From contig JAJRZK010000012.1 of NCBI GenBank assembly GCA_024275315.1, positions 1,869 to 65,868 on the forward strand: DNA of 64,000 nucleotides, read 5' to 3'. Source of the stretch: Nitrospirota bacterium (GTDB lineage: Bacteria; Nitrospinota_A; UBA7883). Under the pieces are notes generated by a model. It saw nothing but the letters and a program-made list of their open reading frames with translations. It did not search any database and had not been told where the DNA came from. The translations under genes and the position numbers were made by a program. This document shows positions 1-64,000 of the stretch, piece after piece (position 1 is the stretch's first letter; every line of letters begins with the position of its first letter).

Positions 1-601
1 CATCGTAAATCTGTCTTGCGAAAAACCGAACGAAATTTTCTGAGGGCTGATCCAATTCCTGGATAAGAATCTTCTTTATTGATCCTGTGTATTTAAGTTT
101 GCTGGCGGTTGTCAGGATTTCATCAAGTGAAAAAGATGTTTTTGTAAATTTTTTTAATTCATTAACCTGATGATCTTCAAAATCAAGGAAGTTGAATTCA
201 AAAAACGGTTTTGTATCCATTTTATTTTTTTCGTCGATATCCGAATAGAATTCGTACTTAATTCCATTTGTCAGAATAGCGAAACGCGCTTCTGTAGCCG
301 TGAAGTATCTGTGCAATTGCGACATATGGTCTTGCCTTAAATCGGAATGGGCGCTTTTACATTCAATTAAGATAATAATCTTGCCGTCTTTTTTTATCGC
401 ATAATCGACCTTCTCTCCTTTTTTCGTGCCTATGTCTGCTGTAAATTCCGGGATGACCTCTAAAGGATTAAAAACGTCGTAGCCGAGTGCGCTTATAAGA
501 GGCATAATAAAAGCGTTTTTTGTCGCCTCTTCAGTTTGTATATACTCCTTTTGTTTTAGGATTCGTGCAGACAACTCCTTTATATGATCAATTAGATCCA
601 T
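1..601 (-). CDS. HsdR_N / Mrr-like restriction-endonuclease N-terminal domain protein (N-terminal ~200 aa only; gene continues left of the window)
   Basis: Not in the ORF track because it runs off the window. My own translation from ATG at complement(599..601): MDLIDHIKELSARILKQKEYIQTEEATKNAFIMPLISALGYDVFNPLEVIPEFTADIGTKKGEKVDYAIKKDGKIIILIECKSAHSDL... The D...(I/L)ECK core is a PD-(D/E)xK pattern typical of type I restriction R-subunit N-terminal domains. The frame is open to position 1. Low G+C. Confidence 0.6.
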   Translation of the reverse strand, partial: MDLIDHIKELSARILKQKEYIQTEEATKNAFIMPLISALGYDVFNPLEVIPEFTADIGTKKGEKVDYAIKKDGKIIILIECKSAHSDLRQDHMSQLHRYFTATEARFAILTNGIKYEFYSDIDEKNKMDTKPFFEFNFLDFEDHQVNELKKFTKTSFSLDEILTTASKLKYTGSIKKILIQELDQPSENFVRFFARQIYD

Positions 602-834
602 GATTCCTTGCCCTCCTGATTATTTCCACCCCAACGGAATATCTTTAAATATTGTATCTAACATATTTATACTTTTGAATCAATTACCGCTACTGCTTTT
701 GTAGACTGTATTTTGATTGTGATTTGAGAAGGATGACGTTGGAATTACGCTGAGTTGGCCGGAGCTTCGGCGCTGTTTCGCAATGACTCAATCCCGTCCT
801 CTTAGAGGAAATGGGGCTTGCGTAGCCGGGGTGG

Positions 835-1308
835 CTATATAAGGTGGCTTACGATGTAATGGTCGCCATATTTTTCTATGTTGTCGAGCGTGGTCTCGCT
901 GTCGTCGAGGTGCCGCTCCTCGTCTTGCAGAATACTTTCAAGCAACAGCCTGGAGCCGTTGTCCATTTCCTCGTAGCAAAGCCGGATACCCTGGTTGAGC
1001 CGTTCGATGGCCCTGATTTCGATATCTATGTTCAGCTTCAGGATATCGACGATCTCCGTCATCGGAGGCGCCGGGACATCGTGCTTGTCATACCGGACGG
1101 TGGCGCCGAGGAACAGAATCCGCTCTGCCAGCGATTCGGCGTGTTTCATCTCCTCCAGCGCGTCCTGCTTGAGCTTTTCGGCAAACTTGCCCACACCGGC
1201 GTCGGCCATCTTGGTGTGCTGGTCCATGTATATGCCTACAGCCCCTATTTCGCTGGTGTAAACAGAAGTTAGCAACTCTACAACCTTATCGCTCGATTTT
1301 ATGGGCAT
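835..1308 (-). CDS. bfr: bacterioferritin-like ferritin-family protein
   Basis: 157 aa. The motifs EEMKHAESLAERILFLG and ILQDEERHLDD align with the di-iron ligand helices of bacterioferritin (DEMKHAD..IERILFLEG, ILRDEEGHIDW). Confidence 0.8.
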   Translation of the reverse strand: MPIKSSDKVVELLTSVYTSEIGAVGIYMDQHTKMADAGVGKFAEKLKQDALEEMKHAESLAERILFLGATVRYDKHDVPAPPMTEIVDILKLNIDIEIRAIERLNQGIRLCYEEMDNGSRLLLESILQDEERHLDDSETTLDNIEKYGDHYIVSHLI

Positions 1309-1456
1309 GAGTGAATTTCCTTAATTTACCTGGTTACAATTCCTGTGAAGGCCATGAACTGGCGCTTTTCAACTCATTATGGTATTGTACAACTCTGGAA
1401 AGTATCAGGCAATGCCTGCAGGCCCCAAAGCCTACAGGCAAAGCCTGGAGGGGGCG

Positions 1457-1777
1457 TTAGGTCTGGATATGGACCGCGAAGGCCACGAGCTCTTCCGTTG
1501 CGCGGATGCCTCTGGTCTGGTCCTTATCCACGAAAATCATGCTTCCGGCGGAGACTTCGCGTTCTTCTCCTTCGACGGTCATTACCCCTTTGCCGCTTAC
1601 GATATAGAACACACCGGTGCCGCTGGCGTGGGGCGGTATGAACTGTCCCTCTTTCATACAGATCAACGGTGTTTTGTACACTCCGTTGGCCCGCATGATC
1701 TGGGGAATGAACATTTCGTTAAATTTAACCTTTTCGTTCAGGTCGATTACTTCCAATTTCCTTTTTTCCTTGTTCAT
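1457..1777 (-). CDS. cupin domain protein
   Basis: 106 aa with the cupin pattern G..IPPHASGTGVFYIVSGKG...EGEE..V..G..IFV. Confidence 0.7.
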   Translation of the reverse strand: MNKEKRKLEVIDLNEKVKFNEMFIPQIMRANGVYKTPLICMKEGQFIPPHASGTGVFYIVSGKGVMTVEGEEREVSAGSMIFVDKDQTRGIRATEELVAFAVHIQT

Positions 1778-1908
1778 CCAGCAATTATTTACTTGAATTA
1801 TGTACTAAGCAAGTATCGGGCCAAAATGGTGATGAGCGATAAAAATGTTCGTGCGGCGTTCTGCGTGTTGTCAGGGACGACAAAAAAAGGATTGCGCCCG
1901 GCTGGGAC

Positions 1909-1980
1909 CCGGGATCGGGCCAGCGTCCGGGATCGGGCCAGCGTCCGGGATCGGGTCGGCGCCCGGGATCGGGTCAGCGG
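1909..1980. repeat. 18-bp tandem repeat, 4 copies (ccgggatcgggccagcgt)
   Basis: Copies at 1909-1926, 1927-1944, 1945-1962 and 1963-1980. The last copy contains the nnr stop codon (complement 1974-1976). Confidence 0.9.
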
Positions 1981-3527
1981 GTCAGTTTTGTTATCACTTC
2001 CGGCAGGATATCCAGCAGGTCCGTGGGGATAAGGCTACGGGGATCATGCTTTTCTGCGTATATGTCGGCGCACATGCCATGCATGAAAACCGAAGCGATG
2101 GCCGCGTCCTCCGGGTGAGCCCCCTGGCAAAGCACCCCGGCGATCATCCCTGCCAGCACGTCTCCGGAACCTCCTGTGGCAAGGCCGTTGTTGCCGGTAT
2201 GGTTGATATACGCTTCGCCGTTTGGCGTGGCTATGACAGTCCCGGCGCCCTTGAGCGCCACCACCGCCCCGGTGAGCCTGGAGTAGGCCGAGGCCACGCC
2301 GATCCTGTCCGCCTGGACATCGGCCGTAGCCATTCCCGCCAGGGTACCCATCTCGCCCGGGTGTGGCGTGATTATGGTCGGGGCGTTACGGTTTTTTATC
2401 AGGTCATTGTCTGTTCCGACACAGTTGAGCCCGTCTGCGTCGATGACCATGGGCAGGTCAAGAGAGCTGATTACGGTGTGGACGAATTCGCGGGTTGATT
2501 CATTCCTGGTCAGGCCCGGCCCTATCAACACTGCGGTTTTGTCCTTTGCGAACCCGATGAACTTTTCAGCCGCTTCGCTCGCGACGCTTCCCGCTTCTGT
2601 CTGGGGCAGGGGGATGGCCATCATTTCCGGGAGACCGGTTTCAAAAGCTACGACCAGGCTTTCCGGAACACACGCCGTCACCAGGCCTGATCCCATGCGT
2701 ATGGCCCCGGCCCCCGCCATGGCCACGGCGCCACCCATACCGGTCGATCCGCAGGCCATCGCCAGGTGGCCGAACTGGCCCTTGTGCCAGTCCCAGTGCC
2801 GTGGCGGCAGGATCAGGGGTATGTCCCCGTTTTCGACCAAGTATGCGGCGCAGGGTGAATCCTTACTCACCGTTTCCGGTATGGAGATGTCGGCGATAAT
2901 AAGGTTCCCGACGAAATTTCTAGCAGGCGATGTGACAAGACCAAGCTTGGGCAAGCCGAACGTGACCGTTACATCGGCCTTGAAACATACCCCCGGCGTC
3001 ACGCCGGAATCGGAGTCGACCCCGGACGGCACATCCACGGCCACCTTGAAAGACCCGTACTGGTTCATAAGCTCGATGAGATCCGTCAATACGCCACTGG
3101 GAGCGGAGTTCAGGCCTGTCCCCAAAAGAGCGTCGACCACAACCGTGGTGTGCATGATTTTCAGTTTGAAATTCTGGAGATGTTTTCGTTCGGTAATTTC
3201 TTTGACCCGGCCGCCCATGTTTATAAAAGCGTCCATGTTTATCCTGGCGTCTCCCGCGACGTCGGATTTTTTGGCCGCGAGAAACACCGTCGGGTCGGCG
3301 CCCATGTTGTAAAGATGGCGCGCTGTCACAAACCCGTCACCGCCGTTGTTCCCCTTTCCCGCAAAAACGCTGACCTTCAGACCGGCCATGTCCTGATAAT
3401 TTTCCTGGATCGCGCGTGTAACCGCCAGCCCGGCGTTTTCCATCAGCGCAATTGATGGTACCCCGATTTTTTCGATGGTGATCTTGTCGATGCGGCGCAT
3501 CTGTTCGGATGTTACGATTTTTATCAA
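1974..3527 (-). CDS. nnr: bifunctional NAD(P)H-hydrate repair enzyme (epimerase + ADP-dependent dehydratase)
   Basis: 517 aa. N-terminal YjeF_N pattern (GKGNNGGDGFV) and C-terminal carbohydrate-kinase pattern (GPGL..., TGGSGDVLAG). Confidence 0.9.
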   Translation of the reverse strand: MIKIVTSEQMRRIDKITIEKIGVPSIALMENAGLAVTRAIQENYQDMAGLKVSVFAGKGNNGGDGFVTARHLYNMGADPTVFLAAKKSDVAGDARINMDAFINMGGRVKEITERKHLQNFKLKIMHTTVVVDALLGTGLNSAPSGVLTDLIELMNQYGSFKVAVDVPSGVDSDSGVTPGVCFKADVTVTFGLPKLGLVTSPARNFVGNLIIADISIPETVSKDSPCAAYLVENGDIPLILPPRHWDWHKGQFGHLAMACGSTGMGGAVAMAGAGAIRMGSGLVTACVPESLVVAFETGLPEMMAIPLPQTEAGSVASEAAEKFIGFAKDKTAVLIGPGLTRNESTREFVHTVISSLDLPMVIDADGLNCVGTDNDLIKNRNAPTIITPHPGEMGTLAGMATADVQADRIGVASAYSRLTGAVVALKGAGTVIATPNGEAYINHTGNNGLATGGSGDVLAGMIAGVLCQGAHPEDAAIASVFMHGMCADIYAEKHDPRSLIPTDLLDILPEVITKLTR

Positions 3528-3581
3528 GGTCGCACCTTTTTGGCGGTTGAGGCGCGGTTTCGATTCGCCGCGCCGTCGGGG

Positions 3582-5879
3582 TTAGTCGGAGTTTTTCAGG
3601 TTGAAATATTCGCTGAGCTTTTTTTCTATCTCCCCGAGCAGAAATTTAAGCTCGACCACCTGTTCCCCGGCTTTTTCGATCGTTTTTTCCTCATCGGTAA
3701 GAGCCGCCACCTTCGCGCTGATGTCTTCGGCCATGACGTCGAGGTCTGCAAGTCTTTTTTCCGTGCGGGTGATGATGGTCATGCGGGAGGTAAGCTCGTC
3801 GATCTTCGATTCTCGTTCCTCGATCATTTCGTTGACACTGTTGATCCTGCCGATGATGTTTTTGAATCCTTCCTTGTCCTGCTCCATCTGCTGGCGGTAC
3901 GCGTGGACCTCCTGCATCACCGACCGAAGGCCCGCCACCTCTTCGGATGATTGCTTGATGTAGTCCTCCTTTTCCTTGAAAGCGATGATTTTTTCATCAA
4001 TGGAGCTGTGGAGAGAAGAGAGGAACGTGAGTTTTTTCTCTATTTCAGTGATACGGTCCTCCTGTTCCCTGATTCCGTTGATTCGTTTCTCCACATTTTC
4101 GATTTTCCGGTCGAGCTCGTCGTATCGCTTCACGATCATGTCGCTTTTTTCGGAGATGGAATCGGCCTTGGCGAGCTGGTCCTGTATCAGATCGAGAGCG
4201 GGGTTGATTTCTTTACGGATGTCGTTGATCTGTTCCAGCACCCGGTGGCCATGTTCTATGTCTTTTAGTTTTGTGTTTATTTTTTCTTCTGTCCTGGTGA
4301 TGGAGCCGAACAGCGAGTTGAGCCGCTCCTCGATGGCGTCTACCTCCGCCTTTTCCTTGGCGATGTCCAGTATTCTGTTATCCACCGATTGGGCCATCTG
4401 GCGGAAGCTTTCTATTTTCTTGTCCAGCTCCTCGACGAAGTTTACCTTTTTGGACAGCTTGTCTATCTTTATGTCCGCGTCTTCGATGAAATAGTTCAGG
4501 CCATCCAGTTTTTTCTCAAGTTTTTCGACCAGCCCTCTTCGTTCGAGCTGGCTTTCCATCTTCACATCGAGGTTGAGCACCATGTCGTTTATATCGTTAA
4601 TTTTCTTTTCAACCTGGTCCACCATGCCCTTGCGATGACCCAACTCCTCCATCCGTGCGGAGATGGCGTCTTGCATCTGCCGCATCTGGGAAAGCCGCGA
4701 CTCCACCTCGTCGGCTATTTTCAGGTCTTCTTTGAAGGTTTTTAGCTTCTTGTCTATTTCCTCGTGGGACTCGTAGAACTTGTCGATATTTTCCAGGGCG
4801 GAGTCTATCGACACCAGGTTGTCCTGGGCCATGCGCATCTTGGCTTCGATGGTTTCGCTTATAAAAATGTTGAGCTCGTTGACCTTCGCTTCGATCCGCT
4901 CGACATTGGATTTCTCTTCCGACAGACGGGCGATGTTTCCCTCTATATCGGAGGACAGCTTGTCCAGCTTTGCAAGCCTTTCAGTCAGCTCTTTTATCTG
5001 GCCTTCCTTGGATATGACATTTCGCGATTCTACTTTCAGTTCGTTAACGCTTTTCAAAAGCCCGGAAACCTCGGCCCTGGTTTCGGTCACCATCGCGCTC
5101 TGGTTGATCAGGTTTTCCATGGAGTCCTGCATCGACTGGATCATGTCGTGGCTGCGCCTGGCCTCGGAGGTGAGAGTCTCCACCGCACGCTTGTGAGCGC
5201 CGAGAGATTGCATCTTATCCTCGGTGTCGCGGAGCATCCTGGTGAACGATTCTGATTTTTCATCGGTTTCCGACATGAGCTTCTTGAATTGCGTTATGCT
5301 CTCCATCCTGTCGGATATCTTGTCGAGCATGCTTTCAAGCCGTAGTATGTTTTTTTCCGATTTTTTGACGAGCTTGTTTTCTTCGTGGAGTCTTTTAACC
5401 CGCGATTCCATATCCCAGAACAGGACGTTGAGCTTGCCCGCTTCTTCGTTGGCGCGTTCTACCAGCACCCGTTGGAGTGACAGGTTTTTTATCTTGGAGT
5501 TGATCCTTTCGACGAGCAGGTGGACAGAGTCGATGTCTTTTTTGTATTGATCGATCCGGCTGATCGCGTCTTCAGAACTGGCGCTGATCTCGTTTATGGA
5601 TTGGCCGATTTTTTTCAGTTCCGCTATTTCGTCGCTGATGCGGGAAGATTCCTCGCGCAGGCCGGGAAGTTTTTTTTCTATATCTTTGAACAACTCGACA
5701 TTGTTGGCGAGGGTCTCCTGGTTCTTGGTGAGATATTCGACGAGGAGTTGCATGCTTTTGCGCTCCTTGGCCGCCTCGGCGAGCATCTCCTTCATGTCGT
5801 CGATTTCCTTTTTGGAGTAGTCATGGCTCTCCTGGTTCGCTTGTTGCCTGTTGTCTTGCTTTTGCATGGGGTCGGCCAT
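3582..5879 (-). CDS. large coiled-coil protein, function unknown
   Basis: 765 aa, E/K/L/I/S-rich, and almost free of Pro/Gly for about 700 aa, with heptad-like periodicity. The many '+'-strand ORFs across 3540-5951 are antisense shadows of this low-complexity gene. Confidence 0.7.
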   Translation of the reverse strand: MADPMQKQDNRQQANQESHDYSKKEIDDMKEMLAEAAKERKSMQLLVEYLTKNQETLANNVELFKDIEKKLPGLREESSRISDEIAELKKIGQSINEISASSEDAISRIDQYKKDIDSVHLLVERINSKIKNLSLQRVLVERANEEAGKLNVLFWDMESRVKRLHEENKLVKKSEKNILRLESMLDKISDRMESITQFKKLMSETDEKSESFTRMLRDTEDKMQSLGAHKRAVETLTSEARRSHDMIQSMQDSMENLINQSAMVTETRAEVSGLLKSVNELKVESRNVISKEGQIKELTERLAKLDKLSSDIEGNIARLSEEKSNVERIEAKVNELNIFISETIEAKMRMAQDNLVSIDSALENIDKFYESHEEIDKKLKTFKEDLKIADEVESRLSQMRQMQDAISARMEELGHRKGMVDQVEKKINDINDMVLNLDVKMESQLERRGLVEKLEKKLDGLNYFIEDADIKIDKLSKKVNFVEELDKKIESFRQMAQSVDNRILDIAKEKAEVDAIEERLNSLFGSITRTEEKINTKLKDIEHGHRVLEQINDIRKEINPALDLIQDQLAKADSISEKSDMIVKRYDELDRKIENVEKRINGIREQEDRITEIEKKLTFLSSLHSSIDEKIIAFKEKEDYIKQSSEEVAGLRSVMQEVHAYRQQMEQDKEGFKNIIGRINSVNEMIEERESKIDELTSRMTIITRTEKRLADLDVMAEDISAKVAALTDEEKTIEKAGEQVVELKFLLGEIEKKLSEYFNLKNSD

Positions 5880-5980
5880 GAAAACCCTCCTGGATACCGT
5901 TGGTTGTTAAAGAGTCAACTTGTTGGATTGTTGCGCGTTTCTTTTTTGTAATTAAATCGGGATATCCATAAAAAGTCAAG

Positions 5981-6214
5981 GTTAAATGGGGACGCCGGAA
6001 GCCTGTGGCGGATGAATTGTTTCATTTTGAACCTTCTCTTCTCGTTCACCGGATTTTGTTGTGGTGGATGTTTCGCCGCGATAGAGTAAAACATGATTTT
6101 GGCTTTGCGCACCGGTGGTTTGTTGTGACGCGAAACATTACAGACGCAGGCTTCTGTAAAGCGGTTGGCGTGGGTTGGCCGCGTTGACCGGTCCAAAATG
6201 AGCGCGTTTTTTTG
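5981..6214 (+). ncRNA. candidate small transcript (sRNA, or mRNA of the 60-aa ORF 6005..6187)
   Basis: It is bracketed by a sigma70-like promoter (TTGTAA 5946-5951, 17-nt spacer, TAAAAA 5969-5974) and a hairpin + T7 terminator (6181-6214). Internal perfect stems: 5978-5988/6023-6035, 6068-6073/6089-6094, 6139-6145/6154-6160. No expression data. Confidence 0.2.
6181..6214 (+). terminator. candidate intrinsic terminator (weak stem, T7 tail)
   Basis: CGCGTT (6181-6186) pairs with AGCGCG (6202-6207, one G-U pair) and is followed by seven T residues (6208-6214). No annotated '+' gene lies upstream. Confidence 0.4.
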
Positions 6215-6215
6215 T

Positions 6216-6244
6216 TGAATTGAATTTAAAACTCTGGTTAAATC
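6216..6244 (+). promoter_or_regulatory. candidate sigma70-type promoter of the HU gene
   Basis: TTGAAT (6216-6221), 17-nt spacer, TTAAAT (6239-6244). GGGGGAG Shine-Dalgarno at 6293-6299 before ATG 6306. Confidence 0.4.
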
Positions 6245-6305
6245 TTGCAACCTTTTAAGTTATCTGAGTACGAAATCAATCTAACGCTCTAGGGGGAGTA
6301 ACAAG

Positions 6306-6602
6306 ATGGCAAAAAAACCGATGACCAAATCACAGATTGCAGATCACATCGCATCCAACGCTGATATTACGAAAAAACTGGCTGTGCAGATCCTAGAGGA
6401 TATAGCGCAATTGGCTTATAAAGAAGCGAAGGTTGGTTTTACGCTGCCAGGTCTGGGCAAGCTGGTGCTGGTTAACCGCAAGGCGCGCAAAGGGCGCAAT
6501 CCGCAGACTGGCGAAGAGATAAAAATTCCGGCCAAAAAAGTTGTCAAGTTCCGTGTGGCGAAAGCCTGCAAGGACGCCGTGATCGCCCCGAAGAAGAAAT
6601 AA
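6306..6602 (+). CDS. hup: HU/IHF-family nucleoid-associated DNA-binding protein
   Basis: 98 aa with the characteristic F..PG.GK....R.AR.GRNP.TGE.I.I.A...V.F arm motif. Confidence 0.9.
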   Translation: MAKKPMTKSQIADHIASNADITKKLAVQILEDIAQLAYKEAKVGFTLPGLGKLVLVNRKARKGRNPQTGEEIKIPAKKVVKFRVAKACKDAVIAPKKK

Positions 6603-6843
6603 CCGGGTATCGTAATCTTCTACTCGCCGCAGATGTGTTGACTGGGCTTTCCCGCAGTTTGATCGTTTGGTAATGGTAAGAATGTGGGGAAACCCGGTCA
6701 AATCTTCCGCCAGTTAATCGGAGGGTCCCGGACAGGGGGTCGGCCCCGGGTGCGTTCCTTTTGCGACCGGAATTGTAAAGCCTGAGTTTATGTTTGCGCT
6801 CGGCTTGTGGTGTTGTTCGCACCGCAAGCCAAAGGTTGCGCGG

Positions 6844-7254
6844 TTATTTCCCTTTTTTCCTGGTGGTGCTTTTCCTGGCCGATGGCCTGCATATTTTTTC
6901 CAGGATACCCTCGATAAGCTCTATATCCTTGTCGTTGCGTGACGCGAATATGCTTTTGACATCGTCGATCGCGTTGGCCCGGCGCAGGTTCATGGTCCCA
7001 TACACGGGGTTGGTCTCGCGGACCATGGGGAGATCCTCTATCTGGTCTATGGCGATAGCTTTGCCGGTGAGAAGCCAGTCGAGAGAACAGCCTGTGTATC
7101 TATGGATTTTTAACAGATTTTCGTATGTGGGAATCTTCTCTTTTTGCCAGTAATACTGGAAAAGCCCCTTTTCTATCCCCACCTTCCTGGCCCATGTATA
7201 TGGCCTTTCGCCTTTCATGAGCAGTTGCAACCTGTCCTTGAATTTATGTTTCAT
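6844..7254 (-). CDS. CI-repressor-type helix-turn-helix protein
   Basis: 136 aa. WARKVGIEKGLFQYYWQKEKIPTYENLLKIHRYTGCSLDWLLTGK matches the phage CI repressor HTH pattern (...G.S.DWLLTG). Confidence 0.7.
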   Translation of the reverse strand: MKHKFKDRLQLLMKGERPYTWARKVGIEKGLFQYYWQKEKIPTYENLLKIHRYTGCSLDWLLTGKAIAIDQIEDLPMVRETNPVYGTMNLRRANAIDDVKSIFASRNDKDIELIEGILEKICRPSARKSTTRKKGK

Positions 7255-7413
7255 TTCGTTCCTCCTGTATACTGCCTTTTAAGGAAATTCAGCTTGTCCG
7301 GGCGACGCTGTTTTACTCGATACCGTTGTGCTTTACTGCGCTATATTATTGTTAAATCTGAACAATAAGACGGACGTTTGGGTGTTGCCAGCACACGTTA
7401 TATATTAAGAGCA

Positions 7414-7448
7414 TTTTAGATTGCGGTTTGCAATTTTACAATCTAAAA
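7414..7448. promoter_or_regulatory. 10-bp perfect inverted repeat (TTTTAGATTG-N15-CAATCTAAAA) with nested ATTGC/GCAAT
   Basis: Read directly. It lies 49 nt downstream of the fabI stop and 160 nt upstream of the CI-type HTH gene start, so it could be a terminator or an operator. Confidence 0.3.
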
Positions 7449-7496
7449 CTGCCCTGGAGTGTACGTTGAAACAGTTTTATCGTGTATGTGGACAGG

Positions 7497-8297
7497 CTAG
7501 TCTGTCACCGTCCCGGTTATTATGTCCTGGTCAAAATAGTTGATCCCCATGCCGGCGTCCACGATGATTTTCTGCGCCGTTATACCGCTGGAGGCGTCAC
7601 TCAGAAGGAAAAGGGCGGTTTTTGCGGCTTCTTCCGTTTTTACCGCTTTTTTTCTCAAGGTTACCTTCTCTGCGTATATATACGAGTCGATATACCCCGG
7701 GATTCCCGCCGATGCGGATGTTTTCAGGAGGCTGGGGGCGACAGCGTTGAACCGCACCTCTGAAAACTCACTGAAACTTTTCGCCAAAAACGCGAGGGTG
7801 GAATCCAGGGCGGCCTTGATCGGGGCCATGTATCCATAGTTTTGGGCGGCCATTGTAGTGGTGGATATCGATATGGTCACCACCGAGCCCCTTTTATACA
7901 GCAGTGACTTGAAGGCGTTGGATATGGATATCAGGGAGAAACACGATATGTCCATCGCCTCCATGAAATCGCCCCTGTTCGTCTCGTGAAACGGTTTGAC
8001 GCCTTCGGAATAGTTGGCGTAGGCGATGGAGTGGACTATGCCGTGTATGATTGGATGCCTTGCGGCGGTCTCCCTGGCCAGTTTTTCTATGTCCTCGTTG
8101 CGGGAAACATCGCATATGTGCGTTTCGGCTCCGGGAAACAGCTTTTCCACCTCCGATTTTTTCTCTTCGTTGAGCACCGCGAAAACCACCTGTCCGCCTT
8201 CCTTGCGTATCATGTCGGCGATGAAATAGGCCACGGACTTCCGGTTGGCCACACCGAACACCAGGTATGTTTTGTTGTCAAATCCGAGATAGCTCAT
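7497..8297 (-). CDS. fabI: enoyl-[acyl-carrier-protein] reductase, FabI family (SDR)
   Basis: 266 aa. N-terminal (F)GVAN..S(V)A, the Y-x6-K catalytic pattern ([11 protein letters not shown]), and C-terminal G...I.VD.G. It abuts fabZ. Confidence 0.8.
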
Positions 8298-8750
8298 TTA
8301 TTCACCTGTCGGCAGGCGCATAGCGCATGTGAACGTAACACTGACAACCAGTTTATCATTTACCTTCGCAGACCCTTTCATGTAAAACGCCGGATCGACC
8401 CGCTCCTTGATCTCCACCTCCAGGGTCAACGTGTCCCCAGGCCTTACCATAGCTCTGAATTTTGCGTCCCTGATGCGGGTGAGCACCGGCACACCCTGCG
8501 CGTCCGCTCCCACATGGCCAGATAGCAGTATCGCCCCGGCCTGGAAGACGCTTTCGCAGGTTAGCACACCTGGCATAATAGGAAAATCGGGATAATGCCC
8601 CCGAAAAAAATCGAGACCTGGATCCAGCGTCTTTTCCGCCACGATCCTGGATTCGTCCATCTCCACCACCCTGTCTACAAACAGAAACGGCGGCCTGTGG
8701 GGTATGGCTCTTAATATGATGTCATCCATGAAACCTCTGGTGATACGCAT
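8298..8750 (-). CDS. fabZ: 3-hydroxyacyl-ACP dehydratase FabZ
   Basis: IPHRPPFLFVDRV...HYPDFPIMPGVL..E...Q hot-dog fold signature. The start may be the internal M at 8729. Confidence 0.85.
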   Translation of the reverse strand: MRITRGFMDDIILRAIPHRPPFLFVDRVVEMDESRIVAEKTLDPGLDFFRGHYPDFPIMPGVLTCESVFQAGAILLSGHVGADAQGVPVLTRIRDAKFRAMVRPGDTLTLEVEIKERVDPAFYMKGSAKVNDKLVVSVTFTCAMRLPTGE

Positions 8751-8808
8751 GGTGCAATTTCGAATATGGCCGCAGATTGTAGCACGACCGGATCATTATT
8801 TAAACCGG

Positions 8809-8855
8809 CCCGGGACAGGCTCTTGCCCGGGACAGGCTCTTGCCCGGGACAGGCC
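8809..8855. repeat. 17-bp tandem repeat, about 2.8 copies (cccgggacaggctcttg)
   Basis: Copies at 8809-8825 and 8826-8842, with a partial copy at 8843-8855. It lies in the spacer between the ABC-2 permease stop and the fabZ start. Confidence 0.9.
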
Positions 8856-8918
8856 CGCTTTTTTACGGGGGCTGGCGGGTGAGCGCGGTTTTTACCGATG
8901 GTCATTAAGAGCTCCGCC

Positions 8919-8942
8919 GGGCCGATTCTCGGGCCGATTCTG
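8919..8942. repeat. 12-bp tandem repeat, 2 copies (gggccgattct[c/g])
   Basis: Copies at 8919-8930 and 8931-8942, in the same spacer as the 17-bp repeat. Confidence 0.85.
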
Positions 8943-8953
8943 CCTGACGTTGG

Positions 8954-9742
8954 CTATATTTCCTCGGCGAATGTCTCTTTGCTTATGTCGAATCGGTAAA
9001 AACCGATCAGCGTGCAACAGACGCCCAGGGCGAAAATCAGGAGCATGGAAAACAGGTCCGGCGTTTTGGCGTAGATGAAAATGTCATGATAGCTCATCGT
9101 CAGCACAGCCATGGGATTAAGGTAGAAAGTGAACCGGTACGCTTCAGGGGTCACGGAGACCGGGTATATGATCGGGCACATGAAAAACCACAGGACGATG
9201 AAGTTGTTCAGGATATGCTGGATGTCCCGGAAGCGCACGTTTAGCGAGGAGAGAAAATAGACCAGCCCGGTGGTGAACAAAAGCTGGGCGAAAGCCACCA
9301 CCGGCAACCATAACAGCTTGGATGTAAACTCTATATCGAACCAGAGCATGAAGGCGAAAAGGAGGGGAAGGCTGAAAACGTAATTGGCCAGGTTCGACAA
9401 TATTTTCACCATCGGCAGGATTTCCGCCGGGAACATCGACTTTGTAATCAGCGCGCCGGACGCGGTTACCGAGTTCACCCCCTCCATCATCGAGGTGGAG
9501 AACCATATCCACGGCAACAGCCCCGTGAACATGAACACAGTATAGTTTTCCATCTCCATCCGCATGTATACCGAGAAAACCAGGGCGTAAACCAGAAGAA
9601 GTAACAGAGGATTCAGGAAAGTCCAGAGCATGCCGAGAGCGGAGCCGCGGTACCGGGCCTTGAGCTCTTTGGACACAAGGCTGATTACAAGCTCTCTGTA
9701 TCGCAAAAGCGTTTTGATGTTGTCGGTGAAGGAGCGGAGCAT
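8954..9742 (-). CDS. ABC-2 type (polysaccharide/teichoic-acid-export type) transporter permease
   Basis: 262 aa with 6 hydrophobic segments. The N-terminal motif L..EL+ARYRGS.LG..W..L.P is typical of Wzm/TagG/KpsM permeases. Confidence 0.8.
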   Translation of the reverse strand: MLRSFTDNIKTLLRYRELVISLVSKELKARYRGSALGMLWTFLNPLLLLLVYALVFSVYMRMEMENYTVFMFTGLLPWIWFSTSMMEGVNSVTASGALITKSMFPAEILPMVKILSNLANYVFSLPLLFAFMLWFDIEFTSKLLWLPVVAFAQLLFTTGLVYFLSSLNVRFRDIQHILNNFIVLWFFMCPIIYPVSVTPEAYRFTFYLNPMAVLTMSYHDIFIYAKTPDLFSMLLIFALGVCCTLIGFYRFDISKETFAEEI

Positions 9743-9874
9743 TACCCTGGGTTTTTAGCGGCGGACGCGCACAGATCCGGTTTTTGTTTTCATCGGGCGA
9801 TTATAGGCAATACCGGTCCGTCGATCAACAAATCCCGGGGGACCGGATTATGGCGCCCCTGATTTTCGCCCTGT

Positions 9875-10330
9875 CTATCCACCGATCAGGCTGGAATGCT
9901 CTATCTTCATGCATCGGTCCTGGACGACGGTGACACCCCCGTCACGCAGTCTGGCCGCGGCTTCGTTGTTGACTATCCCGAGTTGGAACCAGGCGCACGC
10001 CGGTTTACAGGCGAGAATATCGTCCACCATTTCGTTTATCGCTTCAGGCTTGCGAAAGATATCCACTACATCCACCCGCCCGGGGATATCGGCCGGGCTG
10101 TCGTACGCCTTCAACCCTTCCCATTGGGAGATGGCGGGGTTTACCGGGATAACATTGTAACCATGGTCATTAAGGTATCTCCCCACATCTCCCGACGCTC
10201 TGCCCGGTTTTTGTGAGACGCCGACTATGGCTATATTCTTTGATGTCTCTAAGATGGCCTTGATCTGTTCCGGTTCCGGGTTCTGGTCCGGGGCCGGAGG
10301 CCTGTTCGTTATGTCGCATGCTTCGGTCAT
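9875..10330 (-). CDS. CoA-binding domain protein (YccU-like)
   Basis: 151 aa. IAIVG.S....R.S..V..YL...GY.V.PVNP and later W.Q.G..N..A match the CoA_binding_2 pattern. Confidence 0.8.
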   Translation of the reverse strand: MTEACDITNRPPAPDQNPEPEQIKAILETSKNIAIVGVSQKPGRASGDVGRYLNDHGYNVIPVNPAISQWEGLKAYDSPADIPGRVDVVDIFRKPEAINEMVDDILACKPACAWFQLGIVNNEAAARLRDGGVTVVQDRCMKIEHSSLIGG

Positions 10331-10346
10331 TGGTTTGGTCCTGTGA

Positions 10347-10589
10347 TCAGGGGTTGCGGATTATTTTTTCTTTCAGGAACGCGTTGAGCTTGTCAGACAC
10401 ATCCGGCGGGATTTCGGGCGTTACATGTTTAACCCCCCCGAACAACTCGACGGTTCTTCTCAAGGTGTTGATAAACGCCACGCATGGCTCACAATCCTCG
10501 ATGTGCCTTTCGATCTCATCGCACAAGGATGGGTCTACTTCCTTGTCGATATACTCGCTTAGCTTTTCAAGTATTTCCTGGCATTTCAT
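10347..10589 (-). CDS. anti-sigma factor, zinc-finger (HxxxCxxC) type
   Basis: 80 aa with the H-x3-C-x2-C motif (RHIEDCEPC). It overlaps the upstream ECF sigma gene stop by 4 nt. Confidence 0.7.
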   Translation of the reverse strand: MKCQEILEKLSEYIDKEVDPSLCDEIERHIEDCEPCVAFINTLRRTVELFGGVKHVTPEIPPDVSDKLNAFLKEKIIRNP

Positions 10590-11242
10590 TTGACCGAACC
10601 TGTTTTGGTATGTTCTAAAGCTCCTTCGAAATAGACTGACAACTCGTCCCTTACAAAAATCCTGGCCCTGTGAAGCCGGGATTTTACCGCCGCCACGGTC
10701 ATGCCCATCATCTGGCTGATCTCGATATTGCTATACCCTTCCACGTCCTTGAGAATCAACACCGCGCGCTTGTCTTCCGGCAGTTTTGCGATGGTATTGT
10801 CCAAAACCATGCGGATTTCGTCGTTGCTGTATTGTAACGACGGATTTTTCGACCAGTCGACAATTTCCCTGGTGAGCTTGGATCCGTTGAATTCAATCGG
10901 TTTGTCTATGGAGACCGCGATCATTTTTTTTCGTTTTCTGAGCCTCATCAGACAGTTGTTGGTGGCTATTTTCAACAACCAGGTGGAAAACGCGGCCTCG
11001 CCCCTGAATTTATCCAGGGATTTGTGAACTTGCAAAAACGTTTCCTGCAATATATCCTCCGCGTCCTCTTTACTATTGAGGAACTTGAGGCCGTGACTGT
11101 ATACCCTGGCTTGGTATTTGCGGACAAGCTCCTCGAAAGCGCTGTAGTCGCCGTTTTTTATCCGAACGATCAGCGCTTCGTCTTTTTCCTTTTCAGAGAC
11201 GTGGCAGGCCGTCTGCTTGTCACTGCGTTGCGCTCCTGCCAT
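10586..11242 (-). CDS. ECF-family RNA polymerase sigma factor
   Basis: 218 aa with sigma70 region 2 (..ED..QETFLQV...L..F.G...F.TWL..IA.N) and region 4 (L.L.DVEG.S..EI...MG.....VKSRL.RAR). Confidence 0.9.
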   Translation of the reverse strand: MAGAQRSDKQTACHVSEKEKDEALIVRIKNGDYSAFEELVRKYQARVYSHGLKFLNSKEDAEDILQETFLQVHKSLDKFRGEAAFSTWLLKIATNNCLMRLRKRKKMIAVSIDKPIEFNGSKLTREIVDWSKNPSLQYSNDEIRMVLDNTIAKLPEDKRAVLILKDVEGYSNIEISQMMGMTVAAVKSRLHRARIFVRDELSVYFEGALEHTKTGSVK

Positions 11243-11455
11243 ATTACGATGCTTGGCTTTTCAAAAAGGTTCAGTTGCTTCTGTAAGGTTGATCGTACCA
11301 GTTATCGCATCATTGCTCAAGCCGGGCCGAACCGGCAAAATCTGGGTGTTTCATATTAATACGATTCCCGCGTTGATATAGTGATGAATTGTGTTTAGAA
11401 TAGCCAAATCAAAACGCCGGGATTAGTTACCTTCAGGGGGAAGATCGCAACAGAT

Positions 11456-12610
11456 ATGAAGATGGACAGCAAACTGAAAATCCTGGTGGTCGACGACATG
11501 CCCAACATGCGCAAAACCATCAAGAACATGCTTCGTTCCATAGGATACACATCCGTTTCCGAAGCCTCGGATGGGGGGGAGGCGTTTGAGAAAATACAGT
11601 CCGGCAATTTCAATTTGGTTATCTCGGACTGGAACATGCCGGTGATGAACGGGATACAACTCCTGAAAAAGACCAGGCGGGATATCGACCTCAAATCGGT
11701 GCTGTTCATCATGGTGACCGCGGAAATAAGCGAAGAACAGATCGCCCACGCCGCCGAAACCGAAGTGGATGGATATATCATCAAGCCTTTCAACTCCACC
11801 ACGTTAAAGAAAAAGATCGAAAGCGTGCTGGAGCGACAGTCGAAGCCGTCGCCGATCGACGCGATTATAAACCTCAGCAGGGCCATGGTGGAATCGGGCG
11901 AACACGAAAAGGCGCTTGCCGCTCTTAAGCAGGCGCGGGTGCAGTTTCCGAAATCGGCGAGGTTGTTCGTCTCGATCGGCGAAACGCTGGAGGCCATGGG
12001 TAAGACGCACAGGGCGGTCGAGGCTTATGAACAGGCCAAAGACGTAAATCCCCAGTTTGTAAAAGCCTCCCAGAAGCTGGGGGAGCTTTATCTGAAAAAT
12101 AACGACACCAAAAGCGCAATGATCCACCTGGAAGAGGCGACAAAGATATCGCCTTATGATTCCCAAAGGCAATTGTCGCTGGGAAAACTCTATCTGGAGA
12201 ATGGAGAGGCCAACAAGGCGCGACAGGCGTTTAAGAACGCCCAGAAAACCGACGAGTCGGACACTGATATCCACAAGGAGATTGGCGAAGCGTATATGGA
12301 AGCGGGGATGGAAGAGTTCGCCGTTCAGGCGTTCAAGCGAGCCATTGATTCTGACCCGAGTATGATCCATCTGTATAATCGTCTCGGTATTGCGTTGAGG
12401 CGCAAAGGGAGATACCAGGAAGCGATAGAAGAATATATGCGCGCGCTGGAGGTGGCCCCTGACGACGAGGCGCTATACTTCAACCTGACCAAGGCGTACC
12501 TGGAGATGGGCAGGAAAAACGAGGCTAAAGAAACGATTCTCAAGGCGCTCCAGATAGACCAGGATTTCGAAGAGGCCAAGCAGTTGCTCGCCATTATCGA
12601 AAAGAAATAG
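11456..12610 (+). CDS. CheY-like response regulator receiver fused to TPR repeats
   Basis: Canonical receiver (ILVVDD...LVISDWNMPVMNG...KPF) followed by about 6 TPR-like A..Y..A...P motifs. Confidence 0.85.
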   Translation: MKMDSKLKILVVDDMPNMRKTIKNMLRSIGYTSVSEASDGGEAFEKIQSGNFNLVISDWNMPVMNGIQLLKKTRRDIDLKSVLFIMVTAEISEEQIAHAAETEVDGYIIKPFNSTTLKKKIESVLERQSKPSPIDAIINLSRAMVESGEHEKALAALKQARVQFPKSARLFVSIGETLEAMGKTHRAVEAYEQAKDVNPQFVKASQKLGELYLKNNDTKSAMIHLEEATKISPYDSQRQLSLGKLYLENGEANKARQAFKNAQKTDESDTDIHKEIGEAYMEAGMEEFAVQAFKRAIDSDPSMIHLYNRLGIALRRKGRYQEAIEEYMRALEVAPDDEALYFNLTKAYLEMGRKNEAKETILKALQIDQDFEEAKQLLAIIEKK

Positions 12611-12622
12611 CCCCTGGTTTCG

Positions 12623-13768
12623 CTATTCGTAGAATGATTTCATGTAATCCATGATAAGACCCGCCGCGCGGCTTGATCCGCCTGGTTCACCCAACGTCGC
12701 GGCTACTTTTCCCAGCTCTTTTCTCATCGATTTGCGCCTGGACGGATCATGCAGAAACGATAGCGCTGTTTTGGCGATGTTCGAGGGGGTCATCTCTCCC
12801 TGGATAAGCTCCGGGACAATCTCCTTTTGCGCCAGCAGGTTCGGCAACCCGGCCCATTTGACATGAGAGATGGATTTCGCGAGGAGGTAGGAGAACCAGT
12901 CCGACTTGTAAACGATCACCATGGGCGTGCCGGCTATGGTGGCCTGGAGCGTCGAGGTGCCCGACTTGCAAATGAGAAAATCGCACGCGTTGATTATCTC
13001 CCATGTCTTGCCGCTGACGACGGCCGCCTCTTCGCCCATATCACCGACGATACGTCTTACCAGCGCCGGGTCGATCGAATCCGCGCACGGGATCACCACC
13101 TTTACCGGCTTGGACGCTCGTATGATTTTTACGGCGTCTACCATGGCTGGAAGAATCCGGACCACCTCGCCGTTCCTGGAGCCGGGCATAAGGCCGAGCA
13201 TCGTATGGCGCCGGTCGATTCCCAGTTCTTCACGTATCGCGCCGGGGTCGGCCACCGGTGGCAATTCGTCGAGCAGGGGATGGCCGACGAAATGCGCCCT
13301 GACTCCGTTTTTTTCGTACAGCCTCTCCTCGAACGGGAATACGACGATCATCATGTCCACCAGCCTGCCTACAGACTTTATCCTGTATCTGCGCCACGCC
13401 CAGAACTGGGGGCACACATAATAAAAAACCGGGATGCCGGCGGCGTCGCAGGCCTTGGCGATACGCACATTGAAATCGGGATAATCTATGAGTATCGCCG
13501 CGTCATACTCCGATGCGGCTATCCTGCTCCTGAAATCGTCCAGCACGCCTTTTATAAACCGCAGTTTGCCAACCATGGACGCCACACCCACAGAGGAGAC
13601 TTTTGATATGTCGTAAAGGGTTGCGCCTCCCGCCCGACGCAACCGCTCGCCGCCGAGTCCCTCGATCCTGATGTCCGGCGCAAGTTTCAGGATGTGGCGG
13701 CATATCCTGCCGGCGTACAGGTCGCCCGATTCCTCGCCTGCCACTAAAAGAAGTTTTCTCTGTTTCAT
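12623..13768 (-). CDS. lpxB: lipid-A-disaccharide synthase
   Basis: 381 aa. LLVAGEESGDLYA..., YYV.PQ.WAWR..R, LPGSR..E and L.KSGT.TL are all LpxB hallmarks. Confidence 0.9.
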   Translation of the reverse strand: MKQRKLLLVAGEESGDLYAGRICRHILKLAPDIRIEGLGGERLRRAGGATLYDISKVSSVGVASMVGKLRFIKGVLDDFRSRIAASEYDAAILIDYPDFNVRIAKACDAAGIPVFYYVCPQFWAWRRYRIKSVGRLVDMMIVVFPFEERLYEKNGVRAHFVGHPLLDELPPVADPGAIREELGIDRRHTMLGLMPGSRNGEVVRILPAMVDAVKIIRASKPVKVVIPCADSIDPALVRRIVGDMGEEAAVVSGKTWEIINACDFLICKSGTSTLQATIAGTPMVIVYKSDWFSYLLAKSISHVKWAGLPNLLAQKEIVPELIQGEMTPSNIAKTALSFLHDPSRRKSMRKELGKVAATLGEPGGSSRAAGLIMDYMKSFYE

Positions 13769-13774
13769 TGCCGC

Positions 13775-14482
13775 CTAGCGCACGGAGAACAAAATTTGCC
13801 AGACCCGGACAACGGCTTCCAAAAATATCCTACGGGACATCTTCGATTTGCCGCCGGCCCTCTCGGTGAACACGATGGGTATCTCCCTGATCCTGAGGTT
13901 TTTCTTATAGGCCCGGTATGTCATCTCTATCTGAAACGAGTACCCTTCGGAATAGACGGAATCCAGGTCGATCGCTTCGAGCGTTTCGCGGCGGAAACAT
14001 TTGAACCCGCCGGTAAGGTCTCTTATGGGAACAGACAGGATTGTGCGGGCGTAAAAACTGCCGCCCATGGAGATCATCTTGCGCAGGAACGACCAGTTTT
14101 CCACTCCTCCTCCATCGACATAGCGCGAGCCTATGACCAGGTCCGCGTCCTCGATGGCTTCCAGAAACCGGGGAAGGTATTCCGGGTTGTGGGAAAAATC
14201 GGCGTCCATTTCGAAAATATAGTCGAAATCCTTTTCCAGCGCGTATCTAAAGCCTGAAATATAGGCTGTGCCCAGGCCCAGTTTCCCCGACCTCTTTAAC
14301 AGGTGCAACCGGCTGTTGCTGTGCATGAGCCGCTCCACAACGGCTCCGGTGCCGTCGGGAGAGTTGTCGTCGACCACCAGAATGGACGTATCCGGCAGAT
14401 GAGAGCCGATCAGTCCGATCAGTCTTTCTATATTTTCGACCTCGTTGTAGGTCGGGATGATAACCAGGCTCTTGGAATTCAT
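13775..14482 (-). CDS. GT2 polyprenol-phosphate mannose/glucose synthase (Dpm1-like)
   Basis: The N-terminus SLVIIPTYNE..NI, then VVDDNSPDGT and DADFSH. I prefer ATG at complement(14480..14482) over the TTG at 14515 used by the track. Confidence 0.85.
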   Translation of the reverse strand: MNSKSLVIIPTYNEVENIERLIGLIGSHLPDTSILVVDDNSPDGTGAVVERLMHSNSRLHLLKRSGKLGLGTAYISGFRYALEKDFDYIFEMDADFSHNPEYLPRFLEAIEDADLVIGSRYVDGGGVENWSFLRKMISMGGSFYARTILSVPIRDLTGGFKCFRRETLEAIDLDSVYSEGYSFQIEMTYRAYKKNLRIREIPIVFTERAGGKSKMSRRIFLEAVVRVWQILFSVR

Positions 14483-14769
14483 AGTTGGGCATTCTAATGG
14501 ATGGGGTTTGTGCAAGTAAAGGACAGCTTCGGTCCCGGGACCAAAAAGGCTGGTTTGGTTGATTACTTACCATGATTGTTACGGTCCGGGACAGGCGGTT
14601 AACCGGCTCTGATTTTTCCCGGATTTCCAGTTAAAACAAATAACAGCTTGATTTACTTTAATATTTACTCAAGTTTTGATAGGAAAGTGACGAAAATTAC
14701 TATATAACTAAACATACTTTGGCGGTAATGTGTGGAAATCGTGTGGTTATTTCCATATATTTGGTTAAA

Positions 14770-15402
14770 ATGAACCATATTTTACAGCAGGTCCCTATGG
14801 TTTACCGGGCTCTTTTTCGATCTACCTTGGTTTTGGCTCTTCTCTTTCTTTCCGCCTGTGTTGTCATGCCTGTAAAAGACGAAGGCGCGGTGAGGAATGC
14901 GATTGAAAAAATAGACGAGCAAATACAGGTGATCGCCATAGAGCTGAGCCATCGCATGAGGGAGTTCGATCCAAACAACAAATCCCTTGCGGTGACCACT
15001 TTTGTCGATCTGGACAACTTGTCCGAATCATCGTCTTTCGGCAGGTTTCTTGGCGAACAGCTATCGACCGAGTTGCACAAGCTCGGTTTCAACATAAGAG
15101 AGTTGCGGCAGCGAAAAACCATAGAAATCGTTCAGGACAAGGGCGAATTCGCGCTGACCAGGGAAGCGTCGGAGCTTATGAAGAAGTTCCAGGTAGACGC
15201 TGTCCTGGCCGGAACATACATGGTTGTCGGAGACGAGGTGGTCGTAAACGCGCGGGTTATAGATGTGGATTCGTCCCGGGTCATATCTGTCGGCCAGATG
15301 ATCACAAACCTCAGGGGGCTGGATCAGATCCGGGCGCTTCTGTCCCGAAGGTCACGTGGGTCGACTCCCATAGTAAAAGTTGTCAATCCTGAAAAGAGTT
15401 AG
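14770..15402 (+). CDS. FlgO-like domain lipoprotein (1 domain)
   Basis: Lipobox LFLSAC. Domain sequence: SLAVTTFVDLDNLSESSSFGRFLGEQLSTELHKLGFNIRELR...GEFALTRE...FQVDAVLAGTY...VVNARVIDV. An alternative start is ATG 14797. The family call is from memory of FlgO-family sequences and has not been searched. Confidence 0.6.
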   Translation: MNHILQQVPMVYRALFRSTLVLALLFLSACVVMPVKDEGAVRNAIEKIDEQIQVIAIELSHRMREFDPNNKSLAVTTFVDLDNLSESSSFGRFLGEQLSTELHKLGFNIRELRQRKTIEIVQDKGEFALTREASELMKKFQVDAVLAGTYMVVGDEVVVNARVIDVDSSRVISVGQMITNLRGLDQIRALLSRRSRGSTPIVKVVNPEKS

Positions 15403-15409
15403 GCGCGTT

Positions 15410-16603
15410 ATGAAAATCAGCATGGTGGTTTTTTTGTCAGTCATGATTATTTCGATCGCTGGTTGCGTCCGGTATCAAAAAGAGCCGGGGTTTCAAAGCG
15501 AGCTTGCAAGAGACCAGTACAGCCGATCGGCTTATGGTTATCATCCGGATAACTGGATTCCATACCATGAGCGGTATACGCAACGGTTCAAATGGAAGAT
15601 GCAGTATATCGCAAAACAGCTCGGGTCAAAGATGCTGACTCCTGAATCAAACGGTTCCACCGTGCTGATGACCACCATCGTGCCGGCGGACAACCTGTAC
15701 AAGGCCACCAGCTTCGGCAGGTTGTGCACGGAACAGCTTATCACCGAGCTGTCCAAACAGGGGTTCAAGGTTATAGAGGCCAGAAAAACGGATGTTTTTC
15801 TCATTCGTGACAACGAGGGGGAGTTTTCCCTGTCAAGGGACGCATACTGGCTCTCCCGGGAGTTCAAGGCGGATGCGGTGCTGGTGGGGGTCTATTCCAA
15901 ATCGGGGGGGCAGGCGCTGGTAAACGTCCGGCTGGTGGATAGCCGGGATTCTCATATACTCGGAACGGCCAGCGCTCATATGAATCTCAAGGGCGACAGG
16001 TTTCTTAATGAAATATTCCTCAAGGAGGCGAACGCGTCCAATACCGGAGGGGGGGGCTCGGGCGAGATGCGTATCAGAAAAAAGGTGGATGTCGAAAAGG
16101 ATTCTCACGCCGAGGTGCTCGAGTACAAGCTGGGGAACATGGCTGGTGAAATAAAGGAGACTTCGGAGAAAAAAATAGGAAATGTGAAAACCATCGCCGT
16201 AACCACGTTCGTCGATGTGGACAACTTCTACCGGGCAACGACTTTCGGACGGTACATGACGGAGCAGCTCATGTACGAGCTTTACGAACTGGGGTATAAC
16301 GTTCTTGAAATACGTAATGCGCCTGATCTTTTCGTCGATCTGAGAATCGGGGAACTGGGGTTGAGCCGCGAGATGAGCCAGATCATGAGGAATCAAAAGG
16401 CGGACGCTGTTGTGGTGGGCACGTATACCAAGGGGGGGGATAGCATAGCGGTCAACTCCCGCCTGGTGATAGGAAAAACCCAGGAGGTTATCGGTATCGG
16501 CCAGATCATCGTTGATAGCAGTCCCAGAAACAAGTTCGTGACGGCTATGCTGAAAAACGAGGTTACAACGGTTATGCCAACAGAAATGGTCGAAGGGTTT
16601 TAG
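15410..16603 (+). CDS. FlgO-like domain lipoprotein (2 tandem domains)
   Basis: Signal peptide MKISMVVFLSVMIISIAGC (lipobox). There are two copies of the same module (...TSFGRLCTEQLITELSKQGFKVIEAR...GEFSLSRD...ADAVLVGVY and ...TTFGRYMTEQLMYELYELGYNVLEIR...GELGLSRE...ADAVVVGTY). The ATG lies 7 nt after the upstream stop. Confidence 0.6.
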   Translation: MKISMVVFLSVMIISIAGCVRYQKEPGFQSELARDQYSRSAYGYHPDNWIPYHERYTQRFKWKMQYIAKQLGSKMLTPESNGSTVLMTTIVPADNLYKATSFGRLCTEQLITELSKQGFKVIEARKTDVFLIRDNEGEFSLSRDAYWLSREFKADAVLVGVYSKSGGQALVNVRLVDSRDSHILGTASAHMNLKGDRFLNEIFLKEANASNTGGGGSGEMRIRKKVDVEKDSHAEVLEYKLGNMAGEIKETSEKKIGNVKTIAVTTFVDVDNFYRATTFGRYMTEQLMYELYELGYNVLEIRNAPDLFVDLRIGELGLSREMSQIMRNQKADAVVVGTYTKGGDSIAVNSRLVIGKTQEVIGIGQIIVDSSPRNKFVTAMLKNEVTTVMPTEMVEGF

Positions 16604-16605
16604 TT

Positions 16606-17055
16606 GCGATGTTCAACGAAAACAAGCTTCGTACATCGTCGCAAACGCCAGACACGGTTGACGGTTCGCGTGGTTCTATGGTGATGTTCAACGAAAACAC
16701 GCTTCGTACATCGTCGCAAACGCCAGACACGGCTGACGGTTCGCGTGGTTCTATGGTGATGTTCAACGAAAACACGCTTCGTACATTGTCGCAAACGCCA
16801 GACGCCGCTGACGGTTCGAGTGGTTCTATGGTGATGTTCAACGAAAACACGCTTCGTACATCGTCGCAAACGCCAGACGCCGCTGATGGTTCGCGTGGTT
16901 CTATGGTGATGTTCAACGAAAACACGCTTCGTACATCGTCGCAAACGCCAGACACGGCTGATGGTTCGCGTGGTTCTATGGTGATGTTCAACGAAAACAC
17001 GCTTCGTACATTGTCGCAAACGCCAGACACGGCTGATGGTTCGCGTGGTTCTATG
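16606..17055. repeat. 75-bp tandem repeat, 6 complete copies (plus a degenerate start of a 7th at 17056-17070)
   Basis: Unit boundaries are 16606, 16681, 16756, 16831, 16906 and 16981. Only six variable columns differ among the copies. The array is open in three frames (track ORFs 16609..17085 +, 16572..17132 -, 16600..17235 -). Confidence 0.95.
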
Positions 17056-17077
17056 GCAATGCTCGAAAGGTCCGATC

Positions 17078-17614
17078 GTGTATAGGTATTTGCTTTGGGT
17101 GATGGTAGCCGGGTCTGTTCTGGCGGTTTCATGCGTCACTCCCACAAACATGGGACCGCACAACTCCGACCAGTTCGGGGCCGGGTATATGGTAAGCATA
17201 ATCCGTGACCAGCTCCGGCATCCGGAGGTTCTCAATCAGCCGATTATCGTGACTACTTTCGTTGACCTGAACAACCTCGACAAATCGTCGATCTTTGGCC
17301 GGGTGCTGGCGGAGGAGCTGTTAAACGAGCTTCACCAGGCCGGGTTTACCGTGTCGGAAATAAGAAAAGGCAGGGACATCTTCATCCGCAAAGAACTGGG
17401 GGAGATGATTCTTTCGCGTAACGCCAGGGAGATATTGGGCAAGTCGAGCGCCCGCGCGATCCTGGCGGGCACATACGTGGCCACGGCGAAAACGATAATC
17501 ATCAACGCAAGGTTGATAGACATAAACAGTCCGCTGATACTTTCGTCGTGTTCCTACTCCTTGAAAATGAACAAGGAGCTTCAGAACATGATAACCGGCG
17601 AGTCGCCTTTTTAG
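17078..17614 (+). CDS. FlgO-like domain lipoprotein (1 domain)
   Basis: GTG 17078 is preceded by GAAAGG (17065-17070). The signal peptide (V)YRYLLWVMVAGSVLAVSC has a lipobox. Domain sequence: IIVTTFVDLNNLDKSSIFGRVLAEELLNELHQAGFTVSEIR...GEMILSRN...ARAILAGTY...IINARLIDI. Confidence 0.6.
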   Translation: MYRYLLWVMVAGSVLAVSCVTPTNMGPHNSDQFGAGYMVSIIRDQLRHPEVLNQPIIVTTFVDLNNLDKSSIFGRVLAEELLNELHQAGFTVSEIRKGRDIFIRKELGEMILSRNAREILGKSSARAILAGTYVATAKTIIINARLIDINSPLILSSCSYSLKMNKELQNMITGESPF

Positions 17615-17626
17615 GAGCGTCATACA

Positions 17627-18103
17627 ATGAGGAAAAGGTTACTTTTTCTGATCATCATCGCCACCGCGGTCGGGTTTGCGCCGGTACAGGCGTCTGCCAA
17701 GAAGGGGGCCAATATCATAAGTTCGCCCGACGTTCCTACCGCGTCGGGACCGGTTACTGCAGGGGGCGCGAAAGTCCCCAAGGGTATGGGGCCTGACACC
17801 GTGGAGAGCGAAAAGGCGGTCATCACCACGACTCCCATGCCACTGGTCATACGTAAAGTGACGGTGCTGATAGAGTCGACGCCCACCAATTCCGGCATCG
17901 AGGTCAACGGTGTTTATATCGGGACCACACCTTTGCAGGTAACCCTGAAAGAGGGGGTGCATCACATGAAGGTGCGAAAAGAGGGGTATTTGCCCTGGGT
18001 GCGGACTGTCAAGGCGTATAACGGGCTATATGTCAGCGCAGACCTGGTCAAGGAATCCACCATCAAACGGGACGTCACGCAAAGCGCCACGGCCACCCAA
18101 TAG
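17627..18103 (+). CDS. secreted PEGA-domain protein
   Basis: Signal peptide MRKRLLFLIIIATAVGFAPVQASA. The C-terminal I.STP..(A/S)GI.VNG.Y.G.TPL...L.EG.H...V.KEGY..W fits the PEGA pattern. Confidence 0.75.
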   Translation: MRKRLLFLIIIATAVGFAPVQASAKKGANIISSPDVPTASGPVTAGGAKVPKGMGPDTVESEKAVITTTPMPLVIRKVTVLIESTPTNSGIEVNGVYIGTTPLQVTLKEGVHHMKVRKEGYLPWVRTVKAYNGLYVSADLVKESTIKRDVTQSATATQ

Positions 18104-18212
18104 TTCTCGTTGGGCGCGCCTCCCGCCCGATATCCTGTGGCAGGGCGCCACCTCATCGATCAGGCTTGTTGTGGAGTTTCGTTACGGCGGGGTTTACAAT
18201 AGCCTACCTATA

Positions 18213-20351
18213 ATGAAAACAGGCGATGAACTTGTGGCGGGAACCTCCATAAAACTCGACTCACCGATCATGTATCTCAAAGGCGTCGGCCCGAAAAGGG
18301 CCGAACTGCTCGGGAAATTGGGGATTTTCACCGTCCAGGATCTGTTGTTCCACTTCCCGGTCCGTTACGAGGACAGGACCAGGGTTATGACCATATCGGA
18401 AGTGGAGGTGGACAACGTGGCCGTGGTCCGGGCGAGGGTAAAATCGACCTCCGTCGCGCCAAGGGGGAGGGGGCGGAGGCGTGTGTTCGAGGTGGCGTTT
18501 GCGGACAAGACAGGCGTTTTGCGGGCGTCGTGGTTCAACTTTTCTGAAAAGGCGCTCAAAAGCAGGTTCTCAATCGGCTCGGAATGGATAGTCTCCGGCA
18601 AGGTCACCATCAACAGGTATCGCGGGTCGAAGATCATCGTCCATCCTGACACTGAAAAAGTGGAGAAGGTGGAGGATGGGGAATCGTTAAGCCTTGGCTG
18701 TGTAGCGCCCGTATATCCCCTGACCGATGGATTGAGCCAGAAAGCGGTCAGGAAAATCGTCCGCACGGCTCTCGATCTTGCGGAGAGCATAGAAGATTTC
18801 GTCCCCCGATACCTAAACGAAAAATACAATCTGCCGCCGCTGAACGAAAGTGTCAGGCGCGTGCATTGGCCGGACAGTTCAAGCGATCTGTCCAGGCTTG
18901 GCAGGTTCCAGGCGCCGGAACAGAAAAAACTGATATTCAACGAGTTTTTCCTGGTCCAGTCCGGACTGGCCCTAAAACGCAATATCGCGCGCAAAGAGCA
19001 AAAAGGCTCCGCTCTTAAAGCAGGGCCGGAACTGATGGGAAAAATCAAATCCATCTTCCCGTTCAGGCTTACCGATGCGCAGGAGAGGGTATTGATGGAA
19101 ATCGCCGGGGACGTGGGCAAGGACCGGCCCATGAACCGGCTTCTCCAGGGGGATGTGGGGTCCGGCAAAACCGCGGTTGCGCTCGGGGCGGCCCTGATCG
19201 CCGTGTGGAACAGGAAACAGGCGGCCATCATGGCCCCGACGGAGATACTGGCCACCCAGCATTACAGGAATATCACCCAATTGCTTAGGAAAACAAAAGT
19301 GGAGGTGGTGTTGCTGACTTCAGGTTCCGCGGGCAGGAAGGAGGCGTATGCGAACATAGCCGATGGAACAACCCACATCGCCATAGGCACCCACGCCCTG
19401 ATCCAGTCGGATGTAAAGTTTCACGATCTCGGGCTGGTCGTGGTCGACGAACAACACCGGTTCGGCGTGATGCAACGGGCGGAGCTGATGAAAAAGGGGA
19501 TCCGTCCACACACTCTCATTATGACCGCCACACCAATTCCGCGCACACTGGCCATGACGTTGTATGGCGACCTGGACGTGTCGGTTATAGACCAGCAACC
19601 GCCGGGACGCGCGCCGATAACCACTACCATTATCGGACCAGCGCAACGATCTGCGGCCATATCGATCATACAGGACCAGGTGGCCATGGGACGGCAGGCG
19701 TATATCGTCTACCCGCTGGTGGAGGAGAGCGAAAAGCTGGAGCTTAAGGCCGCGACAACCATGTTTGAGCGTTTTTCCACCGGGGATTTCGCCGGACTGC
19801 GTGTTGGCCTTTCCCACGGTCGCATGAAGAGTTCGGAAAAAGAGGAGGTGATGGAGCGGTTCTCCAAAGGCGAGGTGGACATCCTGGTTTCGACAACGGT
19901 GATAGAGGTGGGCGTGGACCAGCCAAACGCGACCGTGATGATGGTCGAGCACGCCGACAGGTTCGGACTGAGCCAGCTCCACCAGCTACGGGGCAGGGTG
20001 GGGCGAAGCCATCATCGGTCATACTGTCTGCTGATGGCGGACACCTATCCCGGCTCGCCCGCGTGGGAGCGGTTGCGGGTCATGGAAAAGACCATGGACG
20101 GGTTTACGATAGCGGAGGCGGATCTGGACCAGAGGGGCGCCGGGGATTTTTTCGGATCAAGACAGTCAGGCCTGCCGGAGTTCAGGATCGGCGATATTCT
20201 GCGTGATTACAAAATATTGGCGGAAGCCAGAAAAGCGGCTTTTAAACTGGTCGACAACGACCCTCACCTGGGAAAGCCGGAACACTCCATTCTTCGGCGT
20301 GCGCTGAAAGAGCGCTGGAAACACAAGTTCGAACTCGGTGACATAGGGTAA
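18213..20351 (+). CDS. recG: ATP-dependent DNA helicase RecG
   Basis: Wedge-domain start (YLKGVGPKRAELL..LGI.T..DLL.HFP.RYEDR), then Walker A GDVGSGKT, DEQHRFGV and QLRGRVGR. I use ATG 18213 because the track's upstream 61 codons look non-coding. Confidence 0.9.
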   Translation: MKTGDELVAGTSIKLDSPIMYLKGVGPKRAELLGKLGIFTVQDLLFHFPVRYEDRTRVMTISEVEVDNVAVVRARVKSTSVAPRGRGRRRVFEVAFADKTGVLRASWFNFSEKALKSRFSIGSEWIVSGKVTINRYRGSKIIVHPDTEKVEKVEDGESLSLGCVAPVYPLTDGLSQKAVRKIVRTALDLAESIEDFVPRYLNEKYNLPPLNESVRRVHWPDSSSDLSRLGRFQAPEQKKLIFNEFFLVQSGLALKRNIARKEQKGSALKAGPELMGKIKSIFPFRLTDAQERVLMEIAGDVGKDRPMNRLLQGDVGSGKTAVALGAALIAVWNRKQAAIMAPTEILATQHYRNITQLLRKTKVEVVLLTSGSAGRKEAYANIADGTTHIAIGTHALIQSDVKFHDLGLVVVDEQHRFGVMQRAELMKKGIRPHTLIMTATPIPRTLAMTLYGDLDVSVIDQQPPGRAPITTTIIGPAQRSAAISIIQDQVAMGRQAYIVYPLVEESEKLELKAATTMFERFSTGDFAGLRVGLSHGRMKSSEKEEVMERFSKGEVDILVSTTVIEVGVDQPNATVMMVEHADRFGLSQLHQLRGRVGRSHHRSYCLLMADTYPGSPAWERLRVMEKTMDGFTIAEADLDQRGAGDFFGSRQSGLPEFRIGDILRDYKILAEARKAAFKLVDNDPHLGKPEHSILRRALKERWKHKFELGDIG

Positions 20352-20373
20352 CCCCGCCTGTGTTTGCGTGGAC

Positions 20374-21321
20374 TTACTCTCCCCAAACCCTTGTATCCGG
20401 GTTGAAGGCGTACCAGGCGAACCAGAAACCGACGGTGGCGGGGAGTTGGGCTCCGTCGGTGTCGGTGATGTAGGCGGTGGACGAGTCCTCGTCGAAATGG
20501 ACCAGTATGGACACGCCGCCAACGGTGTCTTTAACCGGCGTTTCCGCTTTTTTCAACCTTGAGAATAAATACGCCATTGCGTCTCCGTTTCGCCTGATCC
20601 CGATAACCGTCTCCTTGTTGTCGAACCGCTGATTTTTTTCCGTCACGGGGAACATCAACCTGTCGGTGGCGTTATACCTGTCGAATGGATCTGTGTCGTA
20701 GTCCCTTTTGTATCCGGTGTCGGGGGTCAGAGCCACGGTGTCAGGCCGTTCCCGTTTCCAGCGTCCCCATGTTGTGTTCACCACCGGCAGAAGTTTCAGT
20801 TTCGTTCCGCTCATTTTTCCCGTCACCGCCTTACCGGCGATCTGGGACCATAACGATCCTGTCTGGTGGTCGTACAACAGCATGTCGCTTTCGTATAACA
20901 GGCCCGACACGCCGAAAGTATATTCCCTGCCGTCGATTGACCTGTCGAACATCATGCCGGTTCCGCACAGGGGACAGAATGTTATGATCACCGGGCGGCC
21001 GTTGACATGGTCGTTTACCAGCTCGTGCCAGTTCAGGATTTTCACGGGATAGGCCCGGCTGACGCCGTCGAGGGTGAACGCGAGCACACGGTCGGTCTCT
21101 TTCAGAAAAGAGCCGGCGTTTTCCACGGTCGCAAACTTCGGTTTCAGGATGGCCGGTATACCGTCTTTGGGCGGGCCGCCGCTCATGATCTTGTGTTTTG
21201 GAACGAGGCTGTTTTTCAGGTCAAAACCGGCGGTGGAAGCGCAGGACAGGCTCCACGACACACCAATGATGGCGCACAGCAAAACCGCGCCCGCCACCGG
21301 CGATGAAAGATTTGACCGCAT
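20374..21321 (-). CDS. DUF3179 domain protein (secreted)
   Basis: 315 aa. DGIPAI..P.F.....A..L...D.V......G...AYP...L.WHE.VND...G.P...T.CPLCG. Confidence 0.8.
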   Translation of the reverse strand: MRSNLSSPVAGAVLLCAIIGVSWSLSCASTAGFDLKNSLVPKHKIMSGGPPKDGIPAILKPKFATVENAGSFLKETDRVLAFTLDGVSRAYPVKILNWHELVNDHVNGRPVIITFCPLCGTGMMFDRSIDGREYTFGVSGLLYESDMLLYDHQTGSLWSQIAGKAVTGKMSGTKLKLLPVVNTTWGRWKRERPDTVALTPDTGYKRDYDTDPFDRYNATDRLMFPVTEKNQRFDNKETVIGIRRNGDAMAYLFSRLKKAETPVKDTVGGVSILVHFDEDSSTAYITDTDGAQLPATVGFWFAWYAFNPDTRVWGE

Positions 21322-21427
21322 ATTAAAAGTGATTCGTCACAAATGAGGCCAATGCCCGTTTCACGCTTGTAAAAACATCCCCGGCGCCACCTGTCGAAAC
21401 CGGTCCCGACGGGGTGACCATACGTTT

Positions 21428-21483
21428 CTCAACATTTACATGTTTCTCAACAACATTCACATGTTGCTCAACATTCACATGTT
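21428..21483. promoter_or_regulatory. three tandem copies of a 14-bp palindrome AACAT-N4-ATGTT (period 18-21 bp)
   Basis: ctcaacatttacatgtt (21428-21444), ctcaacaacattcacatgtt (21446-21465) and ctcaacattcacatgtt (21467-21483). The array overlaps the sixA stop and lies 105-160 nt upstream of the DUF3179 gene start. Confidence 0.4.
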
Positions 21484-21945
21484 TTGCGACATCCGTGGGT
21501 TTATGGCCCATAAAATGATCCAGCCTCCGCTTTCCGTCCTTTCCAGACACACGAGGGAGCACGTGTCAAACATGACTATATCCCAGGTGTCGCCGCCGGT
21601 GACAAGTTCGGACGCCAGCTTGCTCATAAAAGGCATGTGACCCACCAGCATGGTGTCTTTCGACAACCGGCCAACCAGATCCGCAACGCCCCTCACCGGA
21701 TCCATCGGGCGCAGACCTTCCATACGCTCAATTTCCTGACCCGGCGCCACAACCCCCGCCATTATCCGGGCTGTCTGGGCGGCCCTGGTTTTGCCGCTGT
21801 GGTTGATCCGGGCGATCCGGACGCCGCAATCACCCAGAAACCTGGCGACTGTTTCCGCTTCTTTGCGGCCCCGTCCGCTCAGCGGACAATCAGGATTCAA
21901 TTCTTTTGGCTCTGCCTCTCCATGCCGGACCAGGTATAATTTCAT
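21475..21945 (-). CDS. sixA: phosphohistidine phosphatase SixA
   Basis: MKLYLVRHGEA.... L...G..EA......L...G......HS...RA.QTA (the RHG histidine-phosphatase motif). The start is taken at the conserved MKLYLVRHG. Confidence 0.8.
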   Translation of the reverse strand: MKLYLVRHGEAEPKELNPDCPLSGRGRKEAETVARFLGDCGVRIARINHSGKTRAAQTARIMAGVVAPGQEIERMEGLRPMDPVRGVADLVGRLSKDTMLVGHMPFMSKLASELVTGGDTWDIVMFDTCSLVCLERTESGGWIILWAINPRMSQNM

Positions 21946-22131
21946 GGATAAAATCTTTCGTATTCGCGACAATCAGGGGAAATTCCGCAATATTTTAATT
22001 GGTTCGGGTTATTTTCATAGTAACATTTAACATTATGAATACAAAACACAAGCCACGACTATTGGTGGTGGACGACGAGGAAGACAACCTGAAGGTTGTT
22101 CAAAGCAGGTTGAACAGTAACATTTAACATT

Positions 22132-23532
<1,401 letters not shown>

Positions 23533-23662
23533 CAATTGTCAGGCCGTCGCCCGATAAAAATGTTATTCTATGCTGTCCGGAATGGGTTATCATTCAAGAT
23601 CGGGGTTGTTATTGTAACCGCCTATTGATGCAATTATGACAACATGAAGGGGTTGGGGTGGA

Positions 23663-25921
23663 ATGAATGAAATAAAAAACGACCTGGTCACCAAGTTAAT
23701 CAAGCAAATCCGCGCCGGAGACAATCTTTCCTCCATCCTGCCGAAGGTAAAGGACTCCATATTACAGGCCCTTGGCGCACAGGGGTTTATTGTGTACGAG
23801 CGTAAAAGCTCAGGCGAGGCCATAGTATCCATTTTCGCCACCGCCTCTGTCAGCGGCGACACCCGAATACCGCTGTCGACTCACTCCATACCGGGGATCG
23901 TAGCCCTGGCGCAAAAGCCGCTGGCGATAAAAGACGTTCACAACGCCGATACCCTGACGAAAATTCACCATAACCTCAAGTACGACGCCTCCTTCGAAAA
24001 AGGGGCGGGGTTGAAAATCAAATCCATGCTGGCCGCCCCGATCAAGCCTGGGGCCGTGACTCTCGGCGTCATGCAGGTGTTCAACAAAAAAGGGGGCGGC
24101 GTGTTCAGCAAGCAGGACATGCAGGTCGCCACCGCGATAGGCGAGGCCATCGGGGAGAAATTCCAGGTCGAGTTGAAGGCGACCAAGGCCCCGTACGAGC
24201 ACCTGATCCAGACAGGCAGGCTTACGGCCATGGATCTGGAAAAATACGAGAGGAGCGCGAGGAAAACCGGTGTGTCCGTACCCAGCATACTGATGAAAAG
24301 CGCGGGGATTTCGATAGAAGAGATCGGAATATCTCTGGAGCGGTTTTACCTGACCCCCTTCATGGCGTATGACACGTATGTGCGCATACCCGGCGAGCTG
24401 GTGGAAAACATAAAAAACAGCTATATGATTTCCAATTGCTGGGTGCCCGTCTCCGGCGATCGGGACAAGGCGTTTGTGTTGATAGACGACCCGACGGATA
24501 TTCACCGGGTGATGGAGGTGGAGAGCCTGCTGGGCGCCAAGCACCTGACTTTCATGGTGGGAGTGCCGGAGGATATCGTCCGCTATATAGAGCGCTCTCC
24601 CCGGTCGGAGCCTGGTGAGAAACGGGGACCATCTGTCATCCTGGAGGACGATGCGTCTGTTGGTGAAAAAACCGGCGCAGGGGTTATGACGATAGGAAAA
24701 CAGGCGGCGGATAAAAAAGAGAGTGACGATGTCGGAAAAGACGTCATCCAACTGGTCGACAAGATCATCGCGCTTGGATTGAAATCGGGCGCGTCGGACA
24801 TCCATTTGCAAACGGCCAAAGGGGGGGCGGACTGTATCGTGCGGTTCCGCATTGACGGGGCGTGCCGTCAGGCCATGAAGATTCCGTCGGACAAGGCCAG
24901 GTCTGTTGTGGCGAGAATCAAGATCATGGCCAAGCTCGATATCTCGGAACGGAGAAAACCGCAGGACGGGAAATGTTATTCAACCGTCAACGATAAATCC
25001 CTGGAGTTGCGCGTGGCCACCGTGCCGACCGTCAACGGGGAAAACGTGGTGCTCCGGATCCTTACGTCCAGCAAGCCTCTGCCCATCGCGAAACTGAACA
25101 TGTCCAACAGGAATATGAAAGAGACGATCAACATAGTGTCCCACCCGCACGGGATATTCCTGGTGGTGGGACCCACAGGTAGCGGCAAAACCACGACGTT
25201 ACACGCTGTTCTGGGCCATATCAATACGCCGGAACGGGTCATATGGACAGCGGAGGATCCGGTGGAAATCACCCAGGAGGGGCTCAACCAGGTGCAGACG
25301 CATTCTAAAATCGGGCTCAATTTCGCCTCTGCGCTCCGGTCTTTTTTACGGGCCGATCCGGATGTGATCATGATCGGCGAGATGCGGGACAATGAGACCG
25401 CCCAAATCGCCGTCGAAGCTTCGCTTACAGGTCACCTGGTCATGTCCACGCTGCACACCAACTCCGCCGCCGACACCATCATCCGTCTTCTGGACTTTGG
25501 AATAGACCCCATAAACTTTTCCGATGCGCTTTTGGGCATTCTCGCCCAGCGTCTCGTCCGCACCCTTTGCCCGAAATGCAAAAAGTCGTATGACGCGAAC
25601 CAGGAAGAGTACCAGTTGTTGCGCAAATATTATGGCGACGAGCATTTTGACGAGCTTGGGGTGAAAAACGAAGGCCTGAGGCTGTATGTGTCCTCCGGTT
25701 GCGAAGAGTGCGGCGGGACGGGCTACAAGGGCCGCACCGGGTTGCACGAGCTTCTTGTGGCGACGCCGGAGATCAAGAATCTGATATACAAAAGAGCCAG
25801 TGTGTCGCAGATCCGTGATCTTTCCGTCAGCCAGGGGATGCGCACTATCATGCAGGATGGCATATTAAAGGTGATAAAAGGGCAGACAGATATAACGCAG
25901 GTTCGCAAGGTGGCTGTATAG
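23663..25921 (+). CDS. GspE/PilB-family secretion ATPase with N-terminal GAF-like domain
   Basis: 752 aa. Walker A GPTGSGKTTT, Asp box, Walker B (VIMIGEMRD), His box (TGHLV.STLHTN) and the tetracysteine CPKC...CEECGGTGYKGRTG. The N-terminal ~170 aa resemble GAF (..A.PI......GV.QV.NK). Confidence 0.85.
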   Translation: MNEIKNDLVTKLIKQIRAGDNLSSILPKVKDSILQALGAQGFIVYERKSSGEAIVSIFATASVSGDTRIPLSTHSIPGIVALAQKPLAIKDVHNADTLTKIHHNLKYDASFEKGAGLKIKSMLAAPIKPGAVTLGVMQVFNKKGGGVFSKQDMQVATAIGEAIGEKFQVELKATKAPYEHLIQTGRLTAMDLEKYERSARKTGVSVPSILMKSAGISIEEIGISLERFYLTPFMAYDTYVRIPGELVENIKNSYMISNCWVPVSGDRDKAFVLIDDPTDIHRVMEVESLLGAKHLTFMVGVPEDIVRYIERSPRSEPGEKRGPSVILEDDASVGEKTGAGVMTIGKQAADKKESDDVGKDVIQLVDKIIALGLKSGASDIHLQTAKGGADCIVRFRIDGACRQAMKIPSDKARSVVARIKIMAKLDISERRKPQDGKCYSTVNDKSLELRVATVPTVNGENVVLRILTSSKPLPIAKLNMSNRNMKETINIVSHPHGIFLVVGPTGSGKTTTLHAVLGHINTPERVIWTAEDPVEITQEGLNQVQTHSKIGLNFASALRSFLRADPDVIMIGEMRDNETAQIAVEASLTGHLVMSTLHTNSAADTIIRLLDFGIDPINFSDALLGILAQRLVRTLCPKCKKSYDANQEEYQLLRKYYGDEHFDELGVKNEGLRLYVSSGCEECGGTGYKGRTGLHELLVATPEIKNLIYKRASVSQIRDLSVSQGMRTIMQDGILKVIKGQTDITQVRKVAV

Positions 25922-26065
25922 CGCCAAAAGCTCCGGAGCCAGCGTGATAATCGGCCGAAAGCCGGGCGGGGCGCGGATCGGCCGGAGGTGTTATAAAAAC
26001 AGGCCCTCGCATAGCGGCCTTGGTTTTCGTAATTTAATATGGGCGTTAACTCGATAGGAGGCCAG

Positions 26066-26467
26066 ATGGCTACAAAAGTTATGGTCGTCGATGATTCGAT
26101 GATGATGAGAAAAATGATCAAGGATATTATCAGCAGTCACCCTGATATTGAACTGGTGGGCGACGCGCCCAACGGCGAGGTGGCGCTGGAAAAGGCCAAG
26201 GAGATGAAACCGGACGTTGTCCTGCTCGACATCGAAATGCCGGTTATGGACGGGATCGAGTTTCTCAAACATTACAAGCTTATCGGTTCCGGTAAAGTGG
26301 TTGTGCTGTCGTCGGTCGCCCAGGCGGGGTCGTCTTCGGCTATGGAGGCGCGTCAACTCGGGGCGGTGGATATCATACCTAAACCTTCCGGCGGCATCAG
26401 CCTTGATCTGGAACAGAAAAAGGGGCATGAGATAATAAAGGCGATTTTTAAAGCAGCCGGTATGTGA
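26066..26467 (+). CDS. stand-alone receiver protein, CheB-N-terminal type
   Basis: MATKVMVVDDSMMMRKMIKDII...VGDAPNGEVALEKAKEMKPDVVLLDIEMPVMDGIEFL...AVDIIPKP. AGGAG Shine-Dalgarno at 26056-26060. No methylesterase domain follows. Confidence 0.85.
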   Translation: MATKVMVVDDSMMMRKMIKDIISSHPDIELVGDAPNGEVALEKAKEMKPDVVLLDIEMPVMDGIEFLKHYKLIGSGKVVVLSSVAQAGSSSAMEARQLGAVDIIPKPSGGISLDLEQKKGHEIIKAIFKAAGM

Positions 26468-26557
26468 CACCAATCGGTGCGTAACACCAGCCGGTGGTGA
26501 CATCACCACGCCCGGCGTCGTTTTTCGTGGATAATAAGGGGGCGGGGGTGTTCATCC

Positions 26558-26653
26558 TGTGTCGTGGGCACGATGTGTCATGGACACTGTGTGTCACGGA
26601 CACTGTGTGTCACGGACACTGTGTGTCATGGATACTGTGTGTCGCCGGGCCAG
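26558..26653. repeat. 16-bp tandem repeat, 4 good and 2 degenerate copies (tgtgtcacggacactg), built from alternating GTGTC/GACAC half-sites
   Basis: Units start at 26558 (degenerate), 26574, 26590, 26606, 26622 and 26638 (degenerate). The array lies in the spacer between the two receiver paralogs. Confidence 0.9.
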
Positions 26654-26685
26654 TGCAAGACAATAATAATCAACAGGAGATAAAA

Positions 26686-27084
26686 GTGGCAACGAAGGTT
26701 CTGATAATTGACGACTCGATGATGATGCGTAAAATCATCAAGGATATCGTGACTAGCGATCCTGATCTGGTCGTCGTAGGCGACGCCAGCAACGGTGAGC
26801 AGGGCCTGCAAAAGACGAAAGAGCTCCAACCCGACGTTGTTCTGCTTGACATAGAGATGCCGGTTATGGACGGGATCGAGTTTATGAAAATGTTCAAGCT
26901 GGTCAGTAGCGCCAAGGTGATTGTGTTGTCCAAGCTTGCGCAGGCGGGGGCGCAAACCTCGTTTGACGCGCGCCGGCTTGGGGCTGTGGATGTCATCGCA
27001 AAACCCTCGGGAGCCGTCAGCCTCGACCTGGAAAACAAGAAAGCTCACGAAATAGTCAACGCTATCCGCAAGGCGGTCGCCTGA
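26686..27084 (+). CDS. stand-alone receiver protein, CheB-N-terminal type (paralog of 26066..26467)
   Basis: GTG 26686 preceded by AGGAGA (26675-26680). The product (V)ATKVLIIDDSMMMRKIIKDIV...DVVLLDIEMPVMDGIEFM...AVDVIAKP is roughly two-thirds identical to the upstream paralog by eye. Confidence 0.8.
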   Translation: MATKVLIIDDSMMMRKIIKDIVTSDPDLVVVGDASNGEQGLQKTKELQPDVVLLDIEMPVMDGIEFMKMFKLVSSAKVIVLSKLAQAGAQTSFDARRLGAVDVIAKPSGAVSLDLENKKAHEIVNAIRKAVA

Positions 27085-27176
27085 GCGGCTGGCATGAATC
27101 ATGATCCTGTTCGTGGCCATGAGGAGCGAAACACGCAGAGCCGCCGAATCCACCCGTAAACATTTCCGGTCGTTTC

Positions 27177-28739
27177 ATGGATGATCTTGTTGACAAACTC
27201 TGGATTCATTTTGCAGAGGAAACCCGGAGCCACCTGTCCAACCTTGAATCCCTGCTCGCCGATCCCGCCGCCGACACAGAAAACATCAACCAGCTTTTTC
27301 GCGGTATGCACTCTGTCAAGGGGCTGGCCAGGGCCATGGATATGCGGTCGATGGAGGATATCGCGTATGGCTGCGAAAATATCCTCGGACTGATAAGGGA
27401 AGGCAAGGCCGGGCTTGAAACTTCGATCGTGGAACTGCTTGCAAGCGCGGTGACGGAGCTCAAACGGCTGAGGGAAATAGCCGTCAGCCAACACGAAAAC
27501 TCCGCGCCTGAGCATGATCTGCTGGAGCGTATCGCTAGGGAGTTTGTCGCGATGGCGGGCCAGGTCGAAGAGCCGGAAGAAAAGGAACCCGAAAACAGGC
27601 GTAAACGAAAAAGGCGTATTCACGATGACCAGGGCCTGCTCGATTTTTTCGCTTCGATAACCAAGGATTATATACCCGTGCTGACAAACGTGCTCGACCC
27701 AGGCTACGAAGGGAACGGGCGGGAGGCCGACAGAATATCGGGGGCGCTCCATGGGATGCAACAGGCGAGCGAGGGGATCTCGTTTTTCAGAATGATGGAA
27801 AATGTAGGGCGGATGGAAGAGGTCATTCCCTCGTCCGGGCCGTTGGACCAGGATTCGAAAACAAAGCTGGTCAACCTATTTATAGAGCTGAAATCGATGA
27901 TCAACCATATCGAGACCGAGGGAGAGGTGGACGCGGGAAGCGGGGATTTCTCCCCCGTGGTGGAGAGCATGGTTCGAGACATGCTGGACGAAAAATTCTA
28001 CGAGACGCTTGTGTTGCTCGATCATCTGGAAAAACAGGGGCAAGACGCGCATATGGAGGAGGGCAACCTGCTGGCTTGTGAAAGAATCTCCGTCTTGGCC
28101 AAATCGATCAAGGATTGCATGGGGTTCGTTCTGCCGGCCCCGGGCAGTTTTGTCATGCCTGTGCTGGAGGATGTCTATAACAGGATCGGCAGGGGCGAGC
28201 TTCCTGTCAACCGCGAGTTTATAGGGTTGTCCAGAGAAGCCGTGACGCTGGAGAAATCGCTGGCTGAAAGCCCCGATCCGAACAAGCTTAGCGACAGCGA
28301 GGAGACGATCAAAAACCTGCTGGAAAGAATAAACGAAAACATATTCCAGTTTGACCATCAACACAGCGTGAAGATTGAAGAGTCCATGGCCAGGGACCTG
28401 CTGTCCGAGGTTCATATCAAGCAGGAGCTCAGGGACGTGATCGCCCCGGAGAACATGAAAGACCTGTTAGAAGCGCTGGGCAAGGGATGGAACGTCTTCG
28501 AGATAACGACGCACCTCGAATCCTCCGAGGAGGTGGCGGTGGCTTTTTCCGACTGGGCGCAGAACCGGGCGAAGGTAATTACAAACAGGACGATGATTAT
28601 CGACGATGAAAGCTGGTTCGAGTTTTTGGTGGTGACCGAATCCCCGCCCGAAGTTGTCATAAAGGAAATTTCCGATATTGATCCGGAAGGGCTTCTTTTG
28701 CAGGCCCGCCAGTGCCCCAGAGCCGAAAGTTCCCGCTAG
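27177..28739 (+). CDS. HPt (histidine phosphotransfer) domain protein without kinase core
   Basis: The N-terminal CheA-P1-like HPt is F.EE...HL..LE..L.......INQLFRGMHSVKGLARAM. The remaining ~400 aa are unrecognised, with no H-box/N/G1/G2 kinase motifs. Confidence 0.7.
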   Translation: MDDLVDKLWIHFAEETRSHLSNLESLLADPAADTENINQLFRGMHSVKGLARAMDMRSMEDIAYGCENILGLIREGKAGLETSIVELLASAVTELKRLREIAVSQHENSAPEHDLLERIAREFVAMAGQVEEPEEKEPENRRKRKRRIHDDQGLLDFFASITKDYIPVLTNVLDPGYEGNGREADRISGALHGMQQASEGISFFRMMENVGRMEEVIPSSGPLDQDSKTKLVNLFIELKSMINHIETEGEVDAGSGDFSPVVESMVRDMLDEKFYETLVLLDHLEKQGQDAHMEEGNLLACERISVLAKSIKDCMGFVLPAPGSFVMPVLEDVYNRIGRGELPVNREFIGLSREAVTLEKSLAESPDPNKLSDSEETIKNLLERINENIFQFDHQHSVKIEESMARDLLSEVHIKQELRDVIAPENMKDLLEALGKGWNVFEITTHLESSEEVAVAFSDWAQNRAKVITNRTMIIDDESWFEFLVVTESPPEVVIKEISDIDPEGLLLQARQCPRAESSR

Positions 28740-29461
28740 CTGGCGTTTTGGCCGGTGAACTTTCCGGAGCCTGACGCGCTATAGACATATTCTATGGTAT
28801 AGCACGCCGGCGCTACGCCGCAGTAGTAGCTTTTTATCCTGAATTTGGCGTAACCACCGTCTGACGTACGCAACAGGTAGACGTTGTTTTTCGGTTTGAG
28901 CGTATGTCGCCAGAAGTCGTAAATGTACCACTTGTCGAGGACCGGGTTCATAGTTTCCGTCAAGTCGTCCGTAGCTTGATCTACGAGATATCCCTTCCCG
29001 GGAGCTTTTACGACTGAATCGATCGAAGCTCCTTCAATGGCCGCCACGGACACGGAACCATCTTTTGCCGTGGCTCCGCCGTTGGTGACTATTTTCGCCC
29101 TGTGAAACGCGATGTCCCAGTCGCGGGAATCCTTCGCGATTTTTTCCGACCGTGTCAGGCGACCGTCGGCGAACCTGAAATGGACCCACTCGTCGATTCT
29201 CGAAGAGTCTATGGTGTAAGCGATTTTGGGGCTCAATCCGCCGGTATAGTCAAACCCCTCCGGGTTTCGTTTCAGCGCCTCGTGTATGTCCGACACCGCC
29301 TGACGCTGGAGCTGTTCTTTTTTCTCATCGCTTTTCATGAGCGACGATCCCACCTCGAACAGGATAAACAACCCCAGCGCCGCGAGGTTGAATCCCAGGA
29401 AAAGCTTGATCCACAGGGGTCTGCCCCGGGGGTTGTCGCTGGTCTGGTCTTTGTCGGTCAC
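28736..29461 (-). CDS. membrane-anchored HmuY-like domain protein (hypothetical)
   Basis: N-terminal TM segment (WIKLFLGFNLAALGLFILF). The WDIAFHRAKIVTNGG motif resembles the HmuY-like family. Its stop overlaps the HPt gene stop in the palindrome CTAG (28736-28739). Confidence 0.45.
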   Translation of the reverse strand: MTDKDQTSDNPRGRPLWIKLFLGFNLAALGLFILFEVGSSLMKSDEKKEQLQRQAVSDIHEALKRNPEGFDYTGGLSPKIAYTIDSSRIDEWVHFRFADGRLTRSEKIAKDSRDWDIAFHRAKIVTNGGATAKDGSVSVAAIEGASIDSVVKAPGKGYLVDQATDDLTETMNPVLDKWYIYDFWRHTLKPKNNVYLLRTSDGGYAKFRIKSYYCGVAPACYTIEYVYSASGSGKFTGQNAS

Positions 29462-29523
29462 CTACAGCTCCGTGTAAAAAATCCCGCCATGCACGGGGGA
29501 GCCGGTATTGGCGCCAGAACCGG

Positions 29524-30474
29524 TCATTCATACAGCTCCGTCGCGTCGTCACGCATAAGCGACAGGAGTATCGCCTTTTGGACATGCAACCTGTTCTCCG
29601 CCTCGTCCCACACCACCGAGTTGGGGCCATCCAGCGTTTCGCCGGATATCTCCTCGTCCCGGTGGGCTGGCAGACAATGCATCACCATCACGTCCGGGTT
29701 GGCCACGGCGACAAGGGAGTTGTCCACGCAAAATCCCATAAAGTCCCTTTTACGTTGTTCGGCCTGGCTGTCCTGCCCCATGCTTATCCATGTGTCGGTG
29801 TATAACACGTCCGCGCCTCGGGCGACCTCCTCCGGGTCGTGACACAAAGATATTTCGGCGCCGGTGCTTTTGGCGATAGAACAAGCTTCGGCAATTACGC
29901 CGGAATCCGGCTCGTATCCTTTCGGCGTGGCCATGCCGATATCGATCCCCATTATAGACGCGCCTAACAGCCAGGAGTTGGCCACGTTGTTTCCGTCCCC
30001 GATATAGGCGACCTTGACACCTTCGAGGGTTCCCCGCTTTTCTACGATAGTGAAGATATCCGCCAGAATCTGGCACGGGTGGAACTTGTCGGTGAGCGCG
30101 TTTATCACGGGGATAGCCGCTTGTGTCGCAAGCTCCTCTACTTCGGCGTGATCGAAAGTCCTTATAACGAGCCCGTCGAGGTACCTGGAGAATATCCTGG
30201 CCGAATCCGCCACGGTTTCGCCTCTGCCCATTTGAAGTTGCTGGCCGGTAAGGAAAACAGGATGACCCCCAAGCTGGAACATCCCCACTTCAAAAGAAAT
30301 GCGGGTGCGTGTGGATGATTTGTTGAAGATCATGCCGAGCGATTTCCCCGCGAGATGATGGTGCGGTACGCCTTGCGAACGCTCCTGTTTCATTCGTCCC
30401 GCCGTCCGCAATATCCAGTCTACCTCGTCCCGGCCAAGGTCCTTGAGCCGGAGAAGGTCTTTTTTAGGCGCCAA
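29524..30474 (-). CDS. argF: ornithine carbamoyltransferase
   Basis: STRTR, HPCQ, DTWISMG and HCLPAHR motifs. Confidence 0.9.
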   Translation of the reverse strand: MAPKKDLLRLKDLGRDEVDWILRTAGRMKQERSQGVPHHHLAGKSLGMIFNKSSTRTRISFEVGMFQLGGHPVFLTGQQLQMGRGETVADSARIFSRYLDGLVIRTFDHAEVEELATQAAIPVINALTDKFHPCQILADIFTIVEKRGTLEGVKVAYIGDGNNVANSWLLGASIMGIDIGMATPKGYEPDSGVIAEACSIAKSTGAEISLCHDPEEVARGADVLYTDTWISMGQDSQAEQRKRDFMGFCVDNSLVAVANPDVMVMHCLPAHRDEEISGETLDGPNSVVWDEAENRLHVQKAILLSLMRDDATELYE

Positions 30475-31651
30475 GTAATTTGCCCAGTATGTTAAGCGCC
30501 TTGTCCACCTCCGCTCTGGTCACATTAAGCGGAGGAAGGAATCTCAGCGTGTTTTTGTTTGTACAGTTTACCAGCAACCCGCTTTTCGCGCATTTTTCCA
30601 CCAGGTACGAGCAGGGCACGGCCATCTCCACCCCGATCATAAGGCCAAGCCCGCGCACATGGTTTATCACGGGAGCGGCGCTTTTCATTCCGGTGAGCCT
30701 GATGATCATATACCGCCCCATGCTCCGGACGTTTTCAAGCAACTCCTCGCTGGACAGGGTCTGAAGCGCAACCAGGGCCCCGGCGCAGGCGGCGGGCGAT
30801 CCGCCGAACGTGGCGGCGTGGGTTCCGGGGGTGAAGCTTTTGGCGATTTCAGGCTTGGCGAACATGGCTCCCATGGGATACCCGTTGGCGATGGCCTTGG
30901 CCATGGTGATAATGTCCGGTTTTACCTTGAAATGCCGAAAGGCGAACAGAGCGCCCGTTCGGCCGAACCCGGTCTGCACTTCATCGAAAATCAGTAAAAT
31001 TTTCTTTGACGAGCAGAGCCTGGCCAGTTTTTGTACGAATGTTATCGTCGGCACATGGACCCCGCTTTCTCCCTGTACGGGTTCTATGATAACCGCGCAT
31101 GTTTTCTCGGTGATGGCTTTTTCCACCGCCTTAAGATCACCGTAAGGAACGTGTTTTACACCCGGGAGCATGCTCCCGAATCCTTCCCTGTATTTTTCGC
31201 CATGGGTGAGTGAAAGAGACCCCATCGTCCTGCCGTGAAAAGAGCCTTCAAAAGCTATGATCTCCCTGCAGGCTTTCCCCTTTTTCTCCATGGAGTAACG
31301 CCTGGCCAGCTTCAGCGCGGCCTCGTTGGCCTCTGTCCCGCTGTTGCAGAAGAAAACCTTGCCCTTGTAGATTTTCTCAACCAGGGCCTTGGCGTACAGC
31401 GCCTGGGGCTCTGTATAGTATAGGTTCGATGTGCGGCCCAGCCTGGACATCTGCTTGCTGATAGCCTTGTTTACAGGAGCGTAGCTGTGCCCCAGATTGT
31501 TCGCCGCCAGACCGTTGACAAAATCCAGATATTTCTTGCCGTCTGCGCTCCAGACCGAGGCTCCTTTGCCTTTTACAATGGCGATGCGGTGCCGATTATA
31601 GGTAGGGATAATGTATGTATTCGCCAAATCTATTATCTCTTTATCATTCAT
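30464..31651 (-). CDS. argD: acetylornithine aminotransferase
   Basis: Class-III aminotransferase: GTEANE, LIFDEVQTGFGRTG, and the PLP lysine context (TMAKAI). It overlaps argF by 11 nt. Confidence 0.9.
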   Translation of the reverse strand: MNDKEIIDLANTYIIPTYNRHRIAIVKGKGASVWSADGKKYLDFVNGLAANNLGHSYAPVNKAISKQMSRLGRTSNLYYTEPQALYAKALVEKIYKGKVFFCNSGTEANEAALKLARRYSMEKKGKACREIIAFEGSFHGRTMGSLSLTHGEKYREGFGSMLPGVKHVPYGDLKAVEKAITEKTCAVIIEPVQGESGVHVPTITFVQKLARLCSSKKILLIFDEVQTGFGRTGALFAFRHFKVKPDIITMAKAIANGYPMGAMFAKPEIAKSFTPGTHAATFGGSPAACAGALVALQTLSSEELLENVRSMGRYMIIRLTGMKSAAPVINHVRGLGLMIGVEMAVPCSYLVEKCAKSGLLVNCTNKNTLRFLPPLNVTRAEVDKALNILGKLLGA

Positions 31652-31870
31652 AAGGCTATCCTTGTCAATTAGGAAAAGACTGCAATTTTGCCCGGCAACT
31701 GCTTAATTATCTGTATCAAACACAATAAAACGCTAGATTTTAACCGTTATGCCTTTAAATTTCAATAAAAACCGACTTTCAGACCGTAAAACGGATAAAA
31801 GTGTGGCTGGAAAAGTGACACTTTTACGCCATGAACAATTGGAATCACTATTCAATTGCGCGGCGATAAT

Positions 31871-31898
31871 TCACCTGTAAACAACGGTTTACAGGTGA
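31871..31898. promoter_or_regulatory. perfect 12-bp stem hairpin (TCACCTGTAAAC-aacg-GTTTACAGGTGA)
   Basis: Read directly. It lies in the 329-nt spacer between the mtnA stop and the argD start. No clear U-tail on either strand. Confidence 0.35.
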
Positions 31899-31980
31899 TC
31901 TTCACACTGTGGCCGGTTGCAAAAATATTACCAGCCGTGTCTGGTCCCCTCCCGGCTGGTGGTGAGAACCTCTGGTAATG

Positions 31981-33027
31981 TTATCCGCTATCTTTCAGTT
32001 TTTTCATGGATTGCGGCAAGGGTGGATAGGCGACCCCCCTTTCGGTAATAACGCCGCTTATCAGATCGTTCGGTGTCACGTCAAAGGCGGGGTTGAAGAC
32101 GCCCACACCATCGGGCGCAATCTGGTGGACGCCCATGATATGGGTGACTTCCGCCGTGTCGCGCTCTTCTATGGGAATAAGGTCGCCCGATTCGAGCTCG
32201 AAGTCGATAGTGGACAAAGGAGCGGTGACATAGAACGGGATGTTGTGCCGTTTTGCCAGCACTGCCAGGGTATAGGTGCCGATCTTGTTGGCGGTGTCCC
32301 CGTTTGCGGCGATTCTGTCCGCGCCGACGACTATTTTGGTGATTTTTCCTGTTTTCATGCAATGTCCCGCCATATTGTCCGAGATCAGGGTGACAGGGAT
32401 ACCCTCTTTCATAAGCTCCCAGGCGGTAAGACGCGCCCCTTGCAACCATGGCCTGGTTTCGTCCGCGAACACCGATATTTTTTTGCCCTCCAGATGCGCG
32501 GCCTTTATCACCCCAAGGGCCGTGCCATACCCCCCGGCGGTGGCCAGCGCGCCTGCGTTGCAATGGGTCAGCACCGTGTCCCCGTCGTCCAGCAGGCTGG
32601 CGCCGTTTTCTCCCATGGTTTTGTTTATGACCAGGTCTTCTTCATACACCGCCACAGCTTCGGCCACCAGCTTGTCTTTGAGCGATTCCAGGGGCAGGTC
32701 ACTGTTCTCCATGGCGCAGTCCCGCATCCGTTGAATAGCCCAGAACAGGTTTACGGCGGTGGGCCTGGTGGACTCCAGTGTTTTAAGAGCCGTTTCGAAC
32801 TCCCTGAAAAAGGCGTCACGGTTGCTGGTTTCTATGTTTTTTGCGGCCAGCGCCGCGCCCATGGCGGCGGTGACGCCTATGGCCGGAGCGCCGCGCACCA
32901 CCATCCGCTTGATAGCCGAGGCGACTTGTTCGTATGTCGTAAATTCCGTGTATTCCTCATCCATGGGGAGCTTGCCCTGTTCGATCAACCTTACGGCGTC
33001 CCCTCTCCATTCAACAGTCTTGAACAC
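31981..33027 (-). CDS. mtnA: S-methyl-5-thioribose-1-phosphate isomerase
   Basis: 348 aa. RGAPAIG, THCNAG.LAT and [18 protein letters not shown]. Confidence 0.9.
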
Positions 33028-33140
33028 TATTATTACCCATCATAAAAATTATTAACAACTCGCCATTCAACGATCCGCGCAAGCGTAAATTGGCATGGTG
33101 ACGACAACGGACATATTTTTGCGTGACATCGACACAACGG

Positions 33141-34271
33141 CTACTCCGGTCCGTAACACCTGTATGGATGGTCTATGGAGTAATCGGAAATCACCTCGTC
33201 ATAATCGTCGAGCCAATAAGCCTCCGGGTTGCTTTTGTACACCATGAACCTCGCCTTTTTCTGCGGGTCCGCGGCCCTGTGATACCTTATATAAACATGG
33301 TCGCTGGTTCTGCCCACGATCTCCAGTTTTCCCGTCGCGTGGGACATGACGAACCTGGCCCGTTTGGCGGTGCCGGAGCATAGCATCCTGGCCTGTTCGA
33401 AAATCTCGAAACCCTTTTCCAGCGGTATCGAAAACATCTTGTTTCCCATGGTGGGCCTGCACTGGAACAGGTAGTAGGGTGGAACGCCAATATACGCAAG
33501 CTCGTTGAAAAGCTCTCCGAGCACTCCCGGGTCGTCGTTTACGCCCTTGAGAAGAGGGGTCTGGTTCACCGTCACCACGCCGGCCTTCATCAGCGTCGTC
33601 ATGGCCTGCCGCGCTTGCCGTGTCAACTCTCTTGGATGATTGAAATGGGCCATCAGATATATTTTCCGGTCGTCGTCGCTATATTTACCGAGCATCTGCG
33701 TCAGACCCGGATCGTTTATTATCCTGTAGGGGTTGAACGCGGGTATCTTGCTGCCTATGCGAATGATCTTGACATGGTCGATACTGCGAAGCTCTCTTAT
33801 CACTTTTTCCAGCCTGTCGGTGGAGAGCAACAGGGGATCGCCGCCGGTAAGCAGGATGTTGTTGAGATTACTGTTCCGGCGGATATACTCCAGCCCCTCG
33901 GACACGTCGCGCGGCACTTCGTCGGCGGAGTTCATAAAAAGCCGCTTCCTGAAACAGAACCGGCAATATCCGCCGCAGACATCGTTGACCAGGAGCAGGG
34001 CGGTGTACGTATATTTATGTTGCAGCCCCTGCGCCATGGTGTAGGACTCCTCGTGTGAAGCGTCCAGGCGGCCTCCCTCATCCAGCTCTTCAACATCCGG
34101 GATGACAATCCTGCGAATGGGATCGGCCGGATCATCCCAATTTATCAACGAGTTGTAGTAATCATTAGTGCGGAACGCGAACTTGGCGCCGACGGGCGCC
34201 AGTTTTTCCCGCTCGGCTTGGGTCAACTCGTCGATCTTGTCGAGCTTTGTTATATATTTTTGCTTGTTCAA
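33141..34271 (-). CDS. KamA-family radical SAM aminomutase (lysine 2,3-aminomutase-like)
   Basis: CGGYCRFCFRK (CxxxCxxC), LTGGDPL, and HFNHPRE. Confidence 0.85.
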   Translation of the reverse strand: MNKQKYITKLDKIDELTQAEREKLAPVGAKFAFRTNDYYNSLINWDDPADPIRRIVIPDVEELDEGGRLDASHEESYTMAQGLQHKYTYTALLLVNDVCGGYCRFCFRKRLFMNSADEVPRDVSEGLEYIRRNSNLNNILLTGGDPLLLSTDRLEKVIRELRSIDHVKIIRIGSKIPAFNPYRIINDPGLTQMLGKYSDDDRKIYLMAHFNHPRELTRQARQAMTTLMKAGVVTVNQTPLLKGVNDDPGVLGELFNELAYIGVPPYYLFQCRPTMGNKMFSIPLEKGFEIFEQARMLCSGTAKRARFVMSHATGKLEIVGRTSDHVYIRYHRAADPQKKARFMVYKSNPEAYWLDDYDEVISDYSIDHPYRCYGPE

Positions 34272-34433
34272 TTCACCACCGGATAGAAAAGGAAGAATAT
34301 ACTATAGCCCACTATTGGTTTTGTGTGAAATAATCTTCTCACGGTAAATCGCGGCCGCGTGACAGACGCCGGGAAACCGGCCCCGTGATCGACTTGGCGA
34401 TCTGCGCTCTGCTACTTTCCGCCGTCGATGAGG

Positions 34434-36254
34434 TTAAACGTTTTGTTGTGCGGAGCCTGGTGACCCGGCGATATGCAGAGTTTCGGTGACCACATCGTCG
34501 TTCTTCGGAAACCCCTCGCACTCCAGAAAGATACGCTCCCCGCACCTGGCGCAGATGGACATGTCCAGACGCTCCGTAATCGATTTTATCGCCTCGACTT
34601 TCGAGCAAAAGATATTCTTTTTTCCGATCTTCTCCAGGTAGGAGCTGTTGCGCAAAATCCTGATCACCTCTTCTTTTACACCACAAAAGAAAAGGCCGCC
34701 CCCCTTCTCCTGTCGTCGTCTGGCTTCGTGCAACAGCGCCTGGGCCCCGGCCACGTCGATAAAATTGACACCGCTGCACACCATCAGCACGTTGATCTGG
34801 CCCGGGTCCTCCTCGTCGATTCGTTGTAAAACCTCATCGACGTGGTTGACCGACCCGAAATAGATGGACCCGTCGACCCGGATGATTTTAAGTTGTGGAC
34901 ATTCGGGCAGGTCCGGATCAGTGTAGAAGGGCCGCCCCGGCTGGGTGGGGTGGGGCACGCGGCTTACGATGCGCGGTTTCGAGGTTCGGTTCAGGTAGAG
35001 GGCCAGGGAAAGCATTATACCAACGTAGATGGCGAATTCCAGCTCCACGAAGAGAGTCGAAAGGAATGTCACGATCAGGACCGCGGCCTCGCTCTGGCTT
35101 GTTTTCAGTATCACCCTGATATGGTGGAGGTCGATCAGGTTGTACGCGACAAGCAACACGATCCCCCCCATGGCCGGAATGGGCAGATATGCCGCAAGTG
35201 GCGCCACCATCAGCAAAATAGCCGCCAGCGACCCCGCGGCGAATATGGCGGCCATGGGTGTTTTGGCGCCACTTTCGTAGTTCAGCCCGCTCCTGGTAAA
35301 CGAGCCGGAGGAAGAGTAGCATGAAACAAAGCTCCCCACCACGTTAGCCAGTCCCTGTCCGATAAACTCCTGGTTGCCGTCTATGCGCTGGCGTGATTTC
35401 GTGGCGATCGATCGGGCGATGGAGACCGCCTCTATGAGACCCAGCATCGCCACCGCCAGCGCTCCGGATGTCATCTCCCTTATGGCCGCTGCGGAAAAAT
35501 CGGGAACTGACAGGGGCGGAAGAGACGCAGGCAGCGACCCCACCAGCTTGATGTTATGAGCCTCGGCGCCGAAAACCGACGCCACAACACTGCCGGCTAA
35601 TATGCCCAAAAGCATTGCGGGCCATTTTTGTCTGAAACGCTTTATAACGATAGCCGTAACAAGCGTGATCATCGAGACAGCAAGGACCGCCGGGTTGGTC
35701 GCTCCCAAATTGCCGGCGATATCTATCCATGTGTGGACAAACGAAGCCCCGGAGGATACGGAGATCCCCAAAACGTGTTTGATCTGGCTTGTGGCTATCA
35801 GAATGGCCGCGCCAGCCGTGAAGCCTACTACTACGGAGTGGGATATGAAATTGACCAGGGTTCCCATCCTGGCGATCCCGAGACCCAGCTGAATCAGCCC
35901 GGAGAGAAAGGTAAGTGTGAACGCCAGCGATACAAACTCTGCGCTACCGGCTTGGGCGTACGGTGAAATAGTGCTGAAGACAACTATGGAAATGGCGGTT
36001 GTCGGGCCGGAGATAAGGTGGCGCGAGGAGCCGAACAGCCCGGCCATGATCGGGGGGACGATGGCGGTGTACAGGCCATAGACCGGAGGAAGACCGGCTA
36101 TCATGGCAAAAGCCACCCCTTGGGGCAAAACCACCACGGCGTTGGTCAGTCCTGCGAAAAAATCGGCCTTGATAGTCTCCCGGTTGACGCTGGGCATCCA
36201 CAAAAGGAAAGGCGCCCAGGCGCTGATGTGTTGTCTCTTTTTCAATATGGGCAT
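34434..36254 (-). CDS. SulP-family anion transporter with C-terminal STAS domain
   Basis: 606 aa. The N-terminus D..AG.T.A.V..PQ..A.A..AGLPP.YGLY, multiple TM segments, and a STAS-like C-terminus. Confidence 0.9.
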   Translation of the reverse strand: MPILKKRQHISAWAPFLLWMPSVNRETIKADFFAGLTNAVVVLPQGVAFAMIAGLPPVYGLYTAIVPPIMAGLFGSSRHLISGPTTAISIVVFSTISPYAQAGSAEFVSLAFTLTFLSGLIQLGLGIARMGTLVNFISHSVVVGFTAGAAILIATSQIKHVLGISVSSGASFVHTWIDIAGNLGATNPAVLAVSMITLVTAIVIKRFRQKWPAMLLGILAGSVVASVFGAEAHNIKLVGSLPASLPPLSVPDFSAAAIREMTSGALAVAMLGLIEAVSIARSIATKSRQRIDGNQEFIGQGLANVVGSFVSCYSSSGSFTRSGLNYESGAKTPMAAIFAAGSLAAILLMVAPLAAYLPIPAMGGIVLLVAYNLIDLHHIRVILKTSQSEAAVLIVTFLSTLFVELEFAIYVGIMLSLALYLNRTSKPRIVSRVPHPTQPGRPFYTDPDLPECPQLKIIRVDGSIYFGSVNHVDEVLQRIDEEDPGQINVLMVCSGVNFIDVAGAQALLHEARRRQEKGGGLFFCGVKEEVIRILRNSSYLEKIGKKNIFCSKVEAIKSITERLDMSICARCGERIFLECEGFPKNDDVVTETLHIAGSPGSAQQNV

Positions 36255-36517
36255 ATCGACGGATGGATAAGATACACACTCGCTGTTATTACTTCTGTCA
36301 TGGTCGCGCAGGCGGCCACGCCAACGCTACCGCATAAAGTTTATCACAACATCGTCCCGAATGTTGACAGCTATTTGCGCGCGAATCACCGCTTCGGTGA
36401 AATTCAGCGCCGGAAGATCGGCGCGAAAACTCCCGGCTTCAGATATTTCTCTATATGTTCAGATATTCCTCTATAATGTGTAAAATCAGTTATGCGTGTA
36501 ATTACTCGTGGAATGCA

Positions 36518-37507
36518 ATGTCGACAAGGCTTCTGGACCGACACAGCCGCGTTGTAGAATATCTCCGGGTGTCGGTGACCGACAGGTGCAACATGCGGTG
36601 CGCCTATTGTTCCCCCTCACCAGCCGTCGCTTATCGCATGTGCGATATTCTTCGATACGAGGACCTGCTCCGGTTGCTGGGGATTTTCGCGTCGATGGGG
36701 GTGCGCAAGGTGCGGCTTACGGGGGGCGAGCCTCTGATTCGCAGTGGGATAATAGGCTTCATCCACCAGGTAAGCGCCATACCGGGGATTGAAAAAATAG
36801 CGCTTACAACCAATGGCGTTAAACTGGAACAGATGGCGCCGAAACTTAAGCGGGCCGGTGTGTCCGGTGTCAATATCAGCCTGGATACGCTAAAGAGGGA
36901 CAAGTTCATCTCGATAACCGGCCGTGACGGGTTGGCGTCGACGCTGGCCGGGATAGAGTCTGCCTTGTCGGCCGGTATCGGGTCGGTGAAAATAAACATG
37001 GTGGTGATGCGGGGTGTGAACGACGACGAGGTGGTCCGCTTCGCTCTCAGGTTCCGCGACCGGAGAATACAGGTCAGGTTTTTAGAATTCATGCCAGCGA
37101 CGCCCGAAGTGTGGGATGAGAGCATGTTTGTCCCCATGAGCGACGTGAAAAGCCGCATTGAAAAGCTGGGAAGGCTGGTCGAGTGTGAAAAGGCGCAATG
37201 GGGCGGGCCGGCGAAGATATACAGGCTTGAAGGGTTCCGTAGTGAAATCGGTTTTATCTCCCCGGTCTCACGACATTTCTGCGGTGAGTGCAACCGGCTG
37301 CGTCTTACTTCGGCGGGTATATTGTTGACATGCCTGTTTGCAGGCTCCAGCGCCGACCTGGGCGGGATCATTCGATCGGGGGGAACCGATGTCGAGCTGG
37401 AGGAGGCTATATTAGAGGCGTTGAACGATAAAAACGCCGTGCGGAACATGAGCCGGAAAAATATGGCGCCGGGGGCGTTATTTCCCATGTCCCGCGTGGG
37501 CGGATAA
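36518..37507 (+). CDS. moaA: GTP 3',8-cyclase (molybdenum cofactor biosynthesis protein A)
   Basis: YLRVSVTDRCNMRCAYC (CxxxCxxC), LTGGEPL, and the C-terminal CxxCNRLRLT cluster. The start is taken at ATG 36518. Confidence 0.9.
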   Translation: MSTRLLDRHSRVVEYLRVSVTDRCNMRCAYCSPSPAVAYRMCDILRYEDLLRLLGIFASMGVRKVRLTGGEPLIRSGIIGFIHQVSAIPGIEKIALTTNGVKLEQMAPKLKRAGVSGVNISLDTLKRDKFISITGRDGLASTLAGIESALSAGIGSVKINMVVMRGVNDDEVVRFALRFRDRRIQVRFLEFMPATPEVWDESMFVPMSDVKSRIEKLGRLVECEKAQWGGPAKIYRLEGFRSEIGFISPVSRHFCGECNRLRLTSAGILLTCLFAGSSADLGGIIRSGGTDVELEEAILEALNDKNAVRNMSRKNMAPGALFPMSRVGG

Positions 37508-37527
37508 TAATTCTGGAGATTTATAAA

Positions 37528-37704
37528 ATGACCGAATCAGGTGATGTTGAATGGACCGAAGAGACCCTGGAGATATTGGGCAGGGTACCGGAGTTCGCCC
37601 GGGAAATGGCGAGGCAGATGATAGAAGATTTCACCCGGGACCAGGGGGAGAAACAGATTACACCCGATATCGTCAAACGCGCCAGGGCGAAATTCGGTAT
37701 GTAA
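37528..37704 (+). CDS. small PCP_red-like protein (58 aa)
   Basis: Below the ORF-track size cut-off. My translation is MTESGDVEWTEETLEILGRVPEFAREMARQMIEDFTRDQGEKQITPDIVKRARAKFGM. The pattern W..E....L..VP.F.R......E.F....G...IT...V..A resembles the C-terminal domain of protochlorophyllide reductase subunit B. GGAG lies upstream. Confidence 0.5.
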   Translation: MTESGDVEWTEETLEILGRVPEFAREMARQMIEDFTRDQGEKQITPDIVKRARAKFGM

Positions 37705-37774
37705 GAGCCGGTTGGCGTGGCGTCCGAACCCCGCCTTTACCGGAGCCGACGGCGCCGCTAAAGGCTCGGCCTTT

Positions 37775-37828
37775 GTATTCACACGCCCGCGTATTCACAC
37801 ACGCCCGCGTATTCACACACGCCCGCGT
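37775..37828. repeat. 16/18-bp tandem repeat, 3 copies (gtattcacacacgcccgc)
   Basis: Copies at 37775-37790 (16 nt), 37791-37808 and 37809-37826, with a degenerate tail. It lies in the convergent spacer between the PCP_red-like ORF and dsrH/tusB. Confidence 0.9.
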
Positions 37829-37876
37829 GTTAATACGCCCTCGCTTCCGCCGCTGGAGCGTGGCTGACGCAGGACA

Positions 37877-38170
37877 TCACAGCCAGGTGTTGGTCTTGTG
37901 TTGCGCCACCAGATCGACGAACCCGTCGTAGTCGACCAGTTTTACACCTTCTGCGACGGAACCCACTCCCCGGGCCTTCATGTCCGGCTCCAGTGCGTAT
38001 ACATCGTTGCGGCTCATGATTTCTTTCAGGGCGGGTTCGTGTTTCGATCCGGATCTGGCGGCCAGCGTCCCGTCTTCTATCAGCAGTATCACCGATCCTT
38101 TCGTTGCGAACCTGGCGGCTTCGGTGAGCGTGTTGTGTGTGAATGGCGACTTGTTTACGGTGTGTAACAC
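37877..38170 (-). CDS. DsrH/TusB-family sulfur relay protein
   Basis: 97 aa. MLHTVNKSP......L.......G..ILLIEDG...A, and VYAL..D..ARG. Confidence 0.8.
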   Translation of the reverse strand: MLHTVNKSPFTHNTLTEAARFATKGSVILLIEDGTLAARSGSKHEPALKEIMSRNDVYALEPDMKARGVGSVAEGVKLVDYDGFVDLVAQHKTNTWL

Positions 38171-38191
38171 GGGCTGGACAGCTCCTTTTCG

Positions 38192-38596
38192 TTAATAGGG
38201 TATGATAGCGTGCTGGTTTTCCATGATCGCCGCTATTTCCTCGGCTTCCTTCACTTCGATATCGATGGCGAAATCTTCGGGTACCAGGCCACGCTCCTCC
38301 ATCGATATTCGGTCGACATAAATTTTCTCCACCTCGTAATCGTCCAGCACCCCATAGGTCTTGATAAATCCCTTGATACCGATGTCGTCGGTCATCTGGT
38401 CTTTCACCAGGGCGAACAGACCGTCGCCGATGAAGACCATGGTCAAATCCTGCTCGAACGCGGCCATGATGAGCACAGTCTCAAGCCCTTCATAGCTGTA
38501 TATGGTTCCATGCGGGGCGCTCCGCATTACGAACATGATTTTTTTCACGTTTTGGTCGTTTTCCGTCTCGTCGACGTTTCCAGTGCCGTCGTTCAT
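38192..38596 (-). CDS. DsrF/TusC-family sulfur relay protein
   Basis: 134 aa. After a ~18-aa acidic N-terminal extension comes KKIMFVMRSAPHGT....EGL...L..AAF.Q......F.GDG. Confidence 0.8.
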   Translation of the reverse strand: MNDGTGNVDETENDQNVKKIMFVMRSAPHGTIYSYEGLETVLIMAAFEQDLTMVFIGDGLFALVKDQMTDDIGIKGFIKTYGVLDDYEVEKIYVDRISMEERGLVPEDFAIDIEVKEAEEIAAIMENQHAIIPY

Positions 38597-38613
38597 ACAG
38601 GTGTCCCCTTGAC

Positions 38614-38970
38614 CTAGCCGAATGTGATGAGCCTATCGGCTTCGATTGTCATTTCCGTAAGCTGGCCCAGACCGGATATGCGCGTGCCTTCGATGATATG
38701 GCCCTCTTTTACGCCACGACGCTTCGAGGCGGCGATACAGGCCACGATGTCTATACCGTGATCCTTGCCAAGCTCGGTCCATCGGGCGAATATGTTTCTG
38801 TCGTCCTGGGGCGGTTCCGCCAGGTTGTTTACGTTTATCACGCCGTCATGATAAAAGAATATCCGGACAATCTCGTGTCCTTTGGACAGGGCGGCTTTTA
38901 CGAAATTGTACGCGGTGTCGGAGGCCTGGTTGTTATACGGTCCTCTTAAAACCTGGACGGCGAATTTCAT
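38614..38970 (-). CDS. DsrE/TusD-family sulfur relay protein
   Basis: 118 aa. MKFAVQV...PY..Q....A..F..AAL..GHE...IFFY.DGV, with the conserved Cys in VACIAASKRRG. Confidence 0.85.
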   Translation of the reverse strand: MKFAVQVLRGPYNNQASDTAYNFVKAALSKGHEIVRIFFYHDGVINVNNLAEPPQDDRNIFARWTELGKDHGIDIVACIAASKRRGVKEGHIIEGTRISGLGQLTEMTIEADRLITFG

Positions 38971-39009
38971 ATATTAATTTTTCTCCGTTATTGTTGTATC
39001 TAAAGCCTT

Positions 39010-39030
39010 CAGGTTGCTCCGGGCAACCTG
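39010..39030. promoter_or_regulatory. perfect 8-bp inverted repeat CAGGTTGC-tccgg-GCAACCTG
   Basis: Read directly. It lies 40-60 nt upstream of the dsrE/tusD start codon (38970). Confidence 0.3.
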
Positions 39031-39133
39031 CGTTGATAGATAGATGCAGGTTTGGTTGTAAAGATTCAGATTAAACCAGATGGGAGAAGACAGGTTCGGG
39101 TTTTGGGATACGCGTCGGTGTCGGGCGGGTTTG

Positions 39134-39406
39134 TTATTCCAGCGCTTTTTTGAGTTTATCCATCCCCTCGGTAATGGTTTTTTTCGCCGTGTCTATTTTT
39201 TTCTCAGCCAGGTACTTTCTAACAGGTTTCGGTAGCGTAAGGTAGGAGACCGGGTTTGCGCCCCGGGCGTCCACGTATGTCCCGTCAAACGCGGGACTCT
39301 CTTTCATCACCGCCGCCACACCTCCGTCGTGCACGATGATATGCACGTTGAGCAGTGTCAGAATTGTGATGGCGCAAGCGATAATGGCGATGAACAGGTT
39401 TTTCAT
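39134..39406 (-). CDS. small membrane-anchored or secreted hypothetical protein
   Basis: 90 aa with an N-terminal hydrophobic segment (MKNLFIAIIACAITILTLLNV). It lies 30 nt downstream of the giant ParA-like gene on the same strand. Confidence 0.5.
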   Translation of the reverse strand: MKNLFIAIIACAITILTLLNVHIIVHDGGVAAVMKESPAFDGTYVDARGANPVSYLTLPKPVRKYLAEKKIDTAKKTITEGMDKLKKALE

Positions 39407-39436
39407 TTTGTCAATTCCCGTTTATTTTGGATATAG

Positions 39437-42400
39437 TCAGTTCAACCTCCAGTTTTTCTCTATACGGCTGATCTCTTCTTCCAGCGATTCGTGGCTTATA
39501 TGAGCTTCCCGTAAAAGCTTTTCGCGCAGGCGTTTGACATAGCGCTGTTTTTCTTCATGGAACGATTTTTCCAGCTCCGCTTTTTTGTTCATGATTTCAG
39601 AAATAAGCTCCTGACGGAGTTTGTACTCCTCGGTTTTTATCTCCATGTTCAGCAGATCGAGCTTTTTCCTTTTTTCCACCTCGATCTCCCTGGTCAGAGC
39701 CTCCAGCCGGTTCTTTTCCTCTTTTTCCATTTCAGCGTCAAGCAGTTTGATACGGTCGGCCTGCGCGGTGGCAAGCTCGGCGTCGAGCTCGTCCCGTTTT
39801 CTGGCGACCTGGGCTTCGACACCGGCCAGCATTTTTTGAAGCTCTGCGCTTCTGGAGCGCTCCAGCTCAGACCTGTATTCCCGCTCGATTCTCATCTTTT
39901 CAAATTTCGATTCGCTTTGGGCCTGTTTGATTATCTGTTCGGCTTCATAAGAGACGGAATCCTCCATCTTGCGGCGGCGCCGGTCCCGCTCGATCTGCAG
40001 TTCCATGGTCATCTTTTCCCTTAACTCCAGGCGCAACCGCTCTGTTTCATATTGCACCCATTCCTTTTGCCGCTCCCAAAGCTGTTCCCGCCTCTGCTCC
40101 ATCTGCTTGCTCGCGGCCGCCTCGGCTTTTTCGTTTTCCTGCTTGATTTTTTCGAACAGGATCGCCTTCTCCTCGGCGATCTCTATGGCCAGCTGGCGTT
40201 TCAGGTCTATCCGCTCTGTCTCGATTTCCTGCTCGATTCCGGCCCGGCGCACGGCTTTTTCCTCGGATAGTTTCGCCATCATCTCGCGTGTTTTTTCCTC
40301 TCGCTCCCTGGCGATCTCCTCTCTCGCTTCCGCGGCCATTTTCTCTCTTTGGATGGCCATGTCCCTGCGTATGCTGTGGATCAGCTCGGATCGCTTCATG
40401 TTCAGCTCGTTTTTCAGGGCTTCTATGGCTTTTGTTTTTTCTTTTTTCAGCTTTTCGTGGATCAGCTCAAGCGCGCTTTGTCTCTTCGCCTCCATCCTGT
40501 TTTCCAGCAGGGCGTTTAGGGTCTCCTCCTCTTCGGCTATGCGAGCCCTGGCGGCGGATAACAGCCTTTCTCTTTCCTCGCTTTCCAGTCGCCGGTTTTT
40601 TTCGACGCTCTGTTTTCGCATGAGGTCCATCTCCGCGGCGAGCCTGGCCTGTTCATCATGTTTTTGCGCCTCGATCTGGTTGCGCATCTCCATCTCCTGG
40701 TGGATGATCCTGGGGCGCATCTCGGCCTTGAGCTCGGCCTGGATTTCCCTGCGTTCCACCTCCAATTGCCCGATCAGGCGTTTTCGGGCCGCCTCTTCCT
40801 CGGCGATTATCCGATCTGTCATCTGGTCGCGCAGTATCTTTTCTTCGTTGGCGATAGATGTTTCCAGATGCGCAATGCGCTGGTTACGATCCTTCGCGAC
40901 CTCTTCTTTGACCTTTTTAATGAGGCCGGCCTTGTATTGCTCCACCTGCGCCCGGGTCTTTTCGAGCCATTTGCTGCGCGCGCTGGCAAGCTCCTGCTCC
41001 ATCGATTCATTCAGCGCAGACCGTCTCCTGTCGATTTCATCGGCCAGGGATTTTATGCGTTCTTGTTTCTCCGCCGCGAGGGCGTTGTCGAACGCTTTGA
41101 GCTTTTCTGCGCGAATGGCGCTGATCTCGTTTTCCAGCGACATGAGCAATTCACGTTTTTCCGCGTCAACCCGCTCCCTGGTTTCCGCGCAGAGCTTTTC
41201 ATAGAGTTTGCGCGATTCTATCTTGGCCGCCTGTACCTGGCCGGACTTGTAACTGATAATCTGTTTTTGGGCTTCATATTTCAGGTCGTCGTATTCAAGC
41301 TCTATCTTTCTTTTTTCTTTTTTAGCGTACTTGGACAACGCGCTGGTGATCTTGGCTTTTTTGGACTCCATATCCCGCTTGAGCGCGGCGTTGGTTCTGG
41401 TTTTCGCTTTTTTTGCAAAGACGGCCAGTTCGCGTTCATGCCGGGCGATTCGCTCCTTTTTTTCCGCGGCGAGGGTGTCAATCAATTCCTTGGTTTTGGC
41501 CTGGCGTGTCATGTCCAGCTCTTTGTTCATCGAAGCGATGATCCGTTGCGCCTCGAAGTCCTGTTTCTTTTCCAGGATCGATTTCATGCGCTTGCTCTGG
41601 AGCTCGTGTTCCGTGTCGAAATGTGATGTCAGGAGCATCACTTCACGGTATATGTCATCCATGAGCATCTGCCGTCTGGCGTCGATCTCTACTTTTACTT
41701 CGGATTTTAGTAGCGACCGCAGTTTGTTTATTTCACTGCGTACCATATCCTTTTCAGTTTCGTGGAAGCGACTGATCTCCTCTTTTATGGAGTTGATTTT
41801 TTTCTCCCGATCCTCTTCGAGCTCCTGCCAGACCATTTCGCGGATATTTCCCATTTCCTTGTTGGCGCTGGCGCGCATCTCGTAGCGACGCCGCTCGGAG
41901 ATTTCCTCTATGGATTGCTCCAGTCTCTCCATCATTTTGCTTCTGGCCTGCTCGATCTCTTCGTCAACCTGTTTTTGACGCTCCGCTTTTTGCTCCTCAA
42001 GTTCCTGGTTCATCCTGGAGTTTTCAAGATCGCGCAAGGAGGCGATATCCCTTTCCATGTTGTCCAGTTTCTGGCGTTCAATTCTGCGCAGGCTTTCCTC
42101 TATCTGGCTGGTGCGGGTGCTCTCATAATTCGCCGCTTCGGCCTCCGCCTGGTCCATCAGGATTTTGCGTTCTTTCTCCACTTCCTCGATGATCCGGCCC
42201 AGTTCCGCTTCGCGTTCCACCTGGAGCTTGTTTTCTATTTCCAGTTCGCGTTCCCGGACCAGCGTCTCCAACTCCGTTTCGACCCTGGCCCGAAGCTCGC
42301 GTTTTTCAGATTCTATCTCTTCGTCGATATGGGCGCGGCGCGTGGCGCGATATTCCATCAGCCCGGATTCGATGTGTCCGATCTGCGCCTGTTTAGTCTC

Positions 42401-43489
42401 TTCTATCCGCTCGCGAAGTTTTAACAGCGCGTTTTTGTGGATTGTTATCCCGTCCAGACCGGAGACGCTTTTCGATACGTTTCTGTACGCTTCGGCAAGG
42501 GGCGATTCCGGGTCGAGCATTGTTGCCGGGACCTTGTCCAGAGTGGATCGGACCAATGCGTCGTCTTTCGGGATAAAACCTGCGTAATGAACCGGAAATC
42601 CCGTTATATTCTCCAGCGTTTTTTTTGTTTCCGGTCCGAAATCGAGGTCATCGAAGGTTTCGGCCTTGTTCACCAGCAGGTGTAGCAAAGGTTTTCCTTT
42701 TCGCAGATAATCGATTTTTCTCAACAGCGCGGGGTCGTCCCCACAGCTATCGCCAAGCTCGTCCAGTAGTGATTCGTTATCGACGCCAAAGGGATGGCCG
42801 CTTCGCAGTCTGGCCGCTCTGTCCTTGATTTTCCGCGTCTTGCGGAACTCCGTTTCGACCGCCCGGGTGGCGAGGTTCAGGGCGAGAGACCTGGTGTGCT
42901 TTACGGTCGACCTGTCCGGCTCCAGAACCAGCATGGAAACATCCGCCTCGAGCAGGTAATCCAGCTTTATATGGTCCGAGACAAGGCCAAGATCGAGGAC
43001 CACGAATTCCGTGTTGAGGTTGGAGAATTTTTTTACAAGGTTTTTTTTGAGCCGCTGGGTCCTGTCTGTAAAATTGTAATATTCAATACCGCTCTCCATG
43101 AGCGCGAGGTTGCTGTACCGGGTGGGGATCATCGCCTTGTTAAGGGTTTTTATCTTTCCGGAAAGATAGTCCCGGATCGTATGGGTTCCCTCGCCTGTAT
43201 CAATTTGGTCTCTTAACGGTTTCGACCCGAAAGCAAGATCCACCAGCAATGTTTTCCTGCCGGCAAGGGCGAGAATCGATGCGATATTCGCCGCGGTTAC
43301 AGATTTCCCGCCACCGCCCGATATGCCTGTGACAGCGATTGTTTTTACAACTGTTCCGGGAACGGTCGCCCCCGGCTCCTGGCAAATAACGGAATAAAGG
43401 TCACTTCCATCATTTTCCTTGCCACCTGCGCTGGTATCTGCCGCCATGACGCAATACCCCCAATATTCAGTAGACCCACCATAAACCAT
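39437..43489 (-). CDS. MinD/ParA-like P-loop NTPase fused to a ~1000-aa coiled-coil region
   Basis: 1350-aa ORF. The N-terminal ~330 aa carry KTIAVTGISGGGGKSVTAANIA...LLVDL, FVVLDLG, MLVLEPD and a MinD/FlhG-like FIPKDDALV...P segment. The remainder is an uninterrupted E/R/K/L/A-rich heptad-like sequence. The likely true start is ATG at complement(43445..43447), preceded by GGGGG. Confidence 0.8.
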   Translation of the reverse strand: MVYGGSTEYWGYCVMAADTSAGGKENDGSDLYSVICQEPGATVPGTVVKTIAVTGISGGGGKSVTAANIASILALAGRKTLLVDLAFGSKPLRDQIDTGEGTHTIRDYLSGKIKTLNKAMIPTRYSNLALMESGIEYYNFTDRTQRLKKNLVKKFSNLNTEFVVLDLGLVSDHIKLDYLLEADVSMLVLEPDRSTVKHTRSLALNLATRAVETEFRKTRKIKDRAARLRSGHPFGVDNESLLDELGDSCGDDPALLRKIDYLRKGKPLLHLLVNKAETFDDLDFGPETKKTLENITGFPVHYAGFIPKDDALVRSTLDKVPATMLDPESPLAEAYRNVSKSVSGLDGITIHKNALLKLRERIEETKQAQIGHIESGLMEYRATRRAHIDEEIESEKRELRARVETELETLVRERELEIENKLQVEREAELGRIIEEVEKERKILMDQAEAEAANYESTRTSQIEESLRRIERQKLDNMERDIASLRDLENSRMNQELEEQKAERQKQVDEEIEQARSKMMERLEQSIEEISERRRYEMRASANKEMGNIREMVWQELEEDREKKINSIKEEISRFHETEKDMVRSEINKLRSLLKSEVKVEIDARRQMLMDDIYREVMLLTSHFDTEHELQSKRMKSILEKKQDFEAQRIIASMNKELDMTRQAKTKELIDTLAAEKKERIARHERELAVFAKKAKTRTNAALKRDMESKKAKITSALSKYAKKEKRKIELEYDDLKYEAQKQIISYKSGQVQAAKIESRKLYEKLCAETRERVDAEKRELLMSLENEISAIRAEKLKAFDNALAAEKQERIKSLADEIDRRRSALNESMEQELASARSKWLEKTRAQVEQYKAGLIKKVKEEVAKDRNQRIAHLETSIANEEKILRDQMTDRIIAEEEAARKRLIGQLEVERREIQAELKAEMRPRIIHQEMEMRNQIEAQKHDEQARLAAEMDLMRKQSVEKNRRLESEERERLLSAARARIAEEEETLNALLENRMEAKRQSALELIHEKLKKEKTKAIEALKNELNMKRSELIHSIRRDMAIQREKMAAEAREEIAREREEKTREMMAKLSEEKAVRRAGIEQEIETERIDLKRQLAIEIAEEKAILFEKIKQENEKAEAAASKQMEQRREQLWERQKEWVQYETERLRLELREKMTMELQIERDRRRRKMEDSVSYEAEQIIKQAQSESKFEKMRIEREYRSELERSRSAELQKMLAGVEAQVARKRDELDAELATAQADRIKLLDAEMEKEEKNRLEALTREIEVEKRKKLDLLNMEIKTEEYKLRQELISEIMNKKAELEKSFHEEKQRYVKRLREKLLREAHISHESLEEEISRIEKNWRLN

Positions 43490-43524
43490 TTCATTATAAT
43501 GGGTTATATCGCATGTGTCAACAA

Positions 43525-43558
43525 ACAGGATTAAACTCCCGTTTACAGGATTGAAACT
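43525..43558. promoter_or_regulatory. two 13-bp direct repeats ACAGGATT(A/G)AACT spaced 20 bp
   Basis: 43525-43537 and 43545-43558, lying 35-70 nt upstream of the ParA-like gene in the 475-nt divergent spacer. Confidence 0.3.
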
Positions 43559-43976
43559 TTATATAACATATCAACCCTGCTGATCCCCCTGGACCCGATT
43601 GCGCCTATTGCCATGACCGACTCTGCGGGAGATGTTACCCTCGACAGCCGCTCCGGCAGCCTGTCGGCGTATATTTTTAACAACCAGATAGAGGTTGTGT
43701 TTCGTGGAAAAACTGAGAGGACTGGCAACAATCAACCCCGGTATTGCCGGGGGCGCACACCCATGCGGATATTTATCGACGATCTGGATTAATATCAGCG
43801 GTTTGTCGTTAAAAATGAACTGGAAGAAACCTGAACTGTATAGTAATCTTAAAATATTAGACCGGAAGGCCGGTTGTAAGCGCAATATTGTTCGAAATAT
43901 CTTAACCGAGAAGATATATGCCATGCCTTCAGGTGTCATGTCATGCTTTAGTTAAATATACCAGGTGCTTCATAAT

Positions 43977-45779
43977 ATGCGACGTTTTGTGGTCGGTTTG
44001 TCCATGCCGGTTATTGTTGCGCTTTTACTCATATTTGTTGCCCCTCCATACGCTCACTGCATGACGGCAACCAAAAATCCAAACGATGTCTACTCGCAGG
44101 TAATGATTCTCCGGGATCAGGTGATAGCTCTCCGGAAGAATTCCGGCGTCAAGGACAAATTCCCCTCTATTAAAAAACAGGAATGCAAAGCGCCGCGCCA
44201 CGTTTTGCAAAAGGCGATGGAAGTGCTGGACAAAATAAACAGGTTGCGGCGAATAAGAAATATGGGGGCGATAACCGTCCCCCCATATCCATCACGCGAA
44301 ATAAGCCCAAACGAAGTTTATGGTATGGTCAGGCGGCTCGTGGGCGAGATGCAGCTTTTTCTTCCGGGCGACAAACCGGCCGCTCCAAAGACTTTCAGCG
44401 GAAAAACGCCCAACGACGTTTATCGTGAGTTGTGGGGCATATCCCGCGCTCTCGATCCTGTGCTGGGCATACGCGGCCTGATGCCGGCCGATGTTTATAA
44501 TAAAAGCCTCGAAGCGCTGGAGACAATACGCTTCCTGCGACTATCGCAGAACAAGCCTTACATACATATTAAAAAGCCGGAACGCACCGAAGGAAACCAT
44601 CCCAACCACAGCCTCAAAATGGTTTACAATCTGCTGGGTAAAATAGCCGTGGCGGAGAGGAACCTCTGGATTGAGCCCATAACCCTCCCGAAAGTTTCTA
44701 TGCGTGTAATAGAGCCGCAGGAGGTTTACGACGCGCTTAACATCGTCATAGCCGAACTGCAAAGAATAAAATATCGCCTGGGGCTGGAGCGTTACATAAA
44801 AACGCCTGAAACGCAGGGGGAAAAAACACCGGACGACGTGGTGCAGATTCTGAAATACGCCATTGCGACAATGCCCGATTTTTCCAACAAACCTCTCATC
44901 CAGTACAACCCGGCTCATCTCGCCAAAACTCCTGACCATGTGTTTGCGGTAGCCGAGCATATCTTAGAAGAACTCAAGGCATACAAAAACTATCGTGGCA
45001 TAAAGGCCCCTTCCAGGAAACCTCCCGAGCAGGTTGGCCTGGAACCGCAACATGTTTTTGGCAAAACCCTTGAGAACCTGGACAAGGTAAGCCGGCTGAG
45101 GAGGCAGGTAGGTTTCGGCGAGCTGGTGGTTCCGGAGTTTCCTTTAAGGCGGGTAACGCCAACCGAAGTGTACGACATGGCTATTCGGTTGGATGCGGAG
45201 ATAGGCATCATTTACGACGCGGTTGGGATGAGTTCTGTCCTGTTTTACGAAACTGTGGGGCAGCCCGAATTTACTGGTAAAACCTCCTCGGACGTATTTG
45301 AAAAAATGTGGGAGATATCATTTTTGCTGGATACGATTATCGGTTCGGAGGGTTATACTCCATCGGATGTTTATGTTCAGGCCTTGCAGGTTGTGAGCGA
45401 AATAGAGCTTATAGCCAAGCGGGTCAAAAAGGGGATCCAGAAAATAGAGCCACCTTTAAGTAAGGGGAAAAGGCCGTCCGACGTAATTGTGATGGCGAGG
45501 AATGTGCGCAAACTGCTTAAGATGGCGAAGAAACACGCCGGCATGTTTGAACCTGCGGCGATACAGGAACCGACGTCTATCGTATCGGGCCGCATATCGC
45601 CAGACGACGTGTTTAACGAGGTGGGGCTGATTTTCGCCGAAATAGTGGAGCTTAAAATACATCTCGGCATTGCCGAAACAACGAAACTTCCCATAAAAGC
45701 TGAAGGCAAAACCCCTTCGGACGTGTACCAACAGCTTGAATCCGCGCAGGCGATGCTGGAAGGGATTCTGGATATATAA
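43977..45779 (+). CDS. secreted repeat protein: 16 x ~38-aa helical repeats with a P-x-[DE]-V-[YF] motif (no family recognised)
   Basis: Signal peptide MRRFVVGLSMPVIVALLLIFVAPPYAHC. The motif proline (or its equivalent) sits at track residues 39, 77, 115, 149, 174, 213, 251, 289, 323, 361, 399, 441, 466, 504, 546 and 584. The track start GTG 43965 is the alternative. Confidence 0.75.
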   Translation: MRRFVVGLSMPVIVALLLIFVAPPYAHCMTATKNPNDVYSQVMILRDQVIALRKNSGVKDKFPSIKKQECKAPRHVLQKAMEVLDKINRLRRIRNMGAITVPPYPSREISPNEVYGMVRRLVGEMQLFLPGDKPAAPKTFSGKTPNDVYRELWGISRALDPVLGIRGLMPADVYNKSLEALETIRFLRLSQNKPYIHIKKPERTEGNHPNHSLKMVYNLLGKIAVAERNLWIEPITLPKVSMRVIEPQEVYDALNIVIAELQRIKYRLGLERYIKTPETQGEKTPDDVVQILKYAIATMPDFSNKPLIQYNPAHLAKTPDHVFAVAEHILEELKAYKNYRGIKAPSRKPPEQVGLEPQHVFGKTLENLDKVSRLRRQVGFGELVVPEFPLRRVTPTEVYDMAIRLDAEIGIIYDAVGMSSVLFYETVGQPEFTGKTSSDVFEKMWEISFLLDTIIGSEGYTPSDVYVQALQVVSEIELIAKRVKKGIQKIEPPLSKGKRPSDVIVMARNVRKLLKMAKKHAGMFEPAAIQEPTSIVSGRISPDDVFNEVGLIFAEIVELKIHLGIAETTKLPIKAEGKTPSDVYQQLESAQAMLEGILDI

Positions 45780-45782
45780 CAA

Positions 45783-47600
45783 ATGAACCTTTCAATTACC
45801 CTGAAAATGGGGCTTTTGACGATGTTGTGCTCCTGTATTGGAGTCCTGAGCGTTAGTTTTTTTGCGTTAAGGGACGCAGGCAAACTGCTTCAGCAACAGT
45901 CGATTGGAAATATTTCGAACGATCTGCTTCGGGAAAGCGACCTTCTCGAGGAAAAGCTACGCATACTGCGCCAGGACGTGCTGTTTTTAAACAAAGCCCC
46001 TCCTGTGTCCGGTATCATCCGGGCTTCAAAAACCGGCGGGTACGACCCCGACCAGAACACCACCGGCAGGGCCTGGGAACAACGGCTTTCTGATATATTC
46101 ACAAACGTTTTGAGACAACGCGGGTCATATTTCCAGATACGCTTTATAGGTGTGGCCGATAACGGGAAAGAGCTTGTGCGGGTAGAGCGCAAAGAGGGCC
46201 GAATATCCGCCAAGAAAAAAGAAGCGTTGCAACGAAAGGGAGATAGATATTATTTCCGTGAAATCATAAAACTGTCTCCCGGCGAAGTCTATTATTCAAA
46301 AATCGACCTGAACGTGGAAGGTGGGGAAATAGAGGAGCCGTACCGTACCACGATACGAGCCGGATCGCCGGTATACGATGAGGCGACCGGCGATGTTTTC
46401 GGGATCGTGGTAATAAACGCCGATTTTAATAAAATGGCGGCCGGATTGCTGTCTCCCCCAAACAACACGTTCTATTTTTTGGCGAATAACGACGGCGAAT
46501 ACCTGATACATCCCAACAGGAAAAAACGGTACGCTCTCATGTTCGACCGCACCGCCAAATATACGAACGATTATCCGTTAACAAAGGAAAATCTTGAGAA
46601 ATTGCACCGGGGTGGTTTTGAAGCCATAGACCTGCCCGAACAAAGCGCAGGGGTGGTTTTGCGCCACTCCCATTTCGATCCATCCAGTCCTGATCGTTTT
46701 CTTGCAATAGGAGCCGTGGTCGATCACTCCGTTATCGAGGCCACAACGATGAACCTGCAACATAGGCTGATTGCGATAGCTTTTTTTGTGGCTCTACTGC
46801 TTGGCGCAATTGTGGCTTTCGGGGTGAGCGTTCTTACAAGACCCATAAACAAGCTGAAAAAAGCGGTCGATCTCATAAGCGAGGGGCGTGAAGATGTCGA
46901 AATACCGCACCTGGGGAATGACGAGATAGGCAAATTCGCCGATTCAATGCGCGATATGCTGAAGAAGAAAGCGTCATCGCAAAAGGCGCTGAAAGAACTG
47001 GCCGGGTCGCTGGAAGAGCAGGTGAAGGAACGCACCCAGAAACTGCGCAAGTCGGAGCAACATATCAGAACAATAGTAAAAACCGTTGGGGAGGGGATAG
47101 TAGTTGTTGATTCGGGTTCGCGGATACTGCTTGTCAACGAGGAGATATCGAGCATATTCGGATATTCCGAAGATGAGCTTCTGGGGAAAAATATCAGGGT
47201 GCTGATGCCGGAAAAGTACCGCGCCGACTATGAAGACGGAATAAGAAATTACCTGGGTATGGGAAAGGTTGCGGCGCCGGGGAAAAGGATGGAGCTGGAG
47301 GGACTGCGCAAAAACGGAACCGTTTTCCCTATAGAACTGAGAGTGGAAGAAACCGCAGGTGATGGGGAAGAGAGGTTGTTCACCGGATCAATAAGGGACA
47401 TCACCGAGCGTAAGAAGGGGGAGGAGGAACTGAAGAAAGTTCACGCCGATTTGATAGAAAGAAACAAGCGCCTTGAGAGGTTCCACAAAATTACCGTCGA
47501 CAGAGAGATGGAAATGATCAAACTGAAAAAAGAGGTGAACGCTCTTCTCAAGGAGGCTGGCAGGGCGGGGAAATATGAAATCCGGTTAGGGAAAATATGA
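45783..47600 (+). CDS. membrane sensor: periplasmic Cache-like region + HAMP + PAS + coiled coil, with no transmitter domain
   Basis: TM1 (LLTMLCSCIGVLSVSFFAL), a ~290-aa periplasmic region, TM2 (LIAIAFFVALLLGAIVAFGVSVL), HAMP (RPINKLKKAVDLISEG...IGKFADSMRDML) and PAS (VGEGIVVVDS...GSIRDITERKK). It ends without an H-box. The start lies 3 nt after the upstream stop. Confidence 0.8.
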   Translation: MNLSITLKMGLLTMLCSCIGVLSVSFFALRDAGKLLQQQSIGNISNDLLRESDLLEEKLRILRQDVLFLNKAPPVSGIIRASKTGGYDPDQNTTGRAWEQRLSDIFTNVLRQRGSYFQIRFIGVADNGKELVRVERKEGRISAKKKEALQRKGDRYYFREIIKLSPGEVYYSKIDLNVEGGEIEEPYRTTIRAGSPVYDEATGDVFGIVVINADFNKMAAGLLSPPNNTFYFLANNDGEYLIHPNRKKRYALMFDRTAKYTNDYPLTKENLEKLHRGGFEAIDLPEQSAGVVLRHSHFDPSSPDRFLAIGAVVDHSVIEATTMNLQHRLIAIAFFVALLLGAIVAFGVSVLTRPINKLKKAVDLISEGREDVEIPHLGNDEIGKFADSMRDMLKKKASSQKALKELAGSLEEQVKERTQKLRKSEQHIRTIVKTVGEGIVVVDSGSRILLVNEEISSIFGYSEDELLGKNIRVLMPEKYRADYEDGIRNYLGMGKVAAPGKRMELEGLRKNGTVFPIELRVEETAGDGEERLFTGSIRDITERKKGEEELKKVHADLIERNKRLERFHKITVDREMEMIKLKKEVNALLKEAGRAGKYEIRLGKI

Positions 47601-49183
47601 AAATCATCGTTATAGATCAAAACGACAAGGTGATAGGTAAAATCCATGGATATTTCAGAAGGCTCCACTTTGAATATTACGACAAAACTCACACTATGGA
47701 GTTTCACGGGGTTGGTTCGGGCCGGGCGGCCCTGGAGCGGATAATCAGTGATTACCAGCAAGAAGCTCCGTGTGATCTTATCATAACCACCCGGGATACA
47801 GGCGATCTTTCCGGCCTGGAGCTTGGTAAAAGGCTGATGGCCCTTGAAATCGCGCCTGCGGTTCCGATTGTCCTGTATGTCGACGACCCGGAGAAATTCC
47901 TGAAAGACAAAGATGTGGGAAGTGAAATTACTCTTTGTTGCAAGCCTTTCGACAGCTATGAATCTTGTGAGAAGATTATGGAAAAAGTGTGCGCGGTCCT
48001 TATATCGCGGGAGGTGGAATCCAGGATAGAAAAAGTCGACGCTCTGATGGAAAAACAGGGCACAGATGACTTCATCGCAACCCTGGAAAACTATTATATG
48101 CACTCCGCCAGGAATATCAGCGTTTACAAATCCTACGCCCCCTGGTCCGAGTTGCCCTATAAAAGCCTGGCGGATATCTATATCGGATCCAATAAACATC
48201 GTGATGCGATTCCGTATTTAAAGACCGCTCTGAAAATAAATTATCATAATTACGAAACCCATAAAAACCTGGCGCTTTGCTACAGGAAAATCGGTTTGTC
48301 TTTCGAGGAGCTCGAAGAGCTTAGAACCACCTTGTGTAAATTTCCCCATTCATCTCCAACGCTGTTGAAGATCGGGGAGGCGTTGCTTCGTGAAGGGGAC
48401 TATCTGAGCGCCGCCGAGCATTTTAAGCAGGCGATAGCCTTCCATAAACCCGCCGACACCTATCGACTGAAGGCCCGCTCCCACGTGGGCCTCGGAAAAG
48501 CCTATATGGCCGATGGTGACGAGAACAACGATTCATCGAAGCACGAAATGGCGAAGGACGAATTCAAAAACGCGGTGCACGTCGACCCGATGCTGTTGGC
48601 CGCGTATAACAACCTGATCATCGTTTATAACAAGCTGGGGATGGTCGAGGAAGCGGCTGAGACGATGGCGCGAGCCGTGAAGCTGTTGCCAGATGATTCC
48701 GACGGATGGCTGAACCTGTTTGAGATTTATCTTCGCGAGGGCGAAGAGAGAAAAGCGAAACACGCTCTTCGAAAAATCATACGTTCGGAACCGGAAAACC
48801 AGATAATACTCTGCACGGCCGCCGAAACCTACATGCGCCAGGAGATGTTCTCTGACGCGATCGAGCTTTTCAAAAACGCGCTGAAGGTAAATCCTTCCGG
48901 TATCCGTATTCACAATTTCATGGGTATATGCTTCAGGCGGCTTGGCGAGTATGAGGAGGCGATTTCCCATTATCGCAAGGCGCTCCAGATAGACCCTTCC
49001 GATTGCAACATCCACTTCAACCTCGGCCAGGCGTACTGGAGCGCGAAGAAGCTGGCTTCGGCTGAAAAATGTTTTAAAACCGCGGTCCAACTGGATCCGG
49101 AATTTGACGAAGCGAAAAAGGCGCTGTTGATGATTGCAGATCATCCAGACCCGGATGACAACCGAAGGGCGGGCATTCGCTGA
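47597..49183 (+). CDS. receiver-like (probable pseudo-receiver) domain fused to TPR repeats
   Basis: MKIIVIDQND... CDLIITTRDTGDLSG ... CCKPF follows the REC topology, but the phospho-acceptor position reads Thr by my manual alignment. The C-terminal ~330 aa carry TPR motifs. It overlaps the upstream stop by 4 nt (ATGA). Confidence 0.7.
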   Translation: MKIIVIDQNDKVIGKIHGYFRRLHFEYYDKTHTMEFHGVGSGRAALERIISDYQQEAPCDLIITTRDTGDLSGLELGKRLMALEIAPAVPIVLYVDDPEKFLKDKDVGSEITLCCKPFDSYESCEKIMEKVCAVLISREVESRIEKVDALMEKQGTDDFIATLENYYMHSARNISVYKSYAPWSELPYKSLADIYIGSNKHRDAIPYLKTALKINYHNYETHKNLALCYRKIGLSFEELEELRTTLCKFPHSSPTLLKIGEALLREGDYLSAAEHFKQAIAFHKPADTYRLKARSHVGLGKAYMADGDENNDSSKHEMAKDEFKNAVHVDPMLLAAYNNLIIVYNKLGMVEEAAETMARAVKLLPDDSDGWLNLFEIYLREGEERKAKHALRKIIRSEPENQIILCTAAETYMRQEMFSDAIELFKNALKVNPSGIRIHNFMGICFRRLGEYEEAISHYRKALQIDPSDCNIHFNLGQAYWSAKKLASAEKCFKTAVQLDPEFDEAKKALLMIADHPDPDDNRRAGIR

Positions 49184-49196
49184 AAAAGGGTAGCTG

Positions 49197-51812
49197 GTGA
49201 AAAACAATAAAGAAAAAGAAAAGTCGACAGGCGGGTATGGACGTCCTAATCCATTAAGTGTTTCCATTATTCTTGTAGTGATAATTTTCGCCTCCGAGGC
49301 GTTGCTCATGGCTTTTCTGTCCATCCTGCCCCCTTTGCCAGCGATGACGGCCACACTTATCGATTCCGTATTGCTTGTGGCGCTGATCGTTCCATTTATG
49401 TATTTCCTCATTTACCGCCCCATGGCAGAGCAGATCTCCAAACTCAGGAGTAAGGACGAAGAGCTTGGAGAAATGGCCATCTCCATCGAGGAAATCAAAA
49501 CCAGGTTCATCGAGTACGATCTGATATTGAGAACAACCTCCGAAAGCATTCTGCGAATAGATACGGAAGGAACGATCCACGCCATAAACGACGTCGGCGT
49601 CAGAATGTTCGGCTATGAAAACGGCGAGCTCGAGGGAAAGAACCTTTCGGTGATACTGCCTCACGACAGCCCCGAAGCGTTGCTTCGCGGTTACGAATTG
49701 TTTCTTGATGGCTGGGATGAGGCAGTGAGTCCGGAGCCGCACGCCATGGAAGGGCAGGCTCTTACCAGAGACGGCCGTAGCATACAGGTAGAGCTGTCAA
49801 TTTCCGACTGCATGATTGATTTAAAAACCTATTACATAATTATCATCCGAGAGATCACCAAGCGAAAACTCGTGGAAAACGCGCTACGGGAAAGTGAGGA
49901 AAAGTACCGCTCTCTGTTCGTGAACATGCTTTCCGGTTATACATATTGCAAAATGATATTCGACGAAAATAATCAGCCCGTTGACTGGATTTATCTGGAG
50001 GTTAACGACGCTTTTGAAAAGCTTACCGGGCTGAGCAGGAAAGATGTCGTAGGCAAAAGGGCGACCGATGCGATACCTGGCATTAAGAATTTCAAACCCG
50101 ATTTGTTTGAAATCTACGGCAAAGTCGCGGCAACCTGCGAAGGGACCAGCATCACCGTATTTTTCGACACCCTGGATCTCTGGTTAACCATCTCCCTGTA
50201 TTGTCCCCAAAAAGGTTATTTTGTCGCTGTATTTGAGGATATCACCGAGCGCAAACAGGCGGAAGAGACGCTTAAGAAAGCCAATGCAGAGCTTAAGCAG
50301 TCGCAGGCGGCCTACTTGAACATCATGGACGATTTCGAGAGGCAGAACAGGGAATTGCAGAAAAGCAGGGAAAGCCTCGCCAAGGCGCAGGAAATGGCTC
50401 AACTTGGGAACTGGGACTGGGACGTAGTAAGTGACGAAATGTACTGGTCCGGCCAGGTATACCGTATTTTCGGATATTTGCCGAAAGAGCTTATGGCGAC
50501 ATATGAAAACCTGATAAAAAGAGCGCACAAGGATGATACGGAGTTTGTCAAACATTCGTTTTTTCAGGCTCTTTTTGAAAAAAAAGAGCTGTCGATCGAT
50601 TATCGCGTTGTTCTGCCTGATGGAACAGAGAAGATAGTTCATTTGCAGGGGGAAGTCACCTTTAACGATAAAAACGAATCCATTCGACTGTTCGGGACAA
50701 TACAGGACATTACGGAGCGTAAGAAGAGTGAAGAAGTTCTCAAAAGGGCCAAGGAAGAGGCGGAAGAAGCGACTAGGCTGAAAGATAAATTCGTTAATCT
50801 TGTGGCGCATGATCTGCGTTCGCCGTTTGCGTCGATAACGGGGGCGCTAAAATTATTGAGCGATGATCCGGAGTTAAAGCTGAACCCCGATCAGCGTAAA
50901 CTGATAAATTCTGTTTTGAAAAGCGGTGACCGGATGGTCTCGATGATTGACGAAATGTTGGATATCAGCAGGCTCCAGACCGGGAAAATCCAGTTGAAAC
51001 CAAGGTTCTTCGACGGGCGAATGGTGGTTGGCGCGGTGTTGGGAAGCATTATCTTCAGAGCAGATGAAAAGGGTATCGAAGTCGTCAACGAGGTTCCCGA
51101 AGGCGCAAGATTACACGCAGACATAACGCTCTTTTCCGAGACGATATCCAACCTGGTTTCCAACGCGGTCAAGTTCTGTGACAAGGGCGATACCGTCACC
51201 CTGTTTATTCCGCCAGAGCGCCCCACTACTATCGCGGTAAAGGACACAGGCTCCGGCATCAAGGAGAGCATTTTACCTGACCTTTTCAAGAGCGAAGTGA
51301 AAACCACCACCGCTGGCTCTTCAGGTGAGCTTGGAACGGGTCTGGGGCTTCCCTATAGCTATGAGATAATGCAGGCGCATGGCGGGGACATCACTGTTGA
51401 GAGCGTGAAAGGGGAAGGGAGCGTATTCTACGTCGAATTGCCATATGTAAAACCGCGGGTTATGATCGTTGATGATGAAAAAGTCACTCGTCAGCTGTTA
51501 ACAGTATTTCTTGACGATCTGGATGTGGAGATCATCGAAGCCGAGAATGGTCGGGAGGCCCTCAAAGCGATTGAAGATCACCCCCCGCACGTGATCCTCA
51601 GCGATATCGAGATGCCGGTTATGGATGGCTTCGCTTTTCTTAAGGAAATCATGGGTAATGACAAAACGAATTCCATTCCGGTAATTATCGTCACTGGAAA
51701 CACGAAGATGAAAATTCGCGAGAAATTCATTTGGATGGGAGCGAGCGATTTCATCACAAAACCGATCAGGGAAGAAGAATTTATCCCTCGGATAAGGAGA
51801 TACATCATTTAA
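49197..51812 (+). CDS. hybrid sensor histidine kinase (2 TM + 3 PAS + HisKA + HATPase + REC)
   Basis: H-box FVNLVAHDLRSPF, N/G boxes (SNAVKF..., DTGSGI, GTGLGL), and a C-terminal receiver (VMIVDDEK...VILSDIEMPVMDG...KPI). GTG start preceded by AAAAAGGG. Confidence 0.9.
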   Translation: MKNNKEKEKSTGGYGRPNPLSVSIILVVIIFASEALLMAFLSILPPLPAMTATLIDSVLLVALIVPFMYFLIYRPMAEQISKLRSKDEELGEMAISIEEIKTRFIEYDLILRTTSESILRIDTEGTIHAINDVGVRMFGYENGELEGKNLSVILPHDSPEALLRGYELFLDGWDEAVSPEPHAMEGQALTRDGRSIQVELSISDCMIDLKTYYIIIIREITKRKLVENALRESEEKYRSLFVNMLSGYTYCKMIFDENNQPVDWIYLEVNDAFEKLTGLSRKDVVGKRATDAIPGIKNFKPDLFEIYGKVAATCEGTSITVFFDTLDLWLTISLYCPQKGYFVAVFEDITERKQAEETLKKANAELKQSQAAYLNIMDDFERQNRELQKSRESLAKAQEMAQLGNWDWDVVSDEMYWSGQVYRIFGYLPKELMATYENLIKRAHKDDTEFVKHSFFQALFEKKELSIDYRVVLPDGTEKIVHLQGEVTFNDKNESIRLFGTIQDITERKKSEEVLKRAKEEAEEATRLKDKFVNLVAHDLRSPFASITGALKLLSDDPELKLNPDQRKLINSVLKSGDRMVSMIDEMLDISRLQTGKIQLKPRFFDGRMVVGAVLGSIIFRADEKGIEVVNEVPEGARLHADITLFSETISNLVSNAVKFCDKGDTVTLFIPPERPTTIAVKDTGSGIKESILPDLFKSEVKTTTAGSSGELGTGLGLPYSYEIMQAHGGDITVESVKGEGSVFYVELPYVKPRVMIVDDEKVTRQLLTVFLDDLDVEIIEAENGREALKAIEDHPPHVILSDIEMPVMDGFAFLKEIMGNDKTNSIPVIIVTGNTKMKIREKFIWMGASDFITKPIREEEFIPRIRRYII

Positions 51813-52037
51813 TTTACAGTCCATCCTGCGGGTTCCGATCAGCCTGCCGGTCTACGTGCGCGTCATAGCCTTTGCGCAGGTCTCGCAAAAAGGGGGCAAG
51901 CTCTTTGTTTTGGCGTCTTGTTGAAGTGCGATAACGCCACTCACCATGAGTATGGTGGCGTCACTCATCATGTCAGGCTGTTCTGGGATCGGGTTTCCGA
52001 ACGCTTTTTTATCCGTCGCATTGCGAGTGACGGGATT

Positions 52038-52113
<76 letters not shown>

Positions 52114-52201
52114 ATGAAGACAACATAACCAAAATCATACGCTCCAGTCAAGGAGCCATTCAACATCGGTCGATAAAAATGTGGAGTTTTCCCGTCTCTC
52201 C

Positions 52202-53104
52202 TTAAATCATAACTCTTTTCGGGTTGATCGTCCCGAACGGGAATCCCGCGATGGGTGGTCCGCTTAGCTCGCCGACACCCAGCAGGCTCCCATCTTTGCT
52301 GACGATGCGGGTCAGGCTCGCGCCTTCCACGTTTTCGAAATCCACCACGTCAGACACCCCCAGAGGCTGGCCGTTGACCAGTCGTCCGCGGGTATGGGAT
52401 AGCACGACCGCTTTGGACAGGTGGTTCAACCCGTCAACAAGGGATACCAGGTTTTTTCTGGCCGTATCGTGGTCGATTTCGTCGAGGGCAATGGCGTCCT
52501 CCACCCTGAACAGGCCGGATGAGAGCCGTGTCAACGCCGACAGGTGGCCGTACACACCCAGGGCGTTCCCTATATCGTTGCAGATCGTGCGCATATACGT
52601 CCCCGTAGACACCTTGGCCACGAACCTGATATCCGGTCCGTTTTTTCCCAGAACGTCGAGGCTGTAAACTGTTGTACGGACAGGTTTGCGCTCCACTTCC
52701 TTGCCCTGCCGCGCCAGGCTGTACAGCCGTTTACCATCAACCTTTTTCGCGGAGAACATGGGGGGGATCTGCTCAATTTCGCCGACATACTTCACCGCCG
52801 CCTGCTTGACCATATCCTCGGTGATTGCGGATGGGTCCGCCTCGTTGACAACCGTTCCGGTCCGATCCTGTGTGTCGGTTTGCGCGCCCAGTGTCAGCAC
52901 CGTGTCATACACCTTGTCCTGCCGCTCCAGGAACGGTATCAGCTTGGTCGCCTTGCCCAGCGCCATCACCAGCACCCCCTTGGCGATCGGGTCCAGGGTG
53001 CCGATATATCCTATTTTCTTCGGTTTGATCGCTTGCTTTATATTCCGCACAACTTGGGCCGATGTGATCCCATCTGGCTTGTCGATGTTTAAAAATCCGT
53101 CCAT
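52202..53104 (-). CDS. truB: tRNA pseudouridine(55) synthase
   Basis: GFLNIDKP.G.TS..VV......... K.G..GTLDP.A.GVL catalytic Asp motif. The start is taken at MDGFLNI (the track ORF begins 12 nt earlier). Confidence 0.9.
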   Translation of the reverse strand: MDGFLNIDKPDGITSAQVVRNIKQAIKPKKIGYIGTLDPIAKGVLVMALGKATKLIPFLERQDKVYDTVLTLGAQTDTQDRTGTVVNEADPSAITEDMVKQAAVKYVGEIEQIPPMFSAKKVDGKRLYSLARQGKEVERKPVRTTVYSLDVLGKNGPDIRFVAKVSTGTYMRTICNDIGNALGVYGHLSALTRLSSGLFRVEDAIALDEIDHDTARKNLVSLVDGLNHLSKAVVLSHTRGRLVNGQPLGVSDVVDFENVEGASLTRIVSKDGSLLGVGELSGPPIAGFPFGTINPKRVMI

Positions 53105-53143
53105 ACCGCAAAACACCTGCTGTTAAATGACAGTGCCACCGCA

Positions 53144-53530
53144 CTAATCTTTTTCAGTTTCCTCTTTTTCCGCGCCATCGTTTTCGGGCAATACCTCTCT
53201 GAGGATGGAGCTGATCCGTGAGCCGCGCTCGATGGAGTCGTCCAGCCTGAAATCTATCTCCGGTGACATCCTGATCCGCATCCGTTTGCCCACCAGAGAA
53301 CGGATGAAACCGGCTCCATGACGTAACGCCTCCATCGTCCCCGGTTTGCTCTTGTCATCGCCATACACGGAAACAAAGACGGTCGCGTGCCGAAGGTCCT
53401 TGCTGGTTTCGACCCTGGTCAACGATATCATGCCGCTGATACGCGGGTCTTTCATCTCTGTATGGATGATATTGGAAATCTCCCGAAGCAACTCTTCGGA
53501 CACCCGTTCAGACCTGTGAAAACGTTTCAT
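53144..53530 (-). CDS. rbfA: ribosome-binding factor A
   Basis: R..RV.E.L.REIS.II....KDPR......T.V..S.DL..A.V. Confidence 0.85.
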   Translation of the reverse strand: MKRFHRSERVSEELLREISNIIHTEMKDPRISGMISLTRVETSKDLRHATVFVSVYGDDKSKPGTMEALRHGAGFIRSLVGKRMRIRMSPEIDFRLDDSIERGSRISSILREVLPENDGAEKEETEKD

Positions 53531-53553
53531 CGCACACACACCGTACAAACCTG

Positions 53554-53835
53554 CTACAGGTTTATAAATTCCATTGAAAAATCCGACACAACAGCCTGGC
53601 TGGAGATCAAGTCAAGCGTTTTGTTAAGCTGGCTGTCGGCGTGAGCGCACTCCGTCGATACGACGCATATCCCCAGTTGGGCCGTCTGGTGATTATCAAG
53701 ACTGCCCACTTCAGCTATGGAGACGTTGAATTTACTCTTCACCCTGTCCTTTACGCTTCTTACCACCCGCCGTTTGTCTTTTAAAGATCGGGCGCCTTCC
53801 ATATAGAGGGATACTTTCAGAATACCGACCACCAT
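53554..53835 (-). CDS. DUF503 (YlxP-like) protein
   Basis: 93 aa. MVVGILKVSLYMEGARSLKDKRRVVRSVKDRVKSKFNVSIAEV. It sits in the position upstream of rbfA typical of this family. Confidence 0.8.
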   Translation of the reverse strand: MVVGILKVSLYMEGARSLKDKRRVVRSVKDRVKSKFNVSIAEVGSLDNHQTAQLGICVVSTECAHADSQLNKTLDLISSQAVVSDFSMEFINL

Positions 53836-53996
53836 AAAGCCCGCCTAACAGGATCAATCCCCACAAAAAACCTGGTAAAACCCCGCCCGTTTTTTTAGCG
53901 AAAAGCTAATATGGCCCCGGTCTTGCCCGGCGTGAGAAGGTGGATGGATATATATGCCCGGGAATAGCGCGCCAGAGACCGGCGCCGCTAATAATG

Positions 53997-54185
53997 TCAG
54001 CCTTGAAATCTCTGGGCTTTCCTGCGTTTTTTTACAGCCTCTTTTTGTTTTCTCTTACGTTTGGCCGAAGGCTTCTCATATGCCCTTCTTTTCTTGAGCT
54101 CTTTCCAGAGACCATCCTTCAAAAGCTGTCTCTTCAAAGCCTTAAGGGCGGAATCGACCTGTTGGTTTATAACTTTAACTTGCAA
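53997..54185 (-). CDS. rpsU: 30S ribosomal protein S21
   Basis: 62 aa, basic. ...SALKALKRQLLKDGLWKELKKRRAYEKPSAKRKRK. The apparent start is TTG, with GGAG 7 nt upstream. Confidence 0.85.
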   Translation of the reverse strand: MQVKVINQQVDSALKALKRQLLKDGLWKELKKRRAYEKPSAKRKRKQKEAVKKRRKAQRFQG

Positions 54186-54376
54186 TATATAGCTCCATGA
54201 AAAAGCTTGTCCATAACGCCGTCACGGATATTCTCCACCGGCTCCGCATATTAATAGATACACTTTGCGCAAAAAAGACGGAGTTGACAATAACAGCTTA
54301 GCATAGCCCGGGTCAAGCAAAACTATTGAAAGATTTCATGACGGACTCCACAAACCAGGCCAGCCCGGATGGCTGT

Positions 54377-55759
54377 TCAATCCGAAACCACTTTTGAAAG
54401 AATGTCGAGCAGGGTCTTTTTCACCTGTTTTATGCTTTTCACCCCATGGGTTTTCTGAAAAATCTCCAGGGGGAAAATCGCCTTTGCCATGGTTCGGTGG
54501 CCTCCGGCGGAGCCCATACCGGAAAATAATGTGGCGGCAAGCTTGCCGGCGTCGGTTTTGTTGCCGTTGTTCCTGAGCGATATTATAATATTATCCTGGT
54601 ACACACCGCATACCGCGGAAAACGAGGTATCGCCGATCTGGAGCGAAAAATCCGCCAGGCGTGGTATTATGTCGTCCCGCTTGACATAACCGAGCCATAC
54701 AAAAAGAAAATCTCCCACCATTCTCCTGTTGTGAATGGCTCTCACGAAATAGTTCAACTCTTCCGGGTTGAGCCTGGGGCGCGACATGCTGGAAAGCATC
54801 TGGTGATTCGCCAGTGGCCAGAGGTGGCTGAACGCCTCGAAATCTTTGGAGGACGATTCTCTCGCCAATAGCATTGTGTCTGTAATGACTCCATACAACA
54901 GCGCCGTGGCCAACTTTTCTGTTATCCTTATTCCCCCCGCGATCAGGTATTCGCTCATCATTGTAGATGTCGCGCCGTAGGACACGTTTATATCCATGAA
55001 CTCCGCCTCGTAACCGGGCGGGTAGGGGTGGTGGTCTATGACCACCGCCACGTTTTCAAACAGTCCCTCGTCGAAATATGGCGGCTGTACATCGACCATG
55101 ACAACCTTCTCGAACTGGCCGATCTCCTCCGGGCTGATGGTTCGCACGCTGGTGTCCAGAAGGCGAAGCATGGCGATGTTCTCGTTCCTGATGACCTGTC
55201 CCAGTGTGGCGATAGGCGAGGAATCCGGATCGCCGCCGATCAACGCCTGTATGGCCATGCCGGAGGCGATGGCGTCCGGGTCCGGGTCGTCCTGGGTCAT
55301 GATAAGCACGCTCGAAGCGCTCGACAAGGTTCGCCACAACCGATAGGCCTTTTCACGTATGCCGATCAGCCTCCATTCGTTGGCGAGATGCAGACCCACC
55401 ATCGATGGGACGTTGACCACTGATATGTTTGGCAACGCCCCCGTCGAAATGGCCATGGCCTTGTCCGTGAGAAAAAGAATGGGAGGTGGTGAATCGCTTT
55501 TTGACATATGGTCAATCAGCAGGTCGAAACGTTTGGGATCCTGGGCCATGATCAATACCCTGTCCTCCCGGGAGATGTTCAGCCTGGCCAGCCAGTCGGG
55601 GCTGATATTTTCCCGTTCAAACAGCCTGCCGGGAAATTTGATGTTGTTATCATGTGTAAAACCGCCGACCTTGATGACGGTCATGTCATCAGTTATATCC
55701 ACCAGCCCGGATATAAAAGGCATAAACCCGAAATGGTCGGCGAACAGGAAATATCTCAT
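54377..55759 (-). CDS. DHH-family phosphoesterase with extra N-terminal domain
   Basis: 460 aa. DHH motif (VVIDHHP), DPD and D.D upstream motifs, and a C-terminal DHHA1-like GGGH (GSAGGHRTMA). Confidence 0.7.
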   Translation of the reverse strand: MRYFLFADHFGFMPFISGLVDITDDMTVIKVGGFTHDNNIKFPGRLFERENISPDWLARLNISREDRVLIMAQDPKRFDLLIDHMSKSDSPPPILFLTDKAMAISTGALPNISVVNVPSMVGLHLANEWRLIGIREKAYRLWRTLSSASSVLIMTQDDPDPDAIASGMAIQALIGGDPDSSPIATLGQVIRNENIAMLRLLDTSVRTISPEEIGQFEKVVMVDVQPPYFDEGLFENVAVVIDHHPYPPGYEAEFMDINVSYGATSTMMSEYLIAGGIRITEKLATALLYGVITDTMLLARESSSKDFEAFSHLWPLANHQMLSSMSRPRLNPEELNYFVRAIHNRRMVGDFLFVWLGYVKRDDIIPRLADFSLQIGDTSFSAVCGVYQDNIIISLRNNGNKTDAGKLAATLFSGMGSAGGHRTMAKAIFPLEIFQKTHGVKSIKQVKKTLLDILSKVVSD

Positions 55760-55820
55760 GGCTACGAAATTGTTAAATTATAATCCTATTTTACACGGTT
55801 GGTCGCGCAGGTGGGAATTT

Positions 55821-55836
55821 TGGACGCTGGATGGTT
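55821..55836. repeat. 16-bp exact direct repeat, copy 1 (tggacgctggatggtt)
   Basis: Identical 16-mer to 56594-56609. The pair flanks the DinB-like gene. Confidence 0.9.
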
Positions 55837-56018
55837 GTCGATAGTGGCTTCCGAACATCGGGCCGGTCATGCTCCGGGCAAATACGCCACGCCGGGCTGG
55901 CTATACATTTTTTACCAAATTTGGTAGGATTCTGGCCATGGGATCCGTAAGGTGAGATTATACGGGAATGTCGGCGCCGGGAGCGGCGTGGACGCATATA
56001 ACATACAGGGAGACGGTT

Positions 56019-56489
56019 ATGACGGAACTTGACAATTATATTGAGCGGTTCGATGTGGTGGTTAGACACCTGGCCGAGGTGGCGCGTATCATTCCGGAAG
56101 ACAAGCAGATGTTCAAACCGTCGGAAGATTCCCTGCCGTGGCTTTACCTGGTTTCGCACACGGCCACGCATCGGACGGTTTGCATGAAATTTTTTGAAGG
56201 TGACAAGGACCACGGGTTTCCGTCCGTTTACAGGGCCCCGGAGAACCAGCCCGCCAACGGAGCCGAAGCGGCGCAGAAGATAGTTGACACGTGGGAAGAT
56301 CTGAAAACCTACCTGAAAGAAAAACCGGACGATTTTGTGCAACAGGTGGTGGATCCGCCATGGGGTCCCCCGGAGCGGATAATGGATAACCTCTGGTGGT
56401 TGTTCGAGGAGGGGGTCCATCATCGCGGACAGGCGATCGTTTATTGCCGGATGAACGGAGTTAAACCTCCTGTCGTCTGGGGAACCTGA
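56019..56489 (+). CDS. DinB-family four-helix-bundle protein
   Basis: 156 aa from ATG 56019 (AGGGAGA upstream). The His triad spacing (H..H near the N-terminus, EEGVHHRGQ near the C-terminus) is typical of the DinB/YfiT family. The 283-aa antisense ORF is rejected. Confidence 0.65.
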   Translation: MTELDNYIERFDVVVRHLAEVARIIPEDKQMFKPSEDSLPWLYLVSHTATHRTVCMKFFEGDKDHGFPSVYRAPENQPANGAEAAQKIVDTWEDLKTYLKEKPDDFVQQVVDPPWGPPERIMDNLWWLFEEGVHHRGQAIVYCRMNGVKPPVVWGT

Positions 56490-56593
56490 CCAGCGCTTTT
56501 CCACTCGCGTTCCCGGAGCCGGATCGGGCGGGGGCGTGCGTGCGCGCAAAATGATTTCCGGCCCAACGGATAACGGGGCCTCTTTTGTAATCC

Positions 56594-56609
56594 TGGACGC
56601 TGGATGGTT
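56594..56609. repeat. 16-bp exact direct repeat, copy 2 (tggacgctggatggtt)
   Basis: Identical to 55821-55836. Confidence 0.9.
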
Positions 56610-56843
56610 TCGGTTGGAAAGGGAAGGAAGCATACAGGACACTTCCTTGCCAAACCAAGGTCACTTAAGAATGGGAATTCCGAACGCTTTCGGAAAACGG
56701 AGCCGAGGGCTCCCATATACGAATACCCCTGTTATGACTTTGAACTGACCAGACAGATCACCAACCTTTCGATTGAATAACCGGGGCGCCTGGTTATGGG
56801 TACCTCTAAAAATTGGTTTCGTAACGAAAATTGCACGGCTGGC

Positions 56844-57368
56844 TTATTGCCGGGTGTAATAGCCAGCAAGGTCCAGGGTGGTGGGTCGTTCGCCTGCGGT
56901 CGCGCCTGCCCGCCCTTCGCCCTCATATAATCTGTCCCCCTCTATCGCGATGATATCGTAGAACATTATCGGGGTGGACCCGCTACTCATAGTTACTCCA
57001 TTTTGTGAGAGGATCCAGGAATTTTGCGTTACGTCAATTTGATAGGCGTTTTTACCGCTGGCGGTGAGGTTGGCGCCAAAGGAATAAGCGCTCTGATTAA
57101 TTTTCATAAGGCCTGTGGGCGAAGCGCAAGCGGGATCTGTGTGCCAAATGACTGTTTCTACCGTACTACCGCCATCGCTATAGGTTATTGTAATAGTAAT
57201 ATAGGGCTCTGGGCCTCCGATATTGATACAGACAGATTTCCATGTTCCCACCATTAATGATTCTATGCTCGAGCCTGAACCGGACGAGTCAGACGACCCG
57301 CCACCTCCGCCACACGCAACCAGAAATAAGATAAACGCGATGGTAAGAATATTGGTAGCGCGTTTCAT
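56844..57368 (-). CDS. lipoprotein, function unknown
   Basis: Signal peptide with lipobox (AFILFLVAC) followed by a Gly/Ser linker (GGGGGSSDSSGSGSS). Confidence 0.6.
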   Translation of the reverse strand: MKRATNILTIAFILFLVACGGGGGSSDSSGSGSSIESLMVGTWKSVCINIGGPEPYITITITYSDGGSTVETVIWHTDPACASPTGLMKINQSAYSFGANLTASGKNAYQIDVTQNSWILSQNGVTMSSGSTPIMFYDIIAIEGDRLYEGEGRAGATAGERPTTLDLAGYYTRQ

Positions 57369-57658
57369 GGTTTCTTCTATATCTGTTTTTCGAAAATGGT
57401 AATACGACAGAATTGAAAAGTCAAAAATTTTCTAATATTAGTTGGTGACAGTCCACATTTTGTACCTACCTGTTTTTGCTGATCGGTCCCTTTTTTCAGC
57501 TTTTTACAAATTTCCCGCGACGAGGTGACAGCTTGTCACGTGTTTCCCGGTAGGCGATTCGAGACAGGAATTCTTCCATAGAATGTCATGCCCAACGATC
57601 AGCGCCCATGAGAAATCAATCATGTCTGCGCCATTTCAGCCGACGGGGACATCGCCGC

Positions 57659-57687
57659 TTGACAAACGGGGAAGGAAACACGATACT
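57659..57687 (+). promoter_or_regulatory. candidate sigma70-type promoter of the cop operon
   Basis: TTGACA (57659-57664), 17-nt spacer, GATACT (57682-57687). Confidence 0.35.
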
Positions 57688-57697
57688 TATTATAAGG

Positions 57698-57713
57698 CAC
57701 CCCGGGTGGGGTG
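57698..57713. promoter_or_regulatory. candidate CsoR operator: CACCCC-gggt-GGGGTG
   Basis: A perfect 6-bp C-tract/G-tract inverted repeat immediately downstream of the putative -10, and 123 nt upstream of copZ. CsoR-family operators are described as GC-rich C-tract/G-tract pseudo-palindromes. Confidence 0.5.
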
Positions 57714-57762
57714 GGGCCGACGCGGAGGCGGTTTGCCGACTAAATCGCGGCAATGTGCCGTG

Positions 57763-57798
57763 TTGTGACAACACGCCGTATTGCGACAATACGCCGCC
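57763..57798. repeat. 18-bp tandem repeat, 2 copies (ttgtgacaacacgccgta / ttgcgacaatacgccgcc)
   Basis: Read directly. It lies between the putative operator and the copZ start. Confidence 0.8.
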
Positions 57799-57835
57799 CG
57801 ATTGATATTGGAACTGTAGTGATAGGAAATACGCC

Positions 57836-58039
57836 ATGAAAAAAACCATAAATATCGAAGGTATGAGTTGCCAGAGTTGTGTCAATCATGTAACCGAAGC
57901 GCTGGAAAAAGTGGCCGGGTCCGTGGAAGTCGACCTGGAGGCGAAACAGGCGACGGTGGAAGTGGCTGGCGATGTGACCAGCGAGACGCTGTCACAGGCT
58001 GTCGCCGGCGCGGGTTACACGGTTGTCTCTATCTCGTGA
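57836..58039 (+). CDS. copZ: heavy-metal-associated (HMA) copper chaperone
   Basis: 67 aa with the GMSCQSC metal-binding motif. Confidence 0.85.
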   Translation: MKKTINIEGMSCQSCVNHVTEALEKVAGSVEVDLEAKQATVEVAGDVTSETLSQAVAGAGYTVVSIS

Positions 58040-58048
58040 GGTTTCCGA

Positions 58049-58324
58049 ATGCTTGCTGACGTGAAAAAGGAGGCGTTGTTAAGCCTGAAGACCGCGAAGG
58101 GACAGATAGAGGGTATCGTCAGGATGATAGAAGATGATCGCTATTGCGTGGATGTCTCCAAACAGATTCTTTCCGCCCAGTCGCTCTTGAGAAAGGCGAA
58201 CCTGGAGATATTGCGGGGTCATATCAAGACCTGCGTGACCGACGCGGTTCGGGCGGGGCGGGGGGATGAGAAAATTGAGGAAATTTTCGACATCATACAA
58301 AGATACGCGGCCCCCGGGCGATAG
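58049..58324 (+). CDS. csoR: CsoR-family metal-sensing transcriptional repressor
   Basis: 91 aa with C-H-C ligands in ...DRYCVDV....RGHIKTCV. Confidence 0.85.
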   Translation: MLADVKKEALLSLKTAKGQIEGIVRMIEDDRYCVDVSKQILSAQSLLRKANLEILRGHIKTCVTDAVRAGRGDEKIEEIFDIIQRYAAPGR

Positions 58325-58369
58325 GCCGGGAGCCGCCGCGCCGGTCAGACGCTGGCGGAGGGAGCGAAT

Positions 58370-60601
58370 ATGGAAAATGTGGAGATAGGAGTTGGCGGAA
58401 TGACATGCGCCTCCTGCGTGCGTAGGGTGGAAAACCACCTCAAAGGTGGTGATGGCGTGCTGGACGCTTCGGTGAACCTGGCGACAGAGTCGGCCACCAT
58501 CAGCTACGACCCGACAGCCATCGGATATGAAAAACTCAAGGAGCTTGTAACGGAGGCTGGATACAAACCCTATGACGTGCGAACCGATTCCGCGCAGGAG
58601 GATGTCGAGCGGCGCAGGGACGAGTTTCGCAAATCACTGGTCCGTTTCGTCGTATCCGCGTTATTGACCGCGCCCATTTTGATCATCTCCATGAAGGATA
58701 TGCTCGGAATACTTTCCGGGATACCCTCGCAGGTGGAGAAAGGGGCCCTGTTTGTTCTGACATCGCTGGTTATGTTCACTGTCGGCGCTCCTTTCATGAC
58801 CGGCGCGTGGAAAGCGTTCAGGAACCACGCGGCGGACATGAACACGTTGATAGCTGTCGGGACCCTGGCCGCATATTCCTATTCCACCGTGTCGGCGTTC
58901 GCGCCGGAGCTGATATCCACGTCGGGTGAAACGCCACCTGTCTATTTCGAGACCGCCGCCATGATAATCACCCTGATCCTTATGGGCAAATATCTGGAGG
59001 CGCGAGCCAAGGGGAAGGCGTCCGACGCCATATCAAAACTGATGGGACTGCGCCCGAAGACAGCCATGGTGATACGTGACGGGGAGCAGGTCCAGATCGA
59101 AATAGAAAAAGTGGTCGTGGGAGACCGGGTGGTCGTGCGCCCGGGGGAGTCTGTTCCCGTTGACGGCACGCTCGTCGACGGAGCCTCCTCCGTGGACGAG
59201 TCGATGATCACCGGGGAGTCCATCCCCGTGGAGAAACACGCGGGAGACAAGGTGGTGGGGGGCTCTGTAAACACCACCGGCTCTTTTACATTTACCGCGA
59301 CAGGAGTCGGGGCCCAGACCACGCTGGCCAGGATAGTGCGGATGGTTCGTCAGGCGCAGGGGAGCAAGGCTCCGGCCCAGAAGCTCGCGGATCTGGTGGC
59401 GTCATATTTCGTTCCGGCTGTGATGATCGTGGCGGTTGTAACGTTTGTCGTCTGGTATGATTTCGGCCCGGAACCGCGCCATGTGCACGCCCTGGTGAAC
59501 TTTGTCGCGGTGATGATAATCGCCTGTCCATGCGCGCTGGGGCTGGCCACTCCGACGGCGATAATGGTGAGCGCCGGAAAGGGGGCGCAATGCGGCGTAT
59601 TGATAAAAAATGGCGAGGCTCTGGAAAAGGCGGCGGTTATCGACACCATTATCCTGGACAAAACCGGAACCGTGACGACTGGTAAACCGTCTGTGGTCGA
59701 TGTGATCGTATCGGACGGATTCAGGCGTGACGACCTGATCTCACTCGCCGCCTCGGTGGAAAAACGGTCCGAACATCCGCTGGCAGAGGCGGTGGTGCGG
59801 TATGCCGGGGAGCAGGGGATTGACACCATGGATATCGATGGTTTTCAATCGGAGACCGGGTCTGGTGTCGAGGCTGTTGTGGATAGCGCCAGGATTCTGG
59901 TCGGGTCCGAAGGGTACATGTCCGGACAGGGCGTCGATGTGTCTGGTTTTGCCGGCGAGAGCGGCGGTATTTCCTCCAGGGGAATAACGCCTCTTTATGT
60001 GGCCAGGGATGGTGAGTGCGTTGGGGTGATAGGTGTGTCGGACACTGTCAAGCCAGGTATCGACAAAACCATCAGGCTGTTCAATACGATGGGACTGGAC
60101 GTGGTGATGATCACCGGAGACCACCAGGCCACAGCGGACGCCATAGCAAGGCAGGTGGGCATAAACAATGTGATCGCAGGCGCCAAACCGGAAGACAAGG
60201 CCAAAGAGGCCAGACGTCTGCAGAAAAAAGGGCGGGTTGTTGCCATGGTGGGAGACGGGATCAACGACGCTCCCGCCCTCGCGGCGGCCGATGTCGGGTT
60301 CGCCATAGGCGCGGGGACCGATATCGCCATGGAATCGGCCGAGATCACGCTGATGAAAGACAGTGTCGACGGGGTGGCGACGGCGATATCGCTGGGAAAA
60401 GCCACGTTAAGGACGATCAAGCAGAATCTTTTTTGGGCGTTCGCCTATAACACAGCCCTCATACCTGTTGCCGCGGGTGTGTTGTATCCCATATGGTCGG
60501 TGACCATGGACCCGATGTTCGCCGCGTTGGCGATGGCTTTTTCGTCGGTGACGGTTGTGACCAATTCGTTACGCTTGAAAACGTTCAGGGCGAATGTATG
60601 A
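58370..60601 (+). CDS. copA: copper-translocating P1B-type ATPase
   Basis: N-terminal HMA (GMTCASC), TGES, the CPC in a TM helix ([13 protein letters not shown]), DKTGTVT and GDGINDAP. Confidence 0.95.
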
Positions 60602-60614
60602 AGGGTGGATAATT

Positions 60615-60713
60615 ATGGATGACAAAGTGGCGGTGACGCTGGCGGGGTTGGCGGTTATCGCCTGGATCGTATGGTATTTCTATATTACACCAGGCGGGAA
60701 ACACGAAAGCTGA
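60615..60713 (+). CDS. possible 32-aa single-TM peptide downstream of copA
   Basis: My translation is MDDKVAVTLAGLAVIAWIVWYFYITPGGKHES. The ATG lies 13 nt after the copA stop with GGTGGA upstream. The only support is position and hydrophobicity. Confidence 0.25.
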   Translation: MDDKVAVTLAGLAVIAWIVWYFYITPGGKHES

Positions 60714-60741
60714 AGCGGAATCAAATGATACGGTGTGATGA

Positions 60742-60966
60742 CTAGAAAATCTTGCTCTTGTCTTCCACTTTCAGGTTTAAAGCTTCGAGAATTTTTCGCT
60801 GTGTGTCGACCCGGCAAGCTTCACCCTTCTCGATCCTGTTGAGGGTTTGAACTGAAATTCCGGCCTTACGAGCCAATTCAGCCTTGGACATCATCAGGTT
60901 GTCGCGGTATTCCTTTACCTTGTTCCGGGATTTCATATTTTTGCTCTTAGCTTCCGTCTCAGACAT
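60742..60966 (-). CDS. XRE-family helix-turn-helix transcriptional regulator
   Basis: 74 aa. MSKAELARKAGISVQTLNRIEKGE. Confidence 0.8.
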   Translation of the reverse strand: MSETEAKSKNMKSRNKVKEYRDNLMMSKAELARKAGISVQTLNRIEKGEACRVDTQRKILEALNLKVEDKSKIF

Positions 60967-61312
60967 CTTGCGAAAAAACCTTTCGTCACATGCGTGATTA
61001 AAAACCCCCCACGACTATAAGCTTATACAATTACGATACAAAATCAAGATAATTAAAAGATACTTTCACTATCTAAAGGATACAATTATCGGCTAATTAG
61101 ATGCAATGACAGATTTTCGGAGAGCTTTTGGCATTAATAATCAATATCTTATTCTGATATAGTTAAAGTTATATATTGGTAAATATAATATAACGCATTG
61201 TATTAACATATGGTATATGGGCGTTGATCTTATTTTATTGGTGGTTTTCACGCCAAATTGCTAGACTTGTTTCCTTCTTATTCGAATAATTTAAAGAGAA
61301 GCGAATAACAAC

Positions 61313-62383
61313 ATGAAAATAGCGGTATTTCCCGGCGACGGTATTGGTGGAGAGGTTGTAGACGAGGCGCTACGTGTTCTGGAGAGGGTAGGCGGCAAAT
61401 ATGGCTTGAAAATCGAGACCGAAAAGGCTCTTGTCGGAGGCGGGGCGTATGACGAATACGGTGTCCCGTTGCCGGAGAAGTCGTTGTCGCTGGCCAAGCA
61501 GGCCGACGCGGTTCTTTTGGGAGCGGTCGGGGGTCCGAAATGGGAGCCTCTCGATTATGAGTTTCGGCCCGAGAGAGCTCTTCTGGGGTTGCGGTCGGAG
61601 CTGGACCTTTTCGCGAACCTTCGACCGGCGAAGATATATCCCGCCCTGGCCGATTCTTCTTCCCTGAAACGGGAAGTTGTCGAGGGTATCGACATAATGG
61701 TTGTCCGGGAGCTGGTTGGTGGAATATATTTCGGGCGACCCAAAGGGGTGGAGAAGCTCGCCGATGGAACCGAACGGGGCGTCAACACCCTGGTCTACAC
61801 CACGCCGGAAATAGAGCGCATTGCGCGGATCGCTTTTGAGATAGCCATGAAACGCGGCAAACGGGTCTGTTCCGTGGACAAGGCCAATGTGCTCGAATGC
61901 ACCGAGCTTTGGCGCAGGGTGGTAACGAAGAGCCACGCCGGCTATCCCGAAGTGGAGCTGTCCCACATGTACGTTGACAACTGCGCCATGCAGTTGGTCC
62001 GTTATCCGGGCCAGTTCGATGTTATAGTGACCACAAACATGTTCGGTGATATCCTGTCCGACATATCGGCCATGCTCACCGGAAGCATCGGCATGTTGCC
62101 ATCGGCCTCGCTTGGCGCCACCAGCGGCATGTACGAACCGGTGCACGGGTCCGCGCCGGATATCGCGGGGCAGGACAAGGCAAACCCGATTGCGACGATA
62201 TTGTCGGTGGCCATGATGCTCCACTATACGCTGGACGCCGCCGAGGCCGCCCGTGATATCGAACAGGCGGTGCAGAAAGTCCTCGACGCGGGTTACAGGA
62301 CGCCGGACATAGCGGCCGACGGCGTGAAACCGGTCGGGACGAAACAGATGGGGCAGCTGATAGTGGACGCGATAGAAACCTGA
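61313..62383 (+). CDS. leuB: 3-isopropylmalate dehydrogenase
   Basis: 356 aa. MKIAV.PGDGIG.EV, NLRP, DKANVL and NMFGDILSD. Confidence 0.95.
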
Positions 62384-62406
62384 GGAATGTATAAAGGAAA
62401 CCGACG

Positions 62407-63417
62407 ATGATCGGCAAATTGTATAACGTGGCCGTGGTTGGCGCGACCGGCGTGGTCGGCCAGGAGATGATGAAAATCCTGGAGCAAAGAAATTTCCCGG
62501 TAAACGATCTGCGCCCGCTGGCCTCGATCCGGTCCGAGGGGGTGGAAATAGCGTTTAAAGACGATACGTGGACGGTCGAAGAGCTTACCCGCGAATCGTT
62601 CGAAGGGATTGACATCGCCCTGTTTTCCGCAGGCGCCGATCGAAGCGTGGAGTTCGCCCCCGCCGCCGTGGAATCGGGGGCGGTGGTGATAGACAACTCC
62701 TCCGCGTTTCGTATGGATCCGGATACGCCGCTTGTGGCGCCGGAGGTGAACCCGGGAGCCATTGACAGGCACAACGGCATAATCGCGAACCCGAACTGTT
62801 CCACCATCCAGTTGGTGGTGGCGTTAAAGCCGTTGCATGACGCCGCCAGGATCAGGAGGGTTGTGGTGAGCACATACCAGTCCGTCTCCGGTGGCGGCAG
62901 GGCGGCGATGGAGGATCTGAGCCGGCAGACGCGGGATATTTTCAATTTCAGCCCGGTCGAACCCGAAAAGTTTCCGCACCAGATAGCGTTCAACTGCATA
63001 CCTCATATCGACGTGTTCATGGACGGCGGTTATACGAAAGAAGAGATCAAGATGATCAACGAGACCAAAAAGATCATGGAAGACGACACCATCAAGTTGA
63101 CGGTGACCAGCGTGCGTGTTCCGGTGTTCTATGGCCACAGCGAATCGGTGAACATCGAGTTTGAACGGCGTATTTCCGCGCAACAGGCGCGGGATATCCT
63201 GGCGTCGGCGCCCGGGGTGGAAGTCGTGGACGACCCGGACGAGGCGAAATATCCCATGGCCATCGACGCGGCTGGCAAGGACCCGGTGTATGTCGGCAGG
63301 ATTCGCGAGGATGACACCGTGGACCATGGGCTGAACTTGTGGATAGTGTCCGACAACATACGCAAAGGCGCCGCGCTCAACGCCGTTCAGATCGCCGAGA
63401 AACTTGTGGAGGAATAA
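62407..63417 (+). CDS. asd: aspartate-semialdehyde dehydrogenase
   Basis: 336 aa. VAVVGATG.VGQ, the active-site NPNCSTI, and SDN.RKGAALNAVQIAE. Confidence 0.95.
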   Translation: MIGKLYNVAVVGATGVVGQEMMKILEQRNFPVNDLRPLASIRSEGVEIAFKDDTWTVEELTRESFEGIDIALFSAGADRSVEFAPAAVESGAVVIDNSSAFRMDPDTPLVAPEVNPGAIDRHNGIIANPNCSTIQLVVALKPLHDAARIRRVVVSTYQSVSGGGRAAMEDLSRQTRDIFNFSPVEPEKFPHQIAFNCIPHIDVFMDGGYTKEEIKMINETKKIMEDDTIKLTVTSVRVPVFYGHSESVNIEFERRISAQQARDILASAPGVEVVDDPDEAKYPMAIDAAGKDPVYVGRIREDDTVDHGLNLWIVSDNIRKGAALNAVQIAEKLVEE

Positions 63418-63461
63418 AAACATACTGCTCCACAAAATATCAAAATAGAAGACCAGACCCC

Positions 63462-64000
63462 TTATTTGGATCCCTTTTTCGGCGGACCCCCTATTTCGGA
63501 GCGTCTGCTTGATAGACTTGTTAATCTAGCATGTTCGTCGTATACCAGCTTGCCTTCTTCCAGATAATCCTCATAGAATGTTGACGCCTTCTTCGGCGCA
63601 TCGACAAAGAAGTTACCTTCATCCTCATAGGTACGTAGATAGTCATATAGATAAGACACACTATTTTGCGCCACTTCCAGTTTGGGGATGTGCATAGTCT
63701 CCTTTGAGTCTAGATGCGCAACAAATTTGTCTCGATACGACCGCATCTCCGTTATGTAGTTCTCAAATTCAGTCTCAGTTGTCTTGAGTTCCTGCAACAC
63801 ACCATTGAAAAAGCCTTCTTGATCTCGGATGACATTTTGCCAAGAGTGTTTGCCACTGGAATCTGCAAAAAGCTTGCACCACTCCATTACAAAGATGTCT
63901 AAAAAATTTCCGTTAGCATTCACCCAAAACTGTTTTTCGAATACCGGGATATTTCTCCGGCTACCCGCCCTATAGAATGCTAAGTTCCGAAGGCAATGGC
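63462..64000 (-). CDS. hypothetical protein with an R-x5-H (HEPN-like) motif; the N-terminus lies right of the window
   Basis: The track ORF starts at a GTG (63923), but I read the frame as open up to 63998 (...HCLRNLAFYRAGSRRNIPVFEKQFW-VNANG...), so the gene probably continues beyond the window. Motif YRDKFVAHLD at complement(63714..63734). Low G+C. Confidence 0.5.
   Translation of the reverse strand, partial: HCLRNLAFYRAGSRRNIPVFEKQFWVNANGNFLDIFVMEWCKLFADSSGKHSWQNVIRDQEGFFNGVLQELKTTETEFENYITEMRSYRDKFVAHLDSKETMHIPKLEVAQNSVSYLYDYLRTYEDEGNFFVDAPKKASTFYEDYLEEGKLVYDEHARLTSLSSRRSEIGGPPKKGSK

Follow-up and report, generated by a model that had tools for sequence, protein, structure and literature searches.

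What an array of FlgO-like lipoproteins contributes to a cell when no flagellar gene lies nearby is the question raised by positions 14770-18103 of the 64-kb stretch of DNA analyzed here (the window). In this interval three lipoprotein genes (g1, g2 and g3), which carry four FlgO modules arranged 1+2+1, are followed by a gene for a secreted PEGA protein (g4). The features of the locus are given below, with L001 denoting a 93%-identical relative.

12623..13768, minus strand: lpxB, lipid-A-disaccharide synthase (NCBIfam TIGR00215, 263 bits against a cut-off of 190), divergent from the cassette
13775..14482, minus strand: family-2 glycosyltransferase (GT2) of the polyprenyl-phosphate type (L001 orthologue: Pfam PF00535)
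14483..14796, no strand: GT2-g1 divergent intergenic region, the presumed promoter region
14797..15402, plus strand: g1, predicted outer-membrane lipoprotein with one FlgO module (~14932-15300; Pfam FlgO, 5.7e-36)
15410..16603, plus strand: g2, predicted lipoprotein with two FlgO modules (~15608-15985 and ~16130-16528; Pfam FlgO, 8.7e-61, two stretches)
16608..17056, no strand: tandem repeat array of 75 bp x 6 at the g2-g3 junction (TRF)
17078..17614, plus strand: g3, predicted lipoprotein with one FlgO module (~17213-17575; Pfam FlgO, 6.2e-35)
17627..18103, plus strand: g4, predicted secreted periplasmic protein with a PEGA domain (~17861-18046; Pfam PEGA, 5.4e-15)

For g1 the start at ATG 14797 was preferred, with ATG 14770 as the alternative, and the GT2 ORF could be extended to 14515. 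The g3 ORF opens at ATG 17036, within the last repeat of the array; its start is probably GTG 17078, which is favored by an SD-like GAAAGG 7 nt before the GTG in both the window and L001. The intergenic gaps (7 nt for g1-g2, 12 nt for g3-g4, with the array between g2 and g3) bear out the operon-like spacing described in the first-pass annotation, and the 1+2+1 layout of modules over three consecutive genes was reproduced by Pfam and by an ORF check.

The FlgO assignment, originally made from a motif, proved correct and strong. Pfam PF17680 matched g1, g2 and g3 with bit scores of 123.7, 203.9 and 120.3, respectively, against a curated cut-off of 22.6 (E values from ~6e-35 to 9e-61), giving four modules in all. 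When the proteins were searched with the profiles for FlgO, LpoB, TolB_N, CsgG and PEGA, only FlgO (g1-g3) and PEGA (g4) scored above cut-off: LpoB and CsgG gave no Pfam match at E<=0.1 for the cassette proteins, and the TolB N-terminal domain (PF04052) reached 18.7 bits against a cut-off of 22.4, below threshold and confined to residues 327-353 of g2 (module 2). The four modules align nearly gap-free over ~135 aa with pairwise identities of 30-38%. The ~110-aa motif proposed for them stands as a loose consensus but not to the letter, because g2 module 1 reads MTTIVPADN instead of VTTFVD and g3 reads ARAIL instead of ADAVL. Foldseek placed the module near GNA1162, the LpoB C-domain and the TolB N-domain; two-domain matches to GlmM and KaiC were spurious (TM at most 0.25).

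The claim that all three proteins are lipoproteins was likewise upheld, with lipidation as a prediction. Lipoboxes (LFLSAC, SIAGC and LAVSC in g1, g2 and g3, respectively) are conserved among orthologues together with their cysteines, the g1 Cys being invariant in 12 orthologues, and none of the three proteins has Asp at position +2. An alignment of 17 g2 sequences revealed two conserved stretches, EPxFQ..W.P..YTQRF.WKM in the N-terminal part and ..ETVEG[FY] in the C-terminal tail. The AF2 model of g2 is mediocre as a whole (pLDDT 66) and contains two alpha/beta cores at pLDDT 70-85. The most conserved subunit is g3, with a mean column identity of 68% over 12 orthologues and an invariant C-terminal GE[SP]PF.

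The order FlgO / 2xFlgO / FlgO / PEGA recurs in ~15 distinct loci, mostly from metagenome-assembled Nitrospinota genomes, and is kept down to 33% g2 identity with differing flanks (at least six different contexts). All four genes occur in the same order in L001, L002, L005, L007-L013, L045 and L053-L057, while the contig of L006 ends after g3 and L046 is without g1. Spacing across the loci ranges from -4 to +63 nt, with two exceptions between g1 and g2, one of 153 nt (L013/L045) and one of 299 nt (L054). The four genes thus stay together as a conserved cassette. Each module also keeps its identity: its nearest neighbor in another genome belonged to the same class in 44/44 cases, and identity is 47-67% within a class versus 28-34% between classes, which indicates non-redundant subunits. 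The two-module protein is rare, with 8 matches at E<=1e-30 among 1.84 billion representatives.

The tandem array at the g2-g3 junction (16608-17056; period 75, 6.0 copies, 96% matches) is an insertion specific to this lineage and probably non-coding. In L001 the corresponding junction has 2.6 copies of a 78-bp repeat, and the other relatives in which this junction was read have 0-27 nt there. A structured RNA was ruled out, since an Rfam search of the array gave no match and its folding energy was worse than that of shuffles on both strands (z +3.4 and +1.5). ORF 16609-17085 is open in both the window and L001, and both periods (75 and 78) are multiples of 3, which would point to coding; against this, a minus-strand frame is also open and the copy-to-copy differences are mostly non-synonymous. 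The codon usage and GC1/2/3 of the array are not gene-like (codon-usage score -0.05 per codon versus +0.22 to +0.44 for real genes), making coding unlikely, and the gene caller did not call this ORF as a gene in L001. A read-through fusion of g2 and g3 was rejected because, although the two share a frame, a TGA lies in that frame in every repeat unit. A dispersed repeat family was also discarded, the 19-mer core giving six single chance matches in metagenome contigs.

The fourth gene supplies a partner of a different kind. PEGA (PF08308) scored 55.5 bits against a cut-off of 20.8 over g4 residues 79-140, preceded by a cleavable type-I signal peptide (..VQASA|KK), a variable low-complexity linker and a conserved GGGA motif. 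The domain match and signal peptide confirmed the secreted PEGA protein as the partner in the cassette, and 13/13 g4 homologues come from this same cassette. Structure prediction with the 13 homologues gave a pLDDT of 41 and was unusable.

Upstream of the cassette, the neighbors named in the first-pass annotation, lpxB and a polyprenol-phosphate glycosyltransferase, were both found, the former above its equivalog cut-off and the latter by best resemblance only: AglJ, PpgS, dolichyl-P hexose transferase and ArnC are the best NCBIfam matches of GT2, all below equivalog cut-off. lpxB lies directly upstream of the cassette in 10/14 distinct loci, with GT2 beside it in most cassette loci; fabZ, a FabI-like gene and a Wzm-like ABC-2 permease gene also lie upstream. 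The adjacency of lpxB may reflect inherited synteny and not a functional link: the same block also retains RecG and a response-regulator/TPR gene, and lpxB is missing from four loci. Two sigma-70-like sites upstream of g1 (14676-14703 and 14733-14761) are no more than expected by chance. In a crude consensus scan of the window and 13 related loci, no sigma-28 or sigma-54 consensus was detected upstream of g1, and the same scan gave no conserved ECF consensus there.

By analogy with its characterized relative, the probable product of the cassette is a scaffold beneath the outer membrane, shaped like a ring or a lattice. A hetero-oligomeric outer-membrane scaffold is the best mechanistic reading, because the only characterized relative, V. 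cholerae FlgO, forms a 58-subunit outer-membrane ring; in that structure (PDB 9yds, 58 chains) Cys16 is the lipidation anchor, the ring has C58 symmetry and a C-terminal loop contacts the FlgP ring. The four genes would be expressed as one operon, and g1, g2 and g3 would, after export, acquire a lipid on the lipobox cysteine and be routed to the outer membrane, each supplying one or two FlgO modules with a TolB-N/LpoB alpha/beta fold. The four modules, ancient paralogues that each occupy a fixed position, may line up against one another in large rings, arcs or a lattice, as V. cholerae FlgO does in its ring. The conserved C-terminal tails (VEG[FY] in g2 and GE[SP]PF in g3) could dock onto adjacent subunits, and g4, a soluble protein with a PEGA beta-domain, would be their partner on the side facing the periplasm. 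The whole scaffold would be suspended from the outer membrane on its inner side. That this hetero-oligomeric, outer-membrane-anchored scaffold is envelope-structural, independent of flagellar gene clusters and perhaps connected with the biogenesis of the outer membrane or of lipid A is the reading we put first, at somewhat short of an even chance. Its bolder version, in which the four FlgO paralogues and PEGA form a previously unseen large outer-membrane-anchored ring or lattice that is flagellum-independent and linked to lipid A and outer-membrane biogenesis in Nitrospinota-type bacteria, we regard as unlikely.

[quoted passage not shown] However, Vibrio FlgO is one single-module protein whose gene shares a flagellar region with flgP and flgT, whereas the cassette has four paralogous modules in three genes (one a tandem fusion) plus PEGA, and neither FlgP nor FlgT. 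Neisseria GNA1162, a DUF799 lipoprotein (PDB 4hrv), and the TolB N-domain are related to the module at the fold level only, and TolB differs in having a beta-propeller and in being a soluble component of Tol-Pal. The multi-FlgO clusters (L015-L042 and L043) of Thermodesulfobacteriota, Desulfurivibrio and magnetotactic Nitrospirota have two or three FlgO lipoprotein genes in a row, each with a single module, and then a further small gene, with a lipobox in both representatives read. Their companions are FapA upstream and a 210-240 aa gene downstream. Unlike the cassette, they have no tandem two-module gene and no PEGA partner, and they share with it only 27-45% identity in the best aligned segment.

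On the question of a flagellar role, Pfam scans of ~40 of the larger ORFs in the window revealed no flagellar, MCP-signal or motor family (about a dozen of the scanned ORFs had no match), in agreement with the earlier statement that the window holds no flagellar genes. The step from there to a non-flagellar locus is not established, because absence from one window is weak evidence and because genes for flagellar assembly and chemotaxis are reported in the core genome of Nitrospina/Nitromaritima (PMC5029188). The neighbors of two other cassettes also bear on this: in L053 a Flg_bbr_C-type (flgB/C-like) rod gene and fliE lie 3.2-4.4 kb downstream, and in L002 a MotB_plug/OmpA gene and a PilZ gene lie ~9 kb upstream. 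The cassette might encode part of the flagellar motor of Nitrospinota, namely an accessory ring or disk at the outer membrane that would be a more elaborate equivalent of the H-ring of Vibrio or the basal disk of Campylobacter; the four FlgO positions would form concentric rings, and PEGA would stand in for FlgP/FlgT-type partners. This is a substantial contender that we nevertheless consider rather doubtful. It gains from the sole experimentally characterized FlgO being an H-ring subunit, which g2 module 2 matches directly in sequence (9yds/9yfg; 3e-17), from the related 3xFlgO clusters of Thermodesulfobacteriota lying directly behind a FapA-family gene, and from a single-FlgO relative ~1 kb from a flagellin gene. 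On the other hand, the cassette lies inside a flagellar operon in 0/9 Pfam-annotated contexts, the adjacency seen in L053 is lost in its close relative L055, and no flagellar family, FlgP and FlgT included, was found inside any cassette examined, a FlgP/FlgT partner being absent from the window as well. The lack of a sigma-28 or sigma-54 consensus upstream of g1 also speaks against it, as does the finding that, among 49 full-length g2 homologues, none is named as from cultured Nitrospina, whose genomes carry flagellar genes.

Much less probable is that the three proteins act singly, as LpoB-like regulators that extend from the outer membrane to contact peptidoglycan synthases or hydrolases. 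LpoB, the PBP1B activator, is likewise an outer-membrane lipoprotein with an alpha/beta fold (Foldseek 4q6l, 4q6z and 2mii), the best structural matches include its C-terminal domain (4q6l and 4q6z; TM 0.56-0.63 on target), and all three cassette proteins are predicted outer-membrane lipoproteins with linkers after the Cys. LpoB is, however, a monomer with a long disordered linker and no multi-paralogue cassette, the cassette proteins show no sequence-level match to its family while matching FlgO at 1e-35, no PBP gene is among the conserved neighbors, and four fixed paralogous modules co-inherited with PEGA suit an assembly better than single activators.

PelC and CsgG are lipoprotein rings sharing a TolB-N-like fold. 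A PelC/CsgG-like periplasmic ring guiding polymer or protein export across the outer membrane, in keeping with a fold class common to oligomeric export lipoproteins and with the glycosyltransferase and Wzm-like ABC-2 permease nearby, is the least probable reading, given that the conserved neighbors of the cassette include no outer-membrane channel, polysaccharide synthase or secretin, that CsgG gave no Pfam match and that neither PelC nor CsgG appeared in the top 50 Foldseek matches.

The preferred reading of a hetero-oligomeric outer-membrane scaffold concerns a kind of locus that the first-pass annotation had called undescribed. As far as the literature was searched this holds: no description of such FlgO/PEGA loci was found, nor any FlgO domain, PF17680 or FlgO-like protein outside flagellar work. 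In practical terms the cassette is of modest significance, since it is a lineage-restricted structural system. The phylum has no cultured, genetically tractable member bearing the cassette. FlgO itself was understood structurally only in 2025, as the lipidated 58-subunit ring of the Vibrio H-ring, and in the cassette its module occurs four times, at fixed positions that are inherited together, beside a PEGA partner that is new. If the system is flagellar, Nitrospinota motors should have an elaborate outer-membrane disk of a new kind. If it is non-flagellar, the ring-forming FlgO module, which so far is known from the flagellar H-ring alone, would serve more generally as a component of periplasmic outer-membrane scaffolds.

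Between 14.7 and 18.1 kb of the window lie four consecutive open reading frames on the + strand, here called g1 to g4.

Genes of the four-gene cassette
14797 (ATG, the more plausible start; alternative 14770)-15402, + strand, g1, N-terminal sequence from 14797 MVYRALFRSTLVLALLFLSAC
15410-16603, + strand, g2, open reading frame
17078 (probable GTG start)-17614, + strand, g3, open reading frame
17627-18103, + strand, g4, open reading frame

Pfam analysis identified a single FlgO domain (PF17680) in each of g1 (5.7e-36) and g3 (6.2e-35) and a pair in g2 (8.7e-61), while g4 carries a PEGA domain (5.4e-15); every match far exceeds its curated cut-off. The first-pass annotation had therefore named the FlgO family correctly; among the other families it had listed for the search, LpoB and CsgG had no Pfam match in the cassette proteins and TolB_N gave only a sub-threshold echo. 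None of the four products has a model in NCBIfam. The lipoboxes LFLSAC, SIAGC and LAVSC were located in g1, g2 and g3, respectively, none of them with Asp after the Cys, and g4 possesses an ordinary cleavable signal peptide. With gaps of 7 nt between g1 and g2 and 12 nt between g3 and g4, the same sizes as first reported, the operon described in that annotation is confirmed in its reading frames, domains and lipoboxes. The four FlgO modules display 30-38% pairwise identity over ~135 residues in a nearly gapless alignment, and the motif proposed for them proved a fair consensus but a loose one, the first module of g2 reading MTTIVP rather than VTTFVD.

To survey the cassette, a scan of 185,579 species genomes was combined with a module HMM built here and Pfam-annotated contigs. 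The order FlgO / 2xFlgO / FlgO / PEGA was found in every Nitrospinota-type locus except L046, in which g1 is absent, and L006, whose contig ends after g3. Spacing between the genes ranges from overlap to <=63 nt, save for one g1-g2 gap each of 153 nt (L013/L045) and 299 nt (L054). The flanks vary between loci: lpxB, mostly accompanied by a family-2 glycosyltransferase gene (GT2), is the divergent neighbour at 10 of 14 distinct loci, and its position is taken by DUF1615, a GGDEF protein, SMC or an epimerase at the other four. Homologues of g2 comprise ~50 proteins of ~395 aa with two FlgO domains each, and those that are named carry the labels Nitrospinae/Nitrospinota, 'Nitrospirae' or hydrothermal-vent metagenome bins. 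Among 1.84 billion representative proteins there were 1,408 FlgO-domain matches, just 8 of them at E<=1e-30, and the full-length two-module proteins fall into three or four Nitrospinota clusters and a distant clade at 33% identity. A locus of this clade, L057, has the FlgO / 2xFlgO / FlgO / PEGA cassette within unrelated flanks and retains the lipoboxes and C-terminal tails. The cassette is the conserved unit. In L001, a 93%-identical relative, the JGI gene calls for the orthologues of g1 (9457-9993) and g3 (11474-11986) begin downstream of or within the signal peptide, and the g1 product as called has no lipobox; with starts placed too far downstream, automated annotation would miss the lipoprotein nature of these genes.

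Comparison of all FlgO modules from 11 genomes revealed that the nearest neighbour in another genome belonged to the same positional class for 44/44 modules, with 47-67% identity within a class versus 28-34% between classes, for pairs within one genome as for pairs from different genomes. The duplications are therefore older than the split between these lineages, with every copy retained since, the pattern expected of non-redundant subunits in one assembly. The best conserved protein is g3 (mean column identity 68%), with an invariant C-terminal GE[SP]PF; g2 is conserved in a motif near its N-terminus (EPxFQ..W.P..YTQRF.WKM) and in its tail (..ETVEG[FY]), and g4 retains a GGGA motif and its PEGA domain, preceded by a linker of highly variable length.

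The g2-g3 junction is occupied by a tandem array in the window and in L001.

Tandem arrays at the g2-g3 junction
16608-17056, window, between g2 and g3, 75-bp unit x6, 96% identity
11199-11399, L001, same junction, 78-bp unit x 2.6

Both arrays share the blocks GATGTTCAAC and CATCGTCGCAAACGCCAGAC, and one 16-nt block is wholly different. Other relatives have only 0-27 nt at this junction where it was read, so the array is a recent lineage-specific insertion evolving in concert, which has broken the tight g2-g3 coupling found in the other loci. A reading frame across it (16609-17085) is open in both the window and L001, both periods being multiples of 3; it starts 5 nt past the g2 stop, and its end GTGTATAG overlaps the probable g3 start GTG at 17078. 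Neither its codon usage (-0.05 per codon versus +0.22 to +0.44) nor its GC1/2/3 (0.49/0.53/0.53 versus 0.56/0.39/0.67) is gene-like, and the minus-strand frame is likewise open. We read the array as a probable non-coding minisatellite, at most incidentally translated. A structured RNA was ruled out, as the array has no Rfam match and folds worse than shuffles. In both genomes g3 has its own SD-like GAAAGG 7 nt before the GTG.

Upstream of the cassette in the window lie GT2 and lpxB, both divergent; lpxB scores above its equivalog cut-off, and the best matches of GT2 are polyprenyl-phosphate glycosyltransferases, every one below cut-off. The genes farther upstream encode a TPR-repeat response regulator, a Wzm-like ABC-2 permease, FabZ and a FabI-like reductase, as well as an ECF sigma factor and its small, zinc-binding anti-sigma factor; recG is downstream, and one tRNA is the sole Rfam match in the window. 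Loci with the ECF gene lie within a few kb of the cassette in the window (10347-11242, - strand) and L001, in L007, and also in L002 (16638-17632), where synteny is otherwise lacking; this gene is a possible regulator. Its partner in the window/L001 is the 80-aa anti-sigma factor, which has no TM; in L002 it is adjoined by an unassigned 143-aa gene. Elsewhere in the window, at 23663-28739 (+), a T2SSE-type secretion ATPase of 752 aa carries GAF and MshEN domains at its N-terminus; next come a response-regulator receiver protein and a 520-aa product in which Hpt is the sole domain, and the group resembles a pilus or secretion ATPase module under signalling control. In a 1350-aa ORF (39437-43489, -), only an N-terminal ATPase domain of ParA/MinD type (AAA_31/CbiA, residues ~49-241) is recognisable, the other ~1100 residues having no family; a 765-aa ORF (3582-5879, -), conserved in L001, matched coiled-coil-type families only weakly (DUF948, BLOC1_2, all below cut-off).

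When the PDB was searched with a g2 profile, 'FlgO domain-containing protein' chains of 9yds and 9yfg were retrieved (3e-17), with 58 FlgO copies per entry. Vibrio cholerae FlgO is a lipoprotein with anchor Cys16 that forms a C58 ring in the H-ring, concentric with the FlgP ring, which it contacts through its second beta-sheet and C-terminal loop (10.64898/2025.12.02.691832); in Vibrio without the H-ring, flagella are trapped in the periplasm (10.1101/358820). As modelled by AF2 (pLDDT 66), g2 contains two alpha/beta cores at pLDDT 70-85, which structurally resemble GNA1162, the C-domain of LpoB, the N-domain of TolB and a lipoprotein of H. pylori; the modelled fold of the FlgO module is of the TolB-N/LpoB class. 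The best-supported reading of the observed domains, signals, operon structure, conservation and module orthology is an outer-membrane-anchored hetero-oligomer, whose localisation and oligomerisation we infer. Its three lipoproteins would present four FlgO modules, packed laterally as in Vibrio FlgO; the conserved g2 and g3 tails may mediate subunit-subunit or ring-ring contacts, and the soluble PEGA protein g4 would be the partner facing the periplasm.

The first-pass annotation took the locus to be non-flagellar. The absence of flagellar genes that it reported holds, since Pfam found no flagellar, methyl-accepting or motor family in the ~40 larger ORFs across the 64 kb, but the conclusion exceeds the evidence, which points both ways. 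That the cassette encodes a non-flagellar scaffold has, in our judgement, close to an even chance. Against a flagellar role, in none of nine annotated contexts does the cassette lie within a flagellar operon, its commonest neighbour is lpxB, no FlgP or FlgT partner occurs with it, no sigma-28 or sigma-54 consensus was found upstream of g1 at 14 loci, and no homologue is named as from cultured Nitrospina. A flagellar disk is a tenable, somewhat doubtful alternative: the sole characterised member of the FlgO family is flagellar, and the Nitrospina/Nitromaritima core genome is reported with flagella and chemotaxis genes (PMC5029188). In L053, a rod gene of Flg_bbr_C type (139 aa) and fliE, together at 15651-16389, follow the PEGA gene at a distance of 3.2-4.4 kb downstream, behind four unrelated genes; the close relative L055 lacks this adjacency. 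Genes for MotB_plug/OmpA and PilZ occur 9 kb upstream in L002, and related 3xFlgO clusters of Thermodesulfobacteriota come after a FapA-family gene. LpoB-like regulation by the lipoproteins, with the LpoB C-domain among the structural neighbours and LpoB itself missing from the Pfam matches, is a minor alternative, as is an export ring. L053, a 50% identity relative, also has a 325-aa sigma-70 family gene between its PEGA gene and the rod and fliE genes.

In the literature searched, no description of FlgO-domain proteins outside flagellar work was found, and that on PEGA gave no functional lead. The Thermodesulfobacteriota block (L015-L022, L026; for example L021 3112-7851) is conserved and consists of FapA (PF03961), a small secreted protein, three single-FlgO lipoproteins and an unassigned lipoprotein of 210-240 aa, and Desulfurivibrio alkaliphilus (L043 7633-10162) has two FlgO genes between two unassigned ones; clusters of several FlgO lipoproteins thus occur widely and have gone undescribed. 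The FlgO family itself is already known. New here are the four-position, three-gene arrangement with its tandem-FlgO protein, an obligate PEGA partner, the rarity of the arrangement in global protein space, and its co-inheritance as a mobile cassette, which spans Nitrospinota-type genomes and a single more distant lineage.

What the first reader, a model, noticed from the sequence alone, without database searches (positions are those of the whole stretch)
16606..17085. Six in-phase 75-bp tandem repeats exactly fill the gap between two operon genes and form an operon-packed repeat ORF
**Seen directly**
- Positions 16606-17055 are six head-to-tail copies of a 75-bp unit: gtgatgttcaacgaaaacacgcttcgtacatcgtcgcaaacgccagacacggctgacggttcgcgtggttctatg.
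- Only six columns vary between copies: aag/acg, tcg/ttg, acg/gcc, gtt/gct, gac/gat, cgt/agt.
- A degenerate seventh start (gcaatgctcgaaagg) follows at 17056-17070.
- The array begins 3 nt after the TAG stop of the two-domain FlgO-like gene (16601-16603).
- It ends at the RBS and start of the next FlgO-like gene (GAAAGG 17065-17070, GTG 17078).
- 75 nt is 25 codons, and three of the six frames have no stop, which explains the three long ORFs in the track.
- The sense-strand ORF (16609..17085) starts at an ATG 5 nt after the upstream stop and ends 8 nt inside the next gene. That is the packing of a real operon member.
- It would encode six copies of MFNENTLRTSSQTPDTADGSRGSMV, which is hydrophilic and has no signal peptide. 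Every neighbouring product is a lipoprotein or secreted protein.

**Against coding**
- Only one of the six variable columns (gac/gat) is synonymous in that frame.
- I see only one weak 5-bp hairpin per unit (ACGAA...TTCGT).

**Interpretation (inference)**
The near-identity of the copies implies recent expansion or concerted evolution. The array could be any of the following:
- a disordered 25-aa-repeat protein;
- a copy-number-variable spacer that tunes expression of the downstream lipoprotein genes;
- a multi-site RNA or DNA binding platform.
Basis: partly seen in the sequence, partly recalled or inferred. Interest (0 to 1): 0.75.

Follow-up and report, generated by a model that had tools for sequence, protein, structure and literature searches.

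The report
Minisatellite inside a lipoprotein operon
A 75-bp sequence repeated six times has expanded the normally tiny gap between two co-transcribed envelope-lipoprotein genes of a Nitrospinota bacterium; it behaves like a fast-evolving bacterial minisatellite (similar in layout to the MIRU repeats of the tuberculosis bacillus), not like a conserved gene or a structured RNA.

Summary
Window 16606-17055 holds six head-to-tail 75-bp units (96% matches), between the TAG of a two-domain FlgO-like gene and the SD/GTG of the next FlgO-like gene.

The closest relative I could find (L001, flanking proteins 93-96% identical) has a homologous but diverged array at the same spot (78+78+75 bp). Six more distant Nitrospinota loci have only 5-52 nt there. 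So this is a lineage-specific, copy-number-variable minisatellite.

The 158-aa ORF is not good evidence for a gene:
- With a 3n period, a given frame of a random 75-mer of this composition is open 55% of the time.
- Its codon usage is non-genic.
- pN/pS is 0.6-0.7, against 0.07-0.13 in the flanking genes.
- It has no credible homologue and no confident fold.

No RNA structure, Rfam match, promoter-like or terminator-like site was found.

Best reading: an intergenic minisatellite, MIRU-like in layout, that is tolerated because all units are 3n. One ORF starts 5 nt after the upstream stop and ends 8 nt into the downstream gene, so ribosomes could bridge the long spacer. That step is inferred, not shown.

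One thing stays unexplained: 12-nt and 20-nt blocks are identical between the two genomes, while a 16-nt block between them is almost completely different.

Interest is modest.

The parts
14676..14703 (+). Promoter-like site (TTGATA-16-TACTAT) upstream of the first FlgO-like gene; candidate operon promoter
   Evidence: Consensus scan. It lies inside a block that is identical in L001, while the surrounding intergenic DNA differs. Function is inferred.
14866..15402 (+). First FlgO-like lipoprotein gene of the operon. The start is placed by homology with the L001 gene; a longer ORF starts at 14719.
   Evidence: Pfam PF17680 FlgO, E = 6.6e-36. 93.8% aa identity to the L001 gene, dN/dS about 0.07.
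15410..16603 (+). Two-domain FlgO-like gene ending in ...VEGF-TAG (16601-16603)
   Evidence: Pfam FlgO, two stretches, E = 9.5e-61. 93% identical to P0001 (397 aa). The C-terminal ...EGF-stop is conserved in L001, L002, L003, L008 and L009, so the array is not a C-terminal extension.
16606..17055 (.). Six head-to-tail 75-bp units (starts 16606, 16681, 16756, 16831, 16906, 16981); 8 variable nucleotide columns
   Evidence: TRF: period 75, 6.0 copies, 96% matches. Units listed. Unique in the window.
16681..16692 (+). Example (unit 2) of the 12-nt block GTGATGTTCAAC, invariant in all three unit types of both genomes
   Evidence: Three-way comparison. The longest invariant run is 12, p = 0.016 by column shuffling.
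16693..16708 (+). Example (unit 2) of the 16-nt hypervariable block (GAAAACACGCTTCGTA here; CACCCTTTCCACCACG in L001). It contains the weak ACGAA/TTCGT hairpin.
   Evidence: Only 3 of 16 positions are identical between the window and L001 unit types, p about 1e-4. The hairpin is not conserved in L001.
16709..16728 (+). Example (unit 2) of the 20-nt core CATCGTCGCAAACGCCAGAC, identical in the window units and in L001 units 1-2
   Evidence: Run of 20 identities, p = 0.005. Unique to the array in the window. Only chance single hits in GTDB species genomes and JGI metagenomes.
16609..17085 (+). Array-spanning ORF of 158 aa (MFNENTLRTSSQTPDTADGSRGSMV x6 plus MLERSDRV). It starts 5 nt after the upstream TAG, and its stop TAG (17083-17085) overlaps the downstream GTG gene by 8 nt.
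   Evidence: ORF list. The same geometry and frame occur in L001 (85 aa). Codon usage is non-genic, pN/pS is 0.59-0.70, there is no credible homologue, and AF2 mean pLDDT is 52.
17056..17085 (+). Degenerate partial seventh unit, equivalent to the native leader of the downstream gene: ATG 17059, SD GAAAGG 17065-17070, GTG start 17078, ORF stop 17083-17085
   Evidence: Sequence. Conserved in L001 as GCTATGTTGGAAAGGCGCGATCGTGTATAGG.
17078..17614 (+). Third FlgO-like lipoprotein gene (GTG start; signal peptide MYRYLLWVMVAGSVLAVSC)
   Evidence: Pfam FlgO, E = 5e-35. 96% aa identity to L001, dN/dS about 0.07. Homologues lie directly downstream of the two-domain gene in relatives.
17627..18103 (+). 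PEGA-domain lipoprotein gene, last gene of the operon
   Evidence: Pfam PF08308 PEGA, E = 5.4e-15. Same position in L001, L002, L003, L010 and L012.

Best explanation
The array is a lineage-specific intergenic minisatellite (VNTR). A roughly 75-bp segment next to the translation start of the third FlgO-like gene was duplicated in tandem in the common ancestor of this genome and L001. Since then it has turned over by slippage or unequal exchange. That homogenises units within each genome and lets the two genomes drift apart in unit sequence (75 vs 78 bp) and copy number (6 vs 3).

The array sits inside a tight FlgO-FlgO2-FlgO-PEGA operon whose other junctions are 7 and 12 nt, so it is almost certainly transcribed as part of the polycistronic mRNA (inferred).

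It is probably tolerated because every unit is a multiple of 3 and stop-free in one sense frame. One ORF then starts 5 nt after the upstream stop and terminates 8 nt inside the downstream gene, on top of its SD and GTG. Ribosomes leaving the upstream gene could re-initiate, translate across the 474-nt spacer and be delivered to the downstream start. This would keep translational coupling and shield the spacer RNA from Rho-type polarity (inferred; the same logic has been proposed for mycobacterial MIRUs).

The 25-aa-repeat peptide itself is most likely a by-product with no conserved function.
For: **Shown**
- The array is real and unique in the window.
- A homologous array sits at the identical position in L001, with a different unit type and copy number and the same junction sequences.
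- The gap is 5-52 nt, with no array, in L002, L003, L008, L010/L011 and L012.
- Units are 69-72% identical between genomes. Collinear DNA is about 88% identical overall, and synonymous sites in the flanking genes differ at pS 0.25-0.35. The units therefore diverge at about the neutral rate or faster.
- Protein-level constraint is weak or absent. pN/pS is 0.59-0.70 against 0.07-0.13 in the flanks, only 2 of 9 within-array variants are synonymous, and codon usage sits in the bottom 0-3% of real coding windows.
- There is no homologue by word search. Exhaustive HMMER gives only repeat-versus-repeat matches.
- There is no RNA-structure signal (z = -1.0 to +1.6 for one or two units), no conserved hairpin, and nothing in Rfam.
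- There is no promoter-like or terminator-like site in the array.
- All observed unit lengths (75, 78, 78, 75) are 3n, and the sense frame, its ATG and its overlapping stop are the same in both genomes.

**From the literature**
- MIRUs are 40-100-bp tandem units in intergenic regions of operons. An internal ORF is coupled to the downstream gene, which is thought to minimise the effect of insertion (PMC12548453; PMC2734929; PMC3635867).
- The rnc-fpg1 gap is 358/303/279 bp with repeats in the M. tuberculosis complex and 1-54 bp in other mycobacteria. That is the same pattern as here.
- Coupling efficiency falls quickly with stop-start distance, and untranslated RNA is a Rho target.
Against: - The translated-bridge step is not demonstrated.
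- An open sense frame is expected by chance 55% of the time for a 3n unit of this composition. It would survive 23 random substitutions 56-65% of the time.
- One antisense frame is also open in both genomes.
- The only non-trivial statistic is that all unit lengths are 3n, roughly 1/9 by chance.
- The downstream gene has its own SD (GAAAGG, 7 nt before GTG) and may not need coupling.
- The SD-like GAAGGG before the ORF's ATG is 12 nt away, which is sub-optimal.
- GC skew of the array is about 0, so it is not an obvious C-rich rut site.
- A purely neutral model does not explain why the 12-nt and 20-nt blocks are identical between genomes while the 16 nt between them are 81% different.
- Only two genomes carry the array, so all comparative statistics are weak.
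Confidence: 0.5

Rival explanations
1. Neutral junk minisatellite. The array is a slippage product with no effect that matters. The ORF is incidental and either not translated or irrelevant. The downstream gene initiates on its own SD/GTG and transcription simply reads through.
For: - Open frames are the chance expectation for a 3n unit.
- Divergence is at the neutral level, pN/pS is near 1, and codon usage is non-genic.
- The downstream gene has its own SD, conserved in L001.
- The same window holds a fresh 97-bp tandem duplication (not 3n) of another gene's 5' end at 22019-22214. Such duplications therefore arise readily in this genome.
Against: - All four observed unit lengths are 3n, and the single length difference is a 3-nt indel.
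- The array has persisted in two lineages separated by dS of about 0.3-0.5.
- The 12-nt and 20-nt blocks are perfectly conserved, against neutral expectation (0.7^32 is about 1e-5; run test p = 0.005).
Confidence: 0.25
2. Cis-acting binding platform. The conserved 12-nt (GTGATGTTCAAC) and 20-nt (CATCGTCGCAAACGCCAGAC) blocks are repeated DNA or RNA binding sites for a regulator, spaced every 75-78 nt. Copy number sets how much factor is recruited and so tunes expression of the downstream lipoprotein genes.
For: - These blocks are identical at the nucleotide level between genomes, including about 10 third-codon positions, while flanking-gene synonymous sites differ at 25-35%.
- The sequence between them is free to change.
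- The MIRU-containing senX3-regX3 spacer has been reported to have promoter activity (PMC4213456).
Against: - The motifs occur nowhere else in the 64-kb window or in the L001 locus, so there is no regulon-like distribution.
- There is no promoter-like match and no RNA structure.
- The older third L001 unit has 4 changes in the 20-nt core.
- No candidate binding protein is encoded next to the array.
Confidence: 0.12
3. Genuine small protein. The ORF encodes a functional, fast-evolving, intrinsically disordered (or beta-solenoid-like) 25/26-aa repeat protein that works with the FlgO/PEGA envelope lipoproteins.
For: - The frame, ATG and stop are conserved in two genomes, and the indel is in frame.
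- Motifs MFN, SSQTPD and DG-RGS are shared, with three synonymous differences in DG-RGS.
- The sense frame has the lowest pN/pS of the six frames in two of three comparisons (0.59-0.70).
- The packing is operon-like.
Against: - pN/pS is 5-10 times higher than in the flanking genes.
- Codon usage falls in the bottom 0-3% of real coding windows.
- There is no homologue by word search in 5.8e9 proteins. HMMER hits are repeat-inflated matches to unrelated giant repeat proteins, through an FNxNTLxT motif that L001's version lacks.
- The ORF was not called by the gene finder in L001.
- AF2 gives no residue with pLDDT of 70 or more.
- There is no signal peptide, although all the operon partners are exported.
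- The ORF is absent from all more distant relatives that keep the operon.
- Pfam 'hits' have zero domain-level stretches.
Confidence: 0.1
4. Assembly artefact: the array, or its copy number, was created by mis-assembly of short reads.
For: A 450-bp array of 96%-identical 75-bp units is hard to resolve with short reads, so the exact copy number is not guaranteed.
Against: - An independent assembly from another sample (L001, JGI 3300013233) has a homologous array at the same position.
- The six units carry a mosaic of 8 variant columns that anchor them.
Confidence: 0.03

Closest known systems
MIRU-VNTR minisatellites of the Mycobacterium tuberculosis complex (for example the senX3-regX3 spacer, and ETR-F/VNTR3239 between rnc and fpg1)
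   Same: - Units of 40-100 bp in head-to-tail arrays, inside intergenic spacers of co-oriented, co-transcribed genes.
- Present only in a narrow lineage, while relatives have a gap of a few nt.
- Copy number differs between relatives.
- An ORF inside the repeats abuts the upstream stop and overlaps the downstream start, which suggests translational coupling.
- Function is otherwise unknown.
   Different: - No sequence relationship was tested, and the host phylum is different (Nitrospinota).
- MIRUs are dispersed at 41 loci and thought to be mobile, inserting at start codons with -4 spacing. Here only one locus is known, and the geometry is +5 / -8.
- Here a single long ORF runs through all units.
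- Units here are exactly 3n. The 77-bp and 53-bp senX3-regX3 MIRUs are not.
In-frame coding minisatellites of bacterial surface and secreted proteins (3n tandem repeats whose number varies between strains)
   Same: The period is 3n, the copies are near-identical, copy number changes without frameshift, and the repeat peptide is hydrophilic.
   Different: - Those repeats lie inside a gene that has a signal peptide, anchoring domains and recognisable homologues. This array lies between two complete genes.
- The ORF consists of nothing but the repeats, has no export signal, and shows no purifying selection.
Intercistronic repetitive elements of enterobacterial operons (REP/BIME, ERIC). Compared from general knowledge, not tested here.
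   Same: They sit between genes of one operon and are co-transcribed.
   Different: Those are palindromic, form stable RNA hairpins, are dispersed in hundreds of copies and are not long tandem arrays. This unit has no significant fold and is unique to one locus.

Membership tests
MIRU-type intergenic minisatellite | Tandem units of 40-100 bp | tested here: met
   75 bp x 6; 78+78+75 bp in L001. Definition taken from PMC2734929.
MIRU-type intergenic minisatellite | Located in the spacer between co-oriented genes of an operon, with relatives having only a short gap | tested here: met
   Lies between two FlgO-like genes whose other junctions are 7 and 12 nt. The gap is 5-52 nt in six relatives.
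MIRU-type intergenic minisatellite | Internal ORF whose ends abut or overlap the flanking stop and start codons (potential translational coupling) | tested here: met
   ATG 5 nt after the TAG, and an 8-nt overlap with the GTG gene, in both genomes. This is geometry only; translation was not tested. MIRUs are described with -4 spacing.
MIRU-type intergenic minisatellite | Dispersed at many loci of the genome (41 in H37Rv) | tested here: inconclusive
   There is no other copy in the 64-kb window, in the L001 locus, in GTDB species genomes or in JGI metagenome contigs. Neither this genome nor L001's contig turned up in those collections, so the rest of the genome is unseen.
MIRU-type intergenic minisatellite | Copy-number polymorphism between strains | tested here: inconclusive
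   6 vs 3 copies, but between two genomes about 12% apart in DNA, not between strains.
MIRU-type intergenic minisatellite | Sequence homology to the MIRU consensus, and a mycobacterial host | not tested
   No MIRU sequence was compared. All protein relatives of the flanking genes are labelled Nitrospinae/Nitrospinota, so this can only be an analogue, not a family member.
Protein-coding gene | Purifying selection at the amino-acid level | tested here: not met
   pN/pS is 0.59-0.70 over 25 codons, against 0.07-0.13 in the flanking genes. Only 2 of 9 within-array variants are synonymous.
Protein-coding gene | Codon usage like the genome's genes | tested here: not met
   The sense-frame score is -0.07 to -0.27, against an in-frame mean of +0.37 (sd 0.22). 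That is the bottom 0-3% of real windows.
Protein-coding gene | Homologues or a recognised domain | tested here: not met
   - No hit in the word-indexed search.
- No NCBIfam or PDB hit.
- Pfam hits have 0 domain-level stretches.
- HMMER hits are repeat-versus-repeat only.
Protein-coding gene | Reading frame maintained across relatives | tested here: met
   The same frame, start and stop occur in L001. The chance expectation is high, 0.55-0.65.
Structured non-coding RNA / riboswitch / attenuator | Stable or conserved secondary structure, or a match to a known family | tested here: not met
   - z-scores are -1.0 to +1.6 for one or two units on both strands and in both genomes. The whole array folds worse than shuffles.
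- The hairpin is not conserved in L001.
- Rfam gives nothing at the gathering threshold or at E <= 1.
- There is no terminator-like site.
CRISPR array | Repeats separated by unique spacers | tested here: not met
   Units are head-to-tail, and the variable block is the same in all units of one genome.

The most novel reading that the evidence does not exclude
The array is more than tolerated DNA. Its two perfectly conserved blocks and its hypervariable 16-nt block could reflect a functional module. One version is a translated repeat peptide with conserved MFN / SSQTPD / DG-RGS motifs and a diversifying segment. The other is a repeated binding site. Either way, copy number would set the stoichiometry of the downstream FlgO/PEGA envelope lipoproteins. 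This would be a MIRU-like, translation-coupled expression rheostat outside the Actinobacteria.
Probability: 0.15. Interest if true: 0.6.

Novelty: new member of a known kind. Interest (0 to 1): 0.3.

Why it matters
- If the translated-bridge idea holds, the MIRU solution is not a mycobacterial peculiarity. Making an intergenic expansion harmless by keeping it as one coupled ORF would be a general route by which operons tolerate minisatellites.
- Copy number could then tune downstream gene dosage.
- Practically, the locus is a warning for annotation. A 3n minisatellite yields a well-packed ORF, above-threshold whole-sequence Pfam scores and very low HMMER E-values without being a gene.
- It would also be a usable strain marker (VNTR) for this uncultured Nitrospinota lineage.

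Tried and rejected
- **Exact-protein look-ups of the window's own genes** found nothing. The window's proteins are not retrievable, so these results say nothing about whether the ORF was ever called.
- **Dispersed element.** The 20-nt core was scanned in GTDB species genomes and JGI metagenomes and gave four single hits. All have unrelated flanks and are chance matches. Plasmid blastn found nothing.
- **Structured RNA.** Rejected.
- **Internal promoter or terminator.** No consensus match, though non-sigma-70 promoters are not covered.
- **Antisense genes.** Two minus-strand frames are open here and one stays open in L001. Both run antisense into the flanking genes, have no promoter-like site and have pN/pS of 0.7-1.4. 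Rejected.
- **Read-through or extension of the upstream gene.** In the upstream gene's frame, a TGA closes every unit. Rejected.
- **N-terminal extension of the downstream gene from ATG 17036.** That ATG exists only in units 4-6, and in L001 the equivalent ATG is followed at once by TGA. Rejected.
- **Pfam hits of the ORF** (TerL_ATPase and others). These are whole-sequence scores summed over repeats, with 0 significant stretches. Artefact.
- **HMMER hits** (P0138 and others). Repeat-versus-repeat matches through FNxNTLxT or PDAADG-RG, and L001's unit lacks the first motif. Not homology.
- **DGR-type mutagenesis of the 16-nt block.** Changes are not limited to adenines, and no reverse transcriptase lies nearby. 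Judged by eye only; set aside.
- **Fold search.** Not run, because the model is low-confidence.
- **Origin of the unit from the 5' end of the downstream gene.** The L001 unit's 3' part matches codons 7-14 of that gene (p about 0.01), but the window unit does not (p = 0.67) and the offsets differ by about 12 nt. Kept only as a tentative idea.
Full report
**1. What is there**

Window 16606-17055 consists of six head-to-tail 75-bp units. TRF reports period 75, 6.0 copies, 96% matches and no indels; the sequence and unit list are. The unit is unique in the 64-kb window: a 42-nt probe, the 12-nt start and the 19-nt core each hit only the six copies, with about 0 expected by chance.

Eight nucleotide columns, in seven codons of the sense frame, vary among copies. 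They form a mosaic: TTG in units 3 and 6, GCC in units 3-4, GAT in units 4-6. That pattern points to exchange between units rather than one simple series of duplications.

The array starts 2 nt after the TAG (16601-16603) of a two-domain FlgO-like gene. A 22-nt leader follows it and carries GAAAGG (17065-17070) and then GTG 17078, the start of the next FlgO-like gene.

**2. Context**

Pfam identifies the neighbours as FlgO (14866-15402), FlgO x2 (15410-16603), FlgO (17078-17614) and PEGA (17627-18103). The other junctions in this cluster are 7 and 12 nt, so the 474-nt gap is the only large one.

A sigma-70-like site at 14676-14703 lies in a block identical to the relative L001. It is a plausible operon promoter. 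No promoter-like or terminator-like site falls in the array. Named homologues of the flanking proteins nearly all come from Nitrospinae/Nitrospinota metagenome bins.

**3. Relatives**

The closest relative found is a JGI contig, L001. Its FlgO2 is 93% identical and its FlgO_C 96%. It is collinear with window 7281-21343 at about 87-88% nt identity.

At exactly the same place L001 has a homologous array of 78 + 78 + 75 bp. It shares these features with the window:
- the same left junction (TTTTAGTTGCGATGTTCAAC);
- the same right leader (ATGYTBGAAAGG..CGATCGTGTATAGG);
- the same open sense frame.

Gap between the two-domain FlgO gene and the next FlgO gene:

| Locus | FlgO2 identity to window | Gap (nt) |
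|---|---|---|
| window | - | 474 (array) |
| L001 | 93% | 255 (array) |
| L008 | 61% | 21 |
| L002 | 58% | 14 |
| L003 | 58% | 13-52 |
| L012 | 53% | 26 |
| L010/L011 | 50% | 5 |

The six loci at 50-61% identity keep the operon and have no array. The array therefore arose in the common ancestor of the window genome and L001. Flanking-gene dS between those two is 0.30-0.48, and the array has since changed in unit sequence and copy number.

The 20-nt core was not found in any other real locus of GTDB species genomes or JGI metagenome contigs. The four single hits there have unrelated flanks. Plasmids gave nothing.

**4. Is the ORF a gene?**

The geometry is as described and is shared by L001: ATG 5 nt after the stop, and TAG overlapping the GTG gene by 8 nt. 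The evidence against a conserved gene is as follows.
- (a) For random 75-mers of this composition arranged as an array, a given frame is open 55% of the time, and 3 open frames out of 6 is the commonest outcome. After 23 random substitutions an open frame survives 47-65% of the time. One antisense frame also stays open in both genomes.
- (b) Sense-frame pN/pS between the three unit types is 0.59-0.70, against 0.07-0.13 for the four flanking genes. Differences are spread evenly over codon positions (7/7/9).
- (c) Codon-usage log-odds of the sense frame are -0.07 to -0.27. That is the bottom 0-3% of real 25-codon windows (mean +0.37) and is typical of off-frames.
- (d) There is no homologue in the word-indexed search and no NCBIfam or PDB match.
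- (e) The exhaustive HMMER search returned 24 hits. They are repeat-versus-repeat alignments to unrelated proteins. One is a 2499-aa protein with roughly 50-aa modules sharing FNxNTLxT; others are short ORFs that are themselves near-perfect repeats sharing PDAADG-RG. L001's unit lacks the FNxNTLxT motif.
- (f) The Pfam 'hits' have no significant domain-level stretch.
- (g) AlphaFold2 gives a mean pLDDT of 52 and no residue at 70 or above.
- (h) The gene finder did not call the 85-aa ORF in L001.

What remains in favour of the frame mattering is that every unit length seen (75, 78, 78, 75) is 3n and the one indel is 3 nt. That is roughly 1 in 9 by chance.

**5. Is it an RNA or DNA element?**

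One or two units, on either strand and in either genome, fold no better than dinucleotide shuffles (z from -1.0 to +1.6). The ACGAA/TTCGT hairpin lies in the block that is completely different in L001. The whole array folds worse than shuffles (z = +3.7), but that statistic is inflated for repeats. Rfam finds nothing at the gathering threshold or at E <= 1. GC content (0.52) equals the window average, and GC skew is about 0.

**6. An unexplained feature**

Between the window unit and the main L001 unit, 52 of 75 positions are identical, but very unevenly:
- GTGATGTTCAAC is 12/12 identical;
- CATCGTCGCAAACGCCAGAC is 20/20 identical (run test p = 0.005);
- the 16 nt between them are 3/16 identical (p about 1e-4), with no length change.

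Uniform neutral drift at pS of about 0.3 would give neither result. P(at least 13 of 16 differ) is about 3e-5, and P(0 of 32 differ) is about 1e-5.

There are three possible explanations:
- old unit variants were sorted differently in the two lineages, with constraint on the blocks;
- the blocks are binding sites;
- there is peptide-level constraint plus a diversifying segment.

Two genomes cannot decide between these.

**7. Possible origin**

The 3' third of the L001 unit resembles codons 7-14 of the downstream gene: TGGTGATGGTCGGCGGGGGTCTG against TGGTGCGATGGTCGCCGGGTCTG, p about 0.01 against shuffles. The window unit does not reach significance, and the offsets differ by about 12 nt.

The right-hand leader is a degenerate copy of the unit start (ATGCTCGAAAGG..CGTGTA against ATGTTCAACGAAAAC..CGTACA).

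The same window holds a fresh 97-bp x2 duplication of the leader and first 26 codons of a response-regulator gene at 22019-22214.

Together these suggest, tentatively, that the array was born as a tandem duplication spanning the 5' end of the downstream gene.

**8. Mechanism proposed**

Shown: this is a lineage-specific, copy-number-variable, fast-evolving minisatellite in the one long spacer of a tight operon.

Inferred:
- The array is co-transcribed with the operon.
- It persists because its 3n, stop-free units form one ORF from the upstream stop to the downstream start. Terminating ribosomes could re-initiate 5 nt downstream, translate the spacer and terminate on the SD/GTG of the next gene.
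- This would preserve coupling and prevent Rho loading on 474 nt of otherwise naked RNA.

The review PMC12548453 states that coupling drops sharply with stop-start distance, that untranslated RNA is the Rho substrate, and that MIRUs carry an ORF coupled to the downstream gene which likely minimises the cost of insertion.

**9. Comparison with known systems**

The closest analogue is MIRU-VNTR:
- MIRUs are 40-100-bp units at 41 loci, mostly intergenic within operons, with variable copy number.
- The rnc-fpg1 spacer is 279-358 bp with repeats in the M. tuberculosis complex and 1-54 bp in other mycobacteria. That distribution is the same as here.

Differences:
- the phylum is different, and no sequence relationship was tested;
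- only a single locus is known so far;
- one long ORF runs through all units, rather than unit-sized ORFs;
- the stop-start spacing is +5/-8, rather than -4.

It therefore works like a MIRU array but is not a member of that family. I file it as a new member of the general kind 'bacterial intergenic minisatellite'.

**10. Verdict**

The copy-number-variable spacer reading is supported as a description. A function for the array remains unproven.

Confidence:

| Claim or reading | Confidence |
|---|---|
| Real minisatellite arising locally (the part that is shown) | about 0.9 |
| Best reading: that minisatellite plus the translated-bridge mechanism (includes the inferred step) | 0.5 |
| Neutral junk | 0.25 |
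| Binding platform | 0.12 |
| Real protein | 0.10 |
| Assembly artefact | 0.03 |

Interest: 0.3.

Noticed in passing
window 22019-22214: A 97-bp x 2.0 tandem duplication (97% matches) copies the leader and first 26 codons of the 466-aa response-regulator-like gene at 22132..23532. The first copy forms a truncated 28-aa upstream ORF (MNTKHKPRLLVVDDEEDNLKVVQSRLNSNI*). 97 is not a multiple of 3. It may be a young example of the process that gave rise to the 75-bp array.
   Followed up: partly
window 26558-26643: A tandem array of a 16-bp unit, 5.4 copies (TGTGTCACGGACAC..; also scored as a 32-bp period). It looks like repeated half-palindromic sites and could be an operator or binding-site array.
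   Followed up: no
window 1909-1979, 8808-8854, 21424-21484, 37775-37840, 57757-57796: Five more short tandem arrays with 17-18-bp periods and 2-4 copies (TRF). This stretch of genome is fairly rich in micro- and minisatellites. None was examined.
   Followed up: no
window 14676-14703 and 14589-14637: In the divergent spacer between the glycosyltransferase gene and the first FlgO gene, a block of about 70 nt around the promoter-like TTGATA-16-TACTAT is identical to L001. A 49-nt segment (14589-14637) is present only in the window.
   Followed up: partly
window 17078 vs 17099: The automated gene call for the third FlgO gene starts at ATG 17099 (171 aa, P0071). In L001 the equivalent call is ATG 9474. 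That leaves an 11-residue pre-Cys peptide with no charged n-region. GTG 17078 (L001 9450), with an SD 7 nt upstream, gives a normal lipoprotein signal peptide.
   Followed up: partly
window 16609-17085 (protein-level searches): The repeat ORF scores above Pfam's whole-sequence cut-off for TerL_ATPase (30.2 vs 23.7 bits). It reaches E = 3e-20 in HMMER against a 2499-aa repeat protein, purely through summed repeat-versus-repeat matches. Several hits (P0142, P0148, P0158) are themselves near-perfect tandem-repeat ORFs of roughly 23-46 aa from other organisms that share PD..DG.RG-like motifs.
   Followed up: partly
L009 1484-1816: In one 61%-identical relative, the two-domain FlgO gene is followed by unrelated AT-richer DNA with no FlgO gene within 333 nt. 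The four-gene operon is therefore not universal in the clade.
   Followed up: no
window 52041-52113 (- strand): A tRNA gene is the only Rfam match at gathering threshold in the whole window.
   Followed up: no

Follow-up and report, generated by a model that had tools for sequence, protein, structure and literature searches.

The gene at 43977..45779 (+ strand) of the window, a 64,000-nucleotide stretch of Nitrospirota DNA, encodes a 600-aa secreted all-alpha protein of 16 helix units which, judging from sequence comparisons, is probably a periplasmic co-receptor (accessory subunit), other than a solute-binding protein (SBP), for the sensor encoded directly downstream. For most bacterial sensor kinases, diguanylate cyclases and chemoreceptors the signal has not been established, and dCache-type domains are the commonest extracytoplasmic sensor domains. 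To our knowledge, the indirect-sensing partners described so far are nearly all SBPs. It is common for receptors with dCache-like domains to be driven by a neighboring periplasmic protein, as in LuxP/LuxQ, CBP/ChiS, NspS/MbaA, ScrB/ScrC and HptA/HptS (PMC8050422).

Repeat architecture, predicted fold and family

An ORF scan reported the gene as 43965-45779 (+) if read from GTG. We placed the start at the ATG at 43977 and not at the GTG at 43965, because a Shine-Dalgarno sequence, AGGTG, can be read off the sequence at 43963..43967 (+), 9 nt 5′ of this ATG, and because the homologues begin at the equivalent position. Residues 1-28 (43977..44060, + strand; MRRFVVGLSMPVIVALLLIFVAPPYAHC) form a classical SPase-I signal peptide, with a positively charged n-region and then a hydrophobic h-region; in the AF2 model, pLDDT is low for residues 25-29. 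AxA-type equivalents are found throughout the family, in agreement with the secreted protein proposed in an earlier note on this DNA. Lipobox-like sequences were evident in one of 60 double-module members and in none of 61 single-module members; by this sequence criterion, the family is not one of lipoproteins.

Each of the 16 units starts with a [ST]-P-x-[DE]-V-[YF] cap. The motif [PS]x[DEH][VS][YFVIL] occurs 16 times in the protein, compared to 0.47 ± 0.67 (maximum 4) over 5000 shuffles, and our recount agreed with the earlier note on every one of the 16 motif instances and 15 spacings. That note also described a two-level architecture with a super-repeat, residues 70-190 against 355-475. 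The higher-order duplication was confirmed (Smith-Waterman score 208 versus 26.6 ± 4.7 for shuffles, z = 39) and was found to span the entire mature protein, residues 29-315 aligning with 316-600 with a score of 322 versus 35 ± 5 (z = 56). The count of levels had to be corrected to three, as comparison of alignment slices by hhalign revealed that four quarters of four units each are mutually homologous (probability 99.5-100%, E 1e-22 to 4e-48), the closest pairs being Q1 with Q3 and Q2 with Q4. The hierarchy is a 4-helix quarter, an 8-helix module and a 16-helix protein. Module 1 (44061..44921, + strand; residues 29-315, units 1-8) is the conserved half and includes Q1 (44064-44474, +; residues 30-166) and Q2 (44475-44921, +; residues 167-315). 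Module 2 (44922..45776, + strand; residues 316-600, units 9-16) is the divergent half and includes Q3 (44922-45350, +; residues 316-458) and Q4 (45351-45776, +; residues 459-600). Plain self-BLASTP of the protein returned only the identity match and no off-diagonal match; these are ancient, much diverged repeats, visible only to shuffle-calibrated or profile methods.

AF2 predicted the window protein to be all-alpha (pLDDT 92.5, pTM 0.90), with 16 helices that all begin exactly at the motif prolines, in line with the helical repeat protein that had been guessed from the sequence. A single-module homologue (P0298) was likewise predicted to be all-alpha, without beta-sheet (pLDDT 92.4, pTM 0.89). 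In the model of the window protein the unit of ~38 aa consists of one helix of ~20 residues and a proline-rich non-helical linker of ~17 residues; these linkers are long, exposed and rich in K, P and G, and the non-helical share amounts to 42% of the mature residues. From the linker lengths, the helices within a quarter would run parallel, joined by overhand linkers, and would flip direction at the short hairpins 163/170 and 455/462.

Searches for known relatives of the protein yielded no Pfam family at E ≤ 1, nothing meaningful in NCBIfam and no PDB match, either by single sequence or by profile. Foldseek searches with the two models gave best E values of 0.69 and 2.2 in PDB and 0.31 in BFVD, with TM ≤ 0.19. 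That the earlier note did not recognize the repeat as any named family is borne out by all of these searches, and the predicted 8-helix module apparently represents a new fold, unrelated to SBPs. A PF22748 (PexRD54_WY) label on one homologue (P0107) was rejected as a sub-threshold chance match of 16 residues. The regular helical units of ~38 aa, and the presence of a genuine TPR protein in the same operon, could be taken to hint at a divergent version of a known helical repeat (TPR, Sel1, HEAT/ARM or pentapeptide-like) that serves as a generic protein-protein scaffold. This is almost certainly not the case, as the Pfam search that was empty for the protein at E ≤ 1 found the TPR of its neighbor at E 7e-42, neither the PDB profile search nor Foldseek with both models provided a match, and a single helix with a linker is not the helix-turn-helix pair of TPR, Sel1 or HEAT. 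An alpha-solenoid, which the earlier note had considered, did not emerge either: Foldseek found no alpha-solenoid match, and the units are single helices with long linkers.

Sequence searches indicate that the family is large and so far unnamed. We found 229 homologues of the protein at E ≤ 1e-3; the 120 matches listed are 38-59% identical to it, and the named homologues among them are all annotated as "hypothetical". In a library of 1.84 billion proteins the family comprises 1204 clusters (50% identity) at E ≤ 1e-3, in which single modules of ~300 aa predominate, and a single-module profile retrieved 550 further clusters. The stand-alone module of ~300 aa is the common form, and the 600-aa double is the form in the window. 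The protein has the traits of the superfamily, namely an SPase-I signal peptide, one or two 8-helix modules of ~285 aa and the [ST]-P-x-[DE]-V-[YF] caps; the second helix of the superfamily carries a conserved P-R-[HN]-V-x-Q-K.

The sensor operon and its conserved gene order

The sensor gene (45783..47600, + strand) begins 3 nt 3′ of the stop codon, in the same frame, which verifies the spacing previously given for the operon. It encodes a first TM helix, a double-PDC/dCache-like domain (PF21623, E 3e-15, 56.5 bits with a cut-off of 27), a second TM helix, HAMP (28.7 bits with a cut-off of 25), PAS and a coiled coil. The sensor domain, located between the two TM helices and followed by HAMP as in dCache-like sensors, is distantly homologous to the solved VP0354 domain (2P7J/3LID, E 4e-6). 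It covers residues ~32-322, and R80, Y87, D88, N92 and T94 are conserved in its membrane-distal PDC lobe. Its earlier description as a Cache-type sensor therefore holds, with its identity refined to PF21623/double-PDC, but there is no kinase domain in the sensor gene of the window. The third gene (47597..49183, + strand) overlaps the sensor stop by 4 nt and encodes a 528-aa TPR protein (TPR_1, E 7e-42) with a degenerate receiver-like N-terminus, whose 178 aa obtained only a sub-threshold Response_reg match (E 0.044). A link to magnetosomes through a MamA match on this gene was discarded, as the match scored 101 bits versus a cut-off of 200 and members of the family are frequent in taxa that are not magnetotactic. 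The fourth gene (49197..51812, + strand) encodes a hybrid histidine kinase with a TM helix, three PAS domains, HisKA, HATPase and REC. In the closest relative, L004, sensor and output are encoded in a single gene: the window sensor aligns with its residues 1-548, and the C-terminal ~470 aa of the hybrid kinase align with its C-terminal part (E 1e-121). By this alignment the hybrid kinase is likely the kinase output of a split sensor. The signal would then have to pass from the kinase-less sensor (periplasmic domain-HAMP-PAS) to the kinase encoded two genes 3′, and the TPR protein encoded between them may relay it.

The operon is preceded by a divergent intergenic region and leader (43490..43976). 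The + strand has weak sigma-70-like sites at 43471-43500 and 43542-43569, and the divergent gene is served by a perfect TTGACA-17-TATAAT on the − strand (43521-43493). Regarding riboswitches and leader RNAs, no Rfam element was found in the leader at E ≤ 1, a chance miRNA match aside.

To assess the linkage in other genomes we considered as informative those loci with a full-length homologue and sufficient downstream sequence. For the double-module form, a homologue of the sensor periplasmic domain is encoded directly downstream in 50 of 50 informative loci, and the start and stop codons usually overlap (by 4 nt in 20 of the 50 and by 11 nt in nine). These loci span about ten phyla, including Campylobacterota, Gamma-, Alpha- and Zetaproteobacteria, Magnetococcales, Desulfobacterota, Nitrospirota, Planctomycetota and Aquificota, and the same layout was seen in three additional metagenome loci, in Hydrogenimonas and in the Escarpia symbiont. 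The carriers include marine, mostly gradient-dwelling chemolithotrophs, such as Sulfurimonas, Hydrogenimonas, Persephonella, Zetaproteobacteria, Magnetococcales and the symbionts of tubeworms and clams. Among them are cultivable organisms, namely Oceanospirillum beijerinckii DSM 7166, O. multiglobuliferum ATCC 33336, Hydrogenimonas thermophila and Sulfurimonas isolates. Single-module genes, eight loci of which were obtained via a subgroup alignment, are linked likewise: in 12 of 14 informative loci a receptor, either dCache-like-HAMP or HAMP-MCP, is encoded immediately downstream. They precede dCache/PF21623 hybrid kinases, the periplasmic domains of which are recognized by the same HMM (E 1e-27 to 1e-45), while one branch is coupled to HAMP-MCP chemoreceptors with a different, helical periplasmic domain. 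The two exceptions are L062, without an adjoining receptor, and L077, where a kinase is encoded two genes off. A word-index search for sensor homologues found 11. Conservation of the gene next to its sensor, raised as a check in the earlier note, is thus evident in both forms of the family.

While the partner is fixed, the outputs of the receptors differ, and include kinase, hybrid kinase, GGDEF, GGDEF-EAL and PAS only. Among 49 partner sensors, HAMP was found in 47, PF21623 in 43, HATPase in 41, REC in 22, Hpt in 18, GGDEF in six and EAL in three. The third gene usually encodes a REC-GGDEF response regulator (REC in 36 and GGDEF in 26 of 41 loci), and no DNA-binding output or HTH family was found among the adjoining downstream genes of the 41 loci, which suggests that the pathway mainly controls c-di-GMP or chemotaxis, i.e., behavior. 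There was no transporter or enzyme among the neighbors that would hint at a ligand, the flanking genes being housekeeping genes.

A fixed linkage combined with shuffled sensor outputs is the signature expected of an input-module subunit, and it bears on the possibility that the protein is merely co-transcribed with the sensor and has no part in signaling, being a structural, scaffolding or polymer-binding protein (e.g., of an anionic envelope or matrix polymer) or an enzyme supplying a product for the sensor to detect. Such a role would suit the strongly basic character of the family (mean pI 9.1, mean net charge +13.5), its large repetitive helical surface, the single-module genes L062 and L077 without adjoining receptor, and an output in c-di-GMP, which is tied to matrix and biofilm control. 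We consider it quite unlikely, given 50 of 50 linkages with overlapping codons in some ten phyla while the sensor outputs were shuffled freely, the retention of the partner next to chemoreceptors, whose periplasmic domain is a different one, and the lack of a catalytic motif or an enzyme-family match in Pfam and NCBIfam.

Conserved residues and a possible division of labor between the modules

The two modules differ markedly in conservation. All 20 invariant residues are in module 1 (H75, K79, E82, R91, G97, R107, E124, Y149, P170, Q191, N210, H211, L230, D252, A259, E260, R267, P300, F302 and Q309), the mean pairwise distance is 0.54 in module 1 versus 0.68 in module 2, and units 13-16 are almost without conserved residues. 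Conservation in the superfamily is highest in the helix of unit 2 (44190..44252, + strand; residues 72-92, APRHVLQKAMEVLDKINRLRR), in which P73, R74, H75, Q78, K79, E82, L84, K86, I87 and R91 are each present in at least 90% of the members. P-x-H-V...K is near-invariant also in diverse single-module proteins, and in one single-module subgroup the His is replaced by Asn, so that it is not universal.

To get clues about which half contacts the sensor we compared the distance matrices of each module with that of the sensor periplasmic domain, and obtained Spearman correlations of 0.70 for module 2 and 0.45 for module 1. In a mirror-tree analysis of the whole protein, r was 0.80 with the periplasmic domain and 0.71 with HAMP, hinting weakly at co-divergence, as over 50 pairs the value for the periplasmic domain is slightly above the phylogenetic background. 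The sensor domain is about neutral, and the charges of the protein and the sensor domain correlate positively, as shared proteome bias would give, with no charge complementarity between the two. To obtain the helix packing independently of the predicted model, we applied mean-field DCA to an alignment at the module level, with 546 sequences at first (Meff 458) and 317 later (Meff 267); gap and hub-column artifacts dominated, and no packing signal emerged.

Under the co-receptor reading, the protein and the extracytoplasmic domain of the sensor would form a stoichiometric periplasmic complex. The polar residues of module 1 (H75, K79, E82, R91, R107, E124, Y149, N210, H211, D252, E260 and R267) would constitute a putative stimulus site, although they may instead be structural, as buried salt bridges. 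Contact specific to the receptor would be the task of module 2, which evolves faster and whose divergence tracks the sensor domain. Being a covalently joined pseudo-dimer, the protein might sit asymmetrically on the homodimer of the sensor, and a change in symmetry would switch the sensor, as with LuxP and LuxQ.

Overlapping genes, which imply stoichiometric co-translation, and a divergence that tracks the sensor domain would be found also for a dedicated periplasmic chaperone, required for the folding, insertion or stability of the dCache-like sensor domain and not for sensing. Yet dCache domains fold alone in many solved structures (e.g., 2P7J/3LID), the partner family serves also the structurally different helical domain of the MCPs, and a protein of 600 aa with a highly conserved polar site would be oversized for a private chaperone, making this explanation very improbable.

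Comparison with known periplasmic partners

As a co-receptor, the protein would be closest in genetic organization to LuxP-LuxQ and the other SBP partners, where too a gene for a soluble periplasmic protein adjoins, usually upstream, that of a bimodular dCache-like receptor, and where hybrid kinases and GGDEF/EAL proteins are among the outputs of the receptor. In these systems the partner, and not the Cache domain, perceives the signal and acts via changes in the symmetry of the complex (PMC8050422). The proteins themselves are unlike: SBP partners have the alpha/beta periplasmic-binding-protein fold, with two alpha/beta lobes (Peripla_BP or SBP_bac), and match SBP families in Pfam, whereas the protein studied here is all-alpha in the model and has neither an SBP nor a fold match. 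In addition, many SBP partners also serve a transporter, and the loci examined here have no linked transporter.

Small to medium-sized helical modulators that contact the periplasmic domain of a sensor kinase offer a different precedent. The cpxP gene is regulated by its own system and is not known to be translationally coupled to the kinase gene. By analogy with CpxP-CpxA or ExoR-ExoS, the protein could be a periplasmic inhibitor or stress-sensing accessory without a defined small ligand, whose constitutive binding holds the sensor off (or on) until misfolded envelope proteins, proteolysis or redox titrate or degrade it. Synteny and translational coupling fit this explanation equally well, there are no ligand-related neighbors, the exposed long linkers (42% non-helical) would be good protease targets, and the protein, being all-helical, basic, soluble and periplasmic, resembles CpxP, which with Spy, ZraP and the Sel1 protein ExoR makes up this group of modulators (PMC4160245). 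However, it has no LTXXQ, no Sel1 repeats and no match to CpxP/Spy or Sel1 by sequence or fold, with no Pfam or NCBIfam hit and no Foldseek match. The known modulators partner non-Cache sensors, are not translationally coupled to them and control envelope-stress or envelope-repair regulons, whereas the outputs here are c-di-GMP and chemotaxis, and 20 invariant, mostly polar residues in one module suit a specific binding site better. We therefore regard the inhibitor explanation as unlikely.

Periplasmic accessories that are not SBPs and control a membrane signaling enzyme are also known. PruR is SUOX-like, and QseG is an outer-membrane lipoprotein. In Agrobacterium, the pterin-binding PruR acts on the GGDEF-EAL protein DcpA, with c-di-GMP as output (PMC11194511), and QseG controls QseE (PMC12691602). 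Both are unlike the protein described here in having unrelated folds and no repeat architecture, and our protein is not a lipoprotein.

A broader proposal, which we put forward only tentatively, is that the protein may be the first representative of a novel group of co-receptors with an 8-helix fold absent from PDB, which would bind a cue at the invariant His/Lys/Glu/Arg site and relay it to dCache-type kinases, diguanylate cyclases and chemoreceptors. In the 600-aa form the pseudo-dimer would impose asymmetry, and the family as a whole could be a shared attach-or-swim input for marine, mostly gradient-dwelling chemolithotrophs. If true, a large receptor-linked family that is non-SBP, with a confidently predicted fold that has no match, would enlarge the signaling toolkit by a new input module and would account for the control of orphan receptors in the sulfur, iron and hydrogen oxidizers of vents and sediments and in animal symbionts. 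These ecologically important carriers are hard to study genetically, and the cassette (partner, kinase and REC-GGDEF) is compact enough for heterologous reconstitution. The three-level duplication would also be a clear example of the growth of a repeat protein in which the putative functional site is retained in one copy.

The Foldseek searches also returned faint echoes of long-chain four-helix-bundle cytokines (growth hormone and thrombopoietin), which, like the predicted module, have long non-helical overhand connections. These matches were not significant (E 4.8-6.1, TM 0.14-0.27) and involve eukaryotic proteins of four helices without sequence relationship to the 8-helix module, so that at the level of the models they amount to a weak resemblance in the way that helices are connected.

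Repeat architecture and predicted fold

The open reading frame of the secreted repeat protein spans 43965-45779 on the forward strand, and the ATG at 43977, from which the earlier note had counted, is the biologically sensible start, because an AGGTG at 43963-43967 lies 9 nt before it and the starts of the homologues fall at the equivalent position. The 600-aa product begins with an SPase-I signal peptide of the classical kind. Hardly any member of the family has a lipobox-like sequence (one of 60 double-module members, ~600 aa as in the window, and none of 61 single-module members, ~300 aa), so the protein is soluble and periplasmic.

All 16 motif instances and 15 spacings that had been read from the sequence were reproduced, and a relaxed motif, [PS]x[DEH][VS][YFVIL], occurs 16 times in the protein compared with 0.47 +/- 0.67 times in 5000 shuffles. 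The two-level super-repeat described at the same time is real as a duplication: residues 70-190 align with 355-475 at z = 39 relative to shuffles, and the duplication spans the whole mature protein (module 1, residues 29-315, versus module 2, residues 316-600; z = 56), but a third level had been missed. Profile-profile comparison of alignment slices showed that the quarters Q1 to Q4 (residues 30-166, 167-315, 316-458 and 459-600, four units each) are mutually homologous (probability 99.5-100%, E 1e-22 to 4e-48). The closest pairs were Q1 with Q3 and Q2 with Q4, pointing to a history in which a four-helix quarter gave rise to an eight-helix module and the module to the 16-helix protein. None of the internal duplication was visible in a plain self-BLASTP, and the copies are therefore ancient.

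An AlphaFold2 model built on a 60-sequence alignment (pLDDT 92.5, pTM 0.90) predicts 16 helices of ~20 residues apiece, each beginning exactly at a motif proline, so that the [ST]-P-x-[DE] element would be an N-cap. After each predicted helix comes a Lys-, Pro- and Gly-rich linker of ~17 non-helical residues, and tight hairpins appear at two junctions only, 163/170 and 455/462, which are the Q1/Q2 and Q3/Q4 boundaries. To judge from the linker lengths, the helices within a quarter may pack in parallel, joined by overhand linkers. As the single-module homologue P0298 is modeled equally well on its own (8 helices, pLDDT 92.4, pTM 0.89), the ~285-aa module appears to be the structural domain, and the secreted protein is predicted to be all-alpha and modular.

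The earlier note had recognized no named family, and neither did we: sequence and profile searches of Pfam, NCBIfam and the PDB found no relatives, and Foldseek found none for the two models (best E 0.69 and 2.2 in the PDB and 0.31 in BFVD, TM <= 0.19). One precomputed Pfam label, PF22748 (the WY domain of the oomycete effector PexRD54) on the homologue P0107, is a 16-residue chance match (26.6 bits, cut-off 27) that could mislead automated annotation.

Distribution and conservation of the family

A word-index search reported 229 homologues at E <= 1e-3; among the 120 of these matches that were listed, identity is 38-59%, the length is mostly ~600 aa and every named protein is called "hypothetical". 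Searching 1.84 billion cluster representatives exhaustively with an HMM gave 1204 clusters at E <= 1e-3, ~60 of them full length; most others among the matches listed are proteins of ~300 aa that carry a signal peptide of their own and match half the profile. A profile of the single-module proteins gained 550 further clusters. Carriers include Campylobacterota (Sulfurimonas, Hydrogenimonas, Sulfurospirillum), Gammaproteobacteria (Oceanospirillum, Neptuniibacter, Marinobacterium, Sedimenticola, Thiotrichaceae, and tubeworm and clam symbionts), Magnetococcales, Zetaproteobacteria, Rhodospirillales, Desulfobacterota, Nitrospirota, Nitrospinota, Phycisphaerales, Persephonella and SAR324; their habitats are overwhelmingly marine, with chemical gradients for many. 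A full-text literature search found no description of the family.

The double-module form has 20 invariant residues, all within module 1 (H75, K79, E82, R91, G97, R107, E124, Y149, P170, Q191, N210, H211, L230, D252, A259, E260, R267, P300, F302 and Q309), and the conserved polar cluster is confined to this module. Several of the invariant residues fall in the units with atypical motifs (PRHV, HPNHSL), and conservation declines toward units 13-16. The unit 2 helix, P-R-H-V-x-Q-K, is the signature of the superfamily as a whole, with its His replaced by Asn in one subgroup.

Linkage to sensor genes

The strongest evidence on the role of the protein is its genomic context. The partner sensor gene (45783-47600) begins 3 nt past the stop codon, as had been noted, and in the same frame, and it encodes TM1, a PF21623/dCache-like periplasmic domain, TM2, HAMP and PAS. 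A distant relative of this periplasmic domain has a solved structure, the double-PDC domain of V. parahaemolyticus VP0354 (2P7J/3LID, E 4e-6). Scanning one genome per species yielded 59 double-module loci. Fifty of them had a full-length gene and sufficient sequence downstream, and in every one of these the next gene encodes a homologue of the sensor periplasmic domain (E 1e-30 to 1e-128). The two genes overlap by 4 nt at 20 of these loci and by 11 nt at 9; the linkage is thus conserved in relatives. The same arrangement holds at three metagenome loci and in two genomes that were examined individually. The cytoplasmic domains of 49 such sensors comprised HAMP (47), HATPase (41), HisKA (32), REC (22), Hpt (18), GGDEF (6), EAL (3) and, in a few, PAS. 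The cytoplasmic part thus varies freely; the conserved unit is the pair of periplasmic protein plus periplasmic sensor domain. One partner sensor, from a Phycisphaerales MAG (L012, 7842-9668), carries mid-way in its dCache-like domain a helical-looking insertion of ~135 residues that is missing from all others.

Single-module genes are followed directly by a dCache_1/PF21623 hybrid kinase in six of the eight loci examined, with periplasmic domains matching the same HMM (E 1e-27 to 1e-45). In one branch (L063-L067, L076) the next gene instead encodes a HAMP-MCP chemoreceptor. The periplasmic domains of these receptors (~200-250 aa) are mutually homologous (E 1e-11 to 1e-30) but have no Pfam match and no relation to the dCache HMM; they may constitute a second unnamed ligand-binding domain family. 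Coupling to receptor genes is obligate and translational, with three single-module exceptions: a lone module in a Rhodospirillaceae MAG (L062, 5899-6849) whose neighbors are molybdenum-cofactor and housekeeping genes and include no receptor, a locus with the kinase two genes away (L077), and a truncated 257-aa copy followed by a lone receiver gene in a Nitrospinaceae MAG (L060, 5974-6747).

At 36 of 41 loci the product of the third gene, after the sensor, is a REC protein, at 26 it is a REC-(PAS)-GGDEF protein, and at none does it belong to a DNA-binding family; the pathways therefore feed c-di-GMP or chemotaxis, and their outputs are behavioral. At two loci from a symbiont and Sedimenticolaceae (L003, 13784-14542; L017, 9708-10466), a PBP_like_2/SBP_bac_11 gene, encoding a phosphate- or molybdate/sulfate-type periplasmic binding protein, follows a GGDEF-ending sensor and precedes an MCP gene, a possible hint, from these two loci, at an oxyanion-related cue.

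In the window the system is split, as its sensor and kinase parts match one protein of the closest relative, a Nitrospirae MAG (L004) whose repeat protein is 54% identical. There the sensor is a single 1034-aa protein, PF21623-HAMP-PAS-PAS-HisKA-HATPase-REC (7690-10794). The kinase-less 605-aa sensor of the window matches its residues 1-548 (42% identity), and the kinase and receiver part of the L004 protein corresponds to the C-terminal ~470 residues of the hybrid kinase at 49197-51812 (E 1e-121), which has gained a new TM-PAS-PAS N-terminus. Between them, at 47597-49183 (+), lies a gene for a TPR protein that starts with ~100 residues resembling a degenerate receiver (Response_reg E 0.044, below cut-off); its NCBIfam matches are MamA-like, PilW-like and PrsT-like, each of them below the cut-off. 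The junctions of this four-gene operon are +3, -4 and +13 nt.

Proposed role and genomic surroundings

We infer that the protein serves in the periplasm as a stoichiometric subunit of the input module of the receptor; its module 1 would be the part that perceives the stimulus. Module 2, the more divergent half, has distances that correlate better with those of the sensor domain (Spearman 0.70, versus 0.45 for module 1), and it probably docks on the receptor. As kinases and chemoreceptors are homodimers, the fused pseudo-dimer could bind across the receptor dimer and signal by symmetry change, as described for LuxP-LuxQ and TorT-TorS (PMC8050422). Alternatively, the protein could be an inhibitor of the CpxP/ExoR type that stress releases, could be co-transcribed with the sensor and not be a signaling subunit, or could be a private chaperone; there is no charge complementarity between it and the sensor domain, and the mirror-tree excess of the pair is small.

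By function, the nearest class to a co-sensing subunit is that of the periplasmic partners of dCache-like receptors, LuxP/LuxQ, CBP/ChiS, NspS/MbaA, ScrB/ScrC and HptA/HptS (PMC8050422), and CpxP, QseG and PruR are comparable non-SBP accessory proteins. The protein lacks SBP, LTXXQ, Sel1 and TPR signatures, has no fold match and belongs to none of these families. A periplasmic co-sensor is an established concept, which cannot be said of this protein family, its fold or its breadth. The finding is real and non-trivial, and current annotation does not explain it.

The 487-nt leader of the operon holds no riboswitch, and its neighbors on either side are housekeeping genes that offer no hint of a ligand. 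Genes elsewhere in the window (27177-28739, 34434-36254, 58370-60601) include those for a 520-aa Hpt-domain protein, a SulP/STAS sulfate-permease-family transporter, MoaA-like radical-SAM proteins and a heavy-metal P-type ATPase with an HMA domain, and are ordinary chromosomal context. Divergent from the operon, at 39437-43489 (-) and preceded by a perfect TTGACA-17-TATAAT match (43521-43493, -), lies the gene of a 1350-aa protein with an N-terminal ParA/MinD-type P-loop ATPase (AAA_31, CbiA; residues ~47-240). The other ~1000 residues are predicted to form a coiled coil, extremely rich in E, K and R, that accounts for the strongest AT-skew excursion of the window (-0.47 at 40-42 kb).
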